Source of the DNA: Bacillota bacterium
Lineage (GTDB): Bacteria; Bacillota; UBA4882; JBLNCG01
NCBI GenBank assembly: GCA_050260475.1
Contig: JBLNCG010000061.1
Coordinates: forward strand, 79,559 to 143,558
Direction: 5' to 3'
DNA length: 64,000 nt
Below are positions 1 to 64,000 of this stretch, one piece after another. Made by a program: the position numbers and the translations under genes. Position 1 is the stretch's first letter; every line of letters starts with the position of its first letter. A model generated the notes under the pieces. The model did no database searches. It was not told the DNA's origin and saw only the letters and a list, made by a program, of their open reading frames with translations.

Positions 1-963
1 CTCGGTGAACGCGTCGCTGGCATTGCTGACCAGCTCCGCCCCTTCCTCCACCGCCTGCCGTCCGACCTTCATGGCTTCCACGGCGGCCTGGGTTTCTATT
101 TGAATTTCTTTAATCATATTAACAATCTGTGCGGCGGAATTGGTGGACTGCTCAGCCAGCGAGCGGACTTCGTCCGCAACCACCGAAAAGCCCCGGCCGT
201 GTTCGCCCGCCCTGGCCGCCTCAATGGCCGCATTCAAGGCCAGCAGGTTGGTCTGCCTGGAAATGCCCCTGATCACGTCCACAATCTTTCCGATCTCCTG
301 GGAGCGCTGCCCCAGACGCCGGACAACCTCAGCGGACTGTCCCACTGTGTCCCGCACCCTTAAGATCCTGTCCTTGGCCGATTGGGCCAATTCCATGCCG
401 TTTTTGGCCAGGTGAGAGGCCTGGGTTGACAACCCGGACGCCCTCTGCGCCTCGATGGCAACCTGCTGGGCGATGGAAGCCATCTGCTGGGCCGCCTCGG
501 ACGTCTGCTCTATGTTGAGGGATTGCTCCTCGGTGCCCCGGGCGATTTGCTCGACGGTGCTGCTGATCTCCTGCGTGGCGATTTGTACGGATTCGGTCAA
601 CTTAAACATGTCCTGAGCCGCCATGGCCAACTGCTCCGAGGCATCAAGGTTTTCCTCCAGCATCGCACGCCACTGATCCGTGGTCTCGTTGATGGCTTTA
701 AACAAGGTGCCGAATTCGCCCTTGGTCGACCCCATCTGGAACGACAAATCGTTGTTTCTCAGCATATCGAAAACGTCCTGCATAATCCGCAAATCACTGA
801 ATGTGGTTCTGTTCAATATCACAAACAAGGCAACCACCAGCGCTATCGGAGCTAATGCGGTCAACAGAAAATACATGGTGGAAGTTTTTTCAAAATACGA
901 TCCCCCATATACTGAAGCTACGATGAGGCAAATAAAAAACACCAATAAATACGGTAATTTCAC
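1..963 (-). CDS. methyl-accepting chemotaxis protein (N-terminal ~321 codons; C-terminus runs off the left window edge)
   Basis: My own minus-strand translation from GTG at 963 (GGAGG 7 nt upstream) stays open to position 1. Two N-terminal hydrophobic segments are followed by the conserved MCP signalling hairpin [37 protein letters not shown]. It is absent from the ORF track because no stop codon lies inside the window. Confidence 0.88.
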
Positions 964-1133
964 GGCGACCCCTCCTGCCTCCAGTTGCCTGCCTATCAAT
1001 TAGTTACCATTTCGACAAGAAATCGCTTATTCCTGCAGATAAGGCAATATTCACCGGCGCAACGGGTTTACGGAAAAAATCCGGCGGACGTCATTATATA
1101 TATCGGTATATCGCAAATACAGGTTAATATCTG

Positions 1134-1250
1134 AGCAATTTGCGTTGTTTATGACGATTTTACGTCTTGCCTCTAAATATCCATCGCCTAATGGCAGCCA
1201 TACGCTATATTAAGCGGCAAAACCTGGAATTTAAAGTAACAACGCCATTT
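1134..1250 (+). repeat. family A nested-palindrome intergenic repeat, copy A1 (full length)
   Basis: The outer arms are GCAATTTGCGTTGTT and AACAACGCCATT. The inner arms are ACGTCTTGCCTCTAAATAT and TATATTAAGCGGCAAAAC. It aligns with copies at 32152, 35996, 36835 and 44913. Confidence 0.8.
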
Positions 1251-1260
1251 CCTTATATGG

Positions 1261-1298
1261 AAAAAAACGGCCGACCGAATCCCCGGACAACCGTTTTT
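1261..1298 (-). terminator. intrinsic terminator downstream of secG
   Basis: The minus strand reads AACGGTTGTCCGG-GGATT-CGGTCGGCCGTTTTTTT, a GC-rich imperfect stem followed by a T7 tract. It lies 28 nt after the secG stop codon. Confidence 0.55.
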
Positions 1299-1325
1299 GC
1301 ATCCTCGCTTTATCCCACCGGATGT

Positions 1326-1568
1326 TTACTGATAATATTTCGCCATAATCCTGATGGCAAGCACCAGCACGAAGAAGAGGCTGGCGAAGATCAGGGTCAT
1401 GCGGTCCAAAAAACCTTCCAGGCCTTTGTTTTTTGCAAAGAAAAGGTTGGCCCCGCCGCCGATGCTCCCCAGCCCTTCGGCCTTGCTGGATTGAAAAGCC
1501 ACCACAAATGTCAAGACGACGGAAACAACGAAGACCACGATCTTCAATATATTAGAGATTATATCCAT
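1326..1568 (-). CDS. secG: preprotein translocase subunit SecG
   Basis: An 80-aa protein with two hydrophobic helices flanking a glycine-rich loop (GLGSIGGGANLFF). Its size and architecture are typical of SecG, and it sits next to secDF. Confidence 0.82.
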   Translation of the reverse strand: MDIISNILKIVVFVVSVVLTFVVAFQSSKAEGLGSIGGGANLFFAKNKGLEGFLDRMTLIFASLFFVLVLAIRIMAKYYQ

Positions 1569-1633
1569 TCAGCCGTTCACACTCCTTATGCCGTCCGGCT
1601 TTAAGCCGGCCCCGCCCGGCGCCGGACTTGTAT

Positions 1634-1662
1634 ATTATAGCACAGTCCGTTTTTTTTGGCAA
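1634..1662 (-). promoter_or_regulatory. sigma-A type promoter candidate for secG
   Basis: The minus strand reads TTGCCA, a 17-nt spacer, then TATAAT with a TGc extended -10. It lies about 65 nt upstream of the secG start. Confidence 0.45.
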
Positions 1663-1765
1663 CAACCCCAGGCAAGCTTCGGAGAATTAAAAACTACCTC
1701 GGGATAAACTGTGCACGGTGTATCTTAGGTTCGGCCATATTTTCGCTGCGCGAAAAATCGTATTA

Positions 1766-2719
1766 TCAAATTCCCGCTTTGACGAACGGCTGTTTGCTCC
1801 GCTGCTTCTTCTCGGTCCAGCTCCTCCAGATAACCCAGAGGGCGCTGGCGATGAAAATGGACGAGTAAGTCCCTGTGATCACGCCCACGATCATGGAAAG
1901 CGTGAACTCATGGATGGAGGGCACCAGCAAAAACAAGGGAATAATCGCCACTATCGTGGTGCCGCCGGTATTGATGCAGCGCCGCCAGACGGACAAAATG
2001 GCCCGGTTCACCAATTCCTCGAAAGTCTCTCCCTTCTTGCGCGCTTTCATATTCTCCCGGATCCTGTCGTAAATCACGATGGTGTCGTTGATGGAATAGC
2101 CGACCGTGGTGAGTACCGCCGCCAGGAACGGTCCGTTTACCTCCAGGCGCAGCAGGGAAGCCATGCCCATTACCACAATCACATCATGAACAAGGGCAAC
2201 CACCGCCGTTACTCCGGATTTGAACTCAAACCGGAAGCTGACATAGAGCAGGATGCCGACGGAGCTCCAGATGACGGCCCAGATGGCCTTGGCCAGCAGT
2301 TCCCGGCCCAGGGACGGTTCCACCCTGTAAACATTGACGTCCTCGTAATGAAATCCCTTGCCGTATTCAGGGGAAAGGATTCTTCCCAGCTCCTCCAGGA
2401 CCTTCCGGACCTGGCTTTCAGACAATGCGCGGGTGCGCAGGATCATCCCGTATTCCGCTTTTGCCTGAAGATTTACGCTCCGGCGCGGTTGGACCTGGAC
2501 GCGCAGGCGCATTCCCGCCAGCTCGGGCGACGATTCGATGGCCTTCAATACGGTCTCCGCCCTGATGGGCTTGGACAATTGAATCTCCATATTGGTCCCG
2601 CCCGTATATTCGATGCCCGCGTTCATGCCGTTTTTCCAGATGGAAAAGAGGGAAAGCGCCAAAAAGACGGCGGAAACGGTGAGCCAGATTTTGCGCGTGC
2701 CGATGATATTCATATTCAT
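1766..2719 (-). CDS. secF: protein translocase subunit SecF
   Basis: 317 aa and multi-TM, with the conserved block GYSINDTIVIYDRIRE. It overlaps the upstream secD by 4 nt. Confidence 0.93.
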   Translation of the reverse strand: MNMNIIGTRKIWLTVSAVFLALSLFSIWKNGMNAGIEYTGGTNMEIQLSKPIRAETVLKAIESSPELAGMRLRVQVQPRRSVNLQAKAEYGMILRTRALSESQVRKVLEELGRILSPEYGKGFHYEDVNVYRVEPSLGRELLAKAIWAVIWSSVGILLYVSFRFEFKSGVTAVVALVHDVIVVMGMASLLRLEVNGPFLAAVLTTVGYSINDTIVIYDRIRENMKARKKGETFEELVNRAILSVWRRCINTGGTTIVAIIPLFLLVPSIHEFTLSMIVGVITGTYSSIFIASALWVIWRSWTEKKQRSKQPFVKAGI

Positions 2720-4227
2720 TGGACCGCACCTCCCTTATGCCCAAAAAGGCGGGCGAACCTGTCCGGGTTCTTATCCACGGCCGCATCTATGAACAGCCGG
2801 GTGACGGCAATCGCCGTGATCATGCTGATGACAATACCGACGCTCAAGGTGACTGAAAATCCCTTCACCGGACCCGTGCCGAAGATGAACAGGCAAAAGG
2901 CCGTGATCAGGGTGGTGATGTTGGAGTCGATGATGGTGCTCCAGGACCTCTCGAATCCGGCCCCTATGGCTGACCGCAGCCGTTTGCCCAGCTTCAGCTC
3001 CTCCTTGATCCTTTCAAAGATGATGACATTGGCGTCTACGGCCATCCCCACCGACAGGATGAACCCGGCGATGCCCGGCAGGGTCAATACAAACCTGAAC
3101 AGCGCCATCACTGCGAGAACCCCCGTGGCGTACACCAGCAGGGCAAAGTCCGCCAGCGTCCCGGGGAACAGATAACAGACGATCATATAGAGCAGCACCA
3201 GTATGCCGCCTATAATCACCGCCCATTTGCTGGTCTGAATGACCTTGGCGCCCAGGGACGGGTCGATTTTTTGGGAGGACACCGTTTTCAGCGCTACCGG
3301 CATGGCCCCCGCCTTAATGATCTGGGCATAGGAGCTGACCTTGCCGTAGCTGTTGTTGTCCTGGCCCATGGTGATTCGCCCCTGGCCGTTGGGTATCCGG
3401 CTCTCAATCACGGGATCCATCAGCATTTCCTCATCCAGATATATGGCAAGCTTCTGCCTGATATGGCTTCCGGTATATTGGTCAAAAATTTTGCTTCCTG
3501 TATCGTCCAACTGGAATTCGATGCAGTAACCGTAGTGCTCCTGATCCGGAGCGACCTGGGCATCCTTCACATGCTCCCCTTCCAGCACGACGACCCCCAG
3601 GGGATCCCTGAAGGTGAGTTTGCCCGTCCTGCCCAGTACGGCCTCCAGTTCCTGCGGCTTGTTATATCCGGGGGCCTGGACCTGGATCCGGTTCTGCTCC
3701 GGAATCAACCGGACCTGCGATTCCTTGACGCCGATCCCGTTGATGCGCTGTTCCACAATGGTCTTGGCGCTGTCCATCTTCTCGCGGGAAACCACTTCAT
3801 CCACGATCACGCGCAGTTTGGTGGGATCCTTGCTCAAAACAACGGGCTTCAGGATCAGCTCCTTCTTGATCCCGGACTCGCTTTTCCAGGTATATTCACG
3901 GGGTACCAGTTTGGAGGCGTCCCGCGCCCCCTCCTCGTCCGCCATATCGAACAGGATGCCTTCCCTGTTTTTGTCCACGGATTGGCTGTTTTCCATGGCG
4001 ATCTGGTTTTTCACGAACTTGTCCCAAAAATCCGCGCCTACCTGCCGCAGGACTTCTTCATCCACCCTCGTGTCCGCGTCGAGATTCAGCAGGATTCCGC
4101 CCCGCAGATCAAGCCCGAGATTGATGGGGAGATAGTAAATGATAAACGCTCCTGCCGCGAGAATTGCGGCTAAAATGAGAAATCTCCAGAAATGCTCTGT
4201 TCGCAATAGCCATTCCTCCTTAAACAA
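2716..4227 (-). CDS. secD: protein translocase subunit SecD
   Basis: 503 aa with a large periplasmic-type loop and the C-terminal block LTLPGIAGFILSVGMAVDANVIIFERIKEEL. The start is uncertain: TTG at 4227 per the ORF track, or an in-frame TTG at 4206 that is preceded by AAGGAGG. Confidence 0.93.
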   Translation of the reverse strand: MFKEEWLLRTEHFWRFLILAAILAAGAFIIYYLPINLGLDLRGGILLNLDADTRVDEEVLRQVGADFWDKFVKNQIAMENSQSVDKNREGILFDMADEEGARDASKLVPREYTWKSESGIKKELILKPVVLSKDPTKLRVIVDEVVSREKMDSAKTIVEQRINGIGVKESQVRLIPEQNRIQVQAPGYNKPQELEAVLGRTGKLTFRDPLGVVVLEGEHVKDAQVAPDQEHYGYCIEFQLDDTGSKIFDQYTGSHIRQKLAIYLDEEMLMDPVIESRIPNGQGRITMGQDNNSYGKVSSYAQIIKAGAMPVALKTVSSQKIDPSLGAKVIQTSKWAVIIGGILVLLYMIVCYLFPGTLADFALLVYATGVLAVMALFRFVLTLPGIAGFILSVGMAVDANVIIFERIKEELKLGKRLRSAIGAGFERSWSTIIDSNITTLITAFCLFIFGTGPVKGFSVTLSVGIVISMITAIAVTRLFIDAAVDKNPDRFARLFGHKGGAVQ

Positions 4228-4269
4228 TCGGCTTTACAGCGCATGCAATCCCTTTTTTCACACTTTTTT

Positions 4270-4298
4270 ATTATATTTCTTTCTTTTTGGCTTGTCAA
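4270..4298 (-). promoter_or_regulatory. consensus sigma-A promoter candidate for secDF
   Basis: The minus strand reads TTGACA, a 17-nt spacer (agccaaaaagaaagaaa), then TATAAT. It sits in an AT-rich gap between tgt and secD. Confidence 0.5.
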
Positions 4299-4382
4299 CA
4301 AAACGTTGAGGACAGTATTTGTCAAACATGCATTCGGGAAGTAAACCTTGAATAAATAATCAAATATAAAATAAATCACTTT

Positions 4383-5522
4383 TCAGATGTCCGCTGAAAA
4401 ATACCCCGCCAGGAACTCCTTCTTCGCTTCCTCGAAACAATCCGCCGCTAGGGCGCGGCGCATTTCCTCCATCAGGCGGGTCAGGAAATGCACGTTGTGC
4501 ATGGTCAGCAGGCGCATGCCCAGCAGTTCCCCGGATTTCAGCAGATGCCTGAGATAGGAGCGGGTGAAATTAAGGCAGGCATGGCAGCCGCAGGCCTCTT
4601 CCAGGGGGCGGAAATCCCGGGCATATGCCGCATCCCTGATGATCATCCGTCCCCTTTGAGTCATCACCGTGCCATGGCGGGCCATCCGGGTCGGCCACAC
4701 GCAGTCGAAGAGATCGATCCCCCTGGCCACTCCCTCCCACAGGCAGTCCGGAGATCCGACTCCCATCAAGTACCGCGGTTTTTCCTCCGGCAGAAAAGGT
4801 ATAGTAACGTCAAGCATTTCATACATCTGCTCCTTCGGCTCGCCCACGCTCAATCCCCCTATGGCGTATCCGGGCAATTCCAGCGCGGTTATCTCCTCCG
4901 CGCTGCGCCGCCGCAAATCCGCAAAAACCCCCCCCTGGACGATGCCGAATAAGGCCTGGGCGGCGTCGGTCTTGGCTTTTTTACACCGGATCGCCCAGCT
5001 TGTCGTCCGTTTCACCGCATCCAGGATCTCCCGGCGGGAGCCGGAGTAAGGAGGACATTCATCAAAGGACATGATAATATCGGCTCCAAGAGCCTCCTGA
5101 ATTTCCATCACTTTCTCCGGAGTAAACAGATGCCTGGAACCGTCCAGGTGGGAATAAAAGGCCACACCGTCATCGTCGATTTTACGCAGTTTGGACAGGG
5201 AGAACACTTGAAATCCTCCGCTGTCCGTCAATATCGGCCGATCCCATGACATGAAGCCGTGCAGCCCGCCGGCCTCCCGGATTATATCCGGTCCGGGCCT
5301 CAAAAAGAGGTGATAGGTGTTGGCGAGAATGATCCGGGCGCCGACTGATTTTAAATCTTCCGGGCTCAACGTCTTTACGCTGGCCTGGGTGCCTACGGGC
5401 ATAAACGCGGGCGTCTCCACCGCCCCGTGGCGCGTGGTGATCCTGCCAAGCCGCCCACGATTTTCTGCGGACTTTTTTTTCAGTTCGAAATGAAATGGAT
5501 TTTCCATGGGCATCAATCCCAC
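4383..5522 (-). CDS. tgt: queuine tRNA-ribosyltransferase (tRNA-guanine transglycosylase)
   Basis: 379 aa with the motifs GGLSVGEP and LMGVGSPD and the zinc site CGCHAC..H. It is adjacent to queA. Confidence 0.97.
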   Translation of the reverse strand: MGLMPMENPFHFELKKKSAENRGRLGRITTRHGAVETPAFMPVGTQASVKTLSPEDLKSVGARIILANTYHLFLRPGPDIIREAGGLHGFMSWDRPILTDSGGFQVFSLSKLRKIDDDGVAFYSHLDGSRHLFTPEKVMEIQEALGADIIMSFDECPPYSGSRREILDAVKRTTSWAIRCKKAKTDAAQALFGIVQGGVFADLRRRSAEEITALELPGYAIGGLSVGEPKEQMYEMLDVTIPFLPEEKPRYLMGVGSPDCLWEGVARGIDLFDCVWPTRMARHGTVMTQRGRMIIRDAAYARDFRPLEEACGCHACLNFTRSYLRHLLKSGELLGMRLLTMHNVHFLTRLMEEMRRALAADCFEEAKKEFLAGYFSADI

Positions 5523-6550
5523 TTCTCATTGCAGATCAACATGGCGTCTCCGAAGCTGAAAAATCTGTATCCGGCCCGGATCGCCTCCCGGTAGGCGCCA
5601 AACATTCTTTCCCTGCCCGCAAAGGCTGAGACCATCATCAGCAGAGAGGAACGGGGAAGATGAAAATTGGTCACCAGCCCGTCCACGGTGCGGAAACGGA
5701 ATCCCGGGTATATAAAAAGATCCGTCCAGGCGCTGCCGGAGGAAATATTTCCATCCGTACCGGTGAACGTCTCCAGGGTCCGGGCTACCGTGGTTCCCAC
5801 GGCGATAATCCTCCGGCCCTGCGTTTTGGAATCCCGGATCAGGGCGGCGGTCTCCGGGGAAACGCTGCAGAATTCCCGGTGTATCCGGTGATCCTCCAGA
5901 TGTGCCGTCCGGACCGGGCGAAAAGTATCCAGCCCTACGTGCAGCGTGACAAAGGCCTCACCGATACCCTTATTTCCCAGTTTTTCCATGAGCTCAGGAG
6001 TAAAATGCAGCCCCGCGGTAGGCGCGGCAGCGGAACCGTCCACCCGGGCGTATATGGTCTGGTACCTGTCCTGATCCTTCAACGGGGCATGTATGTATGG
6101 AGGAAGAGGCATTTGGCCCAGGCGTCGAATTGCCTCCCTGACGGGGCCTTCTCCGGAAAAGGCGATGATTCTGCCTCCTGATGCCGCGCAGTCCCTGATT
6201 TCCCCCTTCAGTTCCCCGCGGCCGAACAGGATCGCCTGTCCGGGCTTAAGCCTTTTCCCCGGCCTGACCAGGGCTTCCCAAACATCCCTTTCCGTCTCCC
6301 TAAGAAGAAGGATTTCCACGGAAGCGCCCCCGCGCTCCTTCATGCCATGCAACCTGGCGGGGATTACCCTGGTGTCGTTAAACACCATCACATCCCCGCC
6401 CGTCAGAAACGAGGGAAGATCATAAAACCTTTTATGCTCGATGCGGCCGCTGGAAAAAAGTACCATCAGCCTGGAATGATCCCGCGGCTCCACCGGCTGC
6501 TGGGCGATGCGTTCCTGCGGCAGTTCATAATGAAATTCTCTTACCAGCAT
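5513..6550 (-). CDS. queA: S-adenosylmethionine:tRNA ribosyltransferase-isomerase
   Basis: 345 aa with an N-terminal FHYELPQERIAQQP and the LPLPPYI motif. The queA-tgt pairing is conserved. Confidence 0.97.
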   Translation of the reverse strand: MLVREFHYELPQERIAQQPVEPRDHSRLMVLFSSGRIEHKRFYDLPSFLTGGDVMVFNDTRVIPARLHGMKERGGASVEILLLRETERDVWEALVRPGKRLKPGQAILFGRGELKGEIRDCAASGGRIIAFSGEGPVREAIRRLGQMPLPPYIHAPLKDQDRYQTIYARVDGSAAAPTAGLHFTPELMEKLGNKGIGEAFVTLHVGLDTFRPVRTAHLEDHRIHREFCSVSPETAALIRDSKTQGRRIIAVGTTVARTLETFTGTDGNISSGSAWTDLFIYPGFRFRTVDGLVTNFHLPRSSLLMMVSAFAGRERMFGAYREAIRAGYRFFSFGDAMLICNEKWD

Positions 6551-6556
6551 GCCATC

Positions 6557-7447
6557 CTATTCCTCATCAGTCAACCCGAATTGTTTCAACAATTGCGGGG
6601 AGTTGCGCCAATTTTTCCGGACCTTTATCCAGATCTGCAAAAAGACCTTGGTCCCCAGGAAGATCTCTATGTTTTCCCTGGCTTTGGTGGCGATTTCCTT
6701 TAAACGTTTTCCATCGGCGCCGATGATTATACCTTTCTGGGATTCCTTCTCCGTGAAAATGACGGCCCGGATGAAATACAGCTCCCGATCCTGCCGCTTT
6801 CGCATCTCCTCGATCCTGACCACAATGGAATGGGGAATCTCCGCAAACGTCTGCGCCAGTATCTGCTCCCGGATGAACTCGGCGGCAAAAAATCTTTCCG
6901 GATGTTCCGTGATCATTTCCTCCGGATAATATTGCGGCCCCGCGGGAAGCAGCCCCACCATATCGTCCTCCAGCGGTTTGATCCCCTGCCCGTTCAGCGC
7001 CGAAACGGAGTAAACTTTTCCCAGCCCGAGCTCCTGCGCCTGCCGGAGTATTTTTTCCCTCTGAGCGGTCCCGGCGAGGTCGATCTTGTTCACCACGACC
7101 AGTATTGGAATTTTTAAGTCCCGCAGTTTGTCCAGAGCCAGATAGTCCTCTTCCGTCAGGCCCGGCGCTTCCAGCACAAAAAGCGCCGCATCCGCCTCAC
7201 CCAAGGCGTGCTCCGCGGTGCGGACCATGCTCTTCCCCAGCATGTGCCGGGGGAAGTGAATGCCCGGGGTGTCCAGAAAAATCACCTGATAATGTTCGCC
7301 GGTGAGAATGACTTTGATTTTGTTTCTTGTTGTCTGCGGCCTGGGCGATGTGATGGATATTTTCATGCCTGCAAACCTGTTGACCAAAGTGGATTTACCC
7401 ACATTCGGCTTTCCGATCACAGCCACAAAACCTGAACGGTGTTCCAT
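6557..7447 (-). CDS. era: GTPase Era
   Basis: It has G1 GKPNVGKST, G3 DTPG, G4 NKID and a C-terminal KH-like region. The ORF track extends to 7546, but the ATG at 7447 has a GAGGA RBS 5 nt upstream and avoids overlap with the GNAT gene. Confidence 0.94.
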   Translation of the reverse strand: MEHRSGFVAVIGKPNVGKSTLVNRFAGMKISITSPRPQTTRNKIKVILTGEHYQVIFLDTPGIHFPRHMLGKSMVRTAEHALGEADAALFVLEAPGLTEEDYLALDKLRDLKIPILVVVNKIDLAGTAQREKILRQAQELGLGKVYSVSALNGQGIKPLEDDMVGLLPAGPQYYPEEMITEHPERFFAAEFIREQILAQTFAEIPHSIVVRIEEMRKRQDRELYFIRAVIFTEKESQKGIIIGADGKRLKEIATKARENIEIFLGTKVFLQIWIKVRKNWRNSPQLLKQFGLTDEE

Positions 7448-7512
7448 GTCAATCCTCGCTTCTCCTTCGGCCGGCGCTCCAGGCGCGTCATCGAACGGTC
7501 GACGGAGCTCCT

Positions 7513-7992
7513 TCAGGCGCCGGGAAATCCCAGCCTCATCAGCCATCTGTATTCTCCCCGGCCGTATTCATCCGGAAGCTCCTTTATCTTATGAAATCCC
7601 ATATCTTCATACAACCGCAGCGCGCACCGGTTGTCCGGCGCCACGGTCAGTTCGACACCGCGTATCCCGTCTTTCTCCAAGGATTCAAGGCACTTCCCCA
7701 AAAACCATCTCCCGTATCCTTTCCCCCGGAAATCGGGATGGATGCCGAAGCTGAGTAAAAAACCGCAATCCTTCCGCAACCAGCTGCGAAAAAATTCCGC
7801 CACGCCGATCAACTGCTGCCGTAACCTCAGGCTGTATACCTTGCCGCAACGGATGAGCGGCGCCATAATCCAGATGGAAGCGCTTCCGGCGCCGAAAATA
7901 GTCCCGTCGAGAGCCGCCAGTTCTTCCTTTTCCCGCAAATCCCCCGGTTCAACCTCGGCGAAAACCGGGCTTTCAGGATACCCGGTATTCAA
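7513..7992 (-). CDS. GNAT family N-acetyltransferase
   Basis: 159 aa with the acetyl-CoA motif A, FRGKGYGRWFL, and a C-terminal LYEDMGF. Confidence 0.8.
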   Translation of the reverse strand: MNTGYPESPVFAEVEPGDLREKEELAALDGTIFGAGSASIWIMAPLIRCGKVYSLRLRQQLIGVAEFFRSWLRKDCGFLLSFGIHPDFRGKGYGRWFLGKCLESLEKDGIRGVELTVAPDNRCALRLYEDMGFHKIKELPDEYGRGEYRWLMRLGFPGA

Positions 7993-8399
7993 GGCCTTTT
8001 CCCCCCCTTCCCCAAATGCCCGTAGCCGAAACCGAGCGGCAGCAATTCCATCAGTATTTTACGCCGGAGATCCCCCTTATGGTTGATCATAATCACTTCC
8101 ACATCCGGCCCGAATTCCGAAAGAAACTGAAGGCAGGCCCCGCAGGGCGGACAAACCGGGTCGCTTTCCGCATATATGGCTATTTGGGAAAACCGCTGCG
8201 CCCCTTCGGAAACCGCTTTCAGCGCAACGGTCCTCTCCGCACACACGGTCATCCCGTATGAAGCGTTTTCCACGTTGCACCCGGTAAAAATCCTGCCGTC
8301 CTCCGCGAGCAGCGCAGCCCCCACCCGAAAACCCGAATATGGGGCATACGCCTTAAGCGCCGCATTTTTAGCCGCTGTGAAAAGGGCATCTTCAGCCAC
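7989..8399 (-). CDS. cdd: cytidine deaminase
   Basis: 136 aa with the zinc ligand motifs CAERTV and CPPCGACLQFL. It has a GTG start and a 4-nt overlap with the GNAT gene. Confidence 0.93.
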   Translation of the reverse strand: MAEDALFTAAKNAALKAYAPYSGFRVGAALLAEDGRIFTGCNVENASYGMTVCAERTVALKAVSEGAQRFSQIAIYAESDPVCPPCGACLQFLSEFGPDVEVIMINHKGDLRRKILMELLPLGFGYGHLGKGGKRP

Positions 8400-8593
8400 C
8401 GGTTATCCCCCCCCTTAATCATGCCCCAACTTTCCCACTTAAGGCAATTGTGTTGTTAAAAACATCGTCTGTTCTTGTCCCACACGATCATATAAATATT
8501 TTTCAGATATAATTTTGATTTATCTGTTTCGCATTGCAAGAACAGAAAGATACGACTTTGCTGCCGGGCTAAATTGACATGCAAGAGTTGAGA

Positions 8594-9307
8594 TTATAAG
8601 AAAAAAACCTGGTAAATCAGAAGCGTACTCAATATACCCAGTAAAGCCCCGGCCAGAACCTCCAGAACCGTATGTGTCCCGCTTTCCACTCTGCTTTCCG
8701 CCACCAGGAGGCAAAGCAAGAGCACCAGCAGCGTCACCAGGGGGCGGGCGTTTTTACCGGACAGGATCACCACCGCCGTGCCCAGCGCAAAACTCAACGC
8801 ACTGTGACCGCTGGGCATGCCGCCTTTCAGAAAAGTGCCGCGCTTTTTATTATAACTCTTCCCCGCAATCACCAGCACGGCTACCAGTAGAAGGACGGCA
8901 AGGGTTATGGTAGGGGGATTGGCGGTGATTCTAAAGAAAGGTTTGTGAATAAAATTGCTGATTTCATCCACAAAAATGATATACCCGATGACGGCGGCGG
9001 CGACGGCGGAAACCAGCACCGCGCCGGCGGCTACGTTTTTGGCGATTTTAGCCAGCGGATGAAAATCCTCGGTGATCAGATCGATGGTCTTCTCAATGGC
9101 CGTATTCATGAGTTCCGCCACTATCACTGTAGATACGGCCACTACAAGCATCAATTTCTCCACCGGACTGATGGGAAAAAGGATGCATAAAAAAGCTACC
9201 AGAAACGCCAGGGCGAAATGGATTTTCAAATTCACCTGGGTGCGGAGGGCATAGAGTAGGCCTTCAATAGCCACATTGAAGCTTTCTATAAGGTTCCTCG
9301 GTCTCAA
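8594..9307 (-). CDS. fusion of a DgkA-family lipid kinase (undecaprenol/diacylglycerol kinase) and a PAP2 phosphatase
   Basis: The N-terminal half has DgkA blocks (ESFNVAIEGLLYA, VAELMNTAIE, AKNVAAGAVL). The C-terminal half has the PAP2 motifs PSGH and SRVESGTHTVLEV. Confidence 0.8.
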   Translation of the reverse strand: MRPRNLIESFNVAIEGLLYALRTQVNLKIHFALAFLVAFLCILFPISPVEKLMLVVAVSTVIVAELMNTAIEKTIDLITEDFHPLAKIAKNVAAGAVLVSAVAAAVIGYIIFVDEISNFIHKPFFRITANPPTITLAVLLLVAVLVIAGKSYNKKRGTFLKGGMPSGHSALSFALGTAVVILSGKNARPLVTLLVLLLCLLVAESRVESGTHTVLEVLAGALLGILSTLLIYQVFFL

Positions 9308-9780
9308 CGCGGGTACTCCCCGACATATTTGCGGTAAATCTCCGCTTCTTTTTCGCGCATGTCGGCGTTCTCCTCTTCCGTGCGGTGGTCGAAGCCCAGC
9401 AGATGCAGCAGACCGTGGATCATCAGGATGCAGACCTCCTGCTCAACGGAATGCCCATGCTCCATAGCCTGTTCCGACGCTTTCTCCACGGAAATTACGA
9501 TATCCCCCAGCAATTCCGGCTGGCCGCCGGGTTCGCGCACGTCCGGCTCGGAGAATGCTTTCTCCAAAAGGGCGAAGGCCAGGACATCGGTGGGCTCATC
9601 GATCCCCCGGTAATCCCGGTTGTATTCCCGCATCTGCCGGTTGTCAACAAGGAGAACGCCCGCTTCCGCTTCGAGGTGATCAAAATCGCCAAGCACGGCT
9701 TCGGCAATGCCGGGAAGTCCTGCCGAAAGGCGCGGAGGGAAAACCGCATCCGCCTCGGGAGTGCTATTTATGTGCATCAT
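9304..9780 (-). CDS. ybeY: rRNA maturation endoribonuclease YbeY
   Basis: 158 aa with the metal-binding motif HGLLHLLGFDH. Confidence 0.95.
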   Translation of the reverse strand: MMHINSTPEADAVFPPRLSAGLPGIAEAVLGDFDHLEAEAGVLLVDNRQMREYNRDYRGIDEPTDVLAFALLEKAFSEPDVREPGGQPELLGDIVISVEKASEQAMEHGHSVEQEVCILMIHGLLHLLGFDHRTEEENADMREKEAEIYRKYVGEYPR

Positions 9781-12004
9781 TGCCGATTTTTTTCCTTTCT
9801 ATCTCGGTGATCTCCGGATATTGGATCCGGGTGTGATAAATGCCGTTCAATATTTTCTGGAAAGCCTGGCTGGTCTGATGGAGATCCTTGAGCGTGAGAT
9901 CGCACTCGCTGAACTGGTTGTCGTCAAGCCTTTCCTTGATCATCCTGTTGATCATGTTTTCGATTTTCACGGTGGTCGGCTTGGGCATCGCGCGCACCGC
10001 CGCCTCAACGGAATCCGCCAACATTACAAGAGCGGCTTCCCGGGAGCCCGGCTTCGGGCCGGGATAACGGAAATCCTCCTGACGGATCTCCCCGCGGTCC
10101 TCCTTTTCGCTTTCCGCCGCCCTGACGTAAAAATACCGGATCAGATCCGTTCCGTGATGCTCTTCGATCACCTCCACGACATGATCCGGGAGCTTGCTTT
10201 CCCTGGCCAAGTCGGCCCCGTCGCGCACATGGGAGGTGATAATCAACGCGCTCAGGGTAGGGGCAATTTTCTCGTGGGGATTTTCCATCCCCATTTGGTT
10301 TTCGCTGAAAAAATAAGGCCGCCTGATCTTACCGATATCGTGGTAATATGATCCGATTCTGGTAAGCAATCCGTCCGCGCCGATGGCGTTGGCGGCGCTT
10401 TCCGCCAGATTTCCGACGATGATACTGTGATGGTAAGTGCCCGGCGCCTCCAGCAAAAGTCTCCGGAGCAAGGGATGGGCGGGATTGGCCAGTTCCAGCA
10501 GGCGCATGGATGAAGTGACGCCGAATAAATGCTCCACAAAAGGGAGCAGTCCCAATGTCAGCACGCTGGATAGAAAGCCCCCCAGGGCTCCCAACAGGCT
10601 GTTTTGGACCGCCAGAAGCGGATCGTTCCCCCTCAGCAGTATGCTCAGAGTGAAAATGGTCAGCATATTGGTGACGGTTACCAGAACCCCGGCGCGGATC
10701 AAATCCCCCCGCTGGCTGAATCTGTTCAGGCTGAAACATGCCATGCCGCCCCCCATCAAGGAGACAATGGCAAAGATCATTTCACCGTTGCAGATCACTC
10801 CCGTCATAAAACTGAGCAATACGGTCAACATCAAGGCCAGCGGCGCGTCGATGAAAATCACCAGAAGCATGCTGACAAAAGCCGCCGGAATGATGAAGCG
10901 CCAATCCCATCCATTATATTGCACCGGGATGAGCGTGACTATCTTCGTAAGAATCATGAGAAGGGAGACGGCTACGGTCATCAGCACCAAAAGGCGTTCA
11001 TTGCCGAGAATTTTCTTGTTATACTCCACGATATACAACAAAAGCACGGCGATAAAGGAAAGGATCAAAAAGGAAAGGCTGAAAAAAATCAGGATCCGGT
11101 TGGTGCTGTTGCCGATGACATTCAGGTATTTAAGGTTTTCGATATCTTCTTCGGTGACGATTTTGTCCTTGAATAGGATGGGAGTGCCCGCCGGAATATA
11201 GACGGGACCGATCCCCCTGGTTTTTTCCATCTGCAGCCTGCGGACCTTGTCCATATCCAGGATGCCGTTGGATACCAAAAACCGCGCTATAATATCTTTA
11301 ACCGGAGCATATTGTTCAGGGCTGTAATTCCCTCGTTCAATCCATTGATCCAGGTTGTCCCTGGCCTCCTTGATCTTCTCTTCCAAAATCAACCTGGAAG
11401 TCAATATCCTGTATATTTCATCCTTTACTTTGGCCTGCAAGTCTTCCCATTCGTCATGGCCCGCCTTCAGGCAATAGACGATGGTGGAAGGCTGAAAGCC
11501 GACGTTGTAATCCGCGCTGAATTCATCGTTGATTTTCCGGGCGTATTCCAGGCGGATTTTATCCGTGACCGCAAGGCCGTTTTTCCTTTGCTCCTCCAGA
11601 TCCTTGCGAATAGCTTCCATCCGTTCGAAAAAATAATTTACCCTTTGCAGCGACAGGCCGCTTTTGCCCGGATCCAGCGCATAGTTGTCGGGATCGCGCG
11701 AGGCCTCCAGGCTGGCTTCCTGCTCTTTCTCCCGGATAAGCTTATCGGTACTCAAGCGGTTGATAATCGTACGCGGGGCAAGGTAATCGATCTTGCTTTT
11801 TTCGCCCGCTTTTACGTCCAACTGCTGTGGCACGTAATCGAAAGAAAGGATGGCGGTTAAGATCATAAAGATAATCACCACCAAAACCCAGTCCCTGATA
11901 GTGGTATTGCGAAAAAACTTTTCCCAGTATTGAGAAAACTTGGAATACCCCTCCGCGAACAGCGGCTTGGCTTTCTTCGGATCAGGCATATATTCACCTT
12001 CCAT
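9764..12004 (-). CDS. pgpH: 7TM-HD membrane phosphohydrolase (PgpH/YqfF family, cyclic-di-AMP phosphodiesterase type)
   Basis: 746 aa with an extracellular N-domain, seven central TM helices and a C-terminal HD domain (HHSIIVGNLAE, YHDIGK). It follows the yqfF-like synteny between phoH and ybeY. Confidence 0.9.
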   Translation of the reverse strand: MEGEYMPDPKKAKPLFAEGYSKFSQYWEKFFRNTTIRDWVLVVIIFMILTAILSFDYVPQQLDVKAGEKSKIDYLAPRTIINRLSTDKLIREKEQEASLEASRDPDNYALDPGKSGLSLQRVNYFFERMEAIRKDLEEQRKNGLAVTDKIRLEYARKINDEFSADYNVGFQPSTIVYCLKAGHDEWEDLQAKVKDEIYRILTSRLILEEKIKEARDNLDQWIERGNYSPEQYAPVKDIIARFLVSNGILDMDKVRRLQMEKTRGIGPVYIPAGTPILFKDKIVTEEDIENLKYLNVIGNSTNRILIFFSLSFLILSFIAVLLLYIVEYNKKILGNERLLVLMTVAVSLLMILTKIVTLIPVQYNGWDWRFIIPAAFVSMLLVIFIDAPLALMLTVLLSFMTGVICNGEMIFAIVSLMGGGMACFSLNRFSQRGDLIRAGVLVTVTNMLTIFTLSILLRGNDPLLAVQNSLLGALGGFLSSVLTLGLLPFVEHLFGVTSSMRLLELANPAHPLLRRLLLEAPGTYHHSIIVGNLAESAANAIGADGLLTRIGSYYHDIGKIRRPYFFSENQMGMENPHEKIAPTLSALIITSHVRDGADLARESKLPDHVVEVIEEHHGTDLIRYFYVRAAESEKEDRGEIRQEDFRYPGPKPGSREAALVMLADSVEAAVRAMPKPTTVKIENMINRMIKERLDDNQFSECDLTLKDLHQTSQAFQKILNGIYHTRIQYPEITEIERKKIGNDAHK

Positions 12005-12986
12005 TTACGAAATCCATATGTTCAACCTTTTTTTCAAAAGCCTCGTAGGCCTTGATCACCTTTTGCACCAGCTCGTGCCGGACAACATCCTTTTCGCTCA
12101 AATAAACAATGCCGATGCCCTCTATCCCGGAAAATATCTGCTTGATGTTGAAAAGTCCGGAAGCACGTCCGGACGGCAGATCCACCTGGGTGATGTCCCC
12201 GTTGACCACCATTTTGGAGCCGAAGCCCAGCCGGGTAAGAAACATCTTCATCTGCTCGTGGCTGGTGTTCTGGGCTTCATCAAGGATGATGAAGGAATCG
12301 TCCAGCGTCCTGCCGCGCATATACGCCAGCGGCGCGATCTCGATGACCCCTTTTTCCTGCAGCTTGATGAAACCTTCAAAACCAAGGCAGTCAAACAACG
12401 CATCATACAGTGGCCTGAGGTACGGATCGACTTTTTCCTTCAAATCCCCGGGCAGAAAACCGAGTTTTTCACCCGCCTCCACCGCAGGCCGTGTCAGGAT
12501 AATGCGCCCCACGGTCTTGCTTTGGAATGCCGCAATGGCCGCAGCTACCGCCAGGTAAGTTTTGCCCGTGCCCGCCGGACCGATCCCGAAGGTGATGCCG
12601 TTGTCGCGGATGGCTTGTACATATAACCTCTGGCCGACTGTGGCGGGTTTTATCTTCTTGCCCTTGTAAGTGACATTGACGATATCGGAACCTGCGGACC
12701 GGGGCTTGCCCTCTTCCCCAGACTGCGCCAGGGATAGCAGATATTGCCAGTCCATGGCGCTCGGTGGATCGTTCCGTTTGATTCTTTCGCAGAGTTCCTC
12801 CAATACATGCACCGCTTGCTCCACCCGCTCCCGGCTTCCGTACAGAAACAACTCCGTACCTCTGGAATTTATCTCAATATCCAGCGCCCTGGCCAGGAAC
12901 TTTAAATTCTCATCTCCCGGGCCGTAAAGCGTAGCCGCGAGGGCGCCGTTCTCCGCGGAAAAGCTCCCCTGGTACGAATCGGACAT
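11994..12986 (-). CDS. phoH: PhoH-like ATPase
   Basis: 330 aa with Walker A GPAGTGKTYLAVA and the blocks LDEAQN and GDITQVDLP. Confidence 0.95.
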   Translation of the reverse strand: MSDSYQGSFSAENGALAATLYGPGDENLKFLARALDIEINSRGTELFLYGSRERVEQAVHVLEELCERIKRNDPPSAMDWQYLLSLAQSGEEGKPRSAGSDIVNVTYKGKKIKPATVGQRLYVQAIRDNGITFGIGPAGTGKTYLAVAAAIAAFQSKTVGRIILTRPAVEAGEKLGFLPGDLKEKVDPYLRPLYDALFDCLGFEGFIKLQEKGVIEIAPLAYMRGRTLDDSFIILDEAQNTSHEQMKMFLTRLGFGSKMVVNGDITQVDLPSGRASGLFNIKQIFSGIEGIGIVYLSEKDVVRHELVQKVIKAYEAFEKKVEHMDFVNGR

Positions 12987-13030
12987 TTCTATCCCGCCTT
13001 TAACCGTTGTTAAATATCACGGTTACTATA

Positions 13031-13153
13031 GAACCGGTGATTAAATACATCTAACCGATTTCGGAAAACCGCAATACGGTCGTGCCTAAGTTAGGGCACG
13101 CTCCTTTAACGCGTTTTTCCGAAATTAAAATTGATAAGTTTAATCACCGGTTT
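13031..13153. repeat. family C triple-nested palindrome (~120 bp)
   Basis: The outer inverted repeat is AACCGGTGATTAAA (13032-13045) with TTTAATCACCGGTT (13139-13152). The middle one is ATTTCGGAAAA (13058-13068) with TTTTCCGAAAT (13115-13125). The centre is CGTGCCTAAGTTAGGGCACG (13081-13100). Confidence 0.7.
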
Positions 13154-13248
13154 ACTAATACATTGTCAACATTGAAGCCATATAGAAGCGAAGCTTACTC
13201 TCTTATGGCAAGGATAAACGGAAATTCTTTGAGTCATCTCAACCGCCA

Positions 13249-14403
13249 TCACCAGGCTCTGCCGATTTCCTCGACCTTTTCCCGGATCACCGTTACCAGA
13301 ATAATATTGCCTTTTTTGCCTACTATTATATTTTCCTTCATACCGGTCGGGCTTTTGGACAATTGTTTCGCAAGATGCGCTCTTGCCCTGGAAACGCCGG
13401 CCCATATCGCCTGCTCTTCGCTGAGTCGGACGAGTTCGCGTCTGGCTTCCAGGTATTTATCGTGAATGATTTCGACAATGCTTTGACGATTCCTGCCGGA
13501 TATAAGGGGTACCGAGGTTTTTACCCAGCGGTAGCATTTGTACGGCGGGGCCGTTTTACCCAGTTTAAATTGCCGGGCGCCTAATTTCAACCGGAAACAA
13601 TGCGCTTTTTCTCCAGTCAATCGATAACGGAAGCAAATCATGGGTACGCGCACCCGGGCTTGATACCAGACCACCGCTTCCACAATGCCTTTGGCGGGCT
13701 GCCAGGTATCGGGAACGTCTATGGTTTCGGCGCCTTTTTCTCCCTGTCTGGTGATTTGCAACGGGCCGCCTGTGATTAGAGGATCACCGCGCCTGACCGT
13801 ATCTCCCTCACCCACCAGAGCCCTCCCGGAAATAACTACCATTCGTGTGATCAGGCCATCCTTATCCGCGCGGATCATTTCGTTATATCCGGAAGCGGGC
13901 GGACGGATTTTTTCCACCACCTCCACTCTCAGGACAGTCCCTTTAACCTCCATCCCGAGCCAGCTTATGGCGGTAAATCTCCGCATAAGCTTGCGGCGTT
14001 TTGCGTCCAATGCCAGCTCGCTTTTCCAAATCCCCCTGGCCAGGCGCATTTCCCTTAAGGCGCCGCTGAAATCCCTTGTCGGTATGCTTTTTAATCCCTT
14101 GATATCCACCACCCATATAAACATGGATGAGATATAGATGGCCATGACAAAAAACAGGACGCCCGCGAAAAAGCCTTTCCTGATCCATAACTTATGCAGC
14201 AGAAAAGGCAGGCCTTTTTTTTCTTTGATGAAAATCCTGCAGCGCGTCTGGCGTCTTAAGTCCTTCAGGTTTTTAAACCCCTCGATGCCAATCACCGCAA
14301 CTGCGGCGTCGGATTTTAAGTAACTGATATTCCAGAGCTTGATCCCGCGTACGATGGCCAGATTAAGCAGCCGTTCAACTTCGCCGCCTTTAATGCAAAT
14401 CAA
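13249..14403 (-). CDS. yqfD: sporulation protein YqfD
   Basis: 384 aa with one central TM helix. Its position between yqfC and phoH matches Bacillus and Clostridium, and its overall sequence character matches YqfD. Confidence 0.85.
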   Translation of the reverse strand: MICIKGGEVERLLNLAIVRGIKLWNISYLKSDAAVAVIGIEGFKNLKDLRRQTRCRIFIKEKKGLPFLLHKLWIRKGFFAGVLFFVMAIYISSMFIWVVDIKGLKSIPTRDFSGALREMRLARGIWKSELALDAKRRKLMRRFTAISWLGMEVKGTVLRVEVVEKIRPPASGYNEMIRADKDGLITRMVVISGRALVGEGDTVRRGDPLITGGPLQITRQGEKGAETIDVPDTWQPAKGIVEAVVWYQARVRVPMICFRYRLTGEKAHCFRLKLGARQFKLGKTAPPYKCYRWVKTSVPLISGRNRQSIVEIIHDKYLEARRELVRLSEEQAIWAGVSRARAHLAKQLSKSPTGMKENIIVGKKGNIILVTVIREKVEEIGRAW

Positions 14404-14439
14404 TAAATAACCTAAAAAATAAAGCCAAATTTCGATAAT

Positions 14440-14751
14440 TTAACCTTCCCTCCAGTCCACCATCTCGATCAGGCGGATTTTTCCGGAAAAAGTTATTACC
14501 TCCTTATCCGCCTTGCGCAGGACGAAGCCGGCGCCAGCCACTTTTATCTCACCGTAACCGGTGCCGATCCGCAAAACGGTATCGCAATATTCAATAATCC
14601 CCCTGTGGTTTTCCAACTTCAGGTATTCGTTGCCGATAATCTGCAGGTGAGGTATGCTGAAAACCACATCCCGGGGCAGATCCAGAAGTTTAACAAGGGC
14701 AGCGCCGATTTTCCCGGATCTTTTTTCGCCCACTTTACCGCCTCCCTTCAT
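14440..14751 (-). CDS. yqfC: sporulation protein YqfC
   Basis: 103 aa with LDLPRDVVFSIPHLQIIGNEYLKLENHRGI, which resembles the YqfC core. It lies directly upstream of yqfD. Confidence 0.82.
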   Translation of the reverse strand: MKGGGKVGEKRSGKIGAALVKLLDLPRDVVFSIPHLQIIGNEYLKLENHRGIIEYCDTVLRIGTGYGEIKVAGAGFVLRKADKEVITFSGKIRLIEMVDWREG

Positions 14752-14807
14752 AAATTCTATGCGGAAGCGGTTCCTGATTTATCCCGAAATAATAAAAAAC
14801 CATGCAT

Positions 14808-14843
14808 AAAAAACAGAAATCCGCAAGTCGCCTTGCGGATTTC
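14808..14843 (-). terminator. intrinsic terminator after rpsU
   Basis: The minus strand reads GAAATCCGCAAG-GCGA-CTTGCGGATTTC followed by TGTTTTTT. It starts 2 nt after the rpsU stop codon. Confidence 0.8.
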
Positions 14844-14844
14844 C

Positions 14845-15021
14845 CTACGAAGATTTGCGCTTCCTCGCCGCTTCGGATTTTTTCTTCCGGCGCACGCTTG
14901 GTTTCTCGTAATGTTCATGTTTGCGTATTTCGGACAAAATGCCGGCTTTCTGGCATTGCCGTTTAAAGCGCCGTAGCGCGCTGTCCAGCGTTTCATTTTT
15001 CCCAACCCTGATTTCGGCCAT
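14845..15021 (-). CDS. rpsU: 30S ribosomal protein S21
   Basis: My hand translation gives [58 protein letters not shown], with a GGAGG RBS. At 58 aa it falls below the ORF-track length cut-off. The listed 108-aa ORF at 14757..15083 is in another frame and is rejected. Confidence 0.92.
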
Positions 15022-15125
15022 CTGAATCCCTCCCCCCCTTGCTGCAACTTCCTTTTAGAGACAGGATGCGAGCGTAGCGGCAACCATTGCTGGCTATATT
15101 TTGTATATATTATAACCTACCATAT

Positions 15126-15155
15126 ATTATACAAGATTCCGGCATAATGTGTCAA
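15126..15155 (-). promoter_or_regulatory. sigma-A promoter candidate for rpsU
   Basis: The minus strand reads TTGACA, an 18-nt spacer, then TATAAT, about 105 nt upstream of rpsU. Confidence 0.45.
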
Positions 15156-15184
15156 CATCCAACCAATCAATCAACTTATCTTCA

Positions 15185-15514
15185 TCATCCCATTGCGCTT
15201 AATTTTCTCCCCGCCAGGATGTGAAAATGGACATGCGGGACTTGCTGGCCGGCATGGGGACCGGAGTTGATCACAATACGATACCCGTCCGCCAGATCGA
15301 ATTTGCGTGCAATCTCCCCGACGGCGTTAAAAACCGCCGCAAGCTCCCGGGAATCCAGTTCCGTAGGCGACTCCGTATGCCTTCTGGGAACGACCAGGAT
15401 ATGTATGGGCGCCCTGGGCTGGATATCGTGAAACGCCACAACCGTTTCCCGCTCCAGCGCGATCTTTGCCGGGATCTCCCCGCGGGCGATTTTACAAAAA
15501 ATGCAGCTCTCCAT
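15185..15514 (-). CDS. HIT family (histidine triad) protein
   Basis: It carries the HVHFHILAG triad motif. I prefer the ATG at 15514 (AAGGAGG 9 nt upstream) over the TTG at 15523 used by the ORF track. Confidence 0.9.
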   Translation of the reverse strand: MESCIFCKIARGEIPAKIALERETVVAFHDIQPRAPIHILVVPRRHTESPTELDSRELAAVFNAVGEIARKFDLADGYRIVINSGPHAGQQVPHVHFHILAGRKLSAMG

Positions 15515-15547
15515 GAAACCCAACCTCCTTTTTTATCCATACTGTGT

Positions 15548-16864
15548 TTAAATATCCGCCGATTCGACGGCACCGTACAGCCCTCCGCGGGCAGCCCTGG
15601 TAACGCGCACCCGCACCAGTTTATTGCGCCAATCCGTTCCGGAATCCGGGAAAAAAACCTGCACATATTGTATATTATAACCGGTCCAGTTTTCCTTCTT
15701 TTTTTCTTCCGCCAGAACTACCACGGACTTGCCCAGGAATCTCCGGTGGAAGGCATAAGACATCTCATCCGCAACTTTTTTGACCGCCGCCGCCCGCTCC
15801 TTTTTTATCCCCGCGGAAACTTGCCCGTCCATGGAAGATGCCGGCGTACCCGGCCGCGTGGAAAAGGGAAAGATATGCAGGCGCGAGAAGCCGATTTTTT
15901 TAATAAAGGAAACTGTTTCCGCAAAAAGCGCCTCGGTTTCCCCGGGAAAGCCCACGATTAGGTCCGTGGAAAGAGCGGTTTCCCTTCGCGCCCTACGCCG
16001 TATCCCACCCGCCACATCCGCAAAAAAGGCGGTATCGTAACGGCGCCCCATCCTGCGCAGGATCTCGTCGGAGCCGCTCTGCAGGGAAAGATGAAAGTGC
16101 GGGCAGAGTATGGTATCCCCAGCCATCAGCTCCAGCAATTCCTCCGTCACGTCCTGCGGATCCAGAGATCCCAAACGCAACCGGGCCAGTCCCGGGATGC
16201 GGACGGCGTCGCGCACCAACTCCGCCAGAACCGCGCGCCCGAACAGATCCTTACCGTAAAGGCCCAGATGGACGCCGGAGAGCACCACCTCTTTAAATCC
16301 CGAGGCCGCCATCTCCCCGATTCTCGCAAGCGCCCGTTCCGGTGCCATGCTCCTTACGGGACCGCGGGCCAGAGGTACGACGCAATAGGCGCAATAATTG
16401 TCGCAGCCCTCCTGGATCTTCAAAGTGGCGCGGGTCCGCCCGGCATATTCCGCGGCGGTTATTTCCTCAAAGTCCTCCCGCCCGGTAAAGGGGGTCACCC
16501 GGTTTACCGGGGACGGTTTTTTCTCCATTATTTCCAATGCGCTGTCTGCAATCTCCATCCGCCCCTTCGTTCCCGATACAAGGGAAACGCCGGGCATGGC
16601 CAGCAAACGTTCCGGAGCAATCTGGGCATAACAGCCCGTCACCAGGATCGGGGCGGCGGGGTTAAGTTTATGCGCGCGCCGGATAAACTGCCGCGCTTTT
16701 TGTTCGCTGGTTTTCGTGACACAGCAGGTGTTGACCACATAAAGATCGGCTGCTCCGCCAAATTCTACGATCTTAAAGCCCTTTTGCCGGAAAAGTTCGC
16801 TCAGGGCATTGGTCTCGACCTGATTAACCTTGCAGCCCAGCGTATGGAAAGCGACACTGAACAT
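15548..16864 (-). CDS. mtaB: tRNA methylthiotransferase MtaB (radical SAM MTTase)
   Basis: It has the N-terminal FHTLGCKVNQ, the radical SAM cluster CDNYCAYC and a C-terminal TRAM-like region. I prefer the ATG at 16864 (AGGAGG upstream) over the ORF-track start at 16921, which would overlap folE2 by 53 nt. Confidence 0.9.
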   Translation of the reverse strand: MFSVAFHTLGCKVNQVETNALSELFRQKGFKIVEFGGAADLYVVNTCCVTKTSEQKARQFIRRAHKLNPAAPILVTGCYAQIAPERLLAMPGVSLVSGTKGRMEIADSALEIMEKKPSPVNRVTPFTGREDFEEITAAEYAGRTRATLKIQEGCDNYCAYCVVPLARGPVRSMAPERALARIGEMAASGFKEVVLSGVHLGLYGKDLFGRAVLAELVRDAVRIPGLARLRLGSLDPQDVTEELLELMAGDTILCPHFHLSLQSGSDEILRRMGRRYDTAFFADVAGGIRRRARRETALSTDLIVGFPGETEALFAETVSFIKKIGFSRLHIFPFSTRPGTPASSMDGQVSAGIKKERAAAVKKVADEMSYAFHRRFLGKSVVVLAEEKKKENWTGYNIQYVQVFFPDSGTDWRNKLVRVRVTRAARGGLYGAVESADI

Positions 16865-16868
16865 ATTT

Positions 16869-17651
16869 CTAAAGCTCCTCCTGATGATATGCGAAAGCAT
16901 TATGGTTGTGGATGGATTCATAGCTCTCGCAGGTCACCTCGAACCATTTCAGGGCCGGCACGGCGCGCAGTGCAATCACGCAGTCCCTTAGGATGTCCTC
17001 GACGAATTTCGGATTGTCGTACGACTTCTCCGTCACGTATTTTTCGTCTTCCCGTTTGAGAAGAGGGTAGATCGGCGCGCTTCCGCACCCGCTCAAAAGC
17101 TCCACTACATCCTCGATCCAGAGGAACTTCCCGGGTTTGAAACGGAGCTTGACCCGGATGTTCGCCCGCTGGTTGTGGGCCCCCCCGTTTGATATCTCCT
17201 TGCTGCACGGGCAAAGAGACACCACGGGTATCTCCACGGACAAAAAATAGTTGAAGTGTTTCTCCCATAGAACCCCGGCGAATTCGCACAGATAATCAAG
17301 ATAGCTTACGCTGCCGCTGACCGGCGCGGTGATGGGCAGAAAATACCTGAACTTCATGGAAATCTCCGTGCGCTCCGCGGAAAGCTTTTCCTTCAAGGCC
17401 TCCAGGATCTTCCGGATGCCGGATATGGGTTTGGCGCTCCACTGGTTCAGCGTCTCCACAAAGCGGCTCAGATGGGTCCCCCGGTATTGATGGGAAAGGT
17501 TGGCCGACAGTTCCACCTGCCCCTGGACGCTTTGCTGCCCGCCGGAGCGGGTGGCTATAAGAAACGGCATGTGGATTTCCTTTACGCCGACCTTATGTAT
17601 GCCGATTCCTCTTTCATCGGGGGAATTTTGAATATCCCTCATGGCAAGCAC
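16869..17651 (-). CDS. folE2: GTP cyclohydrolase FolE2 (type IB)
   Basis: 260 aa. Its N-terminal DERGIGIHKVGVKEIHMPF and its length match the FolE2/MptA family as I recall it. The start could be 17651 (GTG) or 17642 (ATG). Confidence 0.8.
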   Translation of the reverse strand: MLAMRDIQNSPDERGIGIHKVGVKEIHMPFLIATRSGGQQSVQGQVELSANLSHQYRGTHLSRFVETLNQWSAKPISGIRKILEALKEKLSAERTEISMKFRYFLPITAPVSGSVSYLDYLCEFAGVLWEKHFNYFLSVEIPVVSLCPCSKEISNGGAHNQRANIRVKLRFKPGKFLWIEDVVELLSGCGSAPIYPLLKREDEKYVTEKSYDNPKFVEDILRDCVIALRAVPALKWFEVTCESYESIHNHNAFAYHQEEL

Positions 17652-17716
17652 CCCACATCATTTTAACACTTTTTTACGGATTTATGACGTTTTTCCCCGT
17701 GTCAGGCTCCGGGGAT

Positions 17717-17747
17717 AAAAAAGTCCCAGTATGAACATACCGGGACT
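17717..17747 (-). terminator. intrinsic terminator after the cold-shock gene
   Basis: The minus strand reads AGTCCCGGTATG-TTC-CATACTGGGACT followed by TTTTTT. Confidence 0.7.
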
Positions 17748-17847
17748 TGTGTTGTTAATGTTAGCGATCAATCCGCATCCTTGACAAGATTTCATTTGGC
17801 ACCGGCTGTTTTTCGGACGGCCAAATGGGATTGAGGCAGCCAAAGCC

Positions 17848-18048
17848 TTATAACTTAACAACATTTGCCGCCTGAAGGCCGCGGTCGCTTTCCACAATAT
17901 CGAAAGAAACCTCCTGTCCTTCAGTGAGCGTTTTGAAACCTTCCTCCTGGATTGCGGAATAGTGCACAAACACATCAGCCCCGCCTTCCTGGGCGATAAA
18001 GCCGTACCCTTTCTCCGCATTGAACCATTTGACCTTACCTGTTGCCAT
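17848..18048 (-). CDS. cold-shock protein (CspA family)
   Basis: 66 aa with RNP1 KGYGFI and RNP2 VFVHY. Confidence 0.96.
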
Positions 18049-18092
18049 TCAAATAATACCTCCTAAAAATTTGCTGGCCAAAGCCTAAAATC

Positions 18093-18121
18093 AATTTATC
18101 AAAATATATAATTTTTGTCAA
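18093..18121 (-). promoter_or_regulatory. sigma-A promoter candidate for the csp gene
   Basis: The minus strand reads TTGACA, a 17-nt spacer, then TAAATT preceded by TGa (an extended -10). Confidence 0.4.
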
Positions 18122-18191
18122 TCTTTTTTCGCTTTTTTGCAGCGATTTTATAAGATAAACACTGAAAAACCTGCTAAAAACAATGCCTTAC

Positions 18192-20015
18192 TTACTGCGG
18201 CCTGGTCTCTTTATTAACCATCAACTGGGTTTGGCCGGTCCCGAGATCCAGACAATAAAGGTTAAGGTCACCGCCGCCCAAAAATAGCACTTTGTTTCCG
18301 TCGGGCGAAACGGTGAACGATTTGATCCCTTTCTGGGCCGGCGCAATATTTTTCACCAGTTCTTTAAACTGGTTACTCTTCATTTCCCACAACAGCAGGT
18401 TGCGGTCCGCGCAAATCAGAATCCGCTCCTCACCCTTGAGCCAAAGCAGTTCCTGCATTGCCACAAGCTCTCTTGTAATGTATTTCTGCCCGTCCCAGTC
18501 GCCTTTCAGCTCCCCGCCGGGCTTGGCCTTTTCCCATATCCCCTTCAACTGCTGATAAAACGCGTCGGCATCCTCTTTTTTTTGAAAGCGCCCGGCTTTG
18601 ACCCTGAACCAGATTCCCTTTTCCTTCAGATCCGCGGTTTCGATGCAAAAATCCGCGGACGGGCAGAGCGTTTTGAATTGCTCCAGAAGGGTTTGGGCTT
18701 TGGCGTAATCCGTGAAAGACGCCAGTTGAAGCCGGTAAAACGCCAGATCCCACGCCGCAGTAAACTGCCGGTTTACGGAATCCCAGATGCAAAGCTGGGG
18801 TGGATTTTTTTGCATGGAGACATAGGCTAAAAGCCTGCCCTCCGGGGACCACCGCCCCAGCATGGCCTTATCCATAAAAAGCACGGAACTTTTATCCCTG
18901 GTCCAGTTATAGAGCGCCGGGGCATCGCTTCCCGCCTTCCGGTATGTATAAATAAAACTCAGCCCCTCGGGATGCCAGTTGAAATCGTCTCCCTCCGCCG
19001 CGATCAGATAAGATTGCAGCGAATTGAGATTCAGCAGATTGACGCCCTTGGCGTTTTTGTAAAGGAGCTGGTTTCTCGGTCCCGTCACGGGCATCTCGGT
19101 GACGTTTTCCTTTAAGATCAGATGGCTTTCCCCGGTATCGGTGCGGAACATGACCAGCCCCTGGGCATTCCAGCCGATTATTTTCTGCGGGCCGGCCGGC
19201 GCCGCCCCGTAAAAGTCGTATTCCAATCCCCCTTTGCCCGGTAAATAATCAGGGGACTGGTCGTCGATCATATCCGCGCTTCCCGGCAGAACCCTGTATA
19301 AACGGAAATCCGCATCCAGCACAAGGTAGTAATAAGATCCTTTTTTGACCAGCATGATCAATTGATCCGTGGTAAAATAAACCTTCTCCACAGATTCCTT
19401 CACCAGTTGATAGCTTTTCCTGGTGAGGATATCATATAGGCAGACATTTCCCCATGGCTCCCCGGCTGTGCCGGATTTGTCGGAATATACCAGCTTATCT
19501 CCCCTGCGGCTGAATAAAAATAAAAGCTGCCCGCCCCCGGTCTGGGGAAACGTATATATCGTCTCTTGCTTTGTCAGATCCTGGTACAGCACCGCCAACT
19601 GGTAATTCTGCCCGGTCTGCCATATATAATACAATGCGGAGTCGTCCGGCGACCACCTTAAATCCATAATCCCGGACCCTGCGTCCTTTAATTCCCAGAT
19701 GACCCTGGCTTCCTGGATTTTCCGCAGGTCGTCCGCAAGCCATATTTTATTCCGATCAATGTAAACGCCCTTCTGGCCGGAATGGCTTTTATAAAGCCTG
19801 ATTCTGTCCGCGGAAAAACCCGCGCTTCTGCCGCCCTGGTAGTAATAAAGGGTTCCGGGAGCGGTTCCGTCGCCGGACAGATAATAAAACGCGTCGTTGT
19901 CGACCCAAAACGGGGCATATAAAACCGTTGGTTGAGCATAGACGGGTATTCGCGCAAAAAACGCCGCGCCGGCAATAAGCGGAATGAGAACCGTCAAACG
20001 CATGTTCCATCTCAA
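18192..20015 (-). CDS. secreted TolB-like beta-propeller protein with an embedded SPOR peptidoglycan-binding domain
   Basis: 607 aa with a signal peptide (LIPLIAGAAFFARIPVYAQP) and repeated WSPDxxxLxY / SPDGxKVLF propeller-type motifs. Residues ~440-505 (YRLQLASFTDYAKAQ...WFRVKAGRFQKKEDADAFYQQLKG) look like a SPOR domain. Confidence 0.6.
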   Translation of the reverse strand: MRWNMRLTVLIPLIAGAAFFARIPVYAQPTVLYAPFWVDNDAFYYLSGDGTAPGTLYYYQGGRSAGFSADRIRLYKSHSGQKGVYIDRNKIWLADDLRKIQEARVIWELKDAGSGIMDLRWSPDDSALYYIWQTGQNYQLAVLYQDLTKQETIYTFPQTGGGQLLFLFSRRGDKLVYSDKSGTAGEPWGNVCLYDILTRKSYQLVKESVEKVYFTTDQLIMLVKKGSYYYLVLDADFRLYRVLPGSADMIDDQSPDYLPGKGGLEYDFYGAAPAGPQKIIGWNAQGLVMFRTDTGESHLILKENVTEMPVTGPRNQLLYKNAKGVNLLNLNSLQSYLIAAEGDDFNWHPEGLSFIYTYRKAGSDAPALYNWTRDKSSVLFMDKAMLGRWSPEGRLLAYVSMQKNPPQLCIWDSVNRQFTAAWDLAFYRLQLASFTDYAKAQTLLEQFKTLCPSADFCIETADLKEKGIWFRVKAGRFQKKEDADAFYQQLKGIWEKAKPGGELKGDWDGQKYITRELVAMQELLWLKGEERILICADRNLLLWEMKSNQFKELVKNIAPAQKGIKSFTVSPDGNKVLFLGGGDLNLYCLDLGTGQTQLMVNKETRPQ

Positions 20016-20082
20016 CTCACGCTCACCTCACATTTTACATCCCGCATTTGATTGATGGATGCAATCGTGATAAATTTCTCCA

Positions 20083-20703
20083 TCAGCTCCGGCTTTCCTG
20101 CCGTAAACGGGGAAAATCCGCGCCGGCGGAGGAGTAATTTTTACCATACAACCTCTTATACCAGGCATAGGTCCAGAGCACTTTCTTTAAATAAACCCGC
20201 GTCTCTTCAAAGGGGATCTGTTCGGCATGGCGCGGATCGCCGCTCCACGTTTTTTGCCTGAGCCAGGTCTGCACATGCAGGTGGCCGCTGTTGTATGCGC
20301 AAAGAACCAGCGGGAGCTTCCCGAGAAATTCCCGGTTCAAGTAGTTCAGATACCAGCACCCGTATTCGATGTTTTTTACGGGCACGGAAAGTTCCCGGAG
20401 GCTAAATTCCATTCCCCGCCTGGTTGCAATCCAGGCCCCCGTATCCGGCATGACCTGCATCAAACCGAGCGCGCCCTTGGGGGAGTGAGCCGCAGGATTG
20501 AAGCTGCTTTCCACTTTAATGATGGAGATGACCAGCAGGGGATCAAGGGAATACCTGAAGCAGTTTTCATGGATGATTTGTTTGTAGGGGAAAGGGAAAA
20601 ATATTCTGGCCGCGATCGGGGCGATCAAAATCACCGCTACCGCCGCCAGCCAGCATATCGTGTAAACCAACAAATTTCGCCAACCTATATAGTAATACCG
20701 CAA
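20083..20703 (-). CDS. lytic transglycosylase (SLT domain), membrane anchored
   Basis: It has the catalytic block VESSFNPAAHSPKGALGLMQVMP plus AYNSG, and one N-terminal TM helix. Confidence 0.87.
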   Translation of the reverse strand: MRYYYIGWRNLLVYTICWLAAVAVILIAPIAARIFFPFPYKQIIHENCFRYSLDPLLVISIIKVESSFNPAAHSPKGALGLMQVMPDTGAWIATRRGMEFSLRELSVPVKNIEYGCWYLNYLNREFLGKLPLVLCAYNSGHLHVQTWLRQKTWSGDPRHAEQIPFEETRVYLKKVLWTYAWYKRLYGKNYSSAGADFPRLRQESRS

Positions 20704-20773
20704 TTCAACCGCTCCCGTAATAAAATTTATGCGGATTTAACGGTTTTAAACCGGTGATCAAACATATCAAAGG

Positions 20774-20818
20774 CCATTGCGTTGTTGTCTTAATGCTAAT
20801 ATCATAACAACGCAAATT
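20774..20818. repeat. family A repeat, internally deleted mini-copy (outer arms only)
   Basis: CCATTGCGTTGTT - 19 nt - AACAACGCAAAT. An AAACCGGTGATCA motif lies 14 nt upstream (20749-20760). Confidence 0.55.
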
Positions 20819-20822
20819 CTCA

Positions 20823-21437
20823 TCAATACAACTTATACTTGGTCTGTACGGCCCGCCAGGCATCCCTGACCCTGCCCTCCAACCCTGACAAATCTCCGCT
20901 GTTGTCTATGCAATAATCCGCCAGGCGCATTTTTTCATCCATGGGCATCTGCAATCTAATGCGCTTTATGGCTTCCCCGGAAATAAGGCGGTCGCGGCGC
21001 ATGATGCGATCGAGCTGCATTTTTTCCGTGGCGTAAACCACAACTGAAAGGTCAAAATGTTTATTCCATCCGGTTTCAAAGAGCAGGGGGACTTCAACCA
21101 GGACGGCGCGGAAGCCCCCGGCCGCGAGATCTTCGAGTCGGCGGTCCACTTCTTTTTTCACCGCCGGGTGCACAATCCCTTCCAGCTTCTTTAAGGCAAC
21201 CGGATGCGAAAAAACATGCGCCCCCAGCGCGGCGCGGTCAACGGAACCATCGTTTTTTACGTAGTTTCCCTTAAAGGTTCTTAAGAAATCTTCCCGGGCC
21301 GATCCGGACGGCTCTATCACCTCGCGGGCGATCTTGTCGGCGGAAACCACCGGAACGCCAAGCTTGTTCCAGATTTCCGCAACCGTGCTTTTTCCGGTTC
21401 CCATGCCTCCCGTCAAGGCTATTTTAAGCAAGTTCAA
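20823..21437 (-). CDS. coaE: dephospho-CoA kinase
   Basis: 204 aa with the P-loop GGMGTGKST. It follows the ytaF-coaE synteny seen in Bacillus. Confidence 0.93.
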   Translation of the reverse strand: MNLLKIALTGGMGTGKSTVAEIWNKLGVPVVSADKIAREVIEPSGSAREDFLRTFKGNYVKNDGSVDRAALGAHVFSHPVALKKLEGIVHPAVKKEVDRRLEDLAAGGFRAVLVEVPLLFETGWNKHFDLSVVVYATEKMQLDRIMRRDRLISGEAIKRIRLQMPMDEKMRLADYCIDNSGDLSGLEGRVRDAWRAVQTKYKLY

Positions 21438-21454
21438 GACTCCTTTTTCCGCGG

Positions 21455-22084
21455 CTAAAAAAACCTGCTGATGCCTAAAACGATGATTATCAATCCGGGT
21501 ATGAATTTCAACCTGCCCAGGGCGTCCGGTGCGCTTTTCCCCGCCTGCAGGCCCAATATGAACAGGACAAATTGGAAAATACCCGCCATCAATGGTATAT
21601 ACAAAGGCCGGACACCGCTTAGGGCCAGGCCGATTCCCGCTCCGAAAGCGTCGATGGACAGCGCCAGCCCCAGCAGAACCGCTTCCGAAGCCCCGATTCC
21701 TCCGGAATGATCCCGATCCGCGGTAGCGGGCTCATAAAGTATCTTCACGACCAAATCCAGGAATGGGATGCGGAAACTATATTCCCCGCACCCCGGCTTC
21801 AGTTTGTCTTCCATCTTAAGATACTGTCTGATGAGACAAATCCCGATGCCGGTCAAAAGCAAGGCGCCTGTAAGTTTCGACAGCCCCGGCGGCAGAAACG
21901 CCCGGCAGATGCCGCCGCCTACCATGGCGAAAAACAAAACCGCCGCGGACGTTATTCCCATAATGATCCTGGAACGAAGCGGCACGGCGATTTTCTGCGC
22001 TCCATAAGAGATCCCTGCCGCAAAGCTGTCCAGGCTCAAGGATAAGGAGATCAACAAGAGATGCAGCATTATTTTCCCCCGCAT
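21455..22084 (-). CDS. ytaF: sporulation membrane protein YtaF
   Basis: 209 aa. It shares LSLDSFAAGISYG and ADRDHSGGIGASEAVLLGLALSIDAFGAGIG with B. subtilis YtaF as I recall it. The mutM-ytaF-coaE order is also conserved. Confidence 0.88.
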   Translation of the reverse strand: MRGKIMLHLLLISLSLSLDSFAAGISYGAQKIAVPLRSRIIMGITSAAVLFFAMVGGGICRAFLPPGLSKLTGALLLTGIGICLIRQYLKMEDKLKPGCGEYSFRIPFLDLVVKILYEPATADRDHSGGIGASEAVLLGLALSIDAFGAGIGLALSGVRPLYIPLMAGIFQFVLFILGLQAGKSAPDALGRLKFIPGLIIIVLGISRFF

Positions 22085-22173
22085 CGCTTTGTTTAAAACC
22101 TTTATATCTTATACAGCAAGCGGAGGATCGGTGCGTTTGCAAAACCGGGGGACAAACGTCGGGGTCTTTAAAA

Positions 22174-23031
22174 TTATTCGCGGCCCTTGTTTTTTTTCGG
22201 CGCCTTTTCCCGCTGGCAGACCGGGCAATAATAAGTACCGCGGCTCCCCAGCACCGAACGTACGATATCCCTGCCGCACCGGACGCATTTTTCACCCTTT
22301 CGCCCGTATACCAGGAGCCTTTCCTGAAAAGCTCCGGCGGCGCCGAACCCGTCCAGGTAGTCCCGTTTTGTGGTGCCCCGATAGGCGATGGCCTCCCTTA
22401 AAATCTCCCGTATGGTCCGGTGCAATCGCTCAAGATCCGCGGCGGAAAGCTCGCCCGCAGGAGTGCGGGGATTGATGCCGGCCCTGAACAACGATTCATC
22501 GGCGTATATATTACCGATGCCCGCAATTTTTGCCTGATCCAGAAGAAGATTCTTGATCCTGGTTTTGCTGTCCGTGCAAAGACCGCGCAAATAAACGGGG
22601 GTGAACCCCTCCTCCAGGGGTTCGGGACCCAGCTCCCCAAGGCTTCCCGGCGGCGACTCTCGTTCCTTTTTCCAGAGATACATGAAGGCGAATTTGCGCG
22701 TGTCCGTGAGGCGAAGCTCCAGGCCGGCATCCAGCCTGATGATGAAAGAGGTGTGTTTGCGGATATCTTCCTGCGGATCCGTAAGCACAAGCTGCCCGGT
22801 CATCCTCAGATGAAAAACCAGCCTGTCTCCGGAAGACAATTCCCAGATCAGGTATTTACCCCGCCTTTTCAGGGAAACACCCTTTTGCCCGCATATTCTT
22901 TTCCGCACTTCCTCCGGTTCCGCATCTTTTAAAACCTTGGGGTATAAAATTTCCACGTCGCAGATTCCCGAACCGGTGAGATAAGGTTCAAGCCCGGTTC
23001 TGATTGTCTCCACTTCAGGCAGTTCCGGCAT
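22174..23031 (-). CDS. mutM: formamidopyrimidine-DNA glycosylase
   Basis: It has the N-terminal MPELPEVE, an H2TH region and a C-terminal zinc finger (CVRCG...YYCPVCQ). Confidence 0.96.
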   Translation of the reverse strand: MPELPEVETIRTGLEPYLTGSGICDVEILYPKVLKDAEPEEVRKRICGQKGVSLKRRGKYLIWELSSGDRLVFHLRMTGQLVLTDPQEDIRKHTSFIIRLDAGLELRLTDTRKFAFMYLWKKERESPPGSLGELGPEPLEEGFTPVYLRGLCTDSKTRIKNLLLDQAKIAGIGNIYADESLFRAGINPRTPAGELSAADLERLHRTIREILREAIAYRGTTKRDYLDGFGAAGAFQERLLVYGRKGEKCVRCGRDIVRSVLGSRGTYYCPVCQREKAPKKNKGRE

Positions 23032-23035
23032 CCCA

Positions 23036-25696
23036 TCACCGCTTTCTTTTATATGGGGTCATTTCACCCCAGTTGGCGCCGGTTTTGGCGTCCACCGTTA
23101 CCGGCACGGTCATGGGATACACCCCTTCCATTTCCGGAATTACTATCTCCGCCAGGGCATCCAGTTCGCTCTTGTGCACCTCGAAAACCAGTTCATCATG
23201 CACTTGCAGGATCATGCGTGCGGTAGGCGCTTTTTGCCGCAAAACGGGAAATATTCTGACCATGGCCAGTTTGATGAAATCCGCGGCGCTCCCCTGGATG
23301 GGCGTATTGCGCGCGGTCCGCTCCGCAAAAGACTTCGCAGTATTATTCCGCGAATGAAGGTCCGGAAGATAGCGCCTCCGGTGTAAAATGGTCTCCGCGT
23401 ACCCTTTCTCCCGGGCTTCATCCACCAGGCGCTCCAGGCATTCCTTCACCTTAAGGTATTTTTCAAAGTAGCTCGCGATGTAATTTTCCGCTTCACGCCT
23501 GGGGATCCCCAAATCCCTGGACAGCCCGTATCCGCTCATGCCATACAGAATGCCGAAATTAACCGTCTTCGCCCTGTTCCGCATGAGCGGCGTGACATCT
23601 TCCGGCAGCACGTTGAAAATCTCCGCGGCAGTGTATGCGTGGATATCCCCGCTTTCCCTGAATGCCCGGCAAAACTGGGGATCCTGGGAGAGATGGGCCA
23701 GAATGCGCAGCTCGATCTGGGAATAATCGCAGGAAAAAAGGAGGCGATCGGGGCTCCCGGCGATAAAGGCCTTGCGGATCTCGCGCCCGTCCCCGGTGCG
23801 GATGGGGATGTTCTGCAGGTTGGGATTGCTGCTGCTAAGCCTGCCCGTGGCGGTGACCGCCTGGTTGAACGAAGTATGCACCCTGCCGTCCTTGCCGCAT
23901 AACTGGGGGAGCACATCCACATAAGTCGTTTTTAACTTGACAAGCTGCCTGTTCTCCAGGATCAAACGCACTACCGGATGATGCTCCGCCAGGCTTTCCA
24001 ACACCTCGGCATCGGTGGAAAAACCCGTCTTGGTCTTCTTCTGCGCAGGCAGTTTCAGCCGCTCGAAGAGGAATTCCCCGAGCTGTTTCGGGGAATTGAT
24101 ATTGAATTCTCCCCCGGCGTGTTTAAAAATCTTGTCCGCCAGTTCATCCAGGCGGGATGACATTTTCCTGCTTAAATCCTTAAGGAATTCAACATCCACG
24201 GCAACCCCGCTTTTCTCCATCTCAAGCAGCACGGCGGTCAATGGTATTTCCACCTCCCGGTACAGGCTCTCCATCCCCCAGGAGCGGATCTTTTCGTGCA
24301 AATCCGTAAAAAGCCTTCCGATGACGCCCACCGCCGCCCCCGCGAGCTGCGCCAAGCTTAGCTCGCTATTTTCCCGGAAGGAATATAAAGGCAAATCTTT
24401 TAATTCCGGGCCGTATTCGGCAAAAGAGATGCGGAGGTGCATCCTGGCCGCTTCCGCCAGTTCGTGGCCGGCCGCGCCGGCGTTGGCCAAGTAGGAAAGA
24501 AGCATGGTATCGTCATCCGCCGGGGGCAGATGCAGTCCGGTTTCGGCGCAGAATTTCGCCTGGGTTTTATAATCGTGGCAAATTTTTTTCACATCAGCGG
24601 ATCCCAGACATTCCAGCCATTTCTCCCGGGCCTCCCCCGGACGGTACTCTAGAAAAGCCGGCTTCCCGGAAGCAAGATCCAGGGCAACCCCCACCGGCTC
24701 CCGGATTTTATTTTCGTTCTCCCTGAAAATATACTGATAAATGATCCCGTCCTTTTCCGCCTCCTTGAAAAAAAGCGCCCAATCGGGATTTTCCCGGGCG
24801 GGAGTGAAAAGATCCCGGAGGCTGCCTGCGGAGGTCTTACCTCCCAGCTTCGCCAGGAGCGAGGTGAATTCCAGTTCCTCATAGATGGGACGAAGCGCAT
24901 CCGGATCCGGCGCCCGGTACTTCCATTTCTCATAATCCAGTTCAATGGGCGCCTCGCAATCAATGGTGGCCAACCTGCGGCTCAAACGGGCCTGTTCCTG
25001 GTGCTCCGAAAGCAAATTCCTCCACCTGTCCTTTTTAATCATGTCCAGAGACCCGAGAAGCCGGTCCAGGGTCCGAAATTCCTGCAAAAGCTGCGTGGCG
25101 CTTTTGTCTCCGATGCCCGGCACGCCGGGGATATTGTCCGATGTATCGCCGCTCAACCCTTTCCAGTCCGGGACCTGCTCAGGCCAGATCCCGTAACGCC
25201 CGTAAACCTTTTCCCTGTCGAACAGCTCCATTTCCGTAATCCCCTTGCGGGTCAGCAGGACTTTGATGCGCCCTTTCACCAACTGCAGGGCATCCCTATC
25301 TCCCGTGACAATATAGACATCCAAACCCTTGCCCTCGGCAAAAACCGCGGCTGTGCCGATCAGGTCGTCCGCCTCAAAACCGGCCTTCTCCATACAGGCC
25401 ACGCCGTAATCATGGAGCAGTCTTTTTAAAACGGGAAACTGATCCGTCAGGTTCTCCGGGGACTTTTGGCGGTGCGCCTTATATTCCACATACTCCCGGT
25501 GCCGGAAAGTGGGAGCGGCCAGATCAAAAGCCGCCGCCCAGTAATCCGGGGCGTAATCCTCCGCAAGGCGGTTCAGCATCATGGTAAACCCATAAACCGC
25601 GTTTGTCGGCATTCCGGACGCGGTCGTGAACACGGGCAGGGCGTAAAAAGCCCTGTTCATCAAGCTGTTGCCGTCCAGAAGGAGCAGCTTTGCCAT
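23036..25696 (-). CDS. polA: DNA polymerase I
   Basis: 886 aa with a 5'-3' exonuclease N-domain and the polymerase motifs DYSQIELRILAHL, RRxAKTVNFGILYG and QVHDELVFEV. Confidence 0.98.
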   Translation of the reverse strand: MAKLLLLDGNSLMNRAFYALPVFTTASGMPTNAVYGFTMMLNRLAEDYAPDYWAAAFDLAAPTFRHREYVEYKAHRQKSPENLTDQFPVLKRLLHDYGVACMEKAGFEADDLIGTAAVFAEGKGLDVYIVTGDRDALQLVKGRIKVLLTRKGITEMELFDREKVYGRYGIWPEQVPDWKGLSGDTSDNIPGVPGIGDKSATQLLQEFRTLDRLLGSLDMIKKDRWRNLLSEHQEQARLSRRLATIDCEAPIELDYEKWKYRAPDPDALRPIYEELEFTSLLAKLGGKTSAGSLRDLFTPARENPDWALFFKEAEKDGIIYQYIFRENENKIREPVGVALDLASGKPAFLEYRPGEAREKWLECLGSADVKKICHDYKTQAKFCAETGLHLPPADDDTMLLSYLANAGAAGHELAEAARMHLRISFAEYGPELKDLPLYSFRENSELSLAQLAGAAVGVIGRLFTDLHEKIRSWGMESLYREVEIPLTAVLLEMEKSGVAVDVEFLKDLSRKMSSRLDELADKIFKHAGGEFNINSPKQLGEFLFERLKLPAQKKTKTGFSTDAEVLESLAEHHPVVRLILENRQLVKLKTTYVDVLPQLCGKDGRVHTSFNQAVTATGRLSSSNPNLQNIPIRTGDGREIRKAFIAGSPDRLLFSCDYSQIELRILAHLSQDPQFCRAFRESGDIHAYTAAEIFNVLPEDVTPLMRNRAKTVNFGILYGMSGYGLSRDLGIPRREAENYIASYFEKYLKVKECLERLVDEAREKGYAETILHRRRYLPDLHSRNNTAKSFAERTARNTPIQGSAADFIKLAMVRIFPVLRQKAPTARMILQVHDELVFEVHKSELDALAEIVIPEMEGVYPMTVPVTVDAKTGANWGEMTPYKRKR

Positions 25697-25717
25697 GCTT
25701 CATTCCCCTTTTTCCAG

Positions 25718-25869
25718 AAGCGTCGTGATAAAATCGAACTCACCCCCGTTCCCCCTCTCTTCTACGGAATGGAGGGGGACATAGCAAGGCTTCGAAGACT
25801 TAGGGTTGCCCTCTCTTTCTCCACCCGGGGGAATCCCAGAACCCGGAGAAAGAGAGGGCAAGGGTGGGT
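25718..25869 (+). repeat. family B structured repeat, copy B1
   Basis: A conserved leader AAGCGTCGTGATAAAATCGA is followed by a closing stem ACTCACCC (25738-45) with GGGTGGGT (25862-69). The stem encloses the hairpin CCCCCTC/GAGGGGG, a GCTTCGAAG core, and a perfect 15-bp hairpin GCCCTCTCTTTCTCC/GGAGAAAGAGAGGGC. It aligns with the reverse complement of 53750-53873. Confidence 0.75.
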
Positions 25870-25923
25870 ATCTTCAACGCTTCTAGGCCCGTTGATTAAA
25901 TACGCTTGTTTTCATTGCGGTTT

Positions 25924-26847
25924 TCATGCAAAACGCCCGCCCAGTAAAGCCACACCCGCGGCATTGTCCGAACAGTATTTTTTCTCCGCAAAAAGAAGGC
26001 GTCCCGGCAAATTTTCCTTAAGGTAATCCTGGATCGCACCGTTGGCCATGACGCCCCCTACCAGTAAAACGGCACCGGCTTCCGTTTCGGAGAGATTATC
26101 CCGGATTATCTCACCCAGCATCCTTCCGATACAATGAAACACGGCTTTAGCGATTTCCGCCGGGCGCACGCCCTGCTCGATCAGACGTAAGGCCGCGGTG
26201 GCGGGTCCTGAAAAACTAATCCTGTTCTTCTGTTTCGAAAAGGGCAGGGCGGGGTATCCACCCCCGCACTCCTCCGCCATACGTTCCAGCGCAGGGCCCG
26301 CAGGAAACGGCAGTCCCATGGCCACGCCGATCCGGTCGACAAACTGGCCCGCGTGCAGATCCGAAGTGGCCGCCAGAATGCGGCAGCAGTATCCTGCAGA
26401 CGATTCTTCCACCGCAAGGACTTCGGTGGTTCCGCCGGAAAAATGCCCCGCCAGAAACCTCGGAGGCAGTTCCTCTCCGCAGGACCACGCGCCGGCTGCC
26501 AGGTGCCCCTCCTGATGGGAGCAGAAGTAAACCGGTTTATCCGCCAGCGAAGCGATGGATCGGGCGAAATTCCTCCCCACCGTGAAAACCGGCAGATAAG
26601 AGCCGGGTAAACGCCTGGGCGCATCGCTTGCAGCCACTACATCCACGGATTTCAGGAATCCCCCAAACTCCTCCAGGAGCAAGGGAATATTGCGCAAGTG
26701 CTGGAATACCGCCTCGGACTGCCGAAGTCCTTTTCTTCCCTCAGGAACTGAAAGCGGTATCCTCCTGTCCGCAGCCATCCTGCCGTTTTCCCAAAACGCC
26801 GCGGAGGTTGTATAACAGCTCGTATCAAAGGCCAGGACATTTCCCAT
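25924..26847 (-). CDS. TsaD/Kae1-like (glycoprotease/ASKHA family) protein, short paralog
   Basis: 307 aa with an N-terminal LAFDTSCYTT (compare GIDTSCDDT of TsaD), an HQEGH metal-site-like motif and a C-terminal LLVGGVMAN. It overlaps the nusB 3' end by 23 nt. Confidence 0.6.
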   Translation of the reverse strand: MGNVLAFDTSCYTTSAAFWENGRMAADRRIPLSVPEGRKGLRQSEAVFQHLRNIPLLLEEFGGFLKSVDVVAASDAPRRLPGSYLPVFTVGRNFARSIASLADKPVYFCSHQEGHLAAGAWSCGEELPPRFLAGHFSGGTTEVLAVEESSAGYCCRILAATSDLHAGQFVDRIGVAMGLPFPAGPALERMAEECGGGYPALPFSKQKNRISFSGPATAALRLIEQGVRPAEIAKAVFHCIGRMLGEIIRDNLSETEAGAVLLVGGVMANGAIQDYLKENLPGRLLFAEKKYCSDNAAGVALLGGRFA

Positions 26848-27265
26848 CTTGAGCCTCTTTTTTAGGGTCCGTATCCCGCGCTATGCGCCCCAGCACGCCG
26901 TTGACGAATTTCCCGGATTCATCATCACCGTAAACCTTGGCCAGTTCCACAGCCTCGTTTACGGTAACGCTGACGGGGATGTCGGAACACTCCAGCAGTT
27001 CATATACGGAAAAGCGGAGAATATTGCGGTCGGTGCCGGCCATCCTCTCCAGGGTCCAGTCCAGGGCCGCATGGCTGATAAGCTCATCGATCCTAATCAG
27101 ATTTTCTAGAGTGCCTTCCACTAGTCGTTTTAAAAAATCCCGCGCCTTAACCGACATATCCTCTTCGGCGATTGCGCGCTCCAGGGCGGTTTGCCAGGGG
27201 ATCTGCCCCACATCGACTTGAAACAGGACGCAAAGCGCCTTTTCCCTCGCCCGGCGTCGGCTCAT
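26825..27265 (-). CDS. nusB: transcription antitermination factor NusB
   Basis: 146 aa starting RRRAREKALCVLFQVD, with an all-helical NusB character. It follows the asp23 cluster as in Bacillus yqhY-nusB. Confidence 0.93.
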   Translation of the reverse strand: MSRRRAREKALCVLFQVDVGQIPWQTALERAIAEEDMSVKARDFLKRLVEGTLENLIRIDELISHAALDWTLERMAGTDRNILRFSVYELLECSDIPVSVTVNEAVELAKVYGDDESGKFVNGVLGRIARDTDPKKEAQDGKCPGL

Positions 27266-27286
27266 CAGATCACCTCAAAATAAAAT

Positions 27287-27523
27287 CTACTCTTTCGGCG
27301 GAAAATAGCGACGGAGCATTTCCATCATCGTATTCCTGGGATGATCCATGCTTTTGCCGATCAGATACCCCGCCGCGACAATGGCCGCAAAAACCAGTGT
27401 CACCCAGAAATCTTTCGTGGCAAGGAATATTATTCCCAGGACCAACCCGAAGAAAGTGCCGATAATCCGCCCTTTATATTCCAGCAGCATGGGGATGAGA
27501 TCATGCTTTCCATTCTCGTCCAA
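27287..27523 (-). CDS. small integral membrane protein (DUF2273-like) of the Asp23 cluster
   Basis: It has two TM helices (IIGTFFGLVLGIIFLA and VTLVFAAIVAAGYLIG). I prefer the in-frame TTG at 27523, preceded by AAAGGAGG 7 nt upstream; the ORF track start is 27586. Confidence 0.65.
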   Translation of the reverse strand: MDENGKHDLIPMLLEYKGRIIGTFFGLVLGIIFLATKDFWVTLVFAAIVAAGYLIGKSMDHPRNTMMEMLRRYFPPKE

Positions 27524-27638
27524 CGGATCTCCTCCTTTGCATCCAACCACGCGTTTATATCTTTGCGAAAGAATGACAATTTCCATAACCCCGGACGCTG
27601 ATCATTCCTAAAACCTTAAAACGGCCGGTTGTGTAAAA

Positions 27639-28214
27639 CTATACTCCCCATTCCAGCTTATTCCGGTTGTCCGAAACGATCTTCGTGACTGAAACCTTGA
27701 TATCTTCGGCTTTCCGGCTCATCGTCTCCTGGAGGTAATCCTGAACGCGACCGCGGATATCGCTCTGGATCTGCGGGATATTCATATCCGCCATTACGGA
27801 AAGCTCGATTTTGATTAAGATTCCTTCTTTGCGCGCTTTAACCTCAACCTCCACATCCCTGACGCCCCTTACCTTCCTACATGCCCGGTTCACCAGGGTT
27901 TCCACCGCCTCCTGCGCGACTATCACCTCGCCCAGTTTGGTGTCGTACTTGAGCCTTTTTTCCTCCAGAACGCGGCGGAAGGAATAACGCAGCAGCTTAT
28001 ATCCGGGGAAAATATAAAGGACGGCCAGTCCGAAAATCCAGTATCGGAAGTATTTGATGCTGATCAAACCCGCCATGGACGCGAGCTTCATATGATATAC
28101 TACTTGTCCCACCAAAACCGCCAGCAGGACTAGGCCTGTAATGAAAAGCAGGATTGACGACAAAAGTAACAAAAACCGGTGCACCAGATTCATGGGCTTC
28201 CCCCTTTCCTTCAA
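27639..28214 (-). CDS. alkaline-shock-response membrane anchor protein (AmaP-like)
   Basis: 191 aa with two N-terminal TM helices and an Asp23-like soluble tail. It sits between asp23 and the small membrane protein, as in the staphylococcal amaP-asp23 locus. Confidence 0.65.
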   Translation of the reverse strand: MKERGKPMNLVHRFLLLLSSILLFITGLVLLAVLVGQVVYHMKLASMAGLISIKYFRYWIFGLAVLYIFPGYKLLRYSFRRVLEEKRLKYDTKLGEVIVAQEAVETLVNRACRKVRGVRDVEVEVKARKEGILIKIELSVMADMNIPQIQSDIRGRVQDYLQETMSRKAEDIKVSVTKIVSDNRNKLEWGV

Positions 28215-28273
28215 TGAGGAATTTGAATATTTTCTGCGCCATGCACGGAATTCAGGAAATGCACGAAAAAAGG

Positions 28274-28669
28274 TCAGGAGATATCCTGTTTCAGACGCGC
28301 GGCTTCCCTCGGCTTTTCCTCTCTGGGAATTTTCACGCCCTGGATATGCACGTTGATTTCATCCACTACCAAACCGGTCATGGTTTCCACTGCTTTTTTC
28401 ACATTTTCCTGGACTTTCCAGGCAACCTCCGGCAGCTTCGCCTGATAATCGATGGTGATGAAGAGATCCAGCGCCAGCATATCATCGCTCATCTGCACCC
28501 GTACACCTTTGGCGGTGTTTCCAAGGCGGAATAACTCGGCCAGGCCCTGCGGCACGGAAACGCTCATACCCGCCACTCCTTCGACCTCGGTGGCGGCAAT
28601 ACTTGCAATGACCGAAAGTACTTCATTGGCGATCTTGATTCTCCCGGCCTCACTGTGGTTGGAAGGCAT
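28274..28669 (-). CDS. Asp23/Gls24 family envelope stress protein
   Basis: 131 aa with KIANEVLSVIASIAATEVEGVAGM, the typical Asp23 N-terminal block. Confidence 0.9.
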   Translation of the reverse strand: MPSNHSEAGRIKIANEVLSVIASIAATEVEGVAGMSVSVPQGLAELFRLGNTAKGVRVQMSDDMLALDLFITIDYQAKLPEVAWKVQENVKKAVETMTGLVVDEINVHIQGVKIPREEKPREAARLKQDIS

Positions 28670-28734
28670 CTATTTCACTCCTTAAGACGTTCCTTTTTAA
28701 AATAATCGCCTTCAACGCAAAATATGCTTAAAGC

Positions 28735-30084
28735 TTATTGTTCCTTGGCCATATATTTGCCGATGAATCCGGTGTCGATCTCGCCTTTCAGGAAATGCTC
28801 GTTTTCCAAGACTTTCAAATGAAAGGGGATCGTGGTTTTGACTCCATCCACTTCCATCTCCCGCAATGCCCGGTGCATCCTGCGCACCGCTTCATCCCTG
28901 TCCAGGCCCCAGGCGATCAGCTTGGCCACCATCGAATCATAATAGGACGGTATGATATACCCCGTATATACCGCACTGTCCACTCTGACGCCGATCCCTC
29001 CGGGGGCATGATAAAAAGCGATCTTTCCCGGGGAAGGCATGAAATTCTTTTCCGGATCCTCCGCATTGATGCGGCATTCGATGGCATGGCCGTTGAAGAT
29101 GACATCGGATTGCTGATATCCCAGATGATCCCCGGCCGCGATCCGGATCTGCTCCTTGACCAGGTCGATCCCGGTAATAAGCTCCGTCACCGGGTGCTCC
29201 ACCTGGATCCTGGTGTTCATCTCCATGAAATAGAACCTGCCGTACTTATCAAGGAGAAATTCAATGGTTCCCGCATTGACATAGTTTGCCGCAAGGGCGC
29301 CGGTGACGGCCATGCCTCCCATCTTCTCCCGTAAGGAGGGGGTTATCGCCGGAGATAATGCTTCCTCCAATACTTTTTGATGGCGCCTCTGGATGGAGCA
29401 ATCCCTTTCGCCCAGATAAACGCCGTTGCCGTCCTTGTCCACCAATACCTGCATCTCGATGTGGCGCGGCTCCTCGATAAACTTTTCCAGATACACCTCG
29501 GGGTTGCCGAAAGCCGACTCCGCCTCCGCCTGAGCCATCTGGAAAAAATTAGAAAAATCCTTTTCCACAAAAACCACGCGCATCCCGCGGCCTCCCCCTC
29601 CGGCGGAAGCCTTGATTATTATCGGGTATCCGATTTCCGCAGCCATCTTTTTCGCTTCCTTTTCATCCTTGACTGCCCCCTCGGAGCCCGGGATAACCGG
29701 CACCCCGGCCTGGGCCATGGTTTTTTTCGCCACGGCCTTATCGCCCATCTTTTCGATGGCTTCCGGAGGCGGCCCGATAAAAACAAGCTGATGCGACTGA
29801 CAGATCTCAGCAAAATGCGAATTTTCCGCCAGAAAGCCATAGCCGGGATGAATGGCGTCGGCCCCGGTAATGGAGGCGGCGCTGATGATGTTAGGTATGT
29901 TCAGATAGCTTTTACTGCTGGGTCCTTGCCCGATGCAGATGGACTGGTCCGCGAGCCTTACATGCAGCGAATCTCTGTCCACCTCGGAATAAATGGCTAC
30001 GGTGCCAAGCCCCAACTCCCGGCAGGCCCGGATTATCCTTACGGCAATCTCACCGCGGTTGGCGATGAGTATCTTGCGAAACAT
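28735..30084 (-). CDS. accC: acetyl-CoA carboxylase biotin carboxylase subunit
   Basis: 449 aa starting [21 protein letters not shown], with an ATP-grasp fold and the [14 protein letters not shown] block. Confidence 0.98.
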
Positions 30085-30104
30085 ATCCCGCCCTCCTCCC
30101 GGAC

Positions 30105-30590
30105 TTATAATTTCTCAATGACGAAAAGAGCTTGCCCGTATTCTACCGGCTGCGCGTTTTCCACCAGTATCTTCACGATCTTCCCGCGCACCTCGTTTTC
30201 GATCTCGTTCATCAATTTCATTGCTTCGATGATGCAAAGCACTTGTCCTATTTCAACGATCTGGCCGATTTGGACATACGGTTCCGCATCCGGACTGGGC
30301 GCTCTGTAAAAAGTGCCAACCATGGGAGCATAAACCGTTGTAAAACGGTCATCGTCTTCGATTTTCGATTTATCGCCCCCCACGGCCTCTGGCGAAGACT
30401 CACCCGGAATGGAATTCAGAGGGGCGTGAACCGGCTGGGGGTAATAGGCGGGAGCGGTTTGCAGCACCGGCTGCATATGGGCAACGCCCTTTTTGAGGGT
30501 CAGCTTGTTGCCCTCGTTTTCCCAGGATAATTCGGTTATGTCCGTATTTTCCAGAAGTTTAATCAGATCCTTGATCTCTTTGAAATTCAT
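30105..30590 (-). CDS. accB: acetyl-CoA carboxylase biotin carboxyl carrier protein
   Basis: It carries the biotinylation motif [10 protein letters not shown] prefer the ATG at 30590 ([22 protein letters not shown] upstream). The 60-codon N-terminal extension in the ORF track is rejected. Confidence 0.93.
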
Positions 30591-30974
30591 GCCGATGCCT
30601 CCTTTGGCATTTGGATTATAGGCGCCTATTATATACAACAACATTAACCTTTTCGTAAACGATTTGCAAACAAAACGAACGCTTGCGACGGCGATTAAAT
30701 TAATCCGGTTTGTTTTTAGAAAATCGCGGCATTTTGGCGCGATTTCCGGATCATTATTCCATACTTCCATCGCCGACTTCCAAACATATAATCCGCACTG
30801 AACGGGAGAAACTCCGAAAATGCTGTTAAAACTAATTCACCATCGATATTTTTTTTCCTCTTTTTTTATGGAAGCCCCCACTGGCACGCCCGGACGGCAA
30901 AATCAAAACCCCGATTTCATTCTTTTACAACCTTTATCCGGCTTCCGCGCCTATATAGCGTCTTGATAATCCCT

Positions 30975-31523
30975 CTATTCAAAGATATCGCCATACCTTA
31001 TCCGGATCTGCTCCGGTCCGATACCGGCGACTTCCTTGACCAGCGCGGCGATTTCCGCACAGTCCTCTAATTCCGGCCTGCCCGAAACCATTACCGCCAT
31101 CAAACCGCCCTCCGGCCAGTCGATGAAAACCATCCCATATCCTTTCAACCGCAGCGCATGCTCCAGGGAAATGACAGCCTCGTTTCTTTCCATGAGCCGG
31201 TAATATTCCCTCATGGATGCCTCCCGCTCCGGAGCGGATACGGCCATATCGTGGCTTTTTTTATATAGCTGTTCCAGTTTGCGGCGCACGATCTCGTCTC
31301 TTTCAATCTTCCGGCCTGTAAAAGCCTCTCCCTGCCCCGGTTCTTTGAGAAGGGCAGGAGCTGTCGCCGCAACCTGAATATTTTGCGGTGTTTTCTTTTT
31401 ATTACGCCCGGTCGGCAAAAATGATGATCCCCACAAATCCGCCCCCAGCAGTCCGAGGGTAAATCCTGCCGCCAGGAGCAGCGCCCCATGACGGACACTT
31501 TGTTTTTTAAACAGCCAGATCAT
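30975..31523 (-). CDS. spoIIIAH: stage III sporulation protein AH
   Basis: 182 aa with an N-terminal TM helix. It is the last gene of a colinear spoIIIAA-AH operon, and its C-terminal domain has the size and character of SpoIIIAH. Confidence 0.72.
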   Translation of the reverse strand: MIWLFKKQSVRHGALLLAAGFTLGLLGADLWGSSFLPTGRNKKKTPQNIQVAATAPALLKEPGQGEAFTGRKIERDEIVRRKLEQLYKKSHDMAVSAPEREASMREYYRLMERNEAVISLEHALRLKGYGMVFIDWPEGGLMAVMVSGRPELEDCAEIAALVKEVAGIGPEQIRIRYGDIFE

Positions 31524-31527
31524 GCTC

Positions 31528-32136
31528 TCACCTCTTCATAGGCAAAACTATGATCCGGTGTGCGGGAAGCCCGGTCAAAGCAGCCACCGCCTCCAGGATC
31601 TGCCATTTTACCTCGTAAATCTCCGCGCCCTGGGCGATTACAAGGACTCCCTGGATTTCGGGAGCTGTCTCCTCTTCCAGAAGAGGCTTCTCGCTTCCTC
31701 CCGAATCCACCATCACCACTTCACGCTGCTTTTCTTCCTCGGTAGTAATTCGTTTTACTCCGGTCTGGCTTTCCTCGGTGCGCCGGATGTTCTGCCTCTC
31801 GTTTTCCTTCCAGATTTGCCTGCCGCTGTTTGCCAGGGTAATGTCAACAACGACCTGTCCAATGCCTTCAATATTGCTCAGGCTGTCCCGCATTCTTTCC
31901 TCCCAGATTTTTTCCAGGGCCGGAAGGCTGCCGGTGCAATTCGACCCGCCTTTAACATCGTCTGGATCCTCATTGTCCGGCGCAGGAGCCACTCCCCCGC
32001 CCCACCATAAAAAGATCAAACCCAGGACGATGACTCCGACAAACAAACGGAATTTTACCGCAAGCGTCCGGACCTTGGCCCACCATTGATCCCATTCCCC
32101 GGCCCCGGCCGGTTCCAACGTCCTTTTTTCCTCCAT
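31528..32136 (-). CDS. spoIIIAG: stage III sporulation protein AG
   Basis: 202 aa with a TM helix, then the C-terminal ring-building motif region IQGVLVIAQGAEIYEVKWQILEAVAALTGLPAHRIIVLPMK. Confidence 0.85.
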   Translation of the reverse strand: MEEKRTLEPAGAGEWDQWWAKVRTLAVKFRLFVGVIVLGLIFLWWGGGVAPAPDNEDPDDVKGGSNCTGSLPALEKIWEERMRDSLSNIEGIGQVVVDITLANSGRQIWKENERQNIRRTEESQTGVKRITTEEEKQREVVMVDSGGSEKPLLEEETAPEIQGVLVIAQGAEIYEVKWQILEAVAALTGLPAHRIIVLPMKR

Positions 32137-32151
32137 AGCGCTTTCTCCTAG

Positions 32152-32264
32152 AGCAATTTGCGCTGTTAGACGATTTTACGTCTTGCCGCTGAATATCGAT
32201 AGCTTAAATGTCTATGCCTGTATTCAGCGGCAAGACCTGGCATTAAGGCAACAACGCCATTGCT
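32152..32264 (+). repeat. family A repeat, copy A2 (inside the spoIIIA operon, between AF and AG)
   Basis: AGCAATTTGCGCTGTT...ACGTCTTGCCGCTGAATAT...TATTCAGCGGCAAGACC...AACAACGCCATTGC. The inner stem carries a compensatory G/C pair relative to the other copies. Confidence 0.8.
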
Positions 32265-32301
32265 TTCCTATATAATCAGTGATAAAAGAAATATTCTTGA
32301 A

Positions 32302-32664
32302 TTATCTGTCAATTAATGCATTTTTCTTGAAATCATCCTTATTTTTCCCGGTGTCATATTTCTCTTTGGCCTCCTCCGCGGCTTTCAACCCTTCCTCCAG
32401 GATTATCCTGCTTCTATGCTCCGTTTCATCCACGGGAGAGCTTTCCCGAAGCAAATCGCGGCTCAATGACTGTTCGATTCGTGATTCACCATGAAGCGTT
32501 TGAAAAAGATCCAGGACCGGCTGCAGGATAAGCAAGATGATCAGCAGGCCCGTCACCAATCGGGTATACCGCTTCATATTGTCCGAGGGCGCCAGCATAT
32601 GCAGGAATTCCGCCAGCAATAGAAGTATCACCAATTTCCGCACCAGAGCCGTAAGCGCATTCAT
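32302..32664 (-). CDS. spoIIIAF: stage III sporulation protein AF
   Basis: 120 aa. The N-terminus LVILLLLAEFLHMLAPSDNMKRYTRLVTGLLIILLILQP parallels B. subtilis SpoIIIAF. Confidence 0.82.
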   Translation of the reverse strand: MNALTALVRKLVILLLLAEFLHMLAPSDNMKRYTRLVTGLLIILLILQPVLDLFQTLHGESRIEQSLSRDLLRESSPVDETEHRSRIILEEGLKAAEEAKEKYDTGKNKDDFKKNALIDR

Positions 32665-33818
32665 TACAACGACACCGCCGACAGGTTCCCCAGCACTACC
32701 ACGAAAGTCAGCACGGCGATGAACATCATGGTAACCACAAAAAGCACCGCCAGCACTCCTTGAAGACTATTTCCCACTTCGCGCAGGGCCAGGTGAATTT
32801 GCTGTTCCCCCGTGGGCTGCAAAAGAGCCCCCGCCAGCCGGTAAAGCAGCGCCAGGACCAGCAGCTTGATAAAAGGGAAAGCGCAGATCAGGAAAACCGC
32901 CATAACCCCGAAAAGCCCCAGGGTGCTTTTCAGCAGCAAGGCGCAGCCCGCCACCATATCCAAGGCATCCGTAATGTTTGAGCCCACGATCGGCACAAGT
33001 GTTCCAGTCATGAATTTGGCCGTACGGAGAGAGACCCCGTCCACCAGCGCCGCATTGATCCCCTTTACCGACATCATGGCCAAAAAAATACTGACCGCGA
33101 GCCCCAACAGCCATGTTCCGCATTCCCTCAGCAATCCCGCCAGGTTCTTCACGGTGATCTCGCTGCCGAACTGGGAAAAAACGCCCAATACCCCTGAAAG
33201 GAAAAACAAGGGAAAAACCAGATCCCGCGTACAATCCGCCACTGTGATAATGCCCGCCAGCAGGATCGGCTGCAGCAGGTGAATGGATACCATGCCTCCG
33301 GCGGCTCCAAGCAGGGAAAGCAGCACAGGCAGGATGGCATACATGAAATCCACCATGAGGGAGACAGTCTCCCTGCCTGCTTTCATCGCCGCAGCGAAAT
33401 TAACCAGGACTAACACGAGTAAAGTGAGATAACAAATGTAAAAACCCGCTTTAGCAGGGCCTTCTCCCCCGAAGGCATCCTGAAAGTGTTGCATGATGGA
33501 GGTTAAAACCACCAGAATAATCAGCATCCCCAAAAAACCAAGGTTCCGGCGGAATTCTCCGGTCAGAAAATATAACAACCGCGCGCCGATTTTATTCTCA
33601 TCCCTGGCCTGTCCCGGCAAATTACGCCAATCATATGGTTTAAGGAGCTCCCTGGCCTCCCCGTCCATCCGTCCGATTTGCCTCTCCAGCTCCGAGGTGT
33701 CCATGGCGCCCATCTGTTTTTTGTAAATATCCTCCCAGGCGCGCTCCTGCCCCGCTGCAAAAGTGGGCGAAAGGAAAAGTAAAAGCAGGCAAAAAACCGT
33801 CCGGATCTTTGTTTTCAT
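32664..33818 (-). CDS. spoIIIAE: stage III sporulation protein AE
   Basis: 384 aa with a signal peptide and multiple TM helices, in the operon position of AE. Confidence 0.9.
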   Translation of the reverse strand: MKTKIRTVFCLLLLFLSPTFAAGQERAWEDIYKKQMGAMDTSELERQIGRMDGEARELLKPYDWRNLPGQARDENKIGARLLYFLTGEFRRNLGFLGMLIILVVLTSIMQHFQDAFGGEGPAKAGFYICYLTLLVLVLVNFAAAMKAGRETVSLMVDFMYAILPVLLSLLGAAGGMVSIHLLQPILLAGIITVADCTRDLVFPLFFLSGVLGVFSQFGSEITVKNLAGLLRECGTWLLGLAVSIFLAMMSVKGINAALVDGVSLRTAKFMTGTLVPIVGSNITDALDMVAGCALLLKSTLGLFGVMAVFLICAFPFIKLLVLALLYRLAGALLQPTGEQQIHLALREVGNSLQGVLAVLFVVTMMFIAVLTFVVVLGNLSAVSL

Positions 33819-33819
33819 C

Positions 33820-34203
33820 TTACAGCAACTGCAGGATGGTTTTCAGGATCGCGCTTAAAACCGGGACCGCCATCAGAATGATGATCATTTTTCCCGCCAT
33901 CTCGATCTTCATGGCCAAGGCCCCCTCACCCGCGTCTTTACAGATTTGCGCGCCGAATCCGGCCACATATGCCACCCCCACCACTTTAAGAATGATCCTG
34001 AAATACACCGGATTGATCTGGGCCTGCCAGGCCAGCCCCTGTAAAAGTTTCACCACCTGCCAGGCTTTGTCCACCACAAAGAAAAGCATCGCCGCCCCCG
34101 CGGCAAGACCGGCGACAACGGCAATTTCCGGTTTCTCCTTCCGCAGGATGATCAGAAAAATCGTGGCTATCAATGCAAACCCGACAATTTTGATTATTTC
34201 CAT
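33820..34203 (-). CDS. spoIIIAD: stage III sporulation protein AD
   Basis: A 127-aa polytopic membrane protein, paralogous in character to AC, in the operon position of AD. Confidence 0.85.
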   Translation of the reverse strand: MEIIKIVGFALIATIFLIILRKEKPEIAVVAGLAAGAAMLFFVVDKAWQVVKLLQGLAWQAQINPVYFRIILKVVGVAYVAGFGAQICKDAGEGALAMKIEMAGKMIIILMAVPVLSAILKTILQLL

Positions 34204-34205
34204 GA

Positions 34206-34403
34206 TTATATCCCGAACACCGACCTGACGTCTGCGAAGAGACGCTGCAAAAGCTGGATGATCATGAACATGACGATGATTACCCCGGCCAAGGTTAAGA
34301 GTTGCCCCTGCTCATCCTTGCCCGCCTGCTTTAAAACCAGGCTGATGACGGAAATGAGTATGCCGATTCCGGCAATTTTAAAAATAATATTGATGTCCAT
34401 CAA
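34206..34403 (-). CDS. spoIIIAC: stage III sporulation protein AC
   Basis: 65 aa with two TM helices, in the operon position of AC. Confidence 0.85.
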   Translation of the reverse strand: MMDINIIFKIAGIGILISVISLVLKQAGKDEQGQLLTLAGVIIVMFMIIQLLQRLFADVRSVFGI

Positions 34404-34915
34404 TAAAACACCGCCACCAGAGCCGCCCCGGCCATAAATCCAAGGTAACGCCAGAGTTTCACTTTCCGGGCTGTTTCCCCTTCCAGCAGGTTTTCCCTGA
34501 TTTTAAGACGCTCCCGGGCCGCCTGAATTAAACGAAGCTGATCCTCGCGGCCCGATCCCCCCAGGCTGCCGCCCAGACTTAGTAGCGCCTCGGATTCTTC
34601 CCTGCCCACCGCCAAATTTTCCGCGGCAAGCAAAAACTCCCGGCGCCAGGCCTCGGAAACTGAAATACCGTCCCCCTGCCGTAATCCAATCGCAATGTTA
34701 TGCATCATCCTGCGCGCAGGACCTTTCATGTCGCAGGCTGCAATGGTTATTGCTTCCGGCAACGGTTTTAGGCCGTATGAGATCTCCGTCCACAAACTTT
34801 CCAGAAAATACAGGAATTCCCGTACGCTGCGGAGCCGTTTCTGCAGCCGTCCTGAAAACCAAAACCCCCAGCACGTGGTCCCGGTGATGACCATTATAGC
34901 TCCGAAAATTTTCAT
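34400..34915 (-). CDS. spoIIIAB: stage III sporulation protein AB
   Basis: It has a GspF-like soluble domain between TM helices. I prefer the ATG at 34915 (GGGAGG RBS) over the TTG at 34948. Confidence 0.82.
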   Translation of the reverse strand: MKIFGAIMVITGTTCWGFWFSGRLQKRLRSVREFLYFLESLWTEISYGLKPLPEAITIAACDMKGPARRMMHNIAIGLRQGDGISVSEAWRREFLLAAENLAVGREESEALLSLGGSLGGSGREDQLRLIQAARERLKIRENLLEGETARKVKLWRYLGFMAGAALVAVFY

Positions 34916-34944
34916 CTTTTCCTCCCGGATGGATAAAAATGCCG

Positions 34945-35976
34945 TCAACCTATTGCTTGGTTTTCCCTATTTCCGCCTCCGCCCAGGATCAGCGGCATGT
35001 TTGTCAATTTTTGACCTTTGGCGCAATCCGTGACTTCGGCGTAAAACACCCCGTGCCTCCGGGAAAGCTGTATCACCCGTTCAAACACGGCTCTATGCAA
35101 TATATTCCTCCAACCGGGCCTGCCGGCCAGATCGGATAAACCGCCGGCATGCACCGTGGTCATCACCTTTACTCCGGCGTTCAATACCGCCTCCAATGCC
35201 TCCAGATCCCTTTCCGTCCCCAATTCATCCGTGACAATGACAGCCGGCCCCATGGAACGGAGCAGCATAAGCATTCCGTCCCTTTTGGGGCAGCCGTCCA
35301 GGATATCCGTACGCACCCCCAGATCAAGCTGCGGTTCCCCCATAAAACACCCCGCCAGCTCGGATCTTTCATCCACAACTCCCACGTTCAATCCCCCAAA
35401 ATTCAGTTCCGGCACCCCGTTGCTGATCCGCCGCGCGATTTCCCTAAGAAGGGTGGTCTTGCCCATCCCGGGTGGAGAAATGATAAGAGTATGGTATACG
35501 GACTGATCCGGACCAAGGATGTATTTGAGAACTCTATCCGCAACTCCGTTCAACTGGCGGCAAATCCTGTAATTATAACCGGCTAAGGAGCGCAAGGCTT
35601 TGATGCTTCCCTTATCCAGCACCGCCTTTCCCACGAATCCGATGCGGTGCCCCCCGGGGATGGTGAGATACCCTTGGCGAAGCTCCTCCTCAAAAGCGTA
35701 AACCGAGCACTGGCTCAGCAGTTGAAATATCTTATCCAGGACCGGCCTTTCCATGATGACGCCTTCCTGCGGCAATGTACCGTATGTCCCGCCGGCTGAA
35801 ATAAACAGCGTGCCGTAAGGGCTCTCCAAAGCCAGCGGCCTTTTAAGGCGGATCCTGATCTCATAAATCGATTTATGCATTTTTTCCAAAACCGGCTGTA
35901 AAAAGCCCCTTATCTCCCCCGGCAGATACGGCCAGATCTCTTTCCCCCAGCGTTCCAGTTCCATCAGTTTCTCCAT
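34945..35976 (-). CDS. spoIIIAA: stage III sporulation protein AA (secretion-type ATPase)
   Basis: 343 aa with Walker A PPGMGKTTLLREIAR. It is the first gene of the spoIIIA operon. Confidence 0.9.
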   Translation of the reverse strand: MEKLMELERWGKEIWPYLPGEIRGFLQPVLEKMHKSIYEIRIRLKRPLALESPYGTLFISAGGTYGTLPQEGVIMERPVLDKIFQLLSQCSVYAFEEELRQGYLTIPGGHRIGFVGKAVLDKGSIKALRSLAGYNYRICRQLNGVADRVLKYILGPDQSVYHTLIISPPGMGKTTLLREIARRISNGVPELNFGGLNVGVVDERSELAGCFMGEPQLDLGVRTDILDGCPKRDGMLMLLRSMGPAVIVTDELGTERDLEALEAVLNAGVKVMTTVHAGGLSDLAGRPGWRNILHRAVFERVIQLSRRHGVFYAEVTDCAKGQKLTNMPLILGGGGNRENQAIG

Positions 35977-35995
35977 GCCGCCTTTTTTTGTTTAC

Positions 35996-36113
35996 GGCAT
36001 TGCGTTGTTACATTAATGCCGGGTCTTGCCGCTAAATATAGTGTACGGCTACCATTAGGGCAATCGATATTTAGTGGCAAGACGTAAAATTCGCATAACA
36101 ACGCAAATTGCTC
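35996..36113 (-). repeat. family A repeat, copy A3 (inverted orientation)
   Basis: Its reverse complement aligns end to end with A4 and A5 (GAGCAATTTGCGTTGTTATGCGAATTTTACGTCTTGCCACTAAATATCGAT...). Confidence 0.8.
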
Positions 36114-36263
36114 ATTTTAAAAACAACAAGCCCGTCCCTGGTTTAAATTATGGATACGGGTTTGAATTTATGACAATAAATTTTATGAACTATAATTCAG
36201 CGCTAGATATTTAAATATATTATCATAAACGCAAGCGATTCGGATATGGGAATCATCATTACT

Positions 36264-36698
36264 TCACTGCTTTCCCTCATTTTCCTTCGATACAGGCGCC
36301 GCATGATCCAGGCCCTTTTTATCGAAAACGTAAATCGTTTCTCCGCAGGTAGGGCACAACACCTCCACATTGCGGCCGTTTAAGACCATCTCTTCGATGC
36401 AGAGGTTTTCCTGGCAGTTGGGGCAGTTAAGCTCATAAAACGTATTCTCCTCCTCATTATTCTCAGTGATTTCAAACTGGTAAAAATCCTCTTCAAGCTG
36501 GGACAAATCCTCATCCATGCTCTGCAGATAATCCTCAAGGTCGTTCAACCGGGCTTCCAAGGTCTCGCACGTTTCCGCGACATCGCCGCAATATTTCAGA
36601 AGACCTTCCCAGATCAATTTGGTTTTTTCATCCGGCTGAAAGTCCGCCCCGCTTATCAAACCTTGCAAATACGCGGCGCTTTTCGTCAGCTTGGCCAT
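36264..36698 (-). CDS. coiled-coil plus zinc-ribbon protein (CD1247 N-terminal-domain-like), efp-linked
   Basis: 144 aa with an acidic helical N-half and a C-terminal CPNC...CPTC zinc ribbon. It lies next to efp, as the similarly named clostridial genes do by my recollection. Confidence 0.55.
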   Translation of the reverse strand: MAKLTKSAAYLQGLISGADFQPDEKTKLIWEGLLKYCGDVAETCETLEARLNDLEDYLQSMDEDLSQLEEDFYQFEITENNEEENTFYELNCPNCQENLCIEEMVLNGRNVEVLCPTCGETIYVFDKKGLDHAAPVSKENEGKQ

Positions 36699-36834
36699 GT
36701 TTACGATCCTTTCGCTTAAAATATCCGGAATAATCGAATAATGAAATCTAATTCATGCATTTACTTATAGTATATGATAACCCAGGTCGCGATATCCTAT
36801 ACAGGATTGAGGTATTTAATCACCGTTTTATATG

Positions 36835-36953
36835 GAGCAATTGCGTTGTTATGATGATGTTACGTCTTGCCGCTAAATATCGATAGCCTAATGGTAGCCA
36901 TACAATATATTTAGCGGCAAGACCTTATATTAAGGTAACAATGCAATTGCCTC
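36835..36953 (+). repeat. family A repeat, copy A4 (best-preserved palindrome)
   Basis: GAGCAATTGCGTTGTTATGATGATGTTACGTCTTGCCGCTAAATATCGATAGCCTAATGGTAGCCATACAATATATTTAGCGGCAAGACCTTATATTAAGGTAACAATGCAATTGCCTC. Confidence 0.85.
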
Positions 36954-36961
36954 ATCGGAAG

Positions 36962-37525
36962 TTATTTGTTGACTCTCCGGATATAACCTCCGGTCCGGGT
37001 GTCTACGGCGATGACATCGCCGATGTTGACGAAAAGCGGAACATTTACGGTGAGCCCCGTGGAAACTTTGGCCGGTTTGGTGCCGCCCGTGGCCGTATCC
37101 CCTTTAAATCCCGGTTCGGTCACGGTTACTTCCAAATCCACGGTGGTAGGCAGATCCACGCCCATGGTCTGGCCCTGATAAAACTGGATCATCACCACCA
37201 TATTTTCAATGAGGTAATAGACCACATCCCCCAATTTATCCCTGGTGAGGGAGATCTGCTCGTAATTCTCCTTGTCCATGAAAAAGTAATCATCGCCCGA
37301 ATTATAGAGATATTCCATCTCGCGGGTCTCAATGTGGGCCCGGGATACCTTCTCCCCCGCGTTGAAGGTCTTTTCCAGCATGTTCCCAGTGCGGATGTTT
37401 CTGAGCTTTGTGCGGACAAAAGCCGCGCCTTTCCCCGGTTTCACATGCATAAATTCCACGACCTGGAAAATCTCCCCGTTGATCTCCAGAGTAAGACCGG
37501 TTTTAAGATCATTGACGGAAATCAT
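36962..37525 (-). CDS. efp: elongation factor P
   Basis: 187 aa with the [16 protein letters not shown] loop containing the modified Lys. Confidence 0.98.
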
Positions 37526-37566
37526 GCGATCACTCCTTTATATACAAGCAAATCAAGTACAGGTAA

Positions 37567-37595
37567 ATTATATTAAAAAAAACCGTGATTGTCCA
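37567..37595 (-). promoter_or_regulatory. sigma-A promoter candidate for efp
   Basis: The minus strand reads TGGACA, a 17-nt spacer, then TATAAT, about 40 nt upstream of the efp ATG. Confidence 0.5.
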
Positions 37596-37645
37596 CACTT
37601 TTCTGCCTTTTATCAAGCTCCGCCCCGGGATAAAGGGATTTTCTT

Positions 37646-38713
37646 TTATATCTCCCATAGATCGCGCGGAATGGAATTTAATGAAAACGCGCCTTCTTCA
37701 CCGATAACAGCCATATCCTCGATCCTTACCCCGCCCCAGCCGGAAACATATACTCCGGGTTCCACGGTTACCACAGTTCCAGCGGGCAGCGGCCGGTCTT
37801 CCGTCACGGGCGACAAATGCGGTTCCTCGTGAATCTCCAGGCCGACTCCATGCCCGGTTCCATGACCGAAACGCTCCCCATGGCCTCCTGTGCAAATCAC
37901 CCGGCGCGCCAGGGCATCTGCTTCCCTTGTCCCCATCCCGGCCCTTAAGCCCGACATACATTCCTCCTGGGCTTTTAATACCAGACCGTGAATCTCTTTT
38001 TGCCTTTCATCAGCCCGGCCCAGCACCACAGTGCGGGTCAAATCGGCATTATATCCCGACAGGCGCGCTCCGCAATCTATAATCACCAGATCACCCTTCT
38101 TCAATTCCGCATCGGAAGCCCGCCAATGCGGCAGCGCGCTGCGGTTCCCGCCGGCGATGAGGGTCTCGAAAGCGAATCCTTCGGCCCCCTTAAGCCTCAT
38201 ACGGTATTCCAATTCGGCCGCGGCCCGTTTTTCCGTCATCCCCGGTTTAAGTATGCCCAGAAAGTCCATAAAAGCCTCTTCCGTGGTACGCAAGGCCTTT
38301 CCTATCATATCTCTTTCGGCGTCATCCTTGGTCATTCTCATTTTTTCCAGGAAAGTGCACGGAACTATATGATCCGCGCCGAACGCCCCGTTCAATTCCG
38401 CATAATCCGCGTAAGCGATATGGCGGGATTCCACGCCGATCCTTTTAGGGTTTAATTTTTTACAGGCGTTGATCACCGAGGGAAGAAACATTCCCTCCTG
38501 TTTAACCAATTCGTAGCCCGGGGCCTGCCCGGCGGCCTGCTTAAGATACCGGAAATCCGTAACCAAGAGCGCCCTTCCGGAGGTGATGATGAGGGCCCCG
38601 GAGGTGCCGTAAAATCCGCTCAGGTAATAGCGATGGATTTGGCTTAAAACCAGCAGGAGGTCCAATTCAGCCTTTTCCATCAATTTGCGCGTTCTCTCCA
38701 GTCGATCTTTCAC
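37646..38713 (-). CDS. Xaa-Pro aminopeptidase/dipeptidase (M24B)
   Basis: 355 aa with metal-ligand blocks DCGARLSGYNADLTRT, HGTGHGVGLEIHE and VTVEPGVY. Confidence 0.93.
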   Translation of the reverse strand: MKDRLERTRKLMEKAELDLLLVLSQIHRYYLSGFYGTSGALIITSGRALLVTDFRYLKQAAGQAPGYELVKQEGMFLPSVINACKKLNPKRIGVESRHIAYADYAELNGAFGADHIVPCTFLEKMRMTKDDAERDMIGKALRTTEEAFMDFLGILKPGMTEKRAAAELEYRMRLKGAEGFAFETLIAGGNRSALPHWRASDAELKKGDLVIIDCGARLSGYNADLTRTVVLGRADERQKEIHGLVLKAQEECMSGLRAGMGTREADALARRVICTGGHGERFGHGTGHGVGLEIHEEPHLSPVTEDRPLPAGTVVTVEPGVYVSGWGGVRIEDMAVIGEEGAFSLNSIPRDLWEI

Positions 38714-38745
38714 CAGAATACCTCCCGGCGCTTTCCTTTAACGGG

Positions 38746-39183
38746 CTACTTTGTTTCTAAACAATTCACCAGGGCATCCAGCGCCATAAGATACCCGAAC
38801 CACCCGAAACCGCTGATCTGCCCCGCCACCACCGGGGCAATCACTGAGTGGGCGCGAAATTCCTCCCTTTTGTATATATTCGAAAGATGCACCTCTACAA
38901 CGGGTAAATTCACGGCGGCCAAGGCATCCCGCACGGCGATGCTATAATGGGTGAATGCCGCGGGATTGATGATAATTCCGTCGCATTCTTTCCGCGCCGC
39001 CTGTATTTTATCCACCAGATCCCCTTCGTCATTGGTTTGAAAAAATTCCACCGTACAGCCTGTTTTTCGCGCCTTCTCCCGGACCAGGCCGTTGATCTCC
39101 TCCAGGGATTTTACGCCGTATACGGCTGGTTCGCGCTCCCCAAGCAGGTTGAGGTTGGGGCCATTTAAAATCAGTATCTTCAT
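38746..39183 (-). CDS. aroQ: type II 3-dehydroquinate dehydratase
   Basis: 145 aa with ILNGPNLNLLGEREPAVYG and the HLSNIYKREEFR motif. Confidence 0.96.
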   Translation of the reverse strand: MKILILNGPNLNLLGEREPAVYGVKSLEEINGLVREKARKTGCTVEFFQTNDEGDLVDKIQAARKECDGIIINPAAFTHYSIAVRDALAAVNLPVVEVHLSNIYKREEFRAHSVIAPVVAGQISGFGWFGYLMALDALVNCLETK

Positions 39184-39242
39184 ATCGATACCTCCTACTA
39201 CTAAAAAATAGACGATGGAATACAGAGGACAGGATACAGAAG

Positions 39243-40328
39243 TTAAATCAAGCCCTCCCCGAGGACATTCATTACCAGATCTTTATCAATATCATCGGTG
39301 ATGATGGCTTCCCCGATTTTAACGGTAAAGACCATGCGAATCCGGCCCTGCCGCGCCTTTTTATCCCCCTGCATCAGGTCCCAGACGCGCAGGGGATTAT
39401 ACGCCGGCACAGGCAGGCCGGCAAGGAGCTTCCGCACCATGCGCAACTGCTTTTCCCCTTCTCCGGCGGACAGAATCCCCATCCTCATCGCGATCCGGGC
39501 GGCCGCGGCAATGCCCAAAGCCACCGCTTCGCCATGGCGAAAATATCCGTAGCGGAAATACGACTCCAGGGCGTGCCCTACCGTATGGCCGTAATTTAGG
39601 AGCGCCCGCTCTCCTGCCTCCTTTTCATCCCTTTCAACCACCGCGGCTTTGATCCGGCACGACCATGCCACGGCTTTTTCCAGCGCCGCGTTATCCGCCG
39701 CCACTATCCGGTCCAGATTTTCATCAAGGTATGAGAAAAAGGCGGCGTCCTTGATCATGCCGTGTTTGACCAGTTCCGTCAATCCCGCCCTCAATTCCCG
39801 GCCGGGCAGGGTTTTAAGCGTTGACAGATCGGATATCACCAGGCGCGGCTGATGAAAAGCCCCGATCAGATTTTTCCCGCGGGGGTGGTTGACGCCGACC
39901 TTCCCCCCGATGCTCGAATCCACCTGCGCCAAAAGCGTAGTGGGAATCTGGACAAGGGGCAGGCCCCGCAAGATCGTGGCTGCCGCGAATCCGGCCATGT
40001 CGCCGACAACTCCGCCGCCCAAAGCCAGCACTGCAGTCTGACGGTCCGCCGGCCAGGACAGGGCCGCATCGTAAATGCGCCGTATCTGCCCCAGATTCTT
40101 ATATTTCTCCCCGTCCGGAACCTCCACGGCCCGGCAGTTCATTCCCGCTGCCGCCAGACATTGGAGGACCGGTTTCAGATACAATCGCCCCACGGTGGGA
40201 TTTGTTACAAGCAGGCATTTCGGGCCCAGGCCGCACGCGGCGATCATTTCTCCCGCCCGCGCAGAAACACTCTCGCCGATGTGAATACGATAACCGCAGC
40301 CGTCTAAATTAACTGCCACAACCTTCAT
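39243..40328 (-). CDS. aroB: 3-dehydroquinate synthase
   Basis: It has the GGGVVGDMAGFAA nucleotide-binding block and the YGHTVGHALE metal site. I prefer the ATG at 40328 (GGAGGAA RBS). The 45-codon extension in the ORF track is rejected. Confidence 0.94.
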   Translation of the reverse strand: MKVVAVNLDGCGYRIHIGESVSARAGEMIAACGLGPKCLLVTNPTVGRLYLKPVLQCLAAAGMNCRAVEVPDGEKYKNLGQIRRIYDAALSWPADRQTAVLALGGGVVGDMAGFAAATILRGLPLVQIPTTLLAQVDSSIGGKVGVNHPRGKNLIGAFHQPRLVISDLSTLKTLPGRELRAGLTELVKHGMIKDAAFFSYLDENLDRIVAADNAALEKAVAWSCRIKAAVVERDEKEAGERALLNYGHTVGHALESYFRYGYFRHGEAVALGIAAAARIAMRMGILSAGEGEKQLRMVRKLLAGLPVPAYNPLRVWDLMQGDKKARQGRIRMVFTVKIGEAIITDDIDKDLVMNVLGEGLI

Positions 40329-41757
40329 GAACCGGTTCCTCCAGTGCCTTTTTGGACGGGGATTGGACCATCTCCATGGCCAGGGAGATCCCCATGATGC
40401 TCCAGAGCAGCGGCCAGGTGCTGACTTTGTCGTAAATGAACGCCCCTTGCGCCAGATAAGCAAGTAGCAGCAGGCGCATGGTCAGGACAAAACATCTTTC
40501 GCCTTTTGCCAAAAAAAGGCAGCGAAAAAGCAGCGCCAAATATGCAATCAGTCCGGGAATTCCCATCGTAACGGCCAAGTCGAGGTAAATATTATGCGCC
40601 TTGATGCTCGGGGCCTTCCCGGCCCCTTGAATATACGGCAGCGAATCCAGCCCCGCCCCCTTAAACCAGTATTTGGGCAGCACCTTAAGCATCCATTTCC
40701 ACATGGCAATACGTTCACCCGTGGAATAAAGATATCCCCGCCCCGGAATCCTGGCTTCAACCTTGCCTCTAACCGCCAAATCCGACTCCCGGCTGATGGA
40801 GGCCATTCTTTTTAACAGCATCCAGTTATGCAGAGGCAGCAGGCTCAAGACCACGGCAATACACAATCCGCAAGCCAAAGCAAGCTTAACATAATGTTTC
40901 CGGAAGCATATCAACGTACATATGGATAAACACGCCAGAGCCACCCAGGCTCCCCTGCTCAATGTGGCCAAAAGGCTGGCAAAAATCAACGCACTCAATA
41001 ACAGCCAGATTTTGCTATTGCCCCGCAAAAATTTATAAAGGGCCAAGGGCAGTAAAAACAACAGATACGTGGCGAACCAGTTGGGATTTCCCATGGTGCT
41101 GTAGCTGCGGAACAAGTTATCAAAATACCATGTGCCTCTGGGCAGCAAATTTAAGCCCAGATACTGCAGGACGCCTATGGCCGCCACCGGAACACCGCCC
41201 AGCAATAAGGCGTTTATCCCATGTTGAATATCGTCTTCCGTTTTCAGGCAGATCAGGGGGAGGCAGAGAAAAACCATGCAGAAAATCACTGTCATTAAGC
41301 CGGTGTGCTGGTAGTGGTGTCCGTAAAACGCATTTACCGCCGCCATGGTGTAATCGCTGAAGATTATCCACAGGCATCCCAGGCCGATAAATGTAAAACC
41401 CAAATTCAAGGCATCCGCGGGATAAAATCCACGGCGGGCCCTGTGATACAGCAAGCCGGCCAATACCATGCCGGCCAGAAAAAAAATGATTGTGTCGCTG
41501 TTTAATCCATAAAACGCCAAAAAATACAGGGCGGCCGTCATGGCCGGAATCAGCATCAGCGGAAAGCCGCGGATTTTTTCCCCGCGCGCGGGCCACGTGG
41601 CGCCGGCCAACGCCGCAACCGCCGCGGCGCCGAGAAACTTCAGGTAAGAATATTTCACCAGGGTAAAATGGACGAAGGAAGGGGAGAATGCCAGTGGAAA
41701 AGTGCTTAAAAAAACACAGAAAATCCATTTGCCCGTTTTATGCCAGAATTCTTTCAT
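40309..41757 (-). CDS. O-antigen ligase-like (Wzy_C domain) polytopic membrane protein, last gene of the pilus locus
   Basis: It has about 11 TM helices, the block LLATLSRGAWVAL and a later AHNIYLDLAVTMGIPG, both typical of the WaaL/PilO(TfpO)/PglL family. I prefer the ATG at 41757, because the extension to 41937 would overlap the upstream pilin gene. Confidence 0.75.
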   Translation of the reverse strand: MKEFWHKTGKWIFCVFLSTFPLAFSPSFVHFTLVKYSYLKFLGAAAVAALAGATWPARGEKIRGFPLMLIPAMTAALYFLAFYGLNSDTIIFFLAGMVLAGLLYHRARRGFYPADALNLGFTFIGLGCLWIIFSDYTMAAVNAFYGHHYQHTGLMTVIFCMVFLCLPLICLKTEDDIQHGINALLLGGVPVAAIGVLQYLGLNLLPRGTWYFDNLFRSYSTMGNPNWFATYLLFLLPLALYKFLRGNSKIWLLLSALIFASLLATLSRGAWVALACLSICTLICFRKHYVKLALACGLCIAVVLSLLPLHNWMLLKRMASISRESDLAVRGKVEARIPGRGYLYSTGERIAMWKWMLKVLPKYWFKGAGLDSLPYIQGAGKAPSIKAHNIYLDLAVTMGIPGLIAYLALLFRCLFLAKGERCFVLTMRLLLLAYLAQGAFIYDKVSTWPLLWSIMGISLAMEMVQSPSKKALEEPVHEGCGS

Positions 41758-41911
41758 GCCTGATTCATTATCCTTCCCGCTGTATTCATCCGCTATTATT
41801 ATTCCATAACCGCCGGAATCATCCTGCCGGCCTGATAAATAAACACGATAAAAGACAACCCGGGCCGGACCCGGGTTTTTATATGCGCATCCGCAACCAA
41901 ATCTTAAATGG

Positions 41912-42403
41912 TCATACATCGCTGGTGCGCTGGGCAACGGATACTTTTACCGAGTGGGTCTCATCCGTCTTATAATCCATCTTAAAGTTTATTTGCACCG
42001 TAACCAGGGAAGGACCCACTGCAAAATTCAAGGGATTGGCGTCAGCCAAATACATGCGGGTAACAACGGTTTTCCTTACGGCGCCGTCCACATAATGGCA
42101 AATATTCCCGTCACCGTCAAGCTTAATCTCGTTATTTTTATCGGATTGGTCTTTGAACGCAAGATTGGATGCCCCCGGCAAGGTAAAATATCTCCCGCTT
42201 CTTAAAACCCGCTCAAGGTATTCGATGGCCTGTATCCCTAAATATCGCATCTCATCTTTCTTTTTTTGCCTTGCGTATTCGTCCAGAAAGGTAACATAGT
42301 TCTGCATCACCGCAACCGAGACAATGATAAAGATGGATATGGCCACCAGTATTTCCACCAACGTAAAACCGGAGGTTTTTTGGTTATGGGTCGTCATCGT
42401 CAA
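41912..42403 (-). CDS. minor pilin / pseudopilin (prepilin-type N-terminal cleavage-methylation domain), cassette 1 gene 3
   Basis: The leader is ...KTSG|FTLVEILVAISIFIIV with Glu at +5. It is a paralog of 45122..45700, sharing QKK..EM, NEI..DGDGN..HY, PSLV.V.INF and AQRT. Confidence 0.85.
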   Translation of the reverse strand: MTMTTHNQKTSGFTLVEILVAISIFIIVSVAVMQNYVTFLDEYARQKKKDEMRYLGIQAIEYLERVLRSGRYFTLPGASNLAFKDQSDKNNEIKLDGDGNICHYVDGAVRKTVVTRMYLADANPLNFAVGPSLVTVQINFKMDYKTDETHSVKVSVAQRTSDV

Positions 42404-42439
42404 AACCTCTTTGGTAATTAATTCGCCATAAGATCCTGC

Positions 42440-42874
42440 TTAATACTCCACTTGCTGGACAACTTCCGTTACCAGCTCAATTAAGGACGGGCCTGCTTTC
42501 GTCATGTCGGCGGCATTGGATGAAGCGGCTTTATATACCCTTATATCGCACCGGTATTTATTCCTGCCGTCCACATTAACCTTGGCCACGGCCTGTTCCT
42601 TGATATAGTGCCCGTTAAATAAAACCTCATGAGTGGTCACGGGATTATCGTCCACATATGTAAACGTGTTGCGCATCAATTGGCTACGCAGCAGATCCAC
42701 CGATGAAGAGGCGATTTTAGTGGCTTCATCCATCTGCCGGGCGTCTTTCTCGTTGCGCAAGTTTACAAGCAGGGTTTCCCCGGACAGGATAATTGCGAGA
42801 GCCAGGAGGAAAATCGCCACAATCACCTCGGGTATGGTGAATCCCCTTTGACGGCCCCTGTTCATTAATCTCAC
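42440..42874 (-). CDS. minor pilin / pseudopilin, cassette 1 gene 2
   Basis: The leader is ...RQRG|FTIPEVIVAIFLLALAI. It is a paralog of 45715..46161, sharing DEA.KIASS..D..RSQ. Confidence 0.85.
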   Translation of the reverse strand: MRLMNRGRQRGFTIPEVIVAIFLLALAIILSGETLLVNLRNEKDARQMDEATKIASSSVDLLRSQLMRNTFTYVDDNPVTTHEVLFNGHYIKEQAVAKVNVDGRNKYRCDIRVYKAASSNAADMTKAGPSLIELVTEVVQQVEY

Positions 42875-42876
42875 CT

Positions 42877-44859
42877 CTATGATATCGCCTTGGCGGGCGC
42901 GTAAAATCTTTCTTTATACTGCCGGATCCTGATGTTGGTCAAACGCGCCACAAAGGGCGCATTGGCCATATTCTCATAGCGCCAGACACGCCGGGACGGG
43001 GTGTAATATTGCCCGCTCCAGTCGGAATCCACAAAAACGGTATTGAAAGCATCGATAAAACACCCCTTGACTGTGACAACGCGATAGCTTTCCCACTTTT
43101 CAAGAAAGCGCACGAAATTCTCCAAACCGCCGTTATAATGCACTTTATTCCCATAGGCGGAACTGTTGGTTTCCAAATCGATGCGCAATTGCGCAAGCAA
43201 AGCGTTATACCCGGGTTTAGTCCAGTCTTTTTCCGCTTCCCTGACTATGGTTTCTTCTGTGATTTCCTCCTTGTTTGCGGGATCACGCGGATCCTTCACG
43301 TATGTGTCTTTATTCCCCGCCACTATCGCCGCGTTGACGGTCATTGCGCTAAGGTAGCTTCCATCCGCCTTCTTGGGGATATTCGTATTATTGGTCGCCA
43401 CGGGAACGGCCGTGCAAAAATAAGGGGAAACCAACGTCAAACACTGGGAGGCAAACATAAGGTCGTAATATTTGGAACCGTCCGCCCTGCAATTGACGTT
43501 GCCTGATACATACAAAGGCGCATCCGTAACAATACTGGTATGCGCGTATATTTCATCGGCGTTTTTAACCAATACCGCGGGAAAAAACTCGCCCATCACG
43601 CCTTCTTCCTCTTCGTTTATCTCCTCGGCCATGGTGATGTAAATGATATCCTGCTGCAAATCAATATTAGGGCTGACGGTTCGGAAATATTCGTAGAGCT
43701 TTTTTATGTCTATTCCGACGACCTTTACCTTCCGGCCTTCGCGGCCGTCCGTAAAAGCCGAGACATTGTTCGGTCTGCCGGGATAAGTGGCGAAGTATAT
43801 TGCGGCGTGCAAACCCGAAGTGTCCTGAAGATCCTTTTTCAACTCAAAATCCTTGTCGGGATCGGACAACGGATCCCTGTATCTTGCGGGGGCGGCCGGA
43901 TCCGTCATGATATATACATAACCCCTGCCTACACTGTCGACTTCGACCACCAGCCCATATTCAAGCGCTTTTTTATGGTAAAATCCGCCCCTTGCCAGGT
44001 CCTGCAAAGGCGGAGAGGCTTCCGGATTGGCGTAGCGCCGGACTATCTGCCCCCAGCGCGAGGCGCATCTGGTGTCAAATTGAAGGTTGCCCCAATGCCC
44101 GTCTTCGCTGACAAGCATATTGTCGTCTTTAATCTTGATATAATTATCCCTGTATTGAAAATACCCCAAATCAAATTTCCTGCGGCGGTAAAAGTTCCTT
44201 TCCGTCTCAAGTTTTTTTGTGGCCGCGGCGCCAATAGGATCGGAGGGATCCCCGAAGGTAACCTCCACATTATCGGCTCCGGGCGTCAGGTATGCCCCTC
44301 CCCTGCCGTGCAGGCTTCCGTAAACATCAAGGCGCGTTCCGGGCTGGACTTCCAAATCCCGGATGGTATAGATGAAATACTTGGTAATGGGTTCGCTGAC
44401 GATTTCATTGCTGAATTCAATGATATAATAATGGCCCGTTGCCTCCGATTCGGCCTTTACCGTCAGGGGAAAGCTTCTGATTATCGGGTCGGGCAGGCTC
44501 GGATTTCCCGTAAGTGTTATGGGGCCCGTCAATTGCGACGTAAGTATGTATTTTATGCCTTTAATGGTGACATCAAGCATTCCGGCGGCAATGGTATACT
44601 GTGACGCGTCCGGCAAATCCGATTCCCTTGTGATGTCCTTCTTGCCTTCGATGTAATGGTCATAAATGTTCTTTTTGATATAGTCCACCCCGATCTCCGC
44701 CGCGTTTCTTAAAACCGTGGCTTCCCTCGACGAAACCGTGCGGTTTAAGGTATTGCTTGTAGAAAGGAGCAGGCCCGCACAAATCAGAAAGATAAAAAAA
44801 ATCAAAAACAATACAACGACAATGACGATTCCGCTCTCGTCCCTGCGCATATCAAACAC
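42877..44859 (-). CDS. large (660 aa) GspK/PilX-like pseudopilin-type protein lacking Glu5, cassette 1 gene 1
   Basis: The N-terminus is ...DESG|IVIVVVLFLIFFIFLI, a class III signal-like hydrophobic helix with no E5. I recognise no domain in the large C-terminal region. It is clearly paralogous to 46158..48353. Confidence 0.7.
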   Translation of the reverse strand: MFDMRRDESGIVIVVVLFLIFFIFLICAGLLLSTSNTLNRTVSSREATVLRNAAEIGVDYIKKNIYDHYIEGKKDITRESDLPDASQYTIAAGMLDVTIKGIKYILTSQLTGPITLTGNPSLPDPIIRSFPLTVKAESEATGHYYIIEFSNEIVSEPITKYFIYTIRDLEVQPGTRLDVYGSLHGRGGAYLTPGADNVEVTFGDPSDPIGAAATKKLETERNFYRRRKFDLGYFQYRDNYIKIKDDNMLVSEDGHWGNLQFDTRCASRWGQIVRRYANPEASPPLQDLARGGFYHKKALEYGLVVEVDSVGRGYVYIMTDPAAPARYRDPLSDPDKDFELKKDLQDTSGLHAAIYFATYPGRPNNVSAFTDGREGRKVKVVGIDIKKLYEYFRTVSPNIDLQQDIIYITMAEEINEEEEGVMGEFFPAVLVKNADEIYAHTSIVTDAPLYVSGNVNCRADGSKYYDLMFASQCLTLVSPYFCTAVPVATNNTNIPKKADGSYLSAMTVNAAIVAGNKDTYVKDPRDPANKEEITEETIVREAEKDWTKPGYNALLAQLRIDLETNSSAYGNKVHYNGGLENFVRFLEKWESYRVVTVKGCFIDAFNTVFVDSDWSGQYYTPSRRVWRYENMANAPFVARLTNIRIRQYKERFYAPAKAIS

Positions 44860-44912
44860 CTCAGTGAAATGTTAAGGCTTTTTGGGATTTTTCCGCTGTC
44901 GGCGGGGTATAT

Positions 44913-45028
44913 AGCAATTTGTGTCGTTATGATGATTTTACGTCTTGCCATAAAAATCGATAGCCTAATGGTAACCATACACTATTTTCAGTGGCAAGAC
45001 CTTGAATTAAGGTAACAACGCAATTGCC
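44913..45028 (+). repeat. family A repeat, copy A5 (between the two pilus tip cassettes)
   Basis: AGCAATTTGTGTCGTTATGATGATTTTACGTCTTGCCATAAAAATCGATAGCCTAATGGTAACCATACACTATTTTCAGTGGCAAGACCTTGAATTAAGGTAACAACGCAATTGCC. The GCCA/TGGC pair is compensatory relative to GCCG/CGGC in the other copies. Confidence 0.85.
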
Positions 45029-45121
45029 TTTGTATATAACTATTTACCAAATTTATTCTGCATCCAATTTAATCATCCTTCTAAAGCGGCGATAAAGATT
45101 AAAACCTGGGGGTTGCCCGGG

Positions 45122-45700
45122 TCATTGAATCTCGTCCATGGTCCTTTGCGCGATGCAAACCTCCAGGGGATAAGTGACGAATGTATTTCTCTGCGGCACG
45201 CTGAAGTTTATATATACTTTCACCAGGGACGGGTACGTGGTGAAGGTGATGGGCGCGGTGGGCGCCAGATATCTTGCGGGAATGACGGTGCGTTTCCGTA
45301 TCAATTGATTGTTGTTCAATGTATCATAAATATAATGCGTGACGTTTCCATCGCCGTCGACCCTTATCTCATTCAATTGATCATGCCTTCCCGTGTTAAA
45401 ACCGGTTTCGTCGATAATATTATGCTGATCATAAAACTGCAGCCTGTCGGTTTTCAACACCCCGTTCTCGTAAGGTATGCGGTAATTCTTTCCGGCCCTG
45501 ACGACAATCTCCATGTAGCTGACGGTCTGCACCGCCATGAATTGCATCTCTTCGGTCTTCTTCTGGGTCATATAGTCATTGATGAAGTTGTAATAGACAT
45601 TTATCAAAATTATAAAGCCAATGCTCAGGATGGCGATTGCCACCAGGATCTCCGAGAAGGTAAAACCGGCGGCGCTTTTTACGTTTATTCCTTTTTTCAT
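45122..45700 (-). CDS. minor pilin / pseudopilin, cassette 2 gene 3
   Basis: The leader is ...KSAAG|FTFSEILVAIAILSIGF with Glu at +5. It is a paralog of 41912..42403. Confidence 0.85.
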   Translation of the reverse strand: MKKGINVKSAAGFTFSEILVAIAILSIGFIILINVYYNFINDYMTQKKTEEMQFMAVQTVSYMEIVVRAGKNYRIPYENGVLKTDRLQFYDQHNIIDETGFNTGRHDQLNEIRVDGDGNVTHYIYDTLNNNQLIRKRTVIPARYLAPTAPITFTTYPSLVKVYINFSVPQRNTFVTYPLEVCIAQRTMDEIQ

Positions 45701-45714
45701 GCGATTTACCCCCG

Positions 45715-46161
45715 TTATTGCTCAACCTGGAGCGCGATCCGCGAAGACAAATCCGCCAGGATCTGCGGTATTTTCGTGGAAACGGCCGTGTTGGCCGGAT
45801 CGGTGGATTCGGCGGCGTATACTTTTACGGTACAGCTATAAATCGGCGTTAAACCGGGTTGATTGGGATCATATTGAATCCTTGCCACATTAATAATCCT
45901 TATATAATGCCGGTTCAAAAAAGCCACGTTCGCCGTCTCGCTCATATCGGCCATTAAATTTCCCCTTAATATCTGGCTGCGGTAGTCATCCATGGCGCTT
46001 GACGCGATCTTGGCGGCCTCGTCGATCATGCGGCTCCTTATTTCCAGGCGCAGGTTGGCGGTCATCGTATAAGAGGACCAGACGACCACCATCCCCATGA
46101 TGAAGATGGCGATGATTACCTCTACGAAACCAAGGCCTTTTTCATCCATCTGGTTTCTCAT
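45715..46161 (-). CDS. minor pilin / pseudopilin, cassette 2 gene 2
   Basis: The leader is ...DEKG|LGFVEVIIAIFIMGMV, and Glu falls at +5 only if cleavage follows the first Gly. It overlaps the upstream large gene by 4 nt and is a paralog of 42440..42874. Confidence 0.8.
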   Translation of the reverse strand: MRNQMDEKGLGFVEVIIAIFIMGMVVVWSSYTMTANLRLEIRSRMIDEAAKIASSAMDDYRSQILRGNLMADMSETANVAFLNRHYIRIINVARIQYDPNQPGLTPIYSCTVKVYAAESTDPANTAVSTKIPQILADLSSRIALQVEQ

Positions 46162-53749: not shown

Positions 53750-53873
53750 ACTCACCCTTTCCCTCTCTTTTGCGAAAGAGAGGGTAACCCGGAGCCTTCG
53801 AAGCCTTACTATGACCCCCTCTATTCCGCAGAAGAGGGAAGAGGGGGGTGAGTTCGACTTTATCACGACGCTT
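53750..53873 (-). repeat. family B structured repeat, copy B2 (inverted relative to B1), abutting the pilD stop codon
   Basis: The reverse complement reads AAGCGTCGTGATAAAGTCGAACTCACCCCCC...CCCTCTTCTGCGGAATAGAGGGGG..AAGGCTTCGAAGGC..CCCTCTCTTTCGCAAAAGAGAGGG.AAGGGTGAGT. The closing stem is ACTCACCC with GGGTGAGT. Confidence 0.75.
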
Positions 53874-54659
53874 TTAATAATATCCCCCTTTAATATATCG
53901 GCCGAACCAGTAAAAAAGATAATCTCCCCACAGGATGAGAATCATCGCCGCCAGCGCCAAAAACGGCCCGAAAGGAATGATTCTTCCCTTTGATAATTTC
54001 TTCCATATGAAAAGCCAAATTCCTGCCGCGCTCCCGAAAAATGACGCCAGGAAAACAGTTGCCAAAACTTCCCTCGGGCCGGTGAAAGCCCCGATCATGG
54101 CCAGCAGCTTGATGTCTCCCCCGCCCATGCCTTCCTTTTTAAGCAGCTTGAGGCACAGCCAGGCCACGGCATACAGCAGGCCCCCTCCCAGCGCCAATCC
54201 CCCCAGATTTTCCCAGGGTACGGCGCGGTTCAGCAGCCAGGGGACGGCAATCCCCAGGACCATGCCCGGATAGGTTATCAAATTCGGAATAATCATGCAG
54301 TCCAGGTCGATAAAGGAGACCGCCAGCAGCATCGCGGCAAAGGCGGCGTAATAAACGGCCTCCCACGTAAGACCGTAAACCCAAACGACCAGCGCGAACA
54401 ATAATCCGCAAATAAACTCCACCAGGGGGTAGCGCCGGGAGATTTTACCCCGGCAATACCGGCAGCGCCCCTTCAAGGCCAGGAAGCTGAAAAGGGGGAA
54501 TAAATCGAATATTCCCAGGGGATGCCCGCAGTCCGGGCAATGGGATCCCGGCCGCGCCAGCGATTCCCCCCTGGGGATGCGCCAGATGCAGACGTTAAGG
54601 AAACTTCCCACGCTGATGCCGTAAAGAAAGGCGATGATATAAAAAATCCAGGGCAGCAT
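53874..54659 (-). CDS. pilD: prepilin peptidase / N-methyltransferase (A24 family)
   Basis: 261 aa with the N-terminal zinc motifs CPDCGH and CRYC, the catalytic Asp regions FIDLD and GGGDIKLLAMIGAF, and multiple TM helices. Confidence 0.93.
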   Translation of the reverse strand: MLPWIFYIIAFLYGISVGSFLNVCIWRIPRGESLARPGSHCPDCGHPLGIFDLFPLFSFLALKGRCRYCRGKISRRYPLVEFICGLLFALVVWVYGLTWEAVYYAAFAAMLLAVSFIDLDCMIIPNLITYPGMVLGIAVPWLLNRAVPWENLGGLALGGGLLYAVAWLCLKLLKKEGMGGGDIKLLAMIGAFTGPREVLATVFLASFFGSAAGIWLFIWKKLSKGRIIPFGPFLALAAMILILWGDYLFYWFGRYIKGGYY

Positions 54660-54675
54660 TTTACGACCTCCCCCG

Positions 54676-54704
54676 AAAATGAAAAGCGGCAGCCAAGCTG
54701 CCGC
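54676..54704 (-). terminator. intrinsic terminator/attenuator immediately downstream of the major pilin gene
   Basis: The minus strand reads GCGGCAGC-TTG-GCTGCCGC followed by TTTTCATTTT. It sits in the 62-nt gap between the pilA stop and the pilD start. Confidence 0.7.
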
Positions 54705-54721
54705 CGTCCGCTAGATTGATC

Positions 54722-55162
54722 TTACGTCCTGCCGAATACGCCTGTCCGCGCCCAGGGCTGGTTGGGGTCGGGCTTGATGGACTCGTGCTTGAGAATACTG
54801 TTTGCGTTATTGCATAAAATATCGTATTGCATGACGTCGCCGCCAGGGTTGGTATACGTATAAGGAGCAACGTTGGCGGTGCCAATCGCCGTGCCAAAGG
54901 GGCAGATGCCCATATTGACGTTGTAGCCCACGGCTGTGGCCAAAGCATCACCAGTCAAGGGGCCGGCCGGATACTGGTTGTTGGTGGCGTAATAGCTCTC
55001 GCATCCGGTCAGGAGGTTACGGACGTTACTGGCGCATTTGACGTCGTTGGCCTGGTCTCTCGCCTTGCTGAACTGGGGCAGCAAGAGGGCGGCCAGAATG
55101 CCGATAACCAGGATAACTACCAAAAGCTCGACCAGGGTAAACCCGGCTTGTCCTTTACGCAT
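54722..55162 (-). CDS. pilA: type IV major pilin
   Basis: The leader is MRKGQAG|FTLVELLVVILVIGILAALLLPQF with Glu5. I prefer the ATG at 55162 (AAAGAGGTG RBS 9 nt upstream) over the ATG at 55183. The globular part carries four Cys residues. Confidence 0.92.
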   Translation of the reverse strand: MRKGQAGFTLVELLVVILVIGILAALLLPQFSKARDQANDVKCASNVRNLLTGCESYYATNNQYPAGPLTGDALATAVGYNVNMGICPFGTAIGTANVAPYTYTNPGGDVMQYDILCNNANSILKHESIKPDPNQPWARTGVFGRT

Positions 55163-55311
55163 TTTTACAAACACCTCTTTCATTTTTTTTATTGAACCTG
55201 GCAGGTGGAACCTCTCTTTTTCACCCGCACCCCCCCCTTATAAAGAGATAAAAGTATGGGATTATGATAAATTGATTTGCCTGGTCCTTATTTTTTCAAA
55301 CTTCACCCTTT

Positions 55312-56550
55312 TCAGGTGCCCATGGCCTGGGTCATCTGCATCATCGGGAGCATGATGGCCGCCACAATCATCCCGACCACTCCCCCCAGCAGCACCACGA
55401 TCATGGGCTCCATCATGGAAGTAAGGTTCTTAACCGCGTGCTCCACTTCCTTTTCGTAAAAGTCCGCCACTTTTTCCATAACCGTCTCCACATTGCCGGT
55501 CTCCTCGCCGATGGCCATCATCTGGGATACCATCACGGGGAACAGGTTCATTTCCATAAGGGGCCTGGCCATCCCGGTACCTTTTTTCACGCCTTCCTGG
55601 ACGTTGACAATGGCGTCGGCCAGGATCCTGTTGTCCAGCAGCCCCTTCAAGACCTCCAGGGATTGCAGGAGCGGCACGCCGCTGGAAAAAAGAGTGGAAA
55701 AGATCCGGCAGAACCTAGCCACGGATGTTTTCATCACCAGATCCCCGAAAAGCGGGATTTTCAGGGCGATCATGTCGATATTGCGCCTGCCGCCGGAAGT
55801 CTTGCGATAGGAGCTATAACCGATTGCTAAGCCTGTAATGCCGAGAATCATCGCCCACCAGTAATCCGTGAAAAGCGTACTGATGCCCAACAGCAACTGG
55901 GTGAGGGGGGGGAGCTGGATGCCCTGCTCGGAAAAAATCTTTTTAAAAATCGGAAGCACGAAGATGAACAGTCCGGCGATAACCCCCGCAGCGACCCCCA
56001 GGATGACCATGGGGTAGATCATGGCGCCGATGATTTTCTCGCGCAGGTCCAATTCCTTTTCAAAGTTCACGGCCACTTTCTCCAAGACCTGATCCAGAAT
56101 ACCGCCCAGTTCCCCGGCTTCCACCATGCTCACGAAAAGGTTCGGAAAGGCTTTCGGAAACCTGCGGGCGGCCGCTGAAAGCGTAGACCCTCCTTGCACG
56201 TCCCTGCTGATTTCTTGAATTACCGCCTGCAGAACCTTGTTGCTGACCTGCTTTTGCAATATCGTCAGACAGGTCAGAAGCGGAAGGCCCGAATTGACCA
56301 TGACGGCAAACTGGCGGCACATGATGGTTAAATCCTTCAATCCGACGCGCCGATGGGGATTGACCGCGCCCGGGCTTACCCCCGTTCGGACGGCGCCGCC
56401 TATCTTCGAATCAGCTTTGGGCCTGATAGCCAAAACATACATGCCCTGATCCCTAAGCTTTGCAACGGCGGCCCGGTCCGATTCGGCTTCAATAACGCCA
56501 ACGCTTGTCCCGCCTGATTTGTCCCGGACCTGATATTGGAAGGAAGGCAT
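55312..56550 (-). CDS. pilC: type IV pilus platform protein PilC (GspF family)
   Basis: 412 aa with the duplicated T2SSF domain architecture and three TM segments. Confidence 0.93.
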   Translation of the reverse strand: MPSFQYQVRDKSGGTSVGVIEAESDRAAVAKLRDQGMYVLAIRPKADSKIGGAVRTGVSPGAVNPHRRVGLKDLTIMCRQFAVMVNSGLPLLTCLTILQKQVSNKVLQAVIQEISRDVQGGSTLSAAARRFPKAFPNLFVSMVEAGELGGILDQVLEKVAVNFEKELDLREKIIGAMIYPMVILGVAAGVIAGLFIFVLPIFKKIFSEQGIQLPPLTQLLLGISTLFTDYWWAMILGITGLAIGYSSYRKTSGGRRNIDMIALKIPLFGDLVMKTSVARFCRIFSTLFSSGVPLLQSLEVLKGLLDNRILADAIVNVQEGVKKGTGMARPLMEMNLFPVMVSQMMAIGEETGNVETVMEKVADFYEKEVEHAVKNLTSMMEPMIVVLLGGVVGMIVAAIMLPMMQMTQAMGT

Positions 56551-56654
56551 TTAAATATCCTCCTAATAATTAGTATCGATCCGATTTATGGATCTTGCAA
56601 GCCATTTTTTCATGACATTTTGACCGTAATACCGGACAAAACGGCCGGTATATA

Positions 56655-57719
56655 TTACATGTTGGCCAATTTTCGGAATTCCTCCTGATCCATGGCCCTG
56701 AAAAGGGCTTCCTGGAAACTCACCAGGCGGCGCAAATAAAGATCCTTCAGCGCCGCGTCCATGGTCTGCATGCCCATTTTGCCGCTGGTCTGGATGACGG
56801 AATAGATCTGATGCGTTTTGCTTTCGCGGATAAGATTCCGTATGGCGGGCGTGGCGATCATTAATTCCACCGACACGCACCGGCCGGGCATATCCACGCG
56901 CGGTAAAAGCTGCTGGGAAACAACGGCCTGCAGCACCGCGGAAAGCTGGATCCTGACCTGCTGCTGCTGGTGAGGGGGGAACATGTCCACGATCCTGTCC
57001 ACTGTCTGCACGCTGTCATTGGTGTGCAGGGTCGCAAAGACAAGGTGCCCGGTTTCCGCCGCGCTAATGGCCGTGGAGATTGTCTCCAGATCGCGCATCT
57101 CGCCTACCAGGATGACGTCCGGATCCTGCCGCAACGCCGAGCGGAGCGCGTCCGCGAATGATATGGAATCCACCCCTATTTCGCGCTGGTTGATGATGCT
57201 CCTCTTGTGGCGGTGCAGAAATTCTATGGGGTCTTCCAGTGTGATGATATGGCAGTTCCTTTCCATGTTGATGATATCGATCAGCGCCGCAAGCGTGGTG
57301 CTTTTTCCGCTCCCGGTCGGCCCCGTCACCAGGACCATGCCCCGGGTCTTTTCCGTCAACGACTTCAAGGCCGGCGGCAATCCCAGCACTTCAAGAGTGC
57401 TGATTTCACTGGGGATCAACCTCATGACTCCCGCCAGGGTGCCGCGCTGGCTGAAAATGTTTACGCGAAATCTGGCTATGCCTTTTTTGCCTATGGAAAA
57501 GTCGACCTGTCCTTTTTTCTCCAGGGTCGATTTTTGCACCGGATTTACCAGGGAAAGAAGGGCCGGGGTCAATTCCTGAGTGCCTAAAACCTCCTGGTTT
57601 GATATTGCTACCAGTTCGCCGTTGATCCTGACCATGGGAGGCAAACCGTTGGTAAGATGAATATCCGAGGCGTTGTTGTCCACAGCGTACTGAAAAATTG
57701 CGTCCATATCCAATGGCAT
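56655..57719 (-). CDS. pilT: type IV pilus retraction ATPase PilT
   Basis: 354 aa with Walker A GPTGSGKSTT and the PilT-specific AIRNLIRE motif. Confidence 0.95.
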   Translation of the reverse strand: MPLDMDAIFQYAVDNNASDIHLTNGLPPMVRINGELVAISNQEVLGTQELTPALLSLVNPVQKSTLEKKGQVDFSIGKKGIARFRVNIFSQRGTLAGVMRLIPSEISTLEVLGLPPALKSLTEKTRGMVLVTGPTGSGKSTTLAALIDIINMERNCHIITLEDPIEFLHRHKRSIINQREIGVDSISFADALRSALRQDPDVILVGEMRDLETISTAISAAETGHLVFATLHTNDSVQTVDRIVDMFPPHQQQQVRIQLSAVLQAVVSQQLLPRVDMPGRCVSVELMIATPAIRNLIRESKTHQIYSVIQTSGKMGMQTMDAALKDLYLRRLVSFQEALFRAMDQEEFRKLANM

Positions 57720-57778
57720 AATCTTCCCCCTCGCTCTCTTTTAATTGTTCATCGGTTTTCTTGTGGACGATAGAAACT

Positions 57779-59494
57779 TTATTGTTCTCCCGTATAAGCG
57801 ATGCGAATCACTTCATCAATAGTGGTCTGGCCTTTGATGGCTTTCACCAACCCGTCCATCATCAATGTCCGCATGCCTGACTTTATGCCGGCATCCCTCA
57901 GGATATCGGCGGAAACGTTTTTGCACGTCAAGGCGATCAGTTCCTTGTTCATGATCATCACTTCGTGTACGGCTACCCGTTTTGCGTAACCGGTGTTGTT
58001 GCACATCTTGCACCCCCTGCCTTTGATCAGTTTAAGGGACTGATCCGGCTTTACGTTTGGCGGGAGGTACGGCTGGATCATCAGGCGGACCGGATCATCC
58101 GGGGCCAGTTGGTATTCCTCCTTGCAGTTATTGCATATGCCGCGCACCAGGCGCTGGGCGATAATCCCGATGACCGTGGAACCCACCATATACGGTTCGA
58201 TGCTCATATCGATCAGCCGGGTGATGGATGAAGGCGCATCGTTGGTGTGCAGGGTGGTCAGCACCAGATGGCCGGTAAGAGCCGCCTGGGTGGCGATGCG
58301 CGCCGTTTCTCCGTCGCGGATCTCGCCGACCATAATGATGTCGGGGTCCTGCCGCAGAAAGGAGCGCAAGGCCGCGGCGAAAGTCAGCCCTGCTCTGGTA
58401 TTCACCTGGACCTGATTGACCCCCCTGATCTGATATTCCACCGGGTCCTCTACAGTCATGATATTGACATCCGAGCTATTCAACTCCGACAAGACCGCGC
58501 TCAGCGTGGTGCTTTTTCCGCTCCCGGTCGGCCCCGTCACCAGGATAATCCCGTGCGGCTGCATATACACGGACCGAAATTTGGAAAGCGTATCCTCCAG
58601 AAATCCCAACTGTTCGAGTTTAAGCTGAATGGTATTCTTGAAAAGGATACGCATGACGATCTTCTCTCCGAAAACCACCGGCAGGCAGGATACACGAAGA
58701 TCAATGGCGAGGTTGTCCACCATCATCTGGATGCGGCCGTCCTGGGGGACGCGCTTTTCTGCGATGTTCATGTTGGAGATGATTTTGATACGGGAGATGA
58801 TGGCGGCCTGGGTATTTTTGGGAACGGTCATGACCTCGCGCAATACGCCGTCTATCCTGTATCTGACTTTTACCTCCCCCTCCCACGGTTCGATATGAAT
58901 GTCGCTGGCCTTATCCCGGACGGCCTGGGTGATGATAAGGTTGACCAGCCTGACGATGGGGGCTTCTTCCACCATCTCTTTCAGTTTGGTGATATCAACC
59001 TCTTCCTCGGTATCCTTTACAATTTCAATATCCTTGAAAACTTCCTCCACGGAACTGCGCACACCGTAGTACTGGTTGAAAGCCTTTCTCAGATCGTCGT
59101 CCGATACGATCACGGGCTGGATATCGCGATTCAAGGTGATCTTCAATTCATCCAGGGCGAAAACGTCCGTAGGATCGATCATGGCGAGCACCAGTTTCTC
59201 GCCCCGCATTTCCACGGGGAAGACATTGTATTTTTTCGCCACCGGCTCCGGAACCATGCTCAGGACTTCGGGGGTGATGTTTCTCTTGGCCAGGATGACA
59301 TGGGGCACTCCCAGTTGGAACTCCAGCACCTCGATAAGATTCTGGTCCGTGATGACGCCCTGCTCCACCAGGATGGCGCCCAGCCTTTTCCCGGAATCCT
59401 TTTGCGCCAGAAGGGCCCTTTGCAGTTGATCCGGCTTGATATAGTTGGCCTCTAGCAGGATTTCACCAAGCTTCTTGCGAAAAACCGTAGCCAA
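57779..59494 (-). CDS. pilB: type IV pilus assembly ATPase PilB (GspE family) with an MshEN-type N-terminal domain
   Basis: 571 aa with Walker A GPTGSGKSTT and the tetracysteine motif CNNC...CKMC. The N-terminus has a tandem RLGxxLVxxGxI...L...L..Q motif. The start codon is TTG with an AGGTGA RBS. Confidence 0.95.
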   Translation of the reverse strand: MATVFRKKLGEILLEANYIKPDQLQRALLAQKDSGKRLGAILVEQGVITDQNLIEVLEFQLGVPHVILAKRNITPEVLSMVPEPVAKKYNVFPVEMRGEKLVLAMIDPTDVFALDELKITLNRDIQPVIVSDDDLRKAFNQYYGVRSSVEEVFKDIEIVKDTEEEVDITKLKEMVEEAPIVRLVNLIITQAVRDKASDIHIEPWEGEVKVRYRIDGVLREVMTVPKNTQAAIISRIKIISNMNIAEKRVPQDGRIQMMVDNLAIDLRVSCLPVVFGEKIVMRILFKNTIQLKLEQLGFLEDTLSKFRSVYMQPHGIILVTGPTGSGKSTTLSAVLSELNSSDVNIMTVEDPVEYQIRGVNQVQVNTRAGLTFAAALRSFLRQDPDIIMVGEIRDGETARIATQAALTGHLVLTTLHTNDAPSSITRLIDMSIEPYMVGSTVIGIIAQRLVRGICNNCKEEYQLAPDDPVRLMIQPYLPPNVKPDQSLKLIKGRGCKMCNNTGYAKRVAVHEVMIMNKELIALTCKNVSADILRDAGIKSGMRTLMMDGLVKAIKGQTTIDEVIRIAYTGEQ

Positions 59495-59540
59495 AAAATC
59501 ACCTGCTTTATTTAACGTTTTAAAATCCTTTTCACATAAA

Positions 59541-59577
59541 CAAATTGCGCTGTTAGATCAATTCAAGGTCTTGCCAA
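59541..59577 (-). repeat. family A repeat, half copy
   Basis: AATTGCGCTGTTAGATCAATTCAAGGTCTTGCC corresponds to the outer arm plus one inner arm of the A consensus in inverted orientation. Confidence 0.55.
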
Positions 59578-59793
59578 TCCTTTGATAATGCCGTTATATG
59601 TTGGAAAAGGTAATATTAAATATTCTATAAATTTATCGGTTACCCTTTCCCTTTCCTTTAACGCTGCCGTTAAAAGTCCCGCTCATGACGGGTTTGTGCC
59701 GATAGCCGGCGCGGCCGCGCCTTATGGATATGTGCCCGTTTCTTTTGATATTTAAACCCCGCGTCCTTTTTTTCCTGCCAAATATCCGGGCAT

Positions 59794-59825
59794 AAAAAAA
59801 ATAAGCCCCTGGTCCTTCCAGGGAC
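59794..59825 (-). terminator. intrinsic terminator in the yqeH-pilB spacer
   Basis: The minus strand reads CCCTGG-AAGGA-CCAGGG followed by GCTTATTTTTTTT. Confidence 0.7.
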
Positions 59826-59937
59826 AAAAATCATATGCCAATAGGCCTGAGGTCCCGGCCTCCGATCCGCAAAATTCGCCCCGCTGCAATCATTGAACCG
59901 GTGATTGAAAAGTATTTGGCGTTTCAGCTTTCGCCTT

Positions 59938-60123
59938 TTATTTCAGGATAAAGGATATTTCGATGAAATCGCCGCTCGGGCGGAGAATGATCTTCCGGAT
60001 CTCCCCCGTCCTCTTCAGGTAACCCCGGTTTTTTCCGCGCTGGTACATGGCGCGCATTGATTGCAGAAGATCCTTTCCCCCCGGAGGCGCGTAAAAGAAA
60101 AAACTCTGGCGCAAATGCATCAA
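59938..60123 (-). CDS. hypothetical small basic protein (weak call)
   Basis: A 61-codon ORF (…MRAMYQRGKNRGYLKRTGEIRKIILRPSGDFIEISFILK) lying between yqeH and the terminator at 59794-59825. I recognise no family, and a competing ORF exists in another frame. Confidence 0.25.
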   Translation of the reverse strand: MMHLRQSFFFYAPPGGKDLLQSMRAMYQRGKNRGYLKRTGEIRKIILRPSGDFIEISFILK

Positions 60124-60238
60124 AATCCCCCATAAGCTGTTTTAATACCGGACAAGCCAGGTTACCGCCTATTATTTGGCAAATCATTTCAGGAAAAGAT
60201 TAATGTCGTTATATATTGTTTATGACGGGTTTACCTGT

Positions 60239-61357
60239 TTATTCCCGGGATTTTCCTATCAATGCGGAGCGGATTTCGTACCGAAGGCCCGGGGGATGAA
60301 AGATCCGGAGCGCCGCGTCACCGCCCCGTACCGATATCCAGCCCAGCCCCGACCAGGCGAGATCATGGCCCTCCGGTACGGTAACCTCCCGCTCCTCCCG
60401 CTCGGGCAAGCCGGACCGGCATGCGCCGCACGGAAAATCCATCAGGCCCTTCCATTGCGCATTCATCAACTGCGCCAGGCGTGCGGAATTTGTGAAATGC
60501 AGGCGTACTTTTTCCGAGGTATAAAACAGGAATGTCCGGCCGCCGCCTACCAGGGTGAATCCGGCGATTCCGGACAGCGCCGCACTTTGTCCGGATTTAA
60601 GATGCGCCAGCTTGCCCTGCATCTTTTTTCCTGTCCGCAAAGCCGTAGAACAGGCAGGGCATAAAAATTCACCCAGCCCGCCCCCGGGGGTCAGGCCCGG
60701 TGTGTCCACCAGCTTCCATCCGCGGGAGGCCACCGTCTGCTCCAGGACATTTTGGGTGGTGCCGCGGCATGGGGAAACAGTAATGGCGCGGCTAACTTTA
60801 TTCAAATGTAAAACGGAATTCACCAGGGATGACTTCCCGGTATTGGTGGCGCCGAAAAAGACCGCCTTTCCACCGGGCGGTACTTTCGCATTAAGAAGTG
60901 ATTGAAGTTCCGTCAGACCCTTTCTTTTAAGAGCGCTGACGGCAAGAAAATGTTGAGGCCGGCGGGGGAAATCCCGAGTAAGCCCGCGCACTTTGCCCTC
61001 CATTTCCCGGGCAGGGATTGGGATGGGCAGGAGGTCGATCTTGTTGACCACCAGCACGGCGGGAGCGTAATTTAACCATTCCGACCAGCCGGGCGTCAGG
61101 GTGCCGGTTAAATCCGCAAAATCGGCCACCCATATGGAAAACGCCGCGTCCGCCAAAGCCTTCCGGGTCAGATCCCCGGCTTCACCGGGAGTGAGCGAGG
61201 ATTCCCCGGTTTTCCCGTAATGGATAAGTTGGAAGCAGCGCTGGCATATCAGGCCGCCGTTTTTTCTTCCCATCCCCGGCCGTACATAACCCGCCCGCGC
61301 GGGATCGGCGCACTGATACGCCGCTCCGCATCCCGGACAGCATTTATTCCTGCCCAC
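60239..61357 (-). CDS. yqeH: ribosome biogenesis GTPase YqeH (circularly permuted)
   Basis: It has an N-terminal zinc finger CPGCG...CQRCF. G4 (VNKIDLL) precedes G1 (GATNTGKSSLVN). Confidence 0.9.
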   Translation of the reverse strand: MGRNKCCPGCGAAYQCADPARAGYVRPGMGRKNGGLICQRCFQLIHYGKTGESSLTPGEAGDLTRKALADAAFSIWVADFADLTGTLTPGWSEWLNYAPAVLVVNKIDLLPIPIPAREMEGKVRGLTRDFPRRPQHFLAVSALKRKGLTELQSLLNAKVPPGGKAVFFGATNTGKSSLVNSVLHLNKVSRAITVSPCRGTTQNVLEQTVASRGWKLVDTPGLTPGGGLGEFLCPACSTALRTGKKMQGKLAHLKSGQSAALSGIAGFTLVGGGRTFLFYTSEKVRLHFTNSARLAQLMNAQWKGLMDFPCGACRSGLPEREEREVTVPEGHDLAWSGLGWISVRGGDAALRIFHPPGLRYEIRSALIGKSRE

Positions 61358-61859
61358 TTAGAATACCTTTCTTTTTAAGCCTTTTTAAAACAAATTTCTC
61401 CAGCCTGCGCACGGCTTTGGTGCTTACAAACTCCTCCTTGCTGATGGGATGCGTTAAAATCGTATATAAATCCATGCGGTTCCCGCCCAGAATGTCGGTA
61501 AAAATCTGATCCCCGATTACAGCGGTCTGATCGGGAAGGGTTCCCATGATTTCCAGGGCTTTTTTGAAGGGGTGCTTGCGGGGTTTGATCGCTTTGGCCA
61601 CCGCCGGGATGTCCAGCTCCCTGGCGAAATGAGCGACGCGGTCTTTCAGGCCGTTGGATACAATACACATTTTAAACCCGTTCCTTTTCATGTCAAGGAT
61701 CCATTCGCTCAACTCAGGCTTAATCTCCATCCCGCCCCATTCTACCAGCGTATTGTCCAAATCAAAAATAAGGCCTCTTATTCCTATATCTTTCAGGCCA
61801 TCCACATCCAGATGAAATATGGACTCCGCCCGCGAACGGGGGGCAAGTTTCTCCAGCAT
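61344..61859 (-). CDS. yqeG: YqeG-family HAD-IIIA phosphatase
   Basis: 171 aa with the HAD motif I FDLDNTLV and later GDQIFTDILGGN. It overlaps yqeH as in the Bacillus operon. Confidence 0.9.
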   Translation of the reverse strand: MLEKLAPRSRAESIFHLDVDGLKDIGIRGLIFDLDNTLVEWGGMEIKPELSEWILDMKRNGFKMCIVSNGLKDRVAHFARELDIPAVAKAIKPRKHPFKKALEIMGTLPDQTAVIGDQIFTDILGGNRMDLYTILTHPISKEEFVSTKAVRRLEKFVLKRLKKKGILSGQE

Positions 61860-61988
61860 GAATACCTCCTGCTTCTTTGGACGGCGGTGCGGATATGGAA
61901 CGGGCAGCCGGCCGTCAAGCAGAAAATATTATACCATACTTTTTTAAATAAAACCAATTTCGACAAAAGCCTTTTGCCTTAATAACAA

Positions 61989-64000: not shown

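What the first reader, a model, noticed from the sequence alone, without database searches (positions are those of the whole stretch)
40309..59494. Complete PilBTCAD-ComFB-PilMNOP-secretin locus embedded in conserved yqe/aro synteny of a spore-former
The ~19-kb co-directional locus has 20 CDS. It encodes:
- both ATPases, the platform protein, the major pilin and the peptidase
- a full alignment subcomplex (PilM, N, O and a PilP-like protein)
- a secretin
- six minor or tip pilin-like proteins and a Wzy_C protein

Established knowledge, as I recall it: clostridial T4P loci contain PilA/B/C/D/M/N/O/T but no PilP or PilQ. The PilMNOPQ module is the hallmark of diderm T4aP systems.

The locus is inserted precisely between yqeG-yqeH and aroB-aroQ-pepP-efp, which are adjacent or near-adjacent blocks in Bacillus-type genomes.

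Inference: this is either an ancestral diderm-Firmicute machine or an unusual envelope-spanning pilus in a monoderm.
Basis: partly seen in the sequence, partly recalled or inferred. Interest (0 to 1): 0.65.

Follow-up and report, generated by a model that had tools for sequence, protein, structure and literature searches.

The report
Firmicute type IV pilus with secretin
This is a complete, retractile type IV pilus gene cluster with an outer-membrane-type pore, in an uncultured spore-forming Bacillota bacterium; the same cluster in the same genomic slot already exists in known two-membraned Firmicutes, so it is an expected ancestral machine, not a new kind.

Summary
Window 40309-59494 (minus strand) encodes PilB, PilT, PilC, a major pilin, PilD, ComFB, PilM, PilN, PilO, a PilP/GspC-like protein, a secretin, two paralogous minor-pilin triplets and a Wzy_C protein. 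I count 18 well-supported CDS, not 20.

The "insertion" reading is not supported. The slot between yqeG/yqeH and aro-pepP-efp-spoIIIA is the conserved home of the pilus locus in Bacillota.
- Selenihalanaerobacter (Halanaerobiales, a recognised diderm order) has Wzy_C-PilD-minor pilins-PilMNO-PilP-like-secretin-aroCKBQ-pepP-efp-spoIIIA.
- Hydrogenispora has PilBTCAD-minor pilins-PilMNO-PilP-like-secretin.
- Monoderm Tepidanaerobacter has the locus in this slot without PilP-like or secretin.

The secretin belongs to a Bacillota family with two C-terminal LysM domains.

The host is a deep, uncultured lineage: its PolA is at most 50% identical to anything found. Its outer membrane could not be tested from this window.

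Best reading: a vertically inherited diderm-Firmicute T4aP, a new member of a known kind. Interest is low to moderate. The LysM-tethered PilQ subclass and the orphan ~700-aa tip proteins are the only fresh details.

The parts
57779..59494 (-). PilB extension ATPase with an N-terminal MshEN-type domain. Two RLGxxLLxxGxIxxxxLxxxLxxQ-like motifs at aa 8-58 suggest c-di-GMP binding.
   Evidence: Pfam T2SSE 5e-136, MshEN 5e-21. Motifs read from the sequence. 64-69% identical to PilB of secretin-bearing loci L002, L102 and L104, against 41-48% to monoderm Clostridium/Tepidanaerobacter PilB.
56655..57719 (-). PilT retraction ATPase.
   Evidence: Pfam T2SSE 8e-53. Walker A GPTGSGKST and the AIRNLIRE motif are in the sequence.
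55312..56550 (-). PilC platform protein.
   Evidence: Pfam T2SSF, two repeats, 2e-63.
54722..55162 (-). Major type IVa prepilin (146 aa from Met8; cleavage site G/FTLVE).
   Evidence: N_methyl 2e-8; NCBIfam GspG, PilA and ComGC N-terminal hits; gene length as called in L010.
54685..54705 (-). Terminator-like hairpin directly after the pilin gene (a possible attenuator).
   Evidence: Consensus scan, 9-bp stem with 7 GC pairs plus a T tract. This is a pattern match only.
53874..54659 (-). PilD prepilin peptidase / N-methylase.
   Evidence: A24_N_bact 2e-34, Peptidase_A24 5e-21.
53410..53670 (-). ComFB-family small protein, a candidate cyclic-dinucleotide-responsive regulator.
   Evidence: Pfam ComFB 9e-19; NCBIfam 1e-12. 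ComFB is also inside or next to the pilus locus in L018, L102, L004, L005 and L107. The receptor function is from my own knowledge of the family and was not tested.
52020..53105 (-). PilM, actin-like cytoplasmic alignment protein.
   Evidence: PilM_2 1e-58.
51466..52023 (-). PilN: bitopic, with the ISLLP PilM-binding motif.
   Evidence: PF05137 E 0.012 alone; 6 of 6 orthologues hit PilN, best 4e-12. Start and stop codons overlap those of pilM and pilO.
50918..51469 (-). PilO.
   Evidence: Pfam PilO 3e-20.
50328..50918 (-). PilP/GspC-HR-like protein: an N-terminal TM helix, a Pro-rich linker and a C-terminal beta domain. Predicted to bind the secretin N0 domain.
   Evidence: TIGR03021 pilP E 0.002 and GspC E 0.014. 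Profile A4 hits the OutC/GspC HR domain in 6hcg (0.009), 2lnv and 3oss. Found directly upstream of the secretin in every full locus and absent from secretin-less loci.
48443..50323 (-). PilQ-type secretin: signal peptide, N0 (aa 36-114), N1 (118-175), secretin barrel (181-384), disordered Pro/Gly/Glu linker (400-513), two LysM domains (516-626). No AMIN domain.
   Evidence: Pfam Secretin 8e-32, Secretin_N, LysM x2 3e-30. TIGR02515 PilQ 3e-34 and GspD 5e-35, both below the trusted cut-offs. AF2 pLDDT 80.3. Foldseek: InvG 2e-20, V. cholerae PilQ 6w6m 3e-20, GspD 5wq7 9e-20.
48446..48778 (-). The part of the secretin gene that encodes the tandem C-terminal LysM peptidoglycan-binding domains.
   Evidence: Pfam. 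AF2 pLDDT 95-98. Foldseek 4uz3 LysM, 38% identity. The same fusion occurs in 38 of the 149 best cluster representatives.
46158..48353 (-). K1: a 731-aa GspK/PilX-like large minor pilin (G/IALVI, no Glu5), a candidate tip or adhesin subunit.
   Evidence: N-terminus read from the sequence. AF2 gives only a pilin-like helix plus sheet at aa 5-151; the rest is unusable (pLDDT 32.7). No homologue in the word-indexed search, no PDB sequence hit. The C-terminal YNGGLENFVR motif weakly matches HpsA NF038301, 3e-6.
45715..46161 (-). Minor pilin, 148 aa (G/FVEV).
   Evidence: N_methyl 0.0017. Paralogue of 42440-42865, 35% identical.
45122..45700 (-). Minor pilin, 192 aa (G/FTFSE).
   Evidence: N_methyl 1e-4. 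PilV, ComGE and ComGF N-terminal hits. Paralogue of 41912-42403, 36% identical.
42877..44850 (-). K2: a ~657-aa paralogue of K1.
   Evidence: 31% identity over 753 columns, E 5e-93. Start revised to the ATG with a GAGGTG ribosome-binding site.
42440..42865 (-). Minor pilin, ~141 aa (G/FTIPE).
   Evidence: N_methyl 7e-6.
41912..42403 (-). Minor pilin, 163 aa (G/FTLVE).
   Evidence: N_methyl 1.5e-6.
40309..41757 (-). Wzy_C (O-antigen-ligase-like) polytopic membrane protein, a candidate pilin O-glycosyltransferase. Its end overlaps the aroB start by 20 nt.
   Evidence: Wzy_C 4e-19; RfaL 3e-7. A Wzy_C gene lies directly after the pilin gene in Selenihalanaerobacter L106. The function is inferred from context and from TfpO/PglL precedent (my own knowledge).
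60239..61859 (-). Upstream flank: yqeG (HAD phosphatase, 61344-61859) and yqeH (GTPase, 60239-61357).
   Evidence: YqeH-like_C and MMR_HSR1. yqeG is 43-48% identical to the gene in the same position in L012, L014 and L018.
36962..40328 (-). Downstream flank: aroB, aroQ, pepP and efp, followed by the spoIIIA operon.
   Evidence: DHQ_synthase. Similarity to Pfam-labelled aroQ, pepP and efp of L106. SpoIIIAH and YqfD.

Best explanation
The locus encodes a complete, retractile type IVa pilus machine of the diderm-Firmicute kind. It was inherited vertically in its ancestral chromosomal slot by a deep-branching, uncultured, endospore-forming Bacillota lineage that most probably still has an outer membrane.

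Proposed mechanism:
- PilD processes the major pilin and four minor pilins.
- The PilC platform and the PilB ATPase polymerise the fibre. PilB has an MshEN N-domain and is probably c-di-GMP responsive. PilT retracts the fibre.
- Cytoplasmic PilM binds the PilN N-terminus. PilN and PilO span the inner membrane.
- The membrane-anchored PilP/GspC-HR-like protein links PilNO to the N0 domain of the secretin.
- The secretin multimer forms the gated pore through the outer membrane. It is tethered to the thin peptidoglycan layer by two C-terminal LysM domains on a ~110-residue flexible linker. These would do in cis what AMIN domains, TsaP or FimV do in Proteobacteria.
- The two paralogous triplets (one large Glu5-less K-like protein plus two small minor pilins each) would prime assembly and present alternative tips or adhesins.
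- Wzy_C probably glycosylates pilin. ComFB probably couples the machine to cyclic-dinucleotide signalling or competence.

Shown here: gene identities, architecture, synteny, the family distribution of the LysM secretin, and the co-occurrence of PilP-like with the secretin.

Inferred: an outer membrane in this host, peptidoglycan tethering, the tip role of K1/K2, glycosylation and the regulation.
For: - Component identities.
- Same organisation and synteny in a recognised diderm order. Selenihalanaerobacter shriftii L106 reads pilin-Wzy_C-PilD-minor pilins-PilMNO-[211 aa]-secretin+LysM-aroC-aroK-aroB-aroQ-pepP-efp-spoIIIAA-AE.
- Hydrogenispora ethanolica L104 reads PilBTCAD-3 minor pilins-[400 aa]-PilMNO-[203 aa]-secretin+LysM. 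Its PilB is 65%, PilT 64% and secretin 29% identical to the window's.
- Its relative Capillibacterium (OPB54) is a spore-former with an outer membrane seen by TEM, 3-OH fatty acid and 52% GC (PMC8375423).
- The literature already reports a T4P locus plus PilQ in all Negativicutes and Halanaerobiales (PMC5007114).
- Every named organism among the best exhaustive-HMMER secretin hits is Bacillota: Hydrogenispora, Selenihalanaerobacter, Halanaerocella and Bacillota MAGs (one carries a Bacteroidota label).
- 38 of the 149 top representatives, and nearly all of the top 25, carry the C-terminal LysM pair.
- In a rough NJ tree the window groups with P0151 and P0152 next to the Hydrogenispora/digester clade.
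- Sister loci L107 and L102 keep the same order and flanks.
- PilP-like and the secretin are present or absent together.
- There is no compositional anomaly. Tight, overlapping gene junctions, including Wzy_C with aroB, argue for an old resident operon.
Against: - No outer-membrane marker (BamA, Lpx, Lpt, OmpM, Skp, TamB) was seen.
- The host is not a member of any named diderm lineage by similarity. PolA is at most 50% identical to anything, with hits spread over many classes. EF-P's best named hit is monoderm Tepidanaerobacter at 59-61%.
- Some relatives show decay of the module. UBA5486 and CTOTU40321 have an orphan secretin that lacks the C-terminal PLLGxLF motif. The UBA3943 secretin is split into two ORFs. 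Lineages around this one may therefore be in transition.
- PilP and PilN assignments are sub-threshold for the window proteins alone.
Confidence: 0.75

Rival explanations
1. The host is a monoderm, or has only an S-layer and thin wall. It has kept the secretin, which, anchored by its LysM domains, forms a conduit for the pilus through peptidoglycan rather than through an outer membrane.
For: - No outer-membrane gene was seen in the accessible sequence.
- Housekeeping proteins are as close to monoderm Clostridia as to diderm lineages.
- LysM domains bind peptidoglycan.
- How pili cross the wall in monoderm Firmicutes is an acknowledged open question (PMC5007114).
- Many deep Bacillota stain Gram-negative without outer-membrane genes (PMC11448272).
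Against: - The same LysM-secretin family and locus occur in Halanaerobiales and in the OPB54 group, where an outer membrane is documented.
- In every monoderm T4P locus surveyed, the secretin and PilP-like are both gone.
- The secretin domain is full-length (Pfam positions 1-168 of 169) and folds like outer-membrane secretins.
- A C-terminal tether is equally sensible under an outer membrane.
Confidence: 0.08
2. The PilMNOP-secretin module, or the whole locus, was acquired horizontally from a classical diderm phylum and inserted between yqeH and aroB.
For: - The closest EF-P relative (L012) has an empty yqeG-yqeH-pepP-efp junction.
- Secretins are frequently co-opted between systems (PMC6668835).
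Against: - The pilus locus occupies this slot across Bacillota, with or without the secretin.
- The best secretin and PilB relatives are all Bacillota.
- No GC or skew discontinuity, no mobile-element genes and no tRNA or repeat boundary were noted.
- The Wzy_C and aroB genes overlap.
Confidence: 0.03
3. It is the same machine, but its main job is DNA uptake (a competence pilus), not motility or adhesion. ComFB and retraction by PilT would serve transformation.
For: - ComFB is embedded in the locus and conserved there in relatives.
- PilT is present.
- The closest solved PilQ by Foldseek is the V. cholerae competence secretin, although the margin over GspD and InvG is negligible.
Against: - No comEA, comEC or dprA was identified among the window's ORFs; they were not searched for specifically.
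- Two sets of large variable tip proteins and a candidate glycosyltransferase suggest surface adhesion.
- ComFB-family proteins also regulate motility (my own knowledge).
- The functions are not mutually exclusive.
Confidence: 0.2

Closest known systems
T4P locus with PilQ of diderm Firmicutes (Halanaerobiales and Negativicutes; Antunes et al. 2016, eLife, PMC5007114); concrete example Selenihalanaerobacter shriftii FUWM01000017 (L106)
   Same: - Gene set and order: pilin, Wzy_C, PilD, minor pilins, PilM-N-O, a ~200-aa PilP-like protein, and a secretin with C-terminal LysM.
- Downstream synteny: aroC/K/B/Q-pepP-efp-spoIIIA.
- A spore-former genomic background.
   Different: - Sequence identities are low: secretin 30%, PilM 29%, EF-P 46%.
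- In the window the minor pilins lie after the secretin and are duplicated, with ~700-aa K-like proteins.
- ComFB sits between PilD and PilM, and Wzy_C is at the distal end.
- The host is not Halanaerobiales by housekeeping similarity.
Hydrogenispora ethanolica (OPB54 group) T4P locus, SLUN01000014 (L104); secretin WP_132014684
   Same: - PilB-T-C-A-D ... PilM-N-O-[203 aa]-secretin+2xLysM.
- PilB 65%, PilT 64%, PilC 42%, PilD 44% and PilM 36% identical.
- Similar GC (51%).
- An anaerobic sludge or digester habitat for the related MAGs.
   Different: - Minor pilins and a 400-aa K-like protein lie between PilD and PilM.
- No ComFB or Wzy_C was seen in the fetched stretch.
- The locus is not followed by the aro-efp block there.
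- The secretin is only 29% identical.
Proteobacterial and myxobacterial T4aP machine (PilBTCD, PilMNOPQ, TsaP, FimV)
   Same: - The same functional parts list: extension and retraction ATPases, a platform, a PilMNO alignment complex, a PilP-like N0 binder and a secretin with N0, N1 and the barrel.
- Fold match to V. cholerae PilQ 6w6m and P. aeruginosa PilQ 6ve2.
   Different: - The secretin has no AMIN domains.
- Peptidoglycan binding is by LysM domains fused to the secretin C-terminus, not by the separate LysM proteins TsaP and FimV.
- The PilP-like protein has a TM anchor and no lipobox.
- No pilotin (PilF/Tgl) was seen.
- All genes lie in one locus.
Monoderm clostridial T4P loci (Clostridium, Tepidanaerobacter)
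   Same: - The same chromosomal slot in Tepidanaerobacter: sigma factor-yqeG-PilB-PilC-pilins-ComFB-PilM-N-O-pepP-efp-spoIIIA.
- The same core genes.
   Different: - They lack the PilP-like protein and the secretin (0 of 16 loci).
- Their PilB is only 41-48% identical.

Membership tests
Type IVa pilus machinery (diderm type, PilBTCD + PilMNOPQ) | Extension ATPase PilB and a separate retraction ATPase PilT | tested here: met
   T2SSE 5e-136 and 8e-53. The AIRNLIRE motif is in the 354-aa protein.
Type IVa pilus machinery (diderm type, PilBTCD + PilMNOPQ) | PilC platform, a prepilin peptidase, and a major pilin with a short leader and G/F-x-x-x-E | tested here: met
   T2SSF x2, A24 domains and N_methyl. 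The sequence reads MRKGQAG/FTLVE.
Type IVa pilus machinery (diderm type, PilBTCD + PilMNOPQ) | PilM-PilN-PilO alignment complex | tested here: met
   PilM_2 1e-58 and PilO 3e-20. PilN is 0.012 alone, but 6 of 6 orthologues hit PF05137 and the ISLLP motif is present.
Type IVa pilus machinery (diderm type, PilBTCD + PilMNOPQ) | PilP: an inner-membrane lipoprotein whose HR/beta domain binds the secretin N0 domain | tested here: inconclusive
   Sub-threshold TIGR03021 hit (19 bits against a 34.65 cut-off). Profile hits to GspC/OutC HR domains at E 0.009-0.6. A TM helix replaces the lipobox. Position and co-occurrence with the secretin are conserved.
Type IVa pilus machinery (diderm type, PilBTCD + PilMNOPQ) | PilQ secretin with N0, N1 and the C-terminal secretin barrel | tested here: met
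   Pfam Secretin positions 1-168 of 169. AF2 pLDDT 80 with N0, N1 and barrel. Foldseek E 2e-20 to 3e-20 to InvG and PilQ. NCBIfam PilQ and GspD scores (119-121 bits) lie below their equivalog cut-offs (284-351), so this is a divergent subfamily.
Type IVa pilus machinery (diderm type, PilBTCD + PilMNOPQ) | AMIN domains at the PilQ N-terminus (typical of proteobacterial PilQ, not universal) | tested here: not met
   No PF11741 hit. Two C-terminal LysM domains are present instead.
Type IVa pilus machinery (diderm type, PilBTCD + PilMNOPQ) | An outer membrane for the secretin to sit in | not testable with these tools
   Only 64 kb of the genome is available. No outer-membrane marker lies in the window or in the flanks of relatives.
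Diderm-Firmicute T4P locus (Antunes 2016; Taib 2020 lineages) | A cluster like that of monoderm Firmicute relatives, plus a PilQ homologue | tested here: met
   Compare the window with Tepidanaerobacter L018 (no secretin) and with L106 and L104 (secretin).
Diderm-Firmicute T4P locus (Antunes 2016; Taib 2020 lineages) | Host belongs to Negativicutes, Halanaerobiales or Limnochordia | tested here: inconclusive
   PolA is at most 50% identical to anything; named hits at 44-48% include a Limnochordia bacterium, Desulfoscipio, Selenomonadales and Halanaerobiaceae. EF-P's top hits are unnamed digester MAGs. UBA3943 and UBA5486 relatives may be among the digester UBA genomes assigned to Limnochordia (PMC11456536), but I could not verify this.
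Type II secretion system | GspC/L/M assembly platform, GspD with N0-N3, no retraction ATPase | tested here: not met
   PilT and PilMNO are present. The secretin has only N0 and N1.
ComG competence pseudopilus of monoderms | ComGA/GB plus ComGC-GG only, with no PilT, PilMNO or secretin | tested here: not met
   All of these extra parts are present.

The most novel reading that the evidence does not exclude
The organism has no outer membrane. The LysM-tethered secretin, held by the PilP-like protein, forms a pilus conduit embedded in the cell wall or S-layer. That would be a transitional or repurposed state in the diderm-to-monoderm transition, and an answer to how a type IV pilus can cross a Gram-positive wall.
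Probability: 0.07. Interest if true: 0.85.

Novelty: new member of a known kind. Interest (0 to 1): 0.3.

Why it matters
If the host is confirmed as diderm, the locus adds one more deep, uncultured, spore-forming Bacillota lineage that keeps the ancestral outer-membrane pilus machinery in its ancestral position. That is modest support for the view that Firmicutes descend from a diderm ancestor and lost the outer membrane several times.

Three details may deserve a specialist's look.

1. **LysM-tethered PilQ.** Bacillota-type PilQ proteins, including those of Halanaerobiales and Hydrogenispora, carry two C-terminal LysM domains. This is a peptidoglycan tether in cis, where Proteobacteria use AMIN domains, TsaP or FimV. 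A survey paper (Denise et al. 2019) stated that secretins of diderm Firmicutes lack a distinctive architecture.

2. **Linked loss.** The PilP-like protein and the secretin are gained or lost together. Neighbouring lineages show apparent decay stages: orphan truncated secretins, split ORFs and an empty site. These could mark outer-membrane loss in progress.

3. **Orphan tip proteins.** The two ~700-aa K-like tip proteins have no detectable relatives.

Tried and rejected
- **Taxonomy from single markers.**
  - EF-P gave only unnamed digester MAGs at 64-67%.
  - PolA gave at most 50% identity, spread over many classes. Class-level placement is not possible.
  - The supplements of the biogas MAG paper label the relatives only 'Firmicutes sp.'.
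  - Taib et al. 2020 is not held.
  - Literature searches for UBA5486 and UBA3943 gave no taxonomy.
- **Secretin relatives by word-indexed search**. LysM words swamped the candidate list, and the nearest non-self hit was 24% identical. Exhaustive HMMER with the LysM part removed solved this.
- **PilB scans.**
  - Two genome-contig scans with PilB failed on the server.
  - The third was limited by exact 8-mer patterns. It missed the known 64-69% relatives and is uninformative about PilB phylogeny.
- **Seven-sequence secretin alignment.** It was too divergent for a pattern scan.
- **K1/K2.**
  - There was no homologue in the word search, which also failed to list the in-window paralogue, so its sensitivity here is doubtful.
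  - There was no PDB sequence hit.
  - The AF2 model from 2 sequences had pLDDT 32.7, so no fold search was run on it.
- **Outer-membrane markers.** None were found in the window or in relatives' flanks. PD40 beta-propeller proteins (window 18192-20015; L002) recall TolB, but that is not diagnostic.
- **Riboswitch or sRNA upstream of pilB.** Rfam found nothing in the whole window.
- **Decayed aroE remnant between yqeH and pilB.** tblastn found nothing.
- **Promoter and terminator scans.** Counts are at chance level overall. Only the hairpins after pilA, after yqeH and after the last minor pilin are positioned sensibly.

Full report
**Observation**

Every long ORF between 40309 and 59494 lies on the minus strand. 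Pfam and NCBIfam identify the following:
- PilB (T2SSE plus MshEN), PilT, PilC and a type IVa prepilin (G/FTLVE);
- PilD, ComFB, PilM and PilO;
- a secretin with N0-like, Secretin_N and Secretin domains and two C-terminal LysM domains;
- four small prepilin-like proteins, two large proteins with Glu5-less pilin-like N-termini, and a Wzy_C protein.

PilN is sub-threshold alone, but all six aligned orthologues hit PF05137.

The 196-aa protein between PilO and the secretin has a TM helix. It has a weak pilP hit (E 0.002). A profile of its family matches the HR domain of GspC/OutC in three PDB entries.

I count 18 well-supported CDS with ribosome-binding sites and mostly overlapping or very short junctions, not 20.

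The six pilin-like genes are two paralogous triplets: a large K-like protein plus two small ones each, 31-36% identical pairwise.

The spoIIIA operon, yqfD, a pro-sigma factor and a SpoVD-like gene are nearby, so the host is an endospore former. Base composition is unremarkable across the locus.

**Who is the host?**

- EF-P's best matches (64-67%) are unnamed 'Bacillota bacterium' MAGs from anaerobic digesters. The best named genus is Tepidanaerobacter at 59-61%.
- PolA is at most 50% identical to anything among 5.8 billion clustered proteins. Named hits at 44-48% are spread over a Limnochordia bacterium, Desulfoscipio, Calderihabitans, Thermoanaerobacterales, Selenomonadales and Halanaerobiaceae.

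The host is therefore a deep, uncultured Bacillota lineage. It is not a close relative of any described group, and I could not place it at class level.

**Is the locus an insertion?**

No. Five loci bear on this.
- Tepidanaerobacter (monoderm) has SpoVD-sigma-yqeG-PilB-PilC-pilins-ComFB-PilM-N-O-pepP-efp-spoIIIA. This is the same slot, without the PilP-like gene or the secretin.
- Selenihalanaerobacter shriftii (Halanaerobiales, a recognised diderm order) has pilin-Wzy_C-PilD-minor pilins-PilM-N-O-[211 aa]-secretin+LysM-aroC-aroK-aroB-aroQ-pepP-efp-spoIIIAA-AE.
- An uncultured sister lineage (L107) has pilin-PilD-ComFB-PilM-N-O-[268 aa]-secretin+LysM-two pilin-like genes-[644-aa K-like]-aroC-aroKB-aroQ-pepP-efp-spoIIIAA. 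This is the window's order.
- UBA3943 (L102) has PilBTCAD-MNO-[210 aa]-secretin-ComFB-aroC-aroB-aroQ-pepP-efp, with PilB 69% and EF-P 67% identical.
- One close EF-P relative (L012) has an empty yqeG-yqeH-pepP-efp junction, most simply explained as a loss.

**The secretin family**

A word-indexed search was swamped by LysM words. An exhaustive HMMER search with residues 1-400 found 88 cluster representatives at E <= 1e-30.

The named ones are Hydrogenispora ethanolica, Selenihalanaerobacter shriftii, Halanaerocella petrolearia and 'Bacillota/Firmicutes bacterium' MAGs; one MAG carries a Bacteroidota label.

38 of the best 149 representatives, and nearly all of the top 25, have the same C-terminal LysM pair.

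Hydrogenispora's locus is PilBTCAD-three minor pilins-[400 aa]-PilMNO-[203 aa]-secretin+LysM. Its PilB is 65% and its PilT 64% identical to the window's.

A rough NJ tree puts the window's secretin with two uncultured LysM secretins, beside the large clade that holds Hydrogenispora and the digester MAGs. The tree has no support values, so it is only indicative.

An AF2 model from a 40-sequence alignment (pLDDT 80.3) shows these regions:
- N0: residues 36-114
- N1: residues 118-175
- barrel-forming sheets: residues 181-384
- disordered linker: residues 400-513
- two confident LysM domains: residues 516-626

Foldseek matches outer-membrane secretins: InvG 2e-20, V. cholerae PilQ 3e-20 and GspD 9e-20.

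**Diderm or monoderm?**

Supporting a diderm host:
- The literature states that Negativicutes and Halanaerobiales carry a T4P locus like that of their monoderm relatives, plus PilQ (PMC5007114).
- Limnochordia, including 46 UBA genomes mostly from digesters and mud, are a third diderm lineage (as cited in PMC11456536).
- Capillibacterium, the cultured relative of Hydrogenispora in the OPB54 group, is a spore-former in which TEM shows an outer membrane, peptidoglycan and a plasma membrane. It has 3-OH fatty acid and 52% GC (PMC8375423).
- In my own survey, 0 of 5 efp-adjacent T4P loci and 0 of 11 Clostridium/Tissierellia PilB+PilM loci have a secretin or a PilP-like gene. The PilP-like gene sits directly upstream of the secretin in every complete secretin locus.

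The module therefore tracks the diderm state wherever that state is known.

Limits of this inference:
- I could not test the window's genome for outer-membrane markers. None lies in the 64 kb or in the flanks of relatives.
- Deep Bacillota that stain Gram-negative without outer-membrane genes do exist (PMC11448272).
- Decay states in neighbouring lineages keep a small probability for a transitional or wall-embedded use. These are orphan secretins lacking the PLLGxLF motif in UBA5486 and CTOTU40321 and a split secretin in UBA3943.

**Mechanism**

Shown: the parts list, the domain architecture, the coupling of PilP-like with the secretin, and the conserved operon structure.

Inferred from established T4aP biology:
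- PilD matures the pilins. PilC and PilB extend the fibre, and PilT retracts it.
- PilM, PilN, PilO and the PilP-like protein connect the cytoplasm to the secretin N0 ring. The secretin gates passage through the outer membrane.
- The LysM pair, on a ~110-residue flexible linker, would anchor the pore to peptidoglycan. In Proteobacteria that role is played by AMIN domains and by the separate LysM proteins TsaP and FimV (titles and abstracts).
- The PilB N-terminus has two MshEN-type motifs, and ComFB is a conserved passenger of the locus. Both suggest cyclic-dinucleotide control (my own knowledge of these families).
- Wzy_C lies directly after the pilin gene in Selenihalanaerobacter, as tfpO does in Pseudomonas. 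It is therefore a candidate pilin glycosyltransferase.
- K1 and K2 have no detectable relatives, and only their N-terminal pilin-like head is modelled. Their position and Glu5-less termini fit GspK/PilX-like tip subunits.

**Verdict**

- The 'insertion' reading is not supported.
- The 'ancestral diderm-Firmicute machine' reading is the best supported (about 0.75).
- The organisation is already known for diderm Firmicutes and is present in public genomes of cultured species.
- It is a new member of a known kind, and interest is low to moderate.

Noticed in passing
L004 9941-11773 and L005 9983-11794 (MAGs CTOTU40321 and UBA5486): Orphan secretin+LysM genes lie inside the aro cluster (aroE-secretin-ComFB-aroC-aroB-aroQ) with no pil genes nearby. 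Their Secretin domain is truncated (Pfam positions 2-133 of 169) and the conserved C-terminal PLLGxLF motif is missing. They may be relics of a lost pilus or outer membrane, or may have another use.
   Followed up: partly
L102 9956-11990 (UBA3943): The secretin of the closest syntenic relative is split into two ORFs. This is either a frameshift or pseudogene, or an assembly error.
   Followed up: no
L012 (AS08sgBPME_75, DURH01000020): One of the closest EF-P relatives (66%) has sigma factor-yqeG-yqeH-pepP-efp directly adjacent. It has no pilus locus and no aroB or aroQ, so the whole block is gone.
   Followed up: partly
window 42877-44850 and 46158-48353: Two paralogous ~660/731-aa proteins with pilin-like N-termini have no homologue found by the word-indexed search and no PDB sequence hit. 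They share a C-terminal YNGGLENFVR..W motif that weakly matches cyanobacterial HpsA (NF038301, E 3e-6 and 4e-5). The equivalent large protein in sister locus L107 (644 aa) shows no detectable similarity to them.
   Followed up: partly
window 23036-25696: PolA is at most 50% identical to any of 5.8 billion clustered proteins. The organism represents a very poorly sampled deep Bacillota lineage.
   Followed up: partly
window 59826-60238: About 400 nt lie between the yqeH stop codon and a strong terminator-like hairpin (59805-59825). This stretch has no convincing ORF, no Rfam match and no aroE remnant. A further ~310 nt of leader follows before pilB.
   Followed up: partly
window 18192-20015 and 20083-20703: A 607-aa secreted protein with PD40 beta-propeller repeats and a SPOR (septal peptidoglycan-binding) domain lies next to an SLT lytic transglycosylase. 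A 419-aa PD40 propeller protein also lies near the pilus locus in L002. The propeller is TolB-like but is not diagnostic of an outer membrane.
   Followed up: no
window 36264-36698: A 144-aa acidic protein with two CxxC pairs lies between efp and spoIIIAA. It has no Pfam family, yet it is conserved in this position (23-39% identity) in many Bacillota loci, including L013, L017, L018 and L048.
   Followed up: no
L001 (JBLNDC010000172) and P0304 (MGE5598122): Contigs that carry this Bacillota-type PilMNO-PilP-like-secretin+LysM locus are deposited as 'Bacteroidota bacterium' MAGs. The secretin is 88% identical to that of a Bacillota MAG, so this is probably a binning or labelling error.
   Followed up: no
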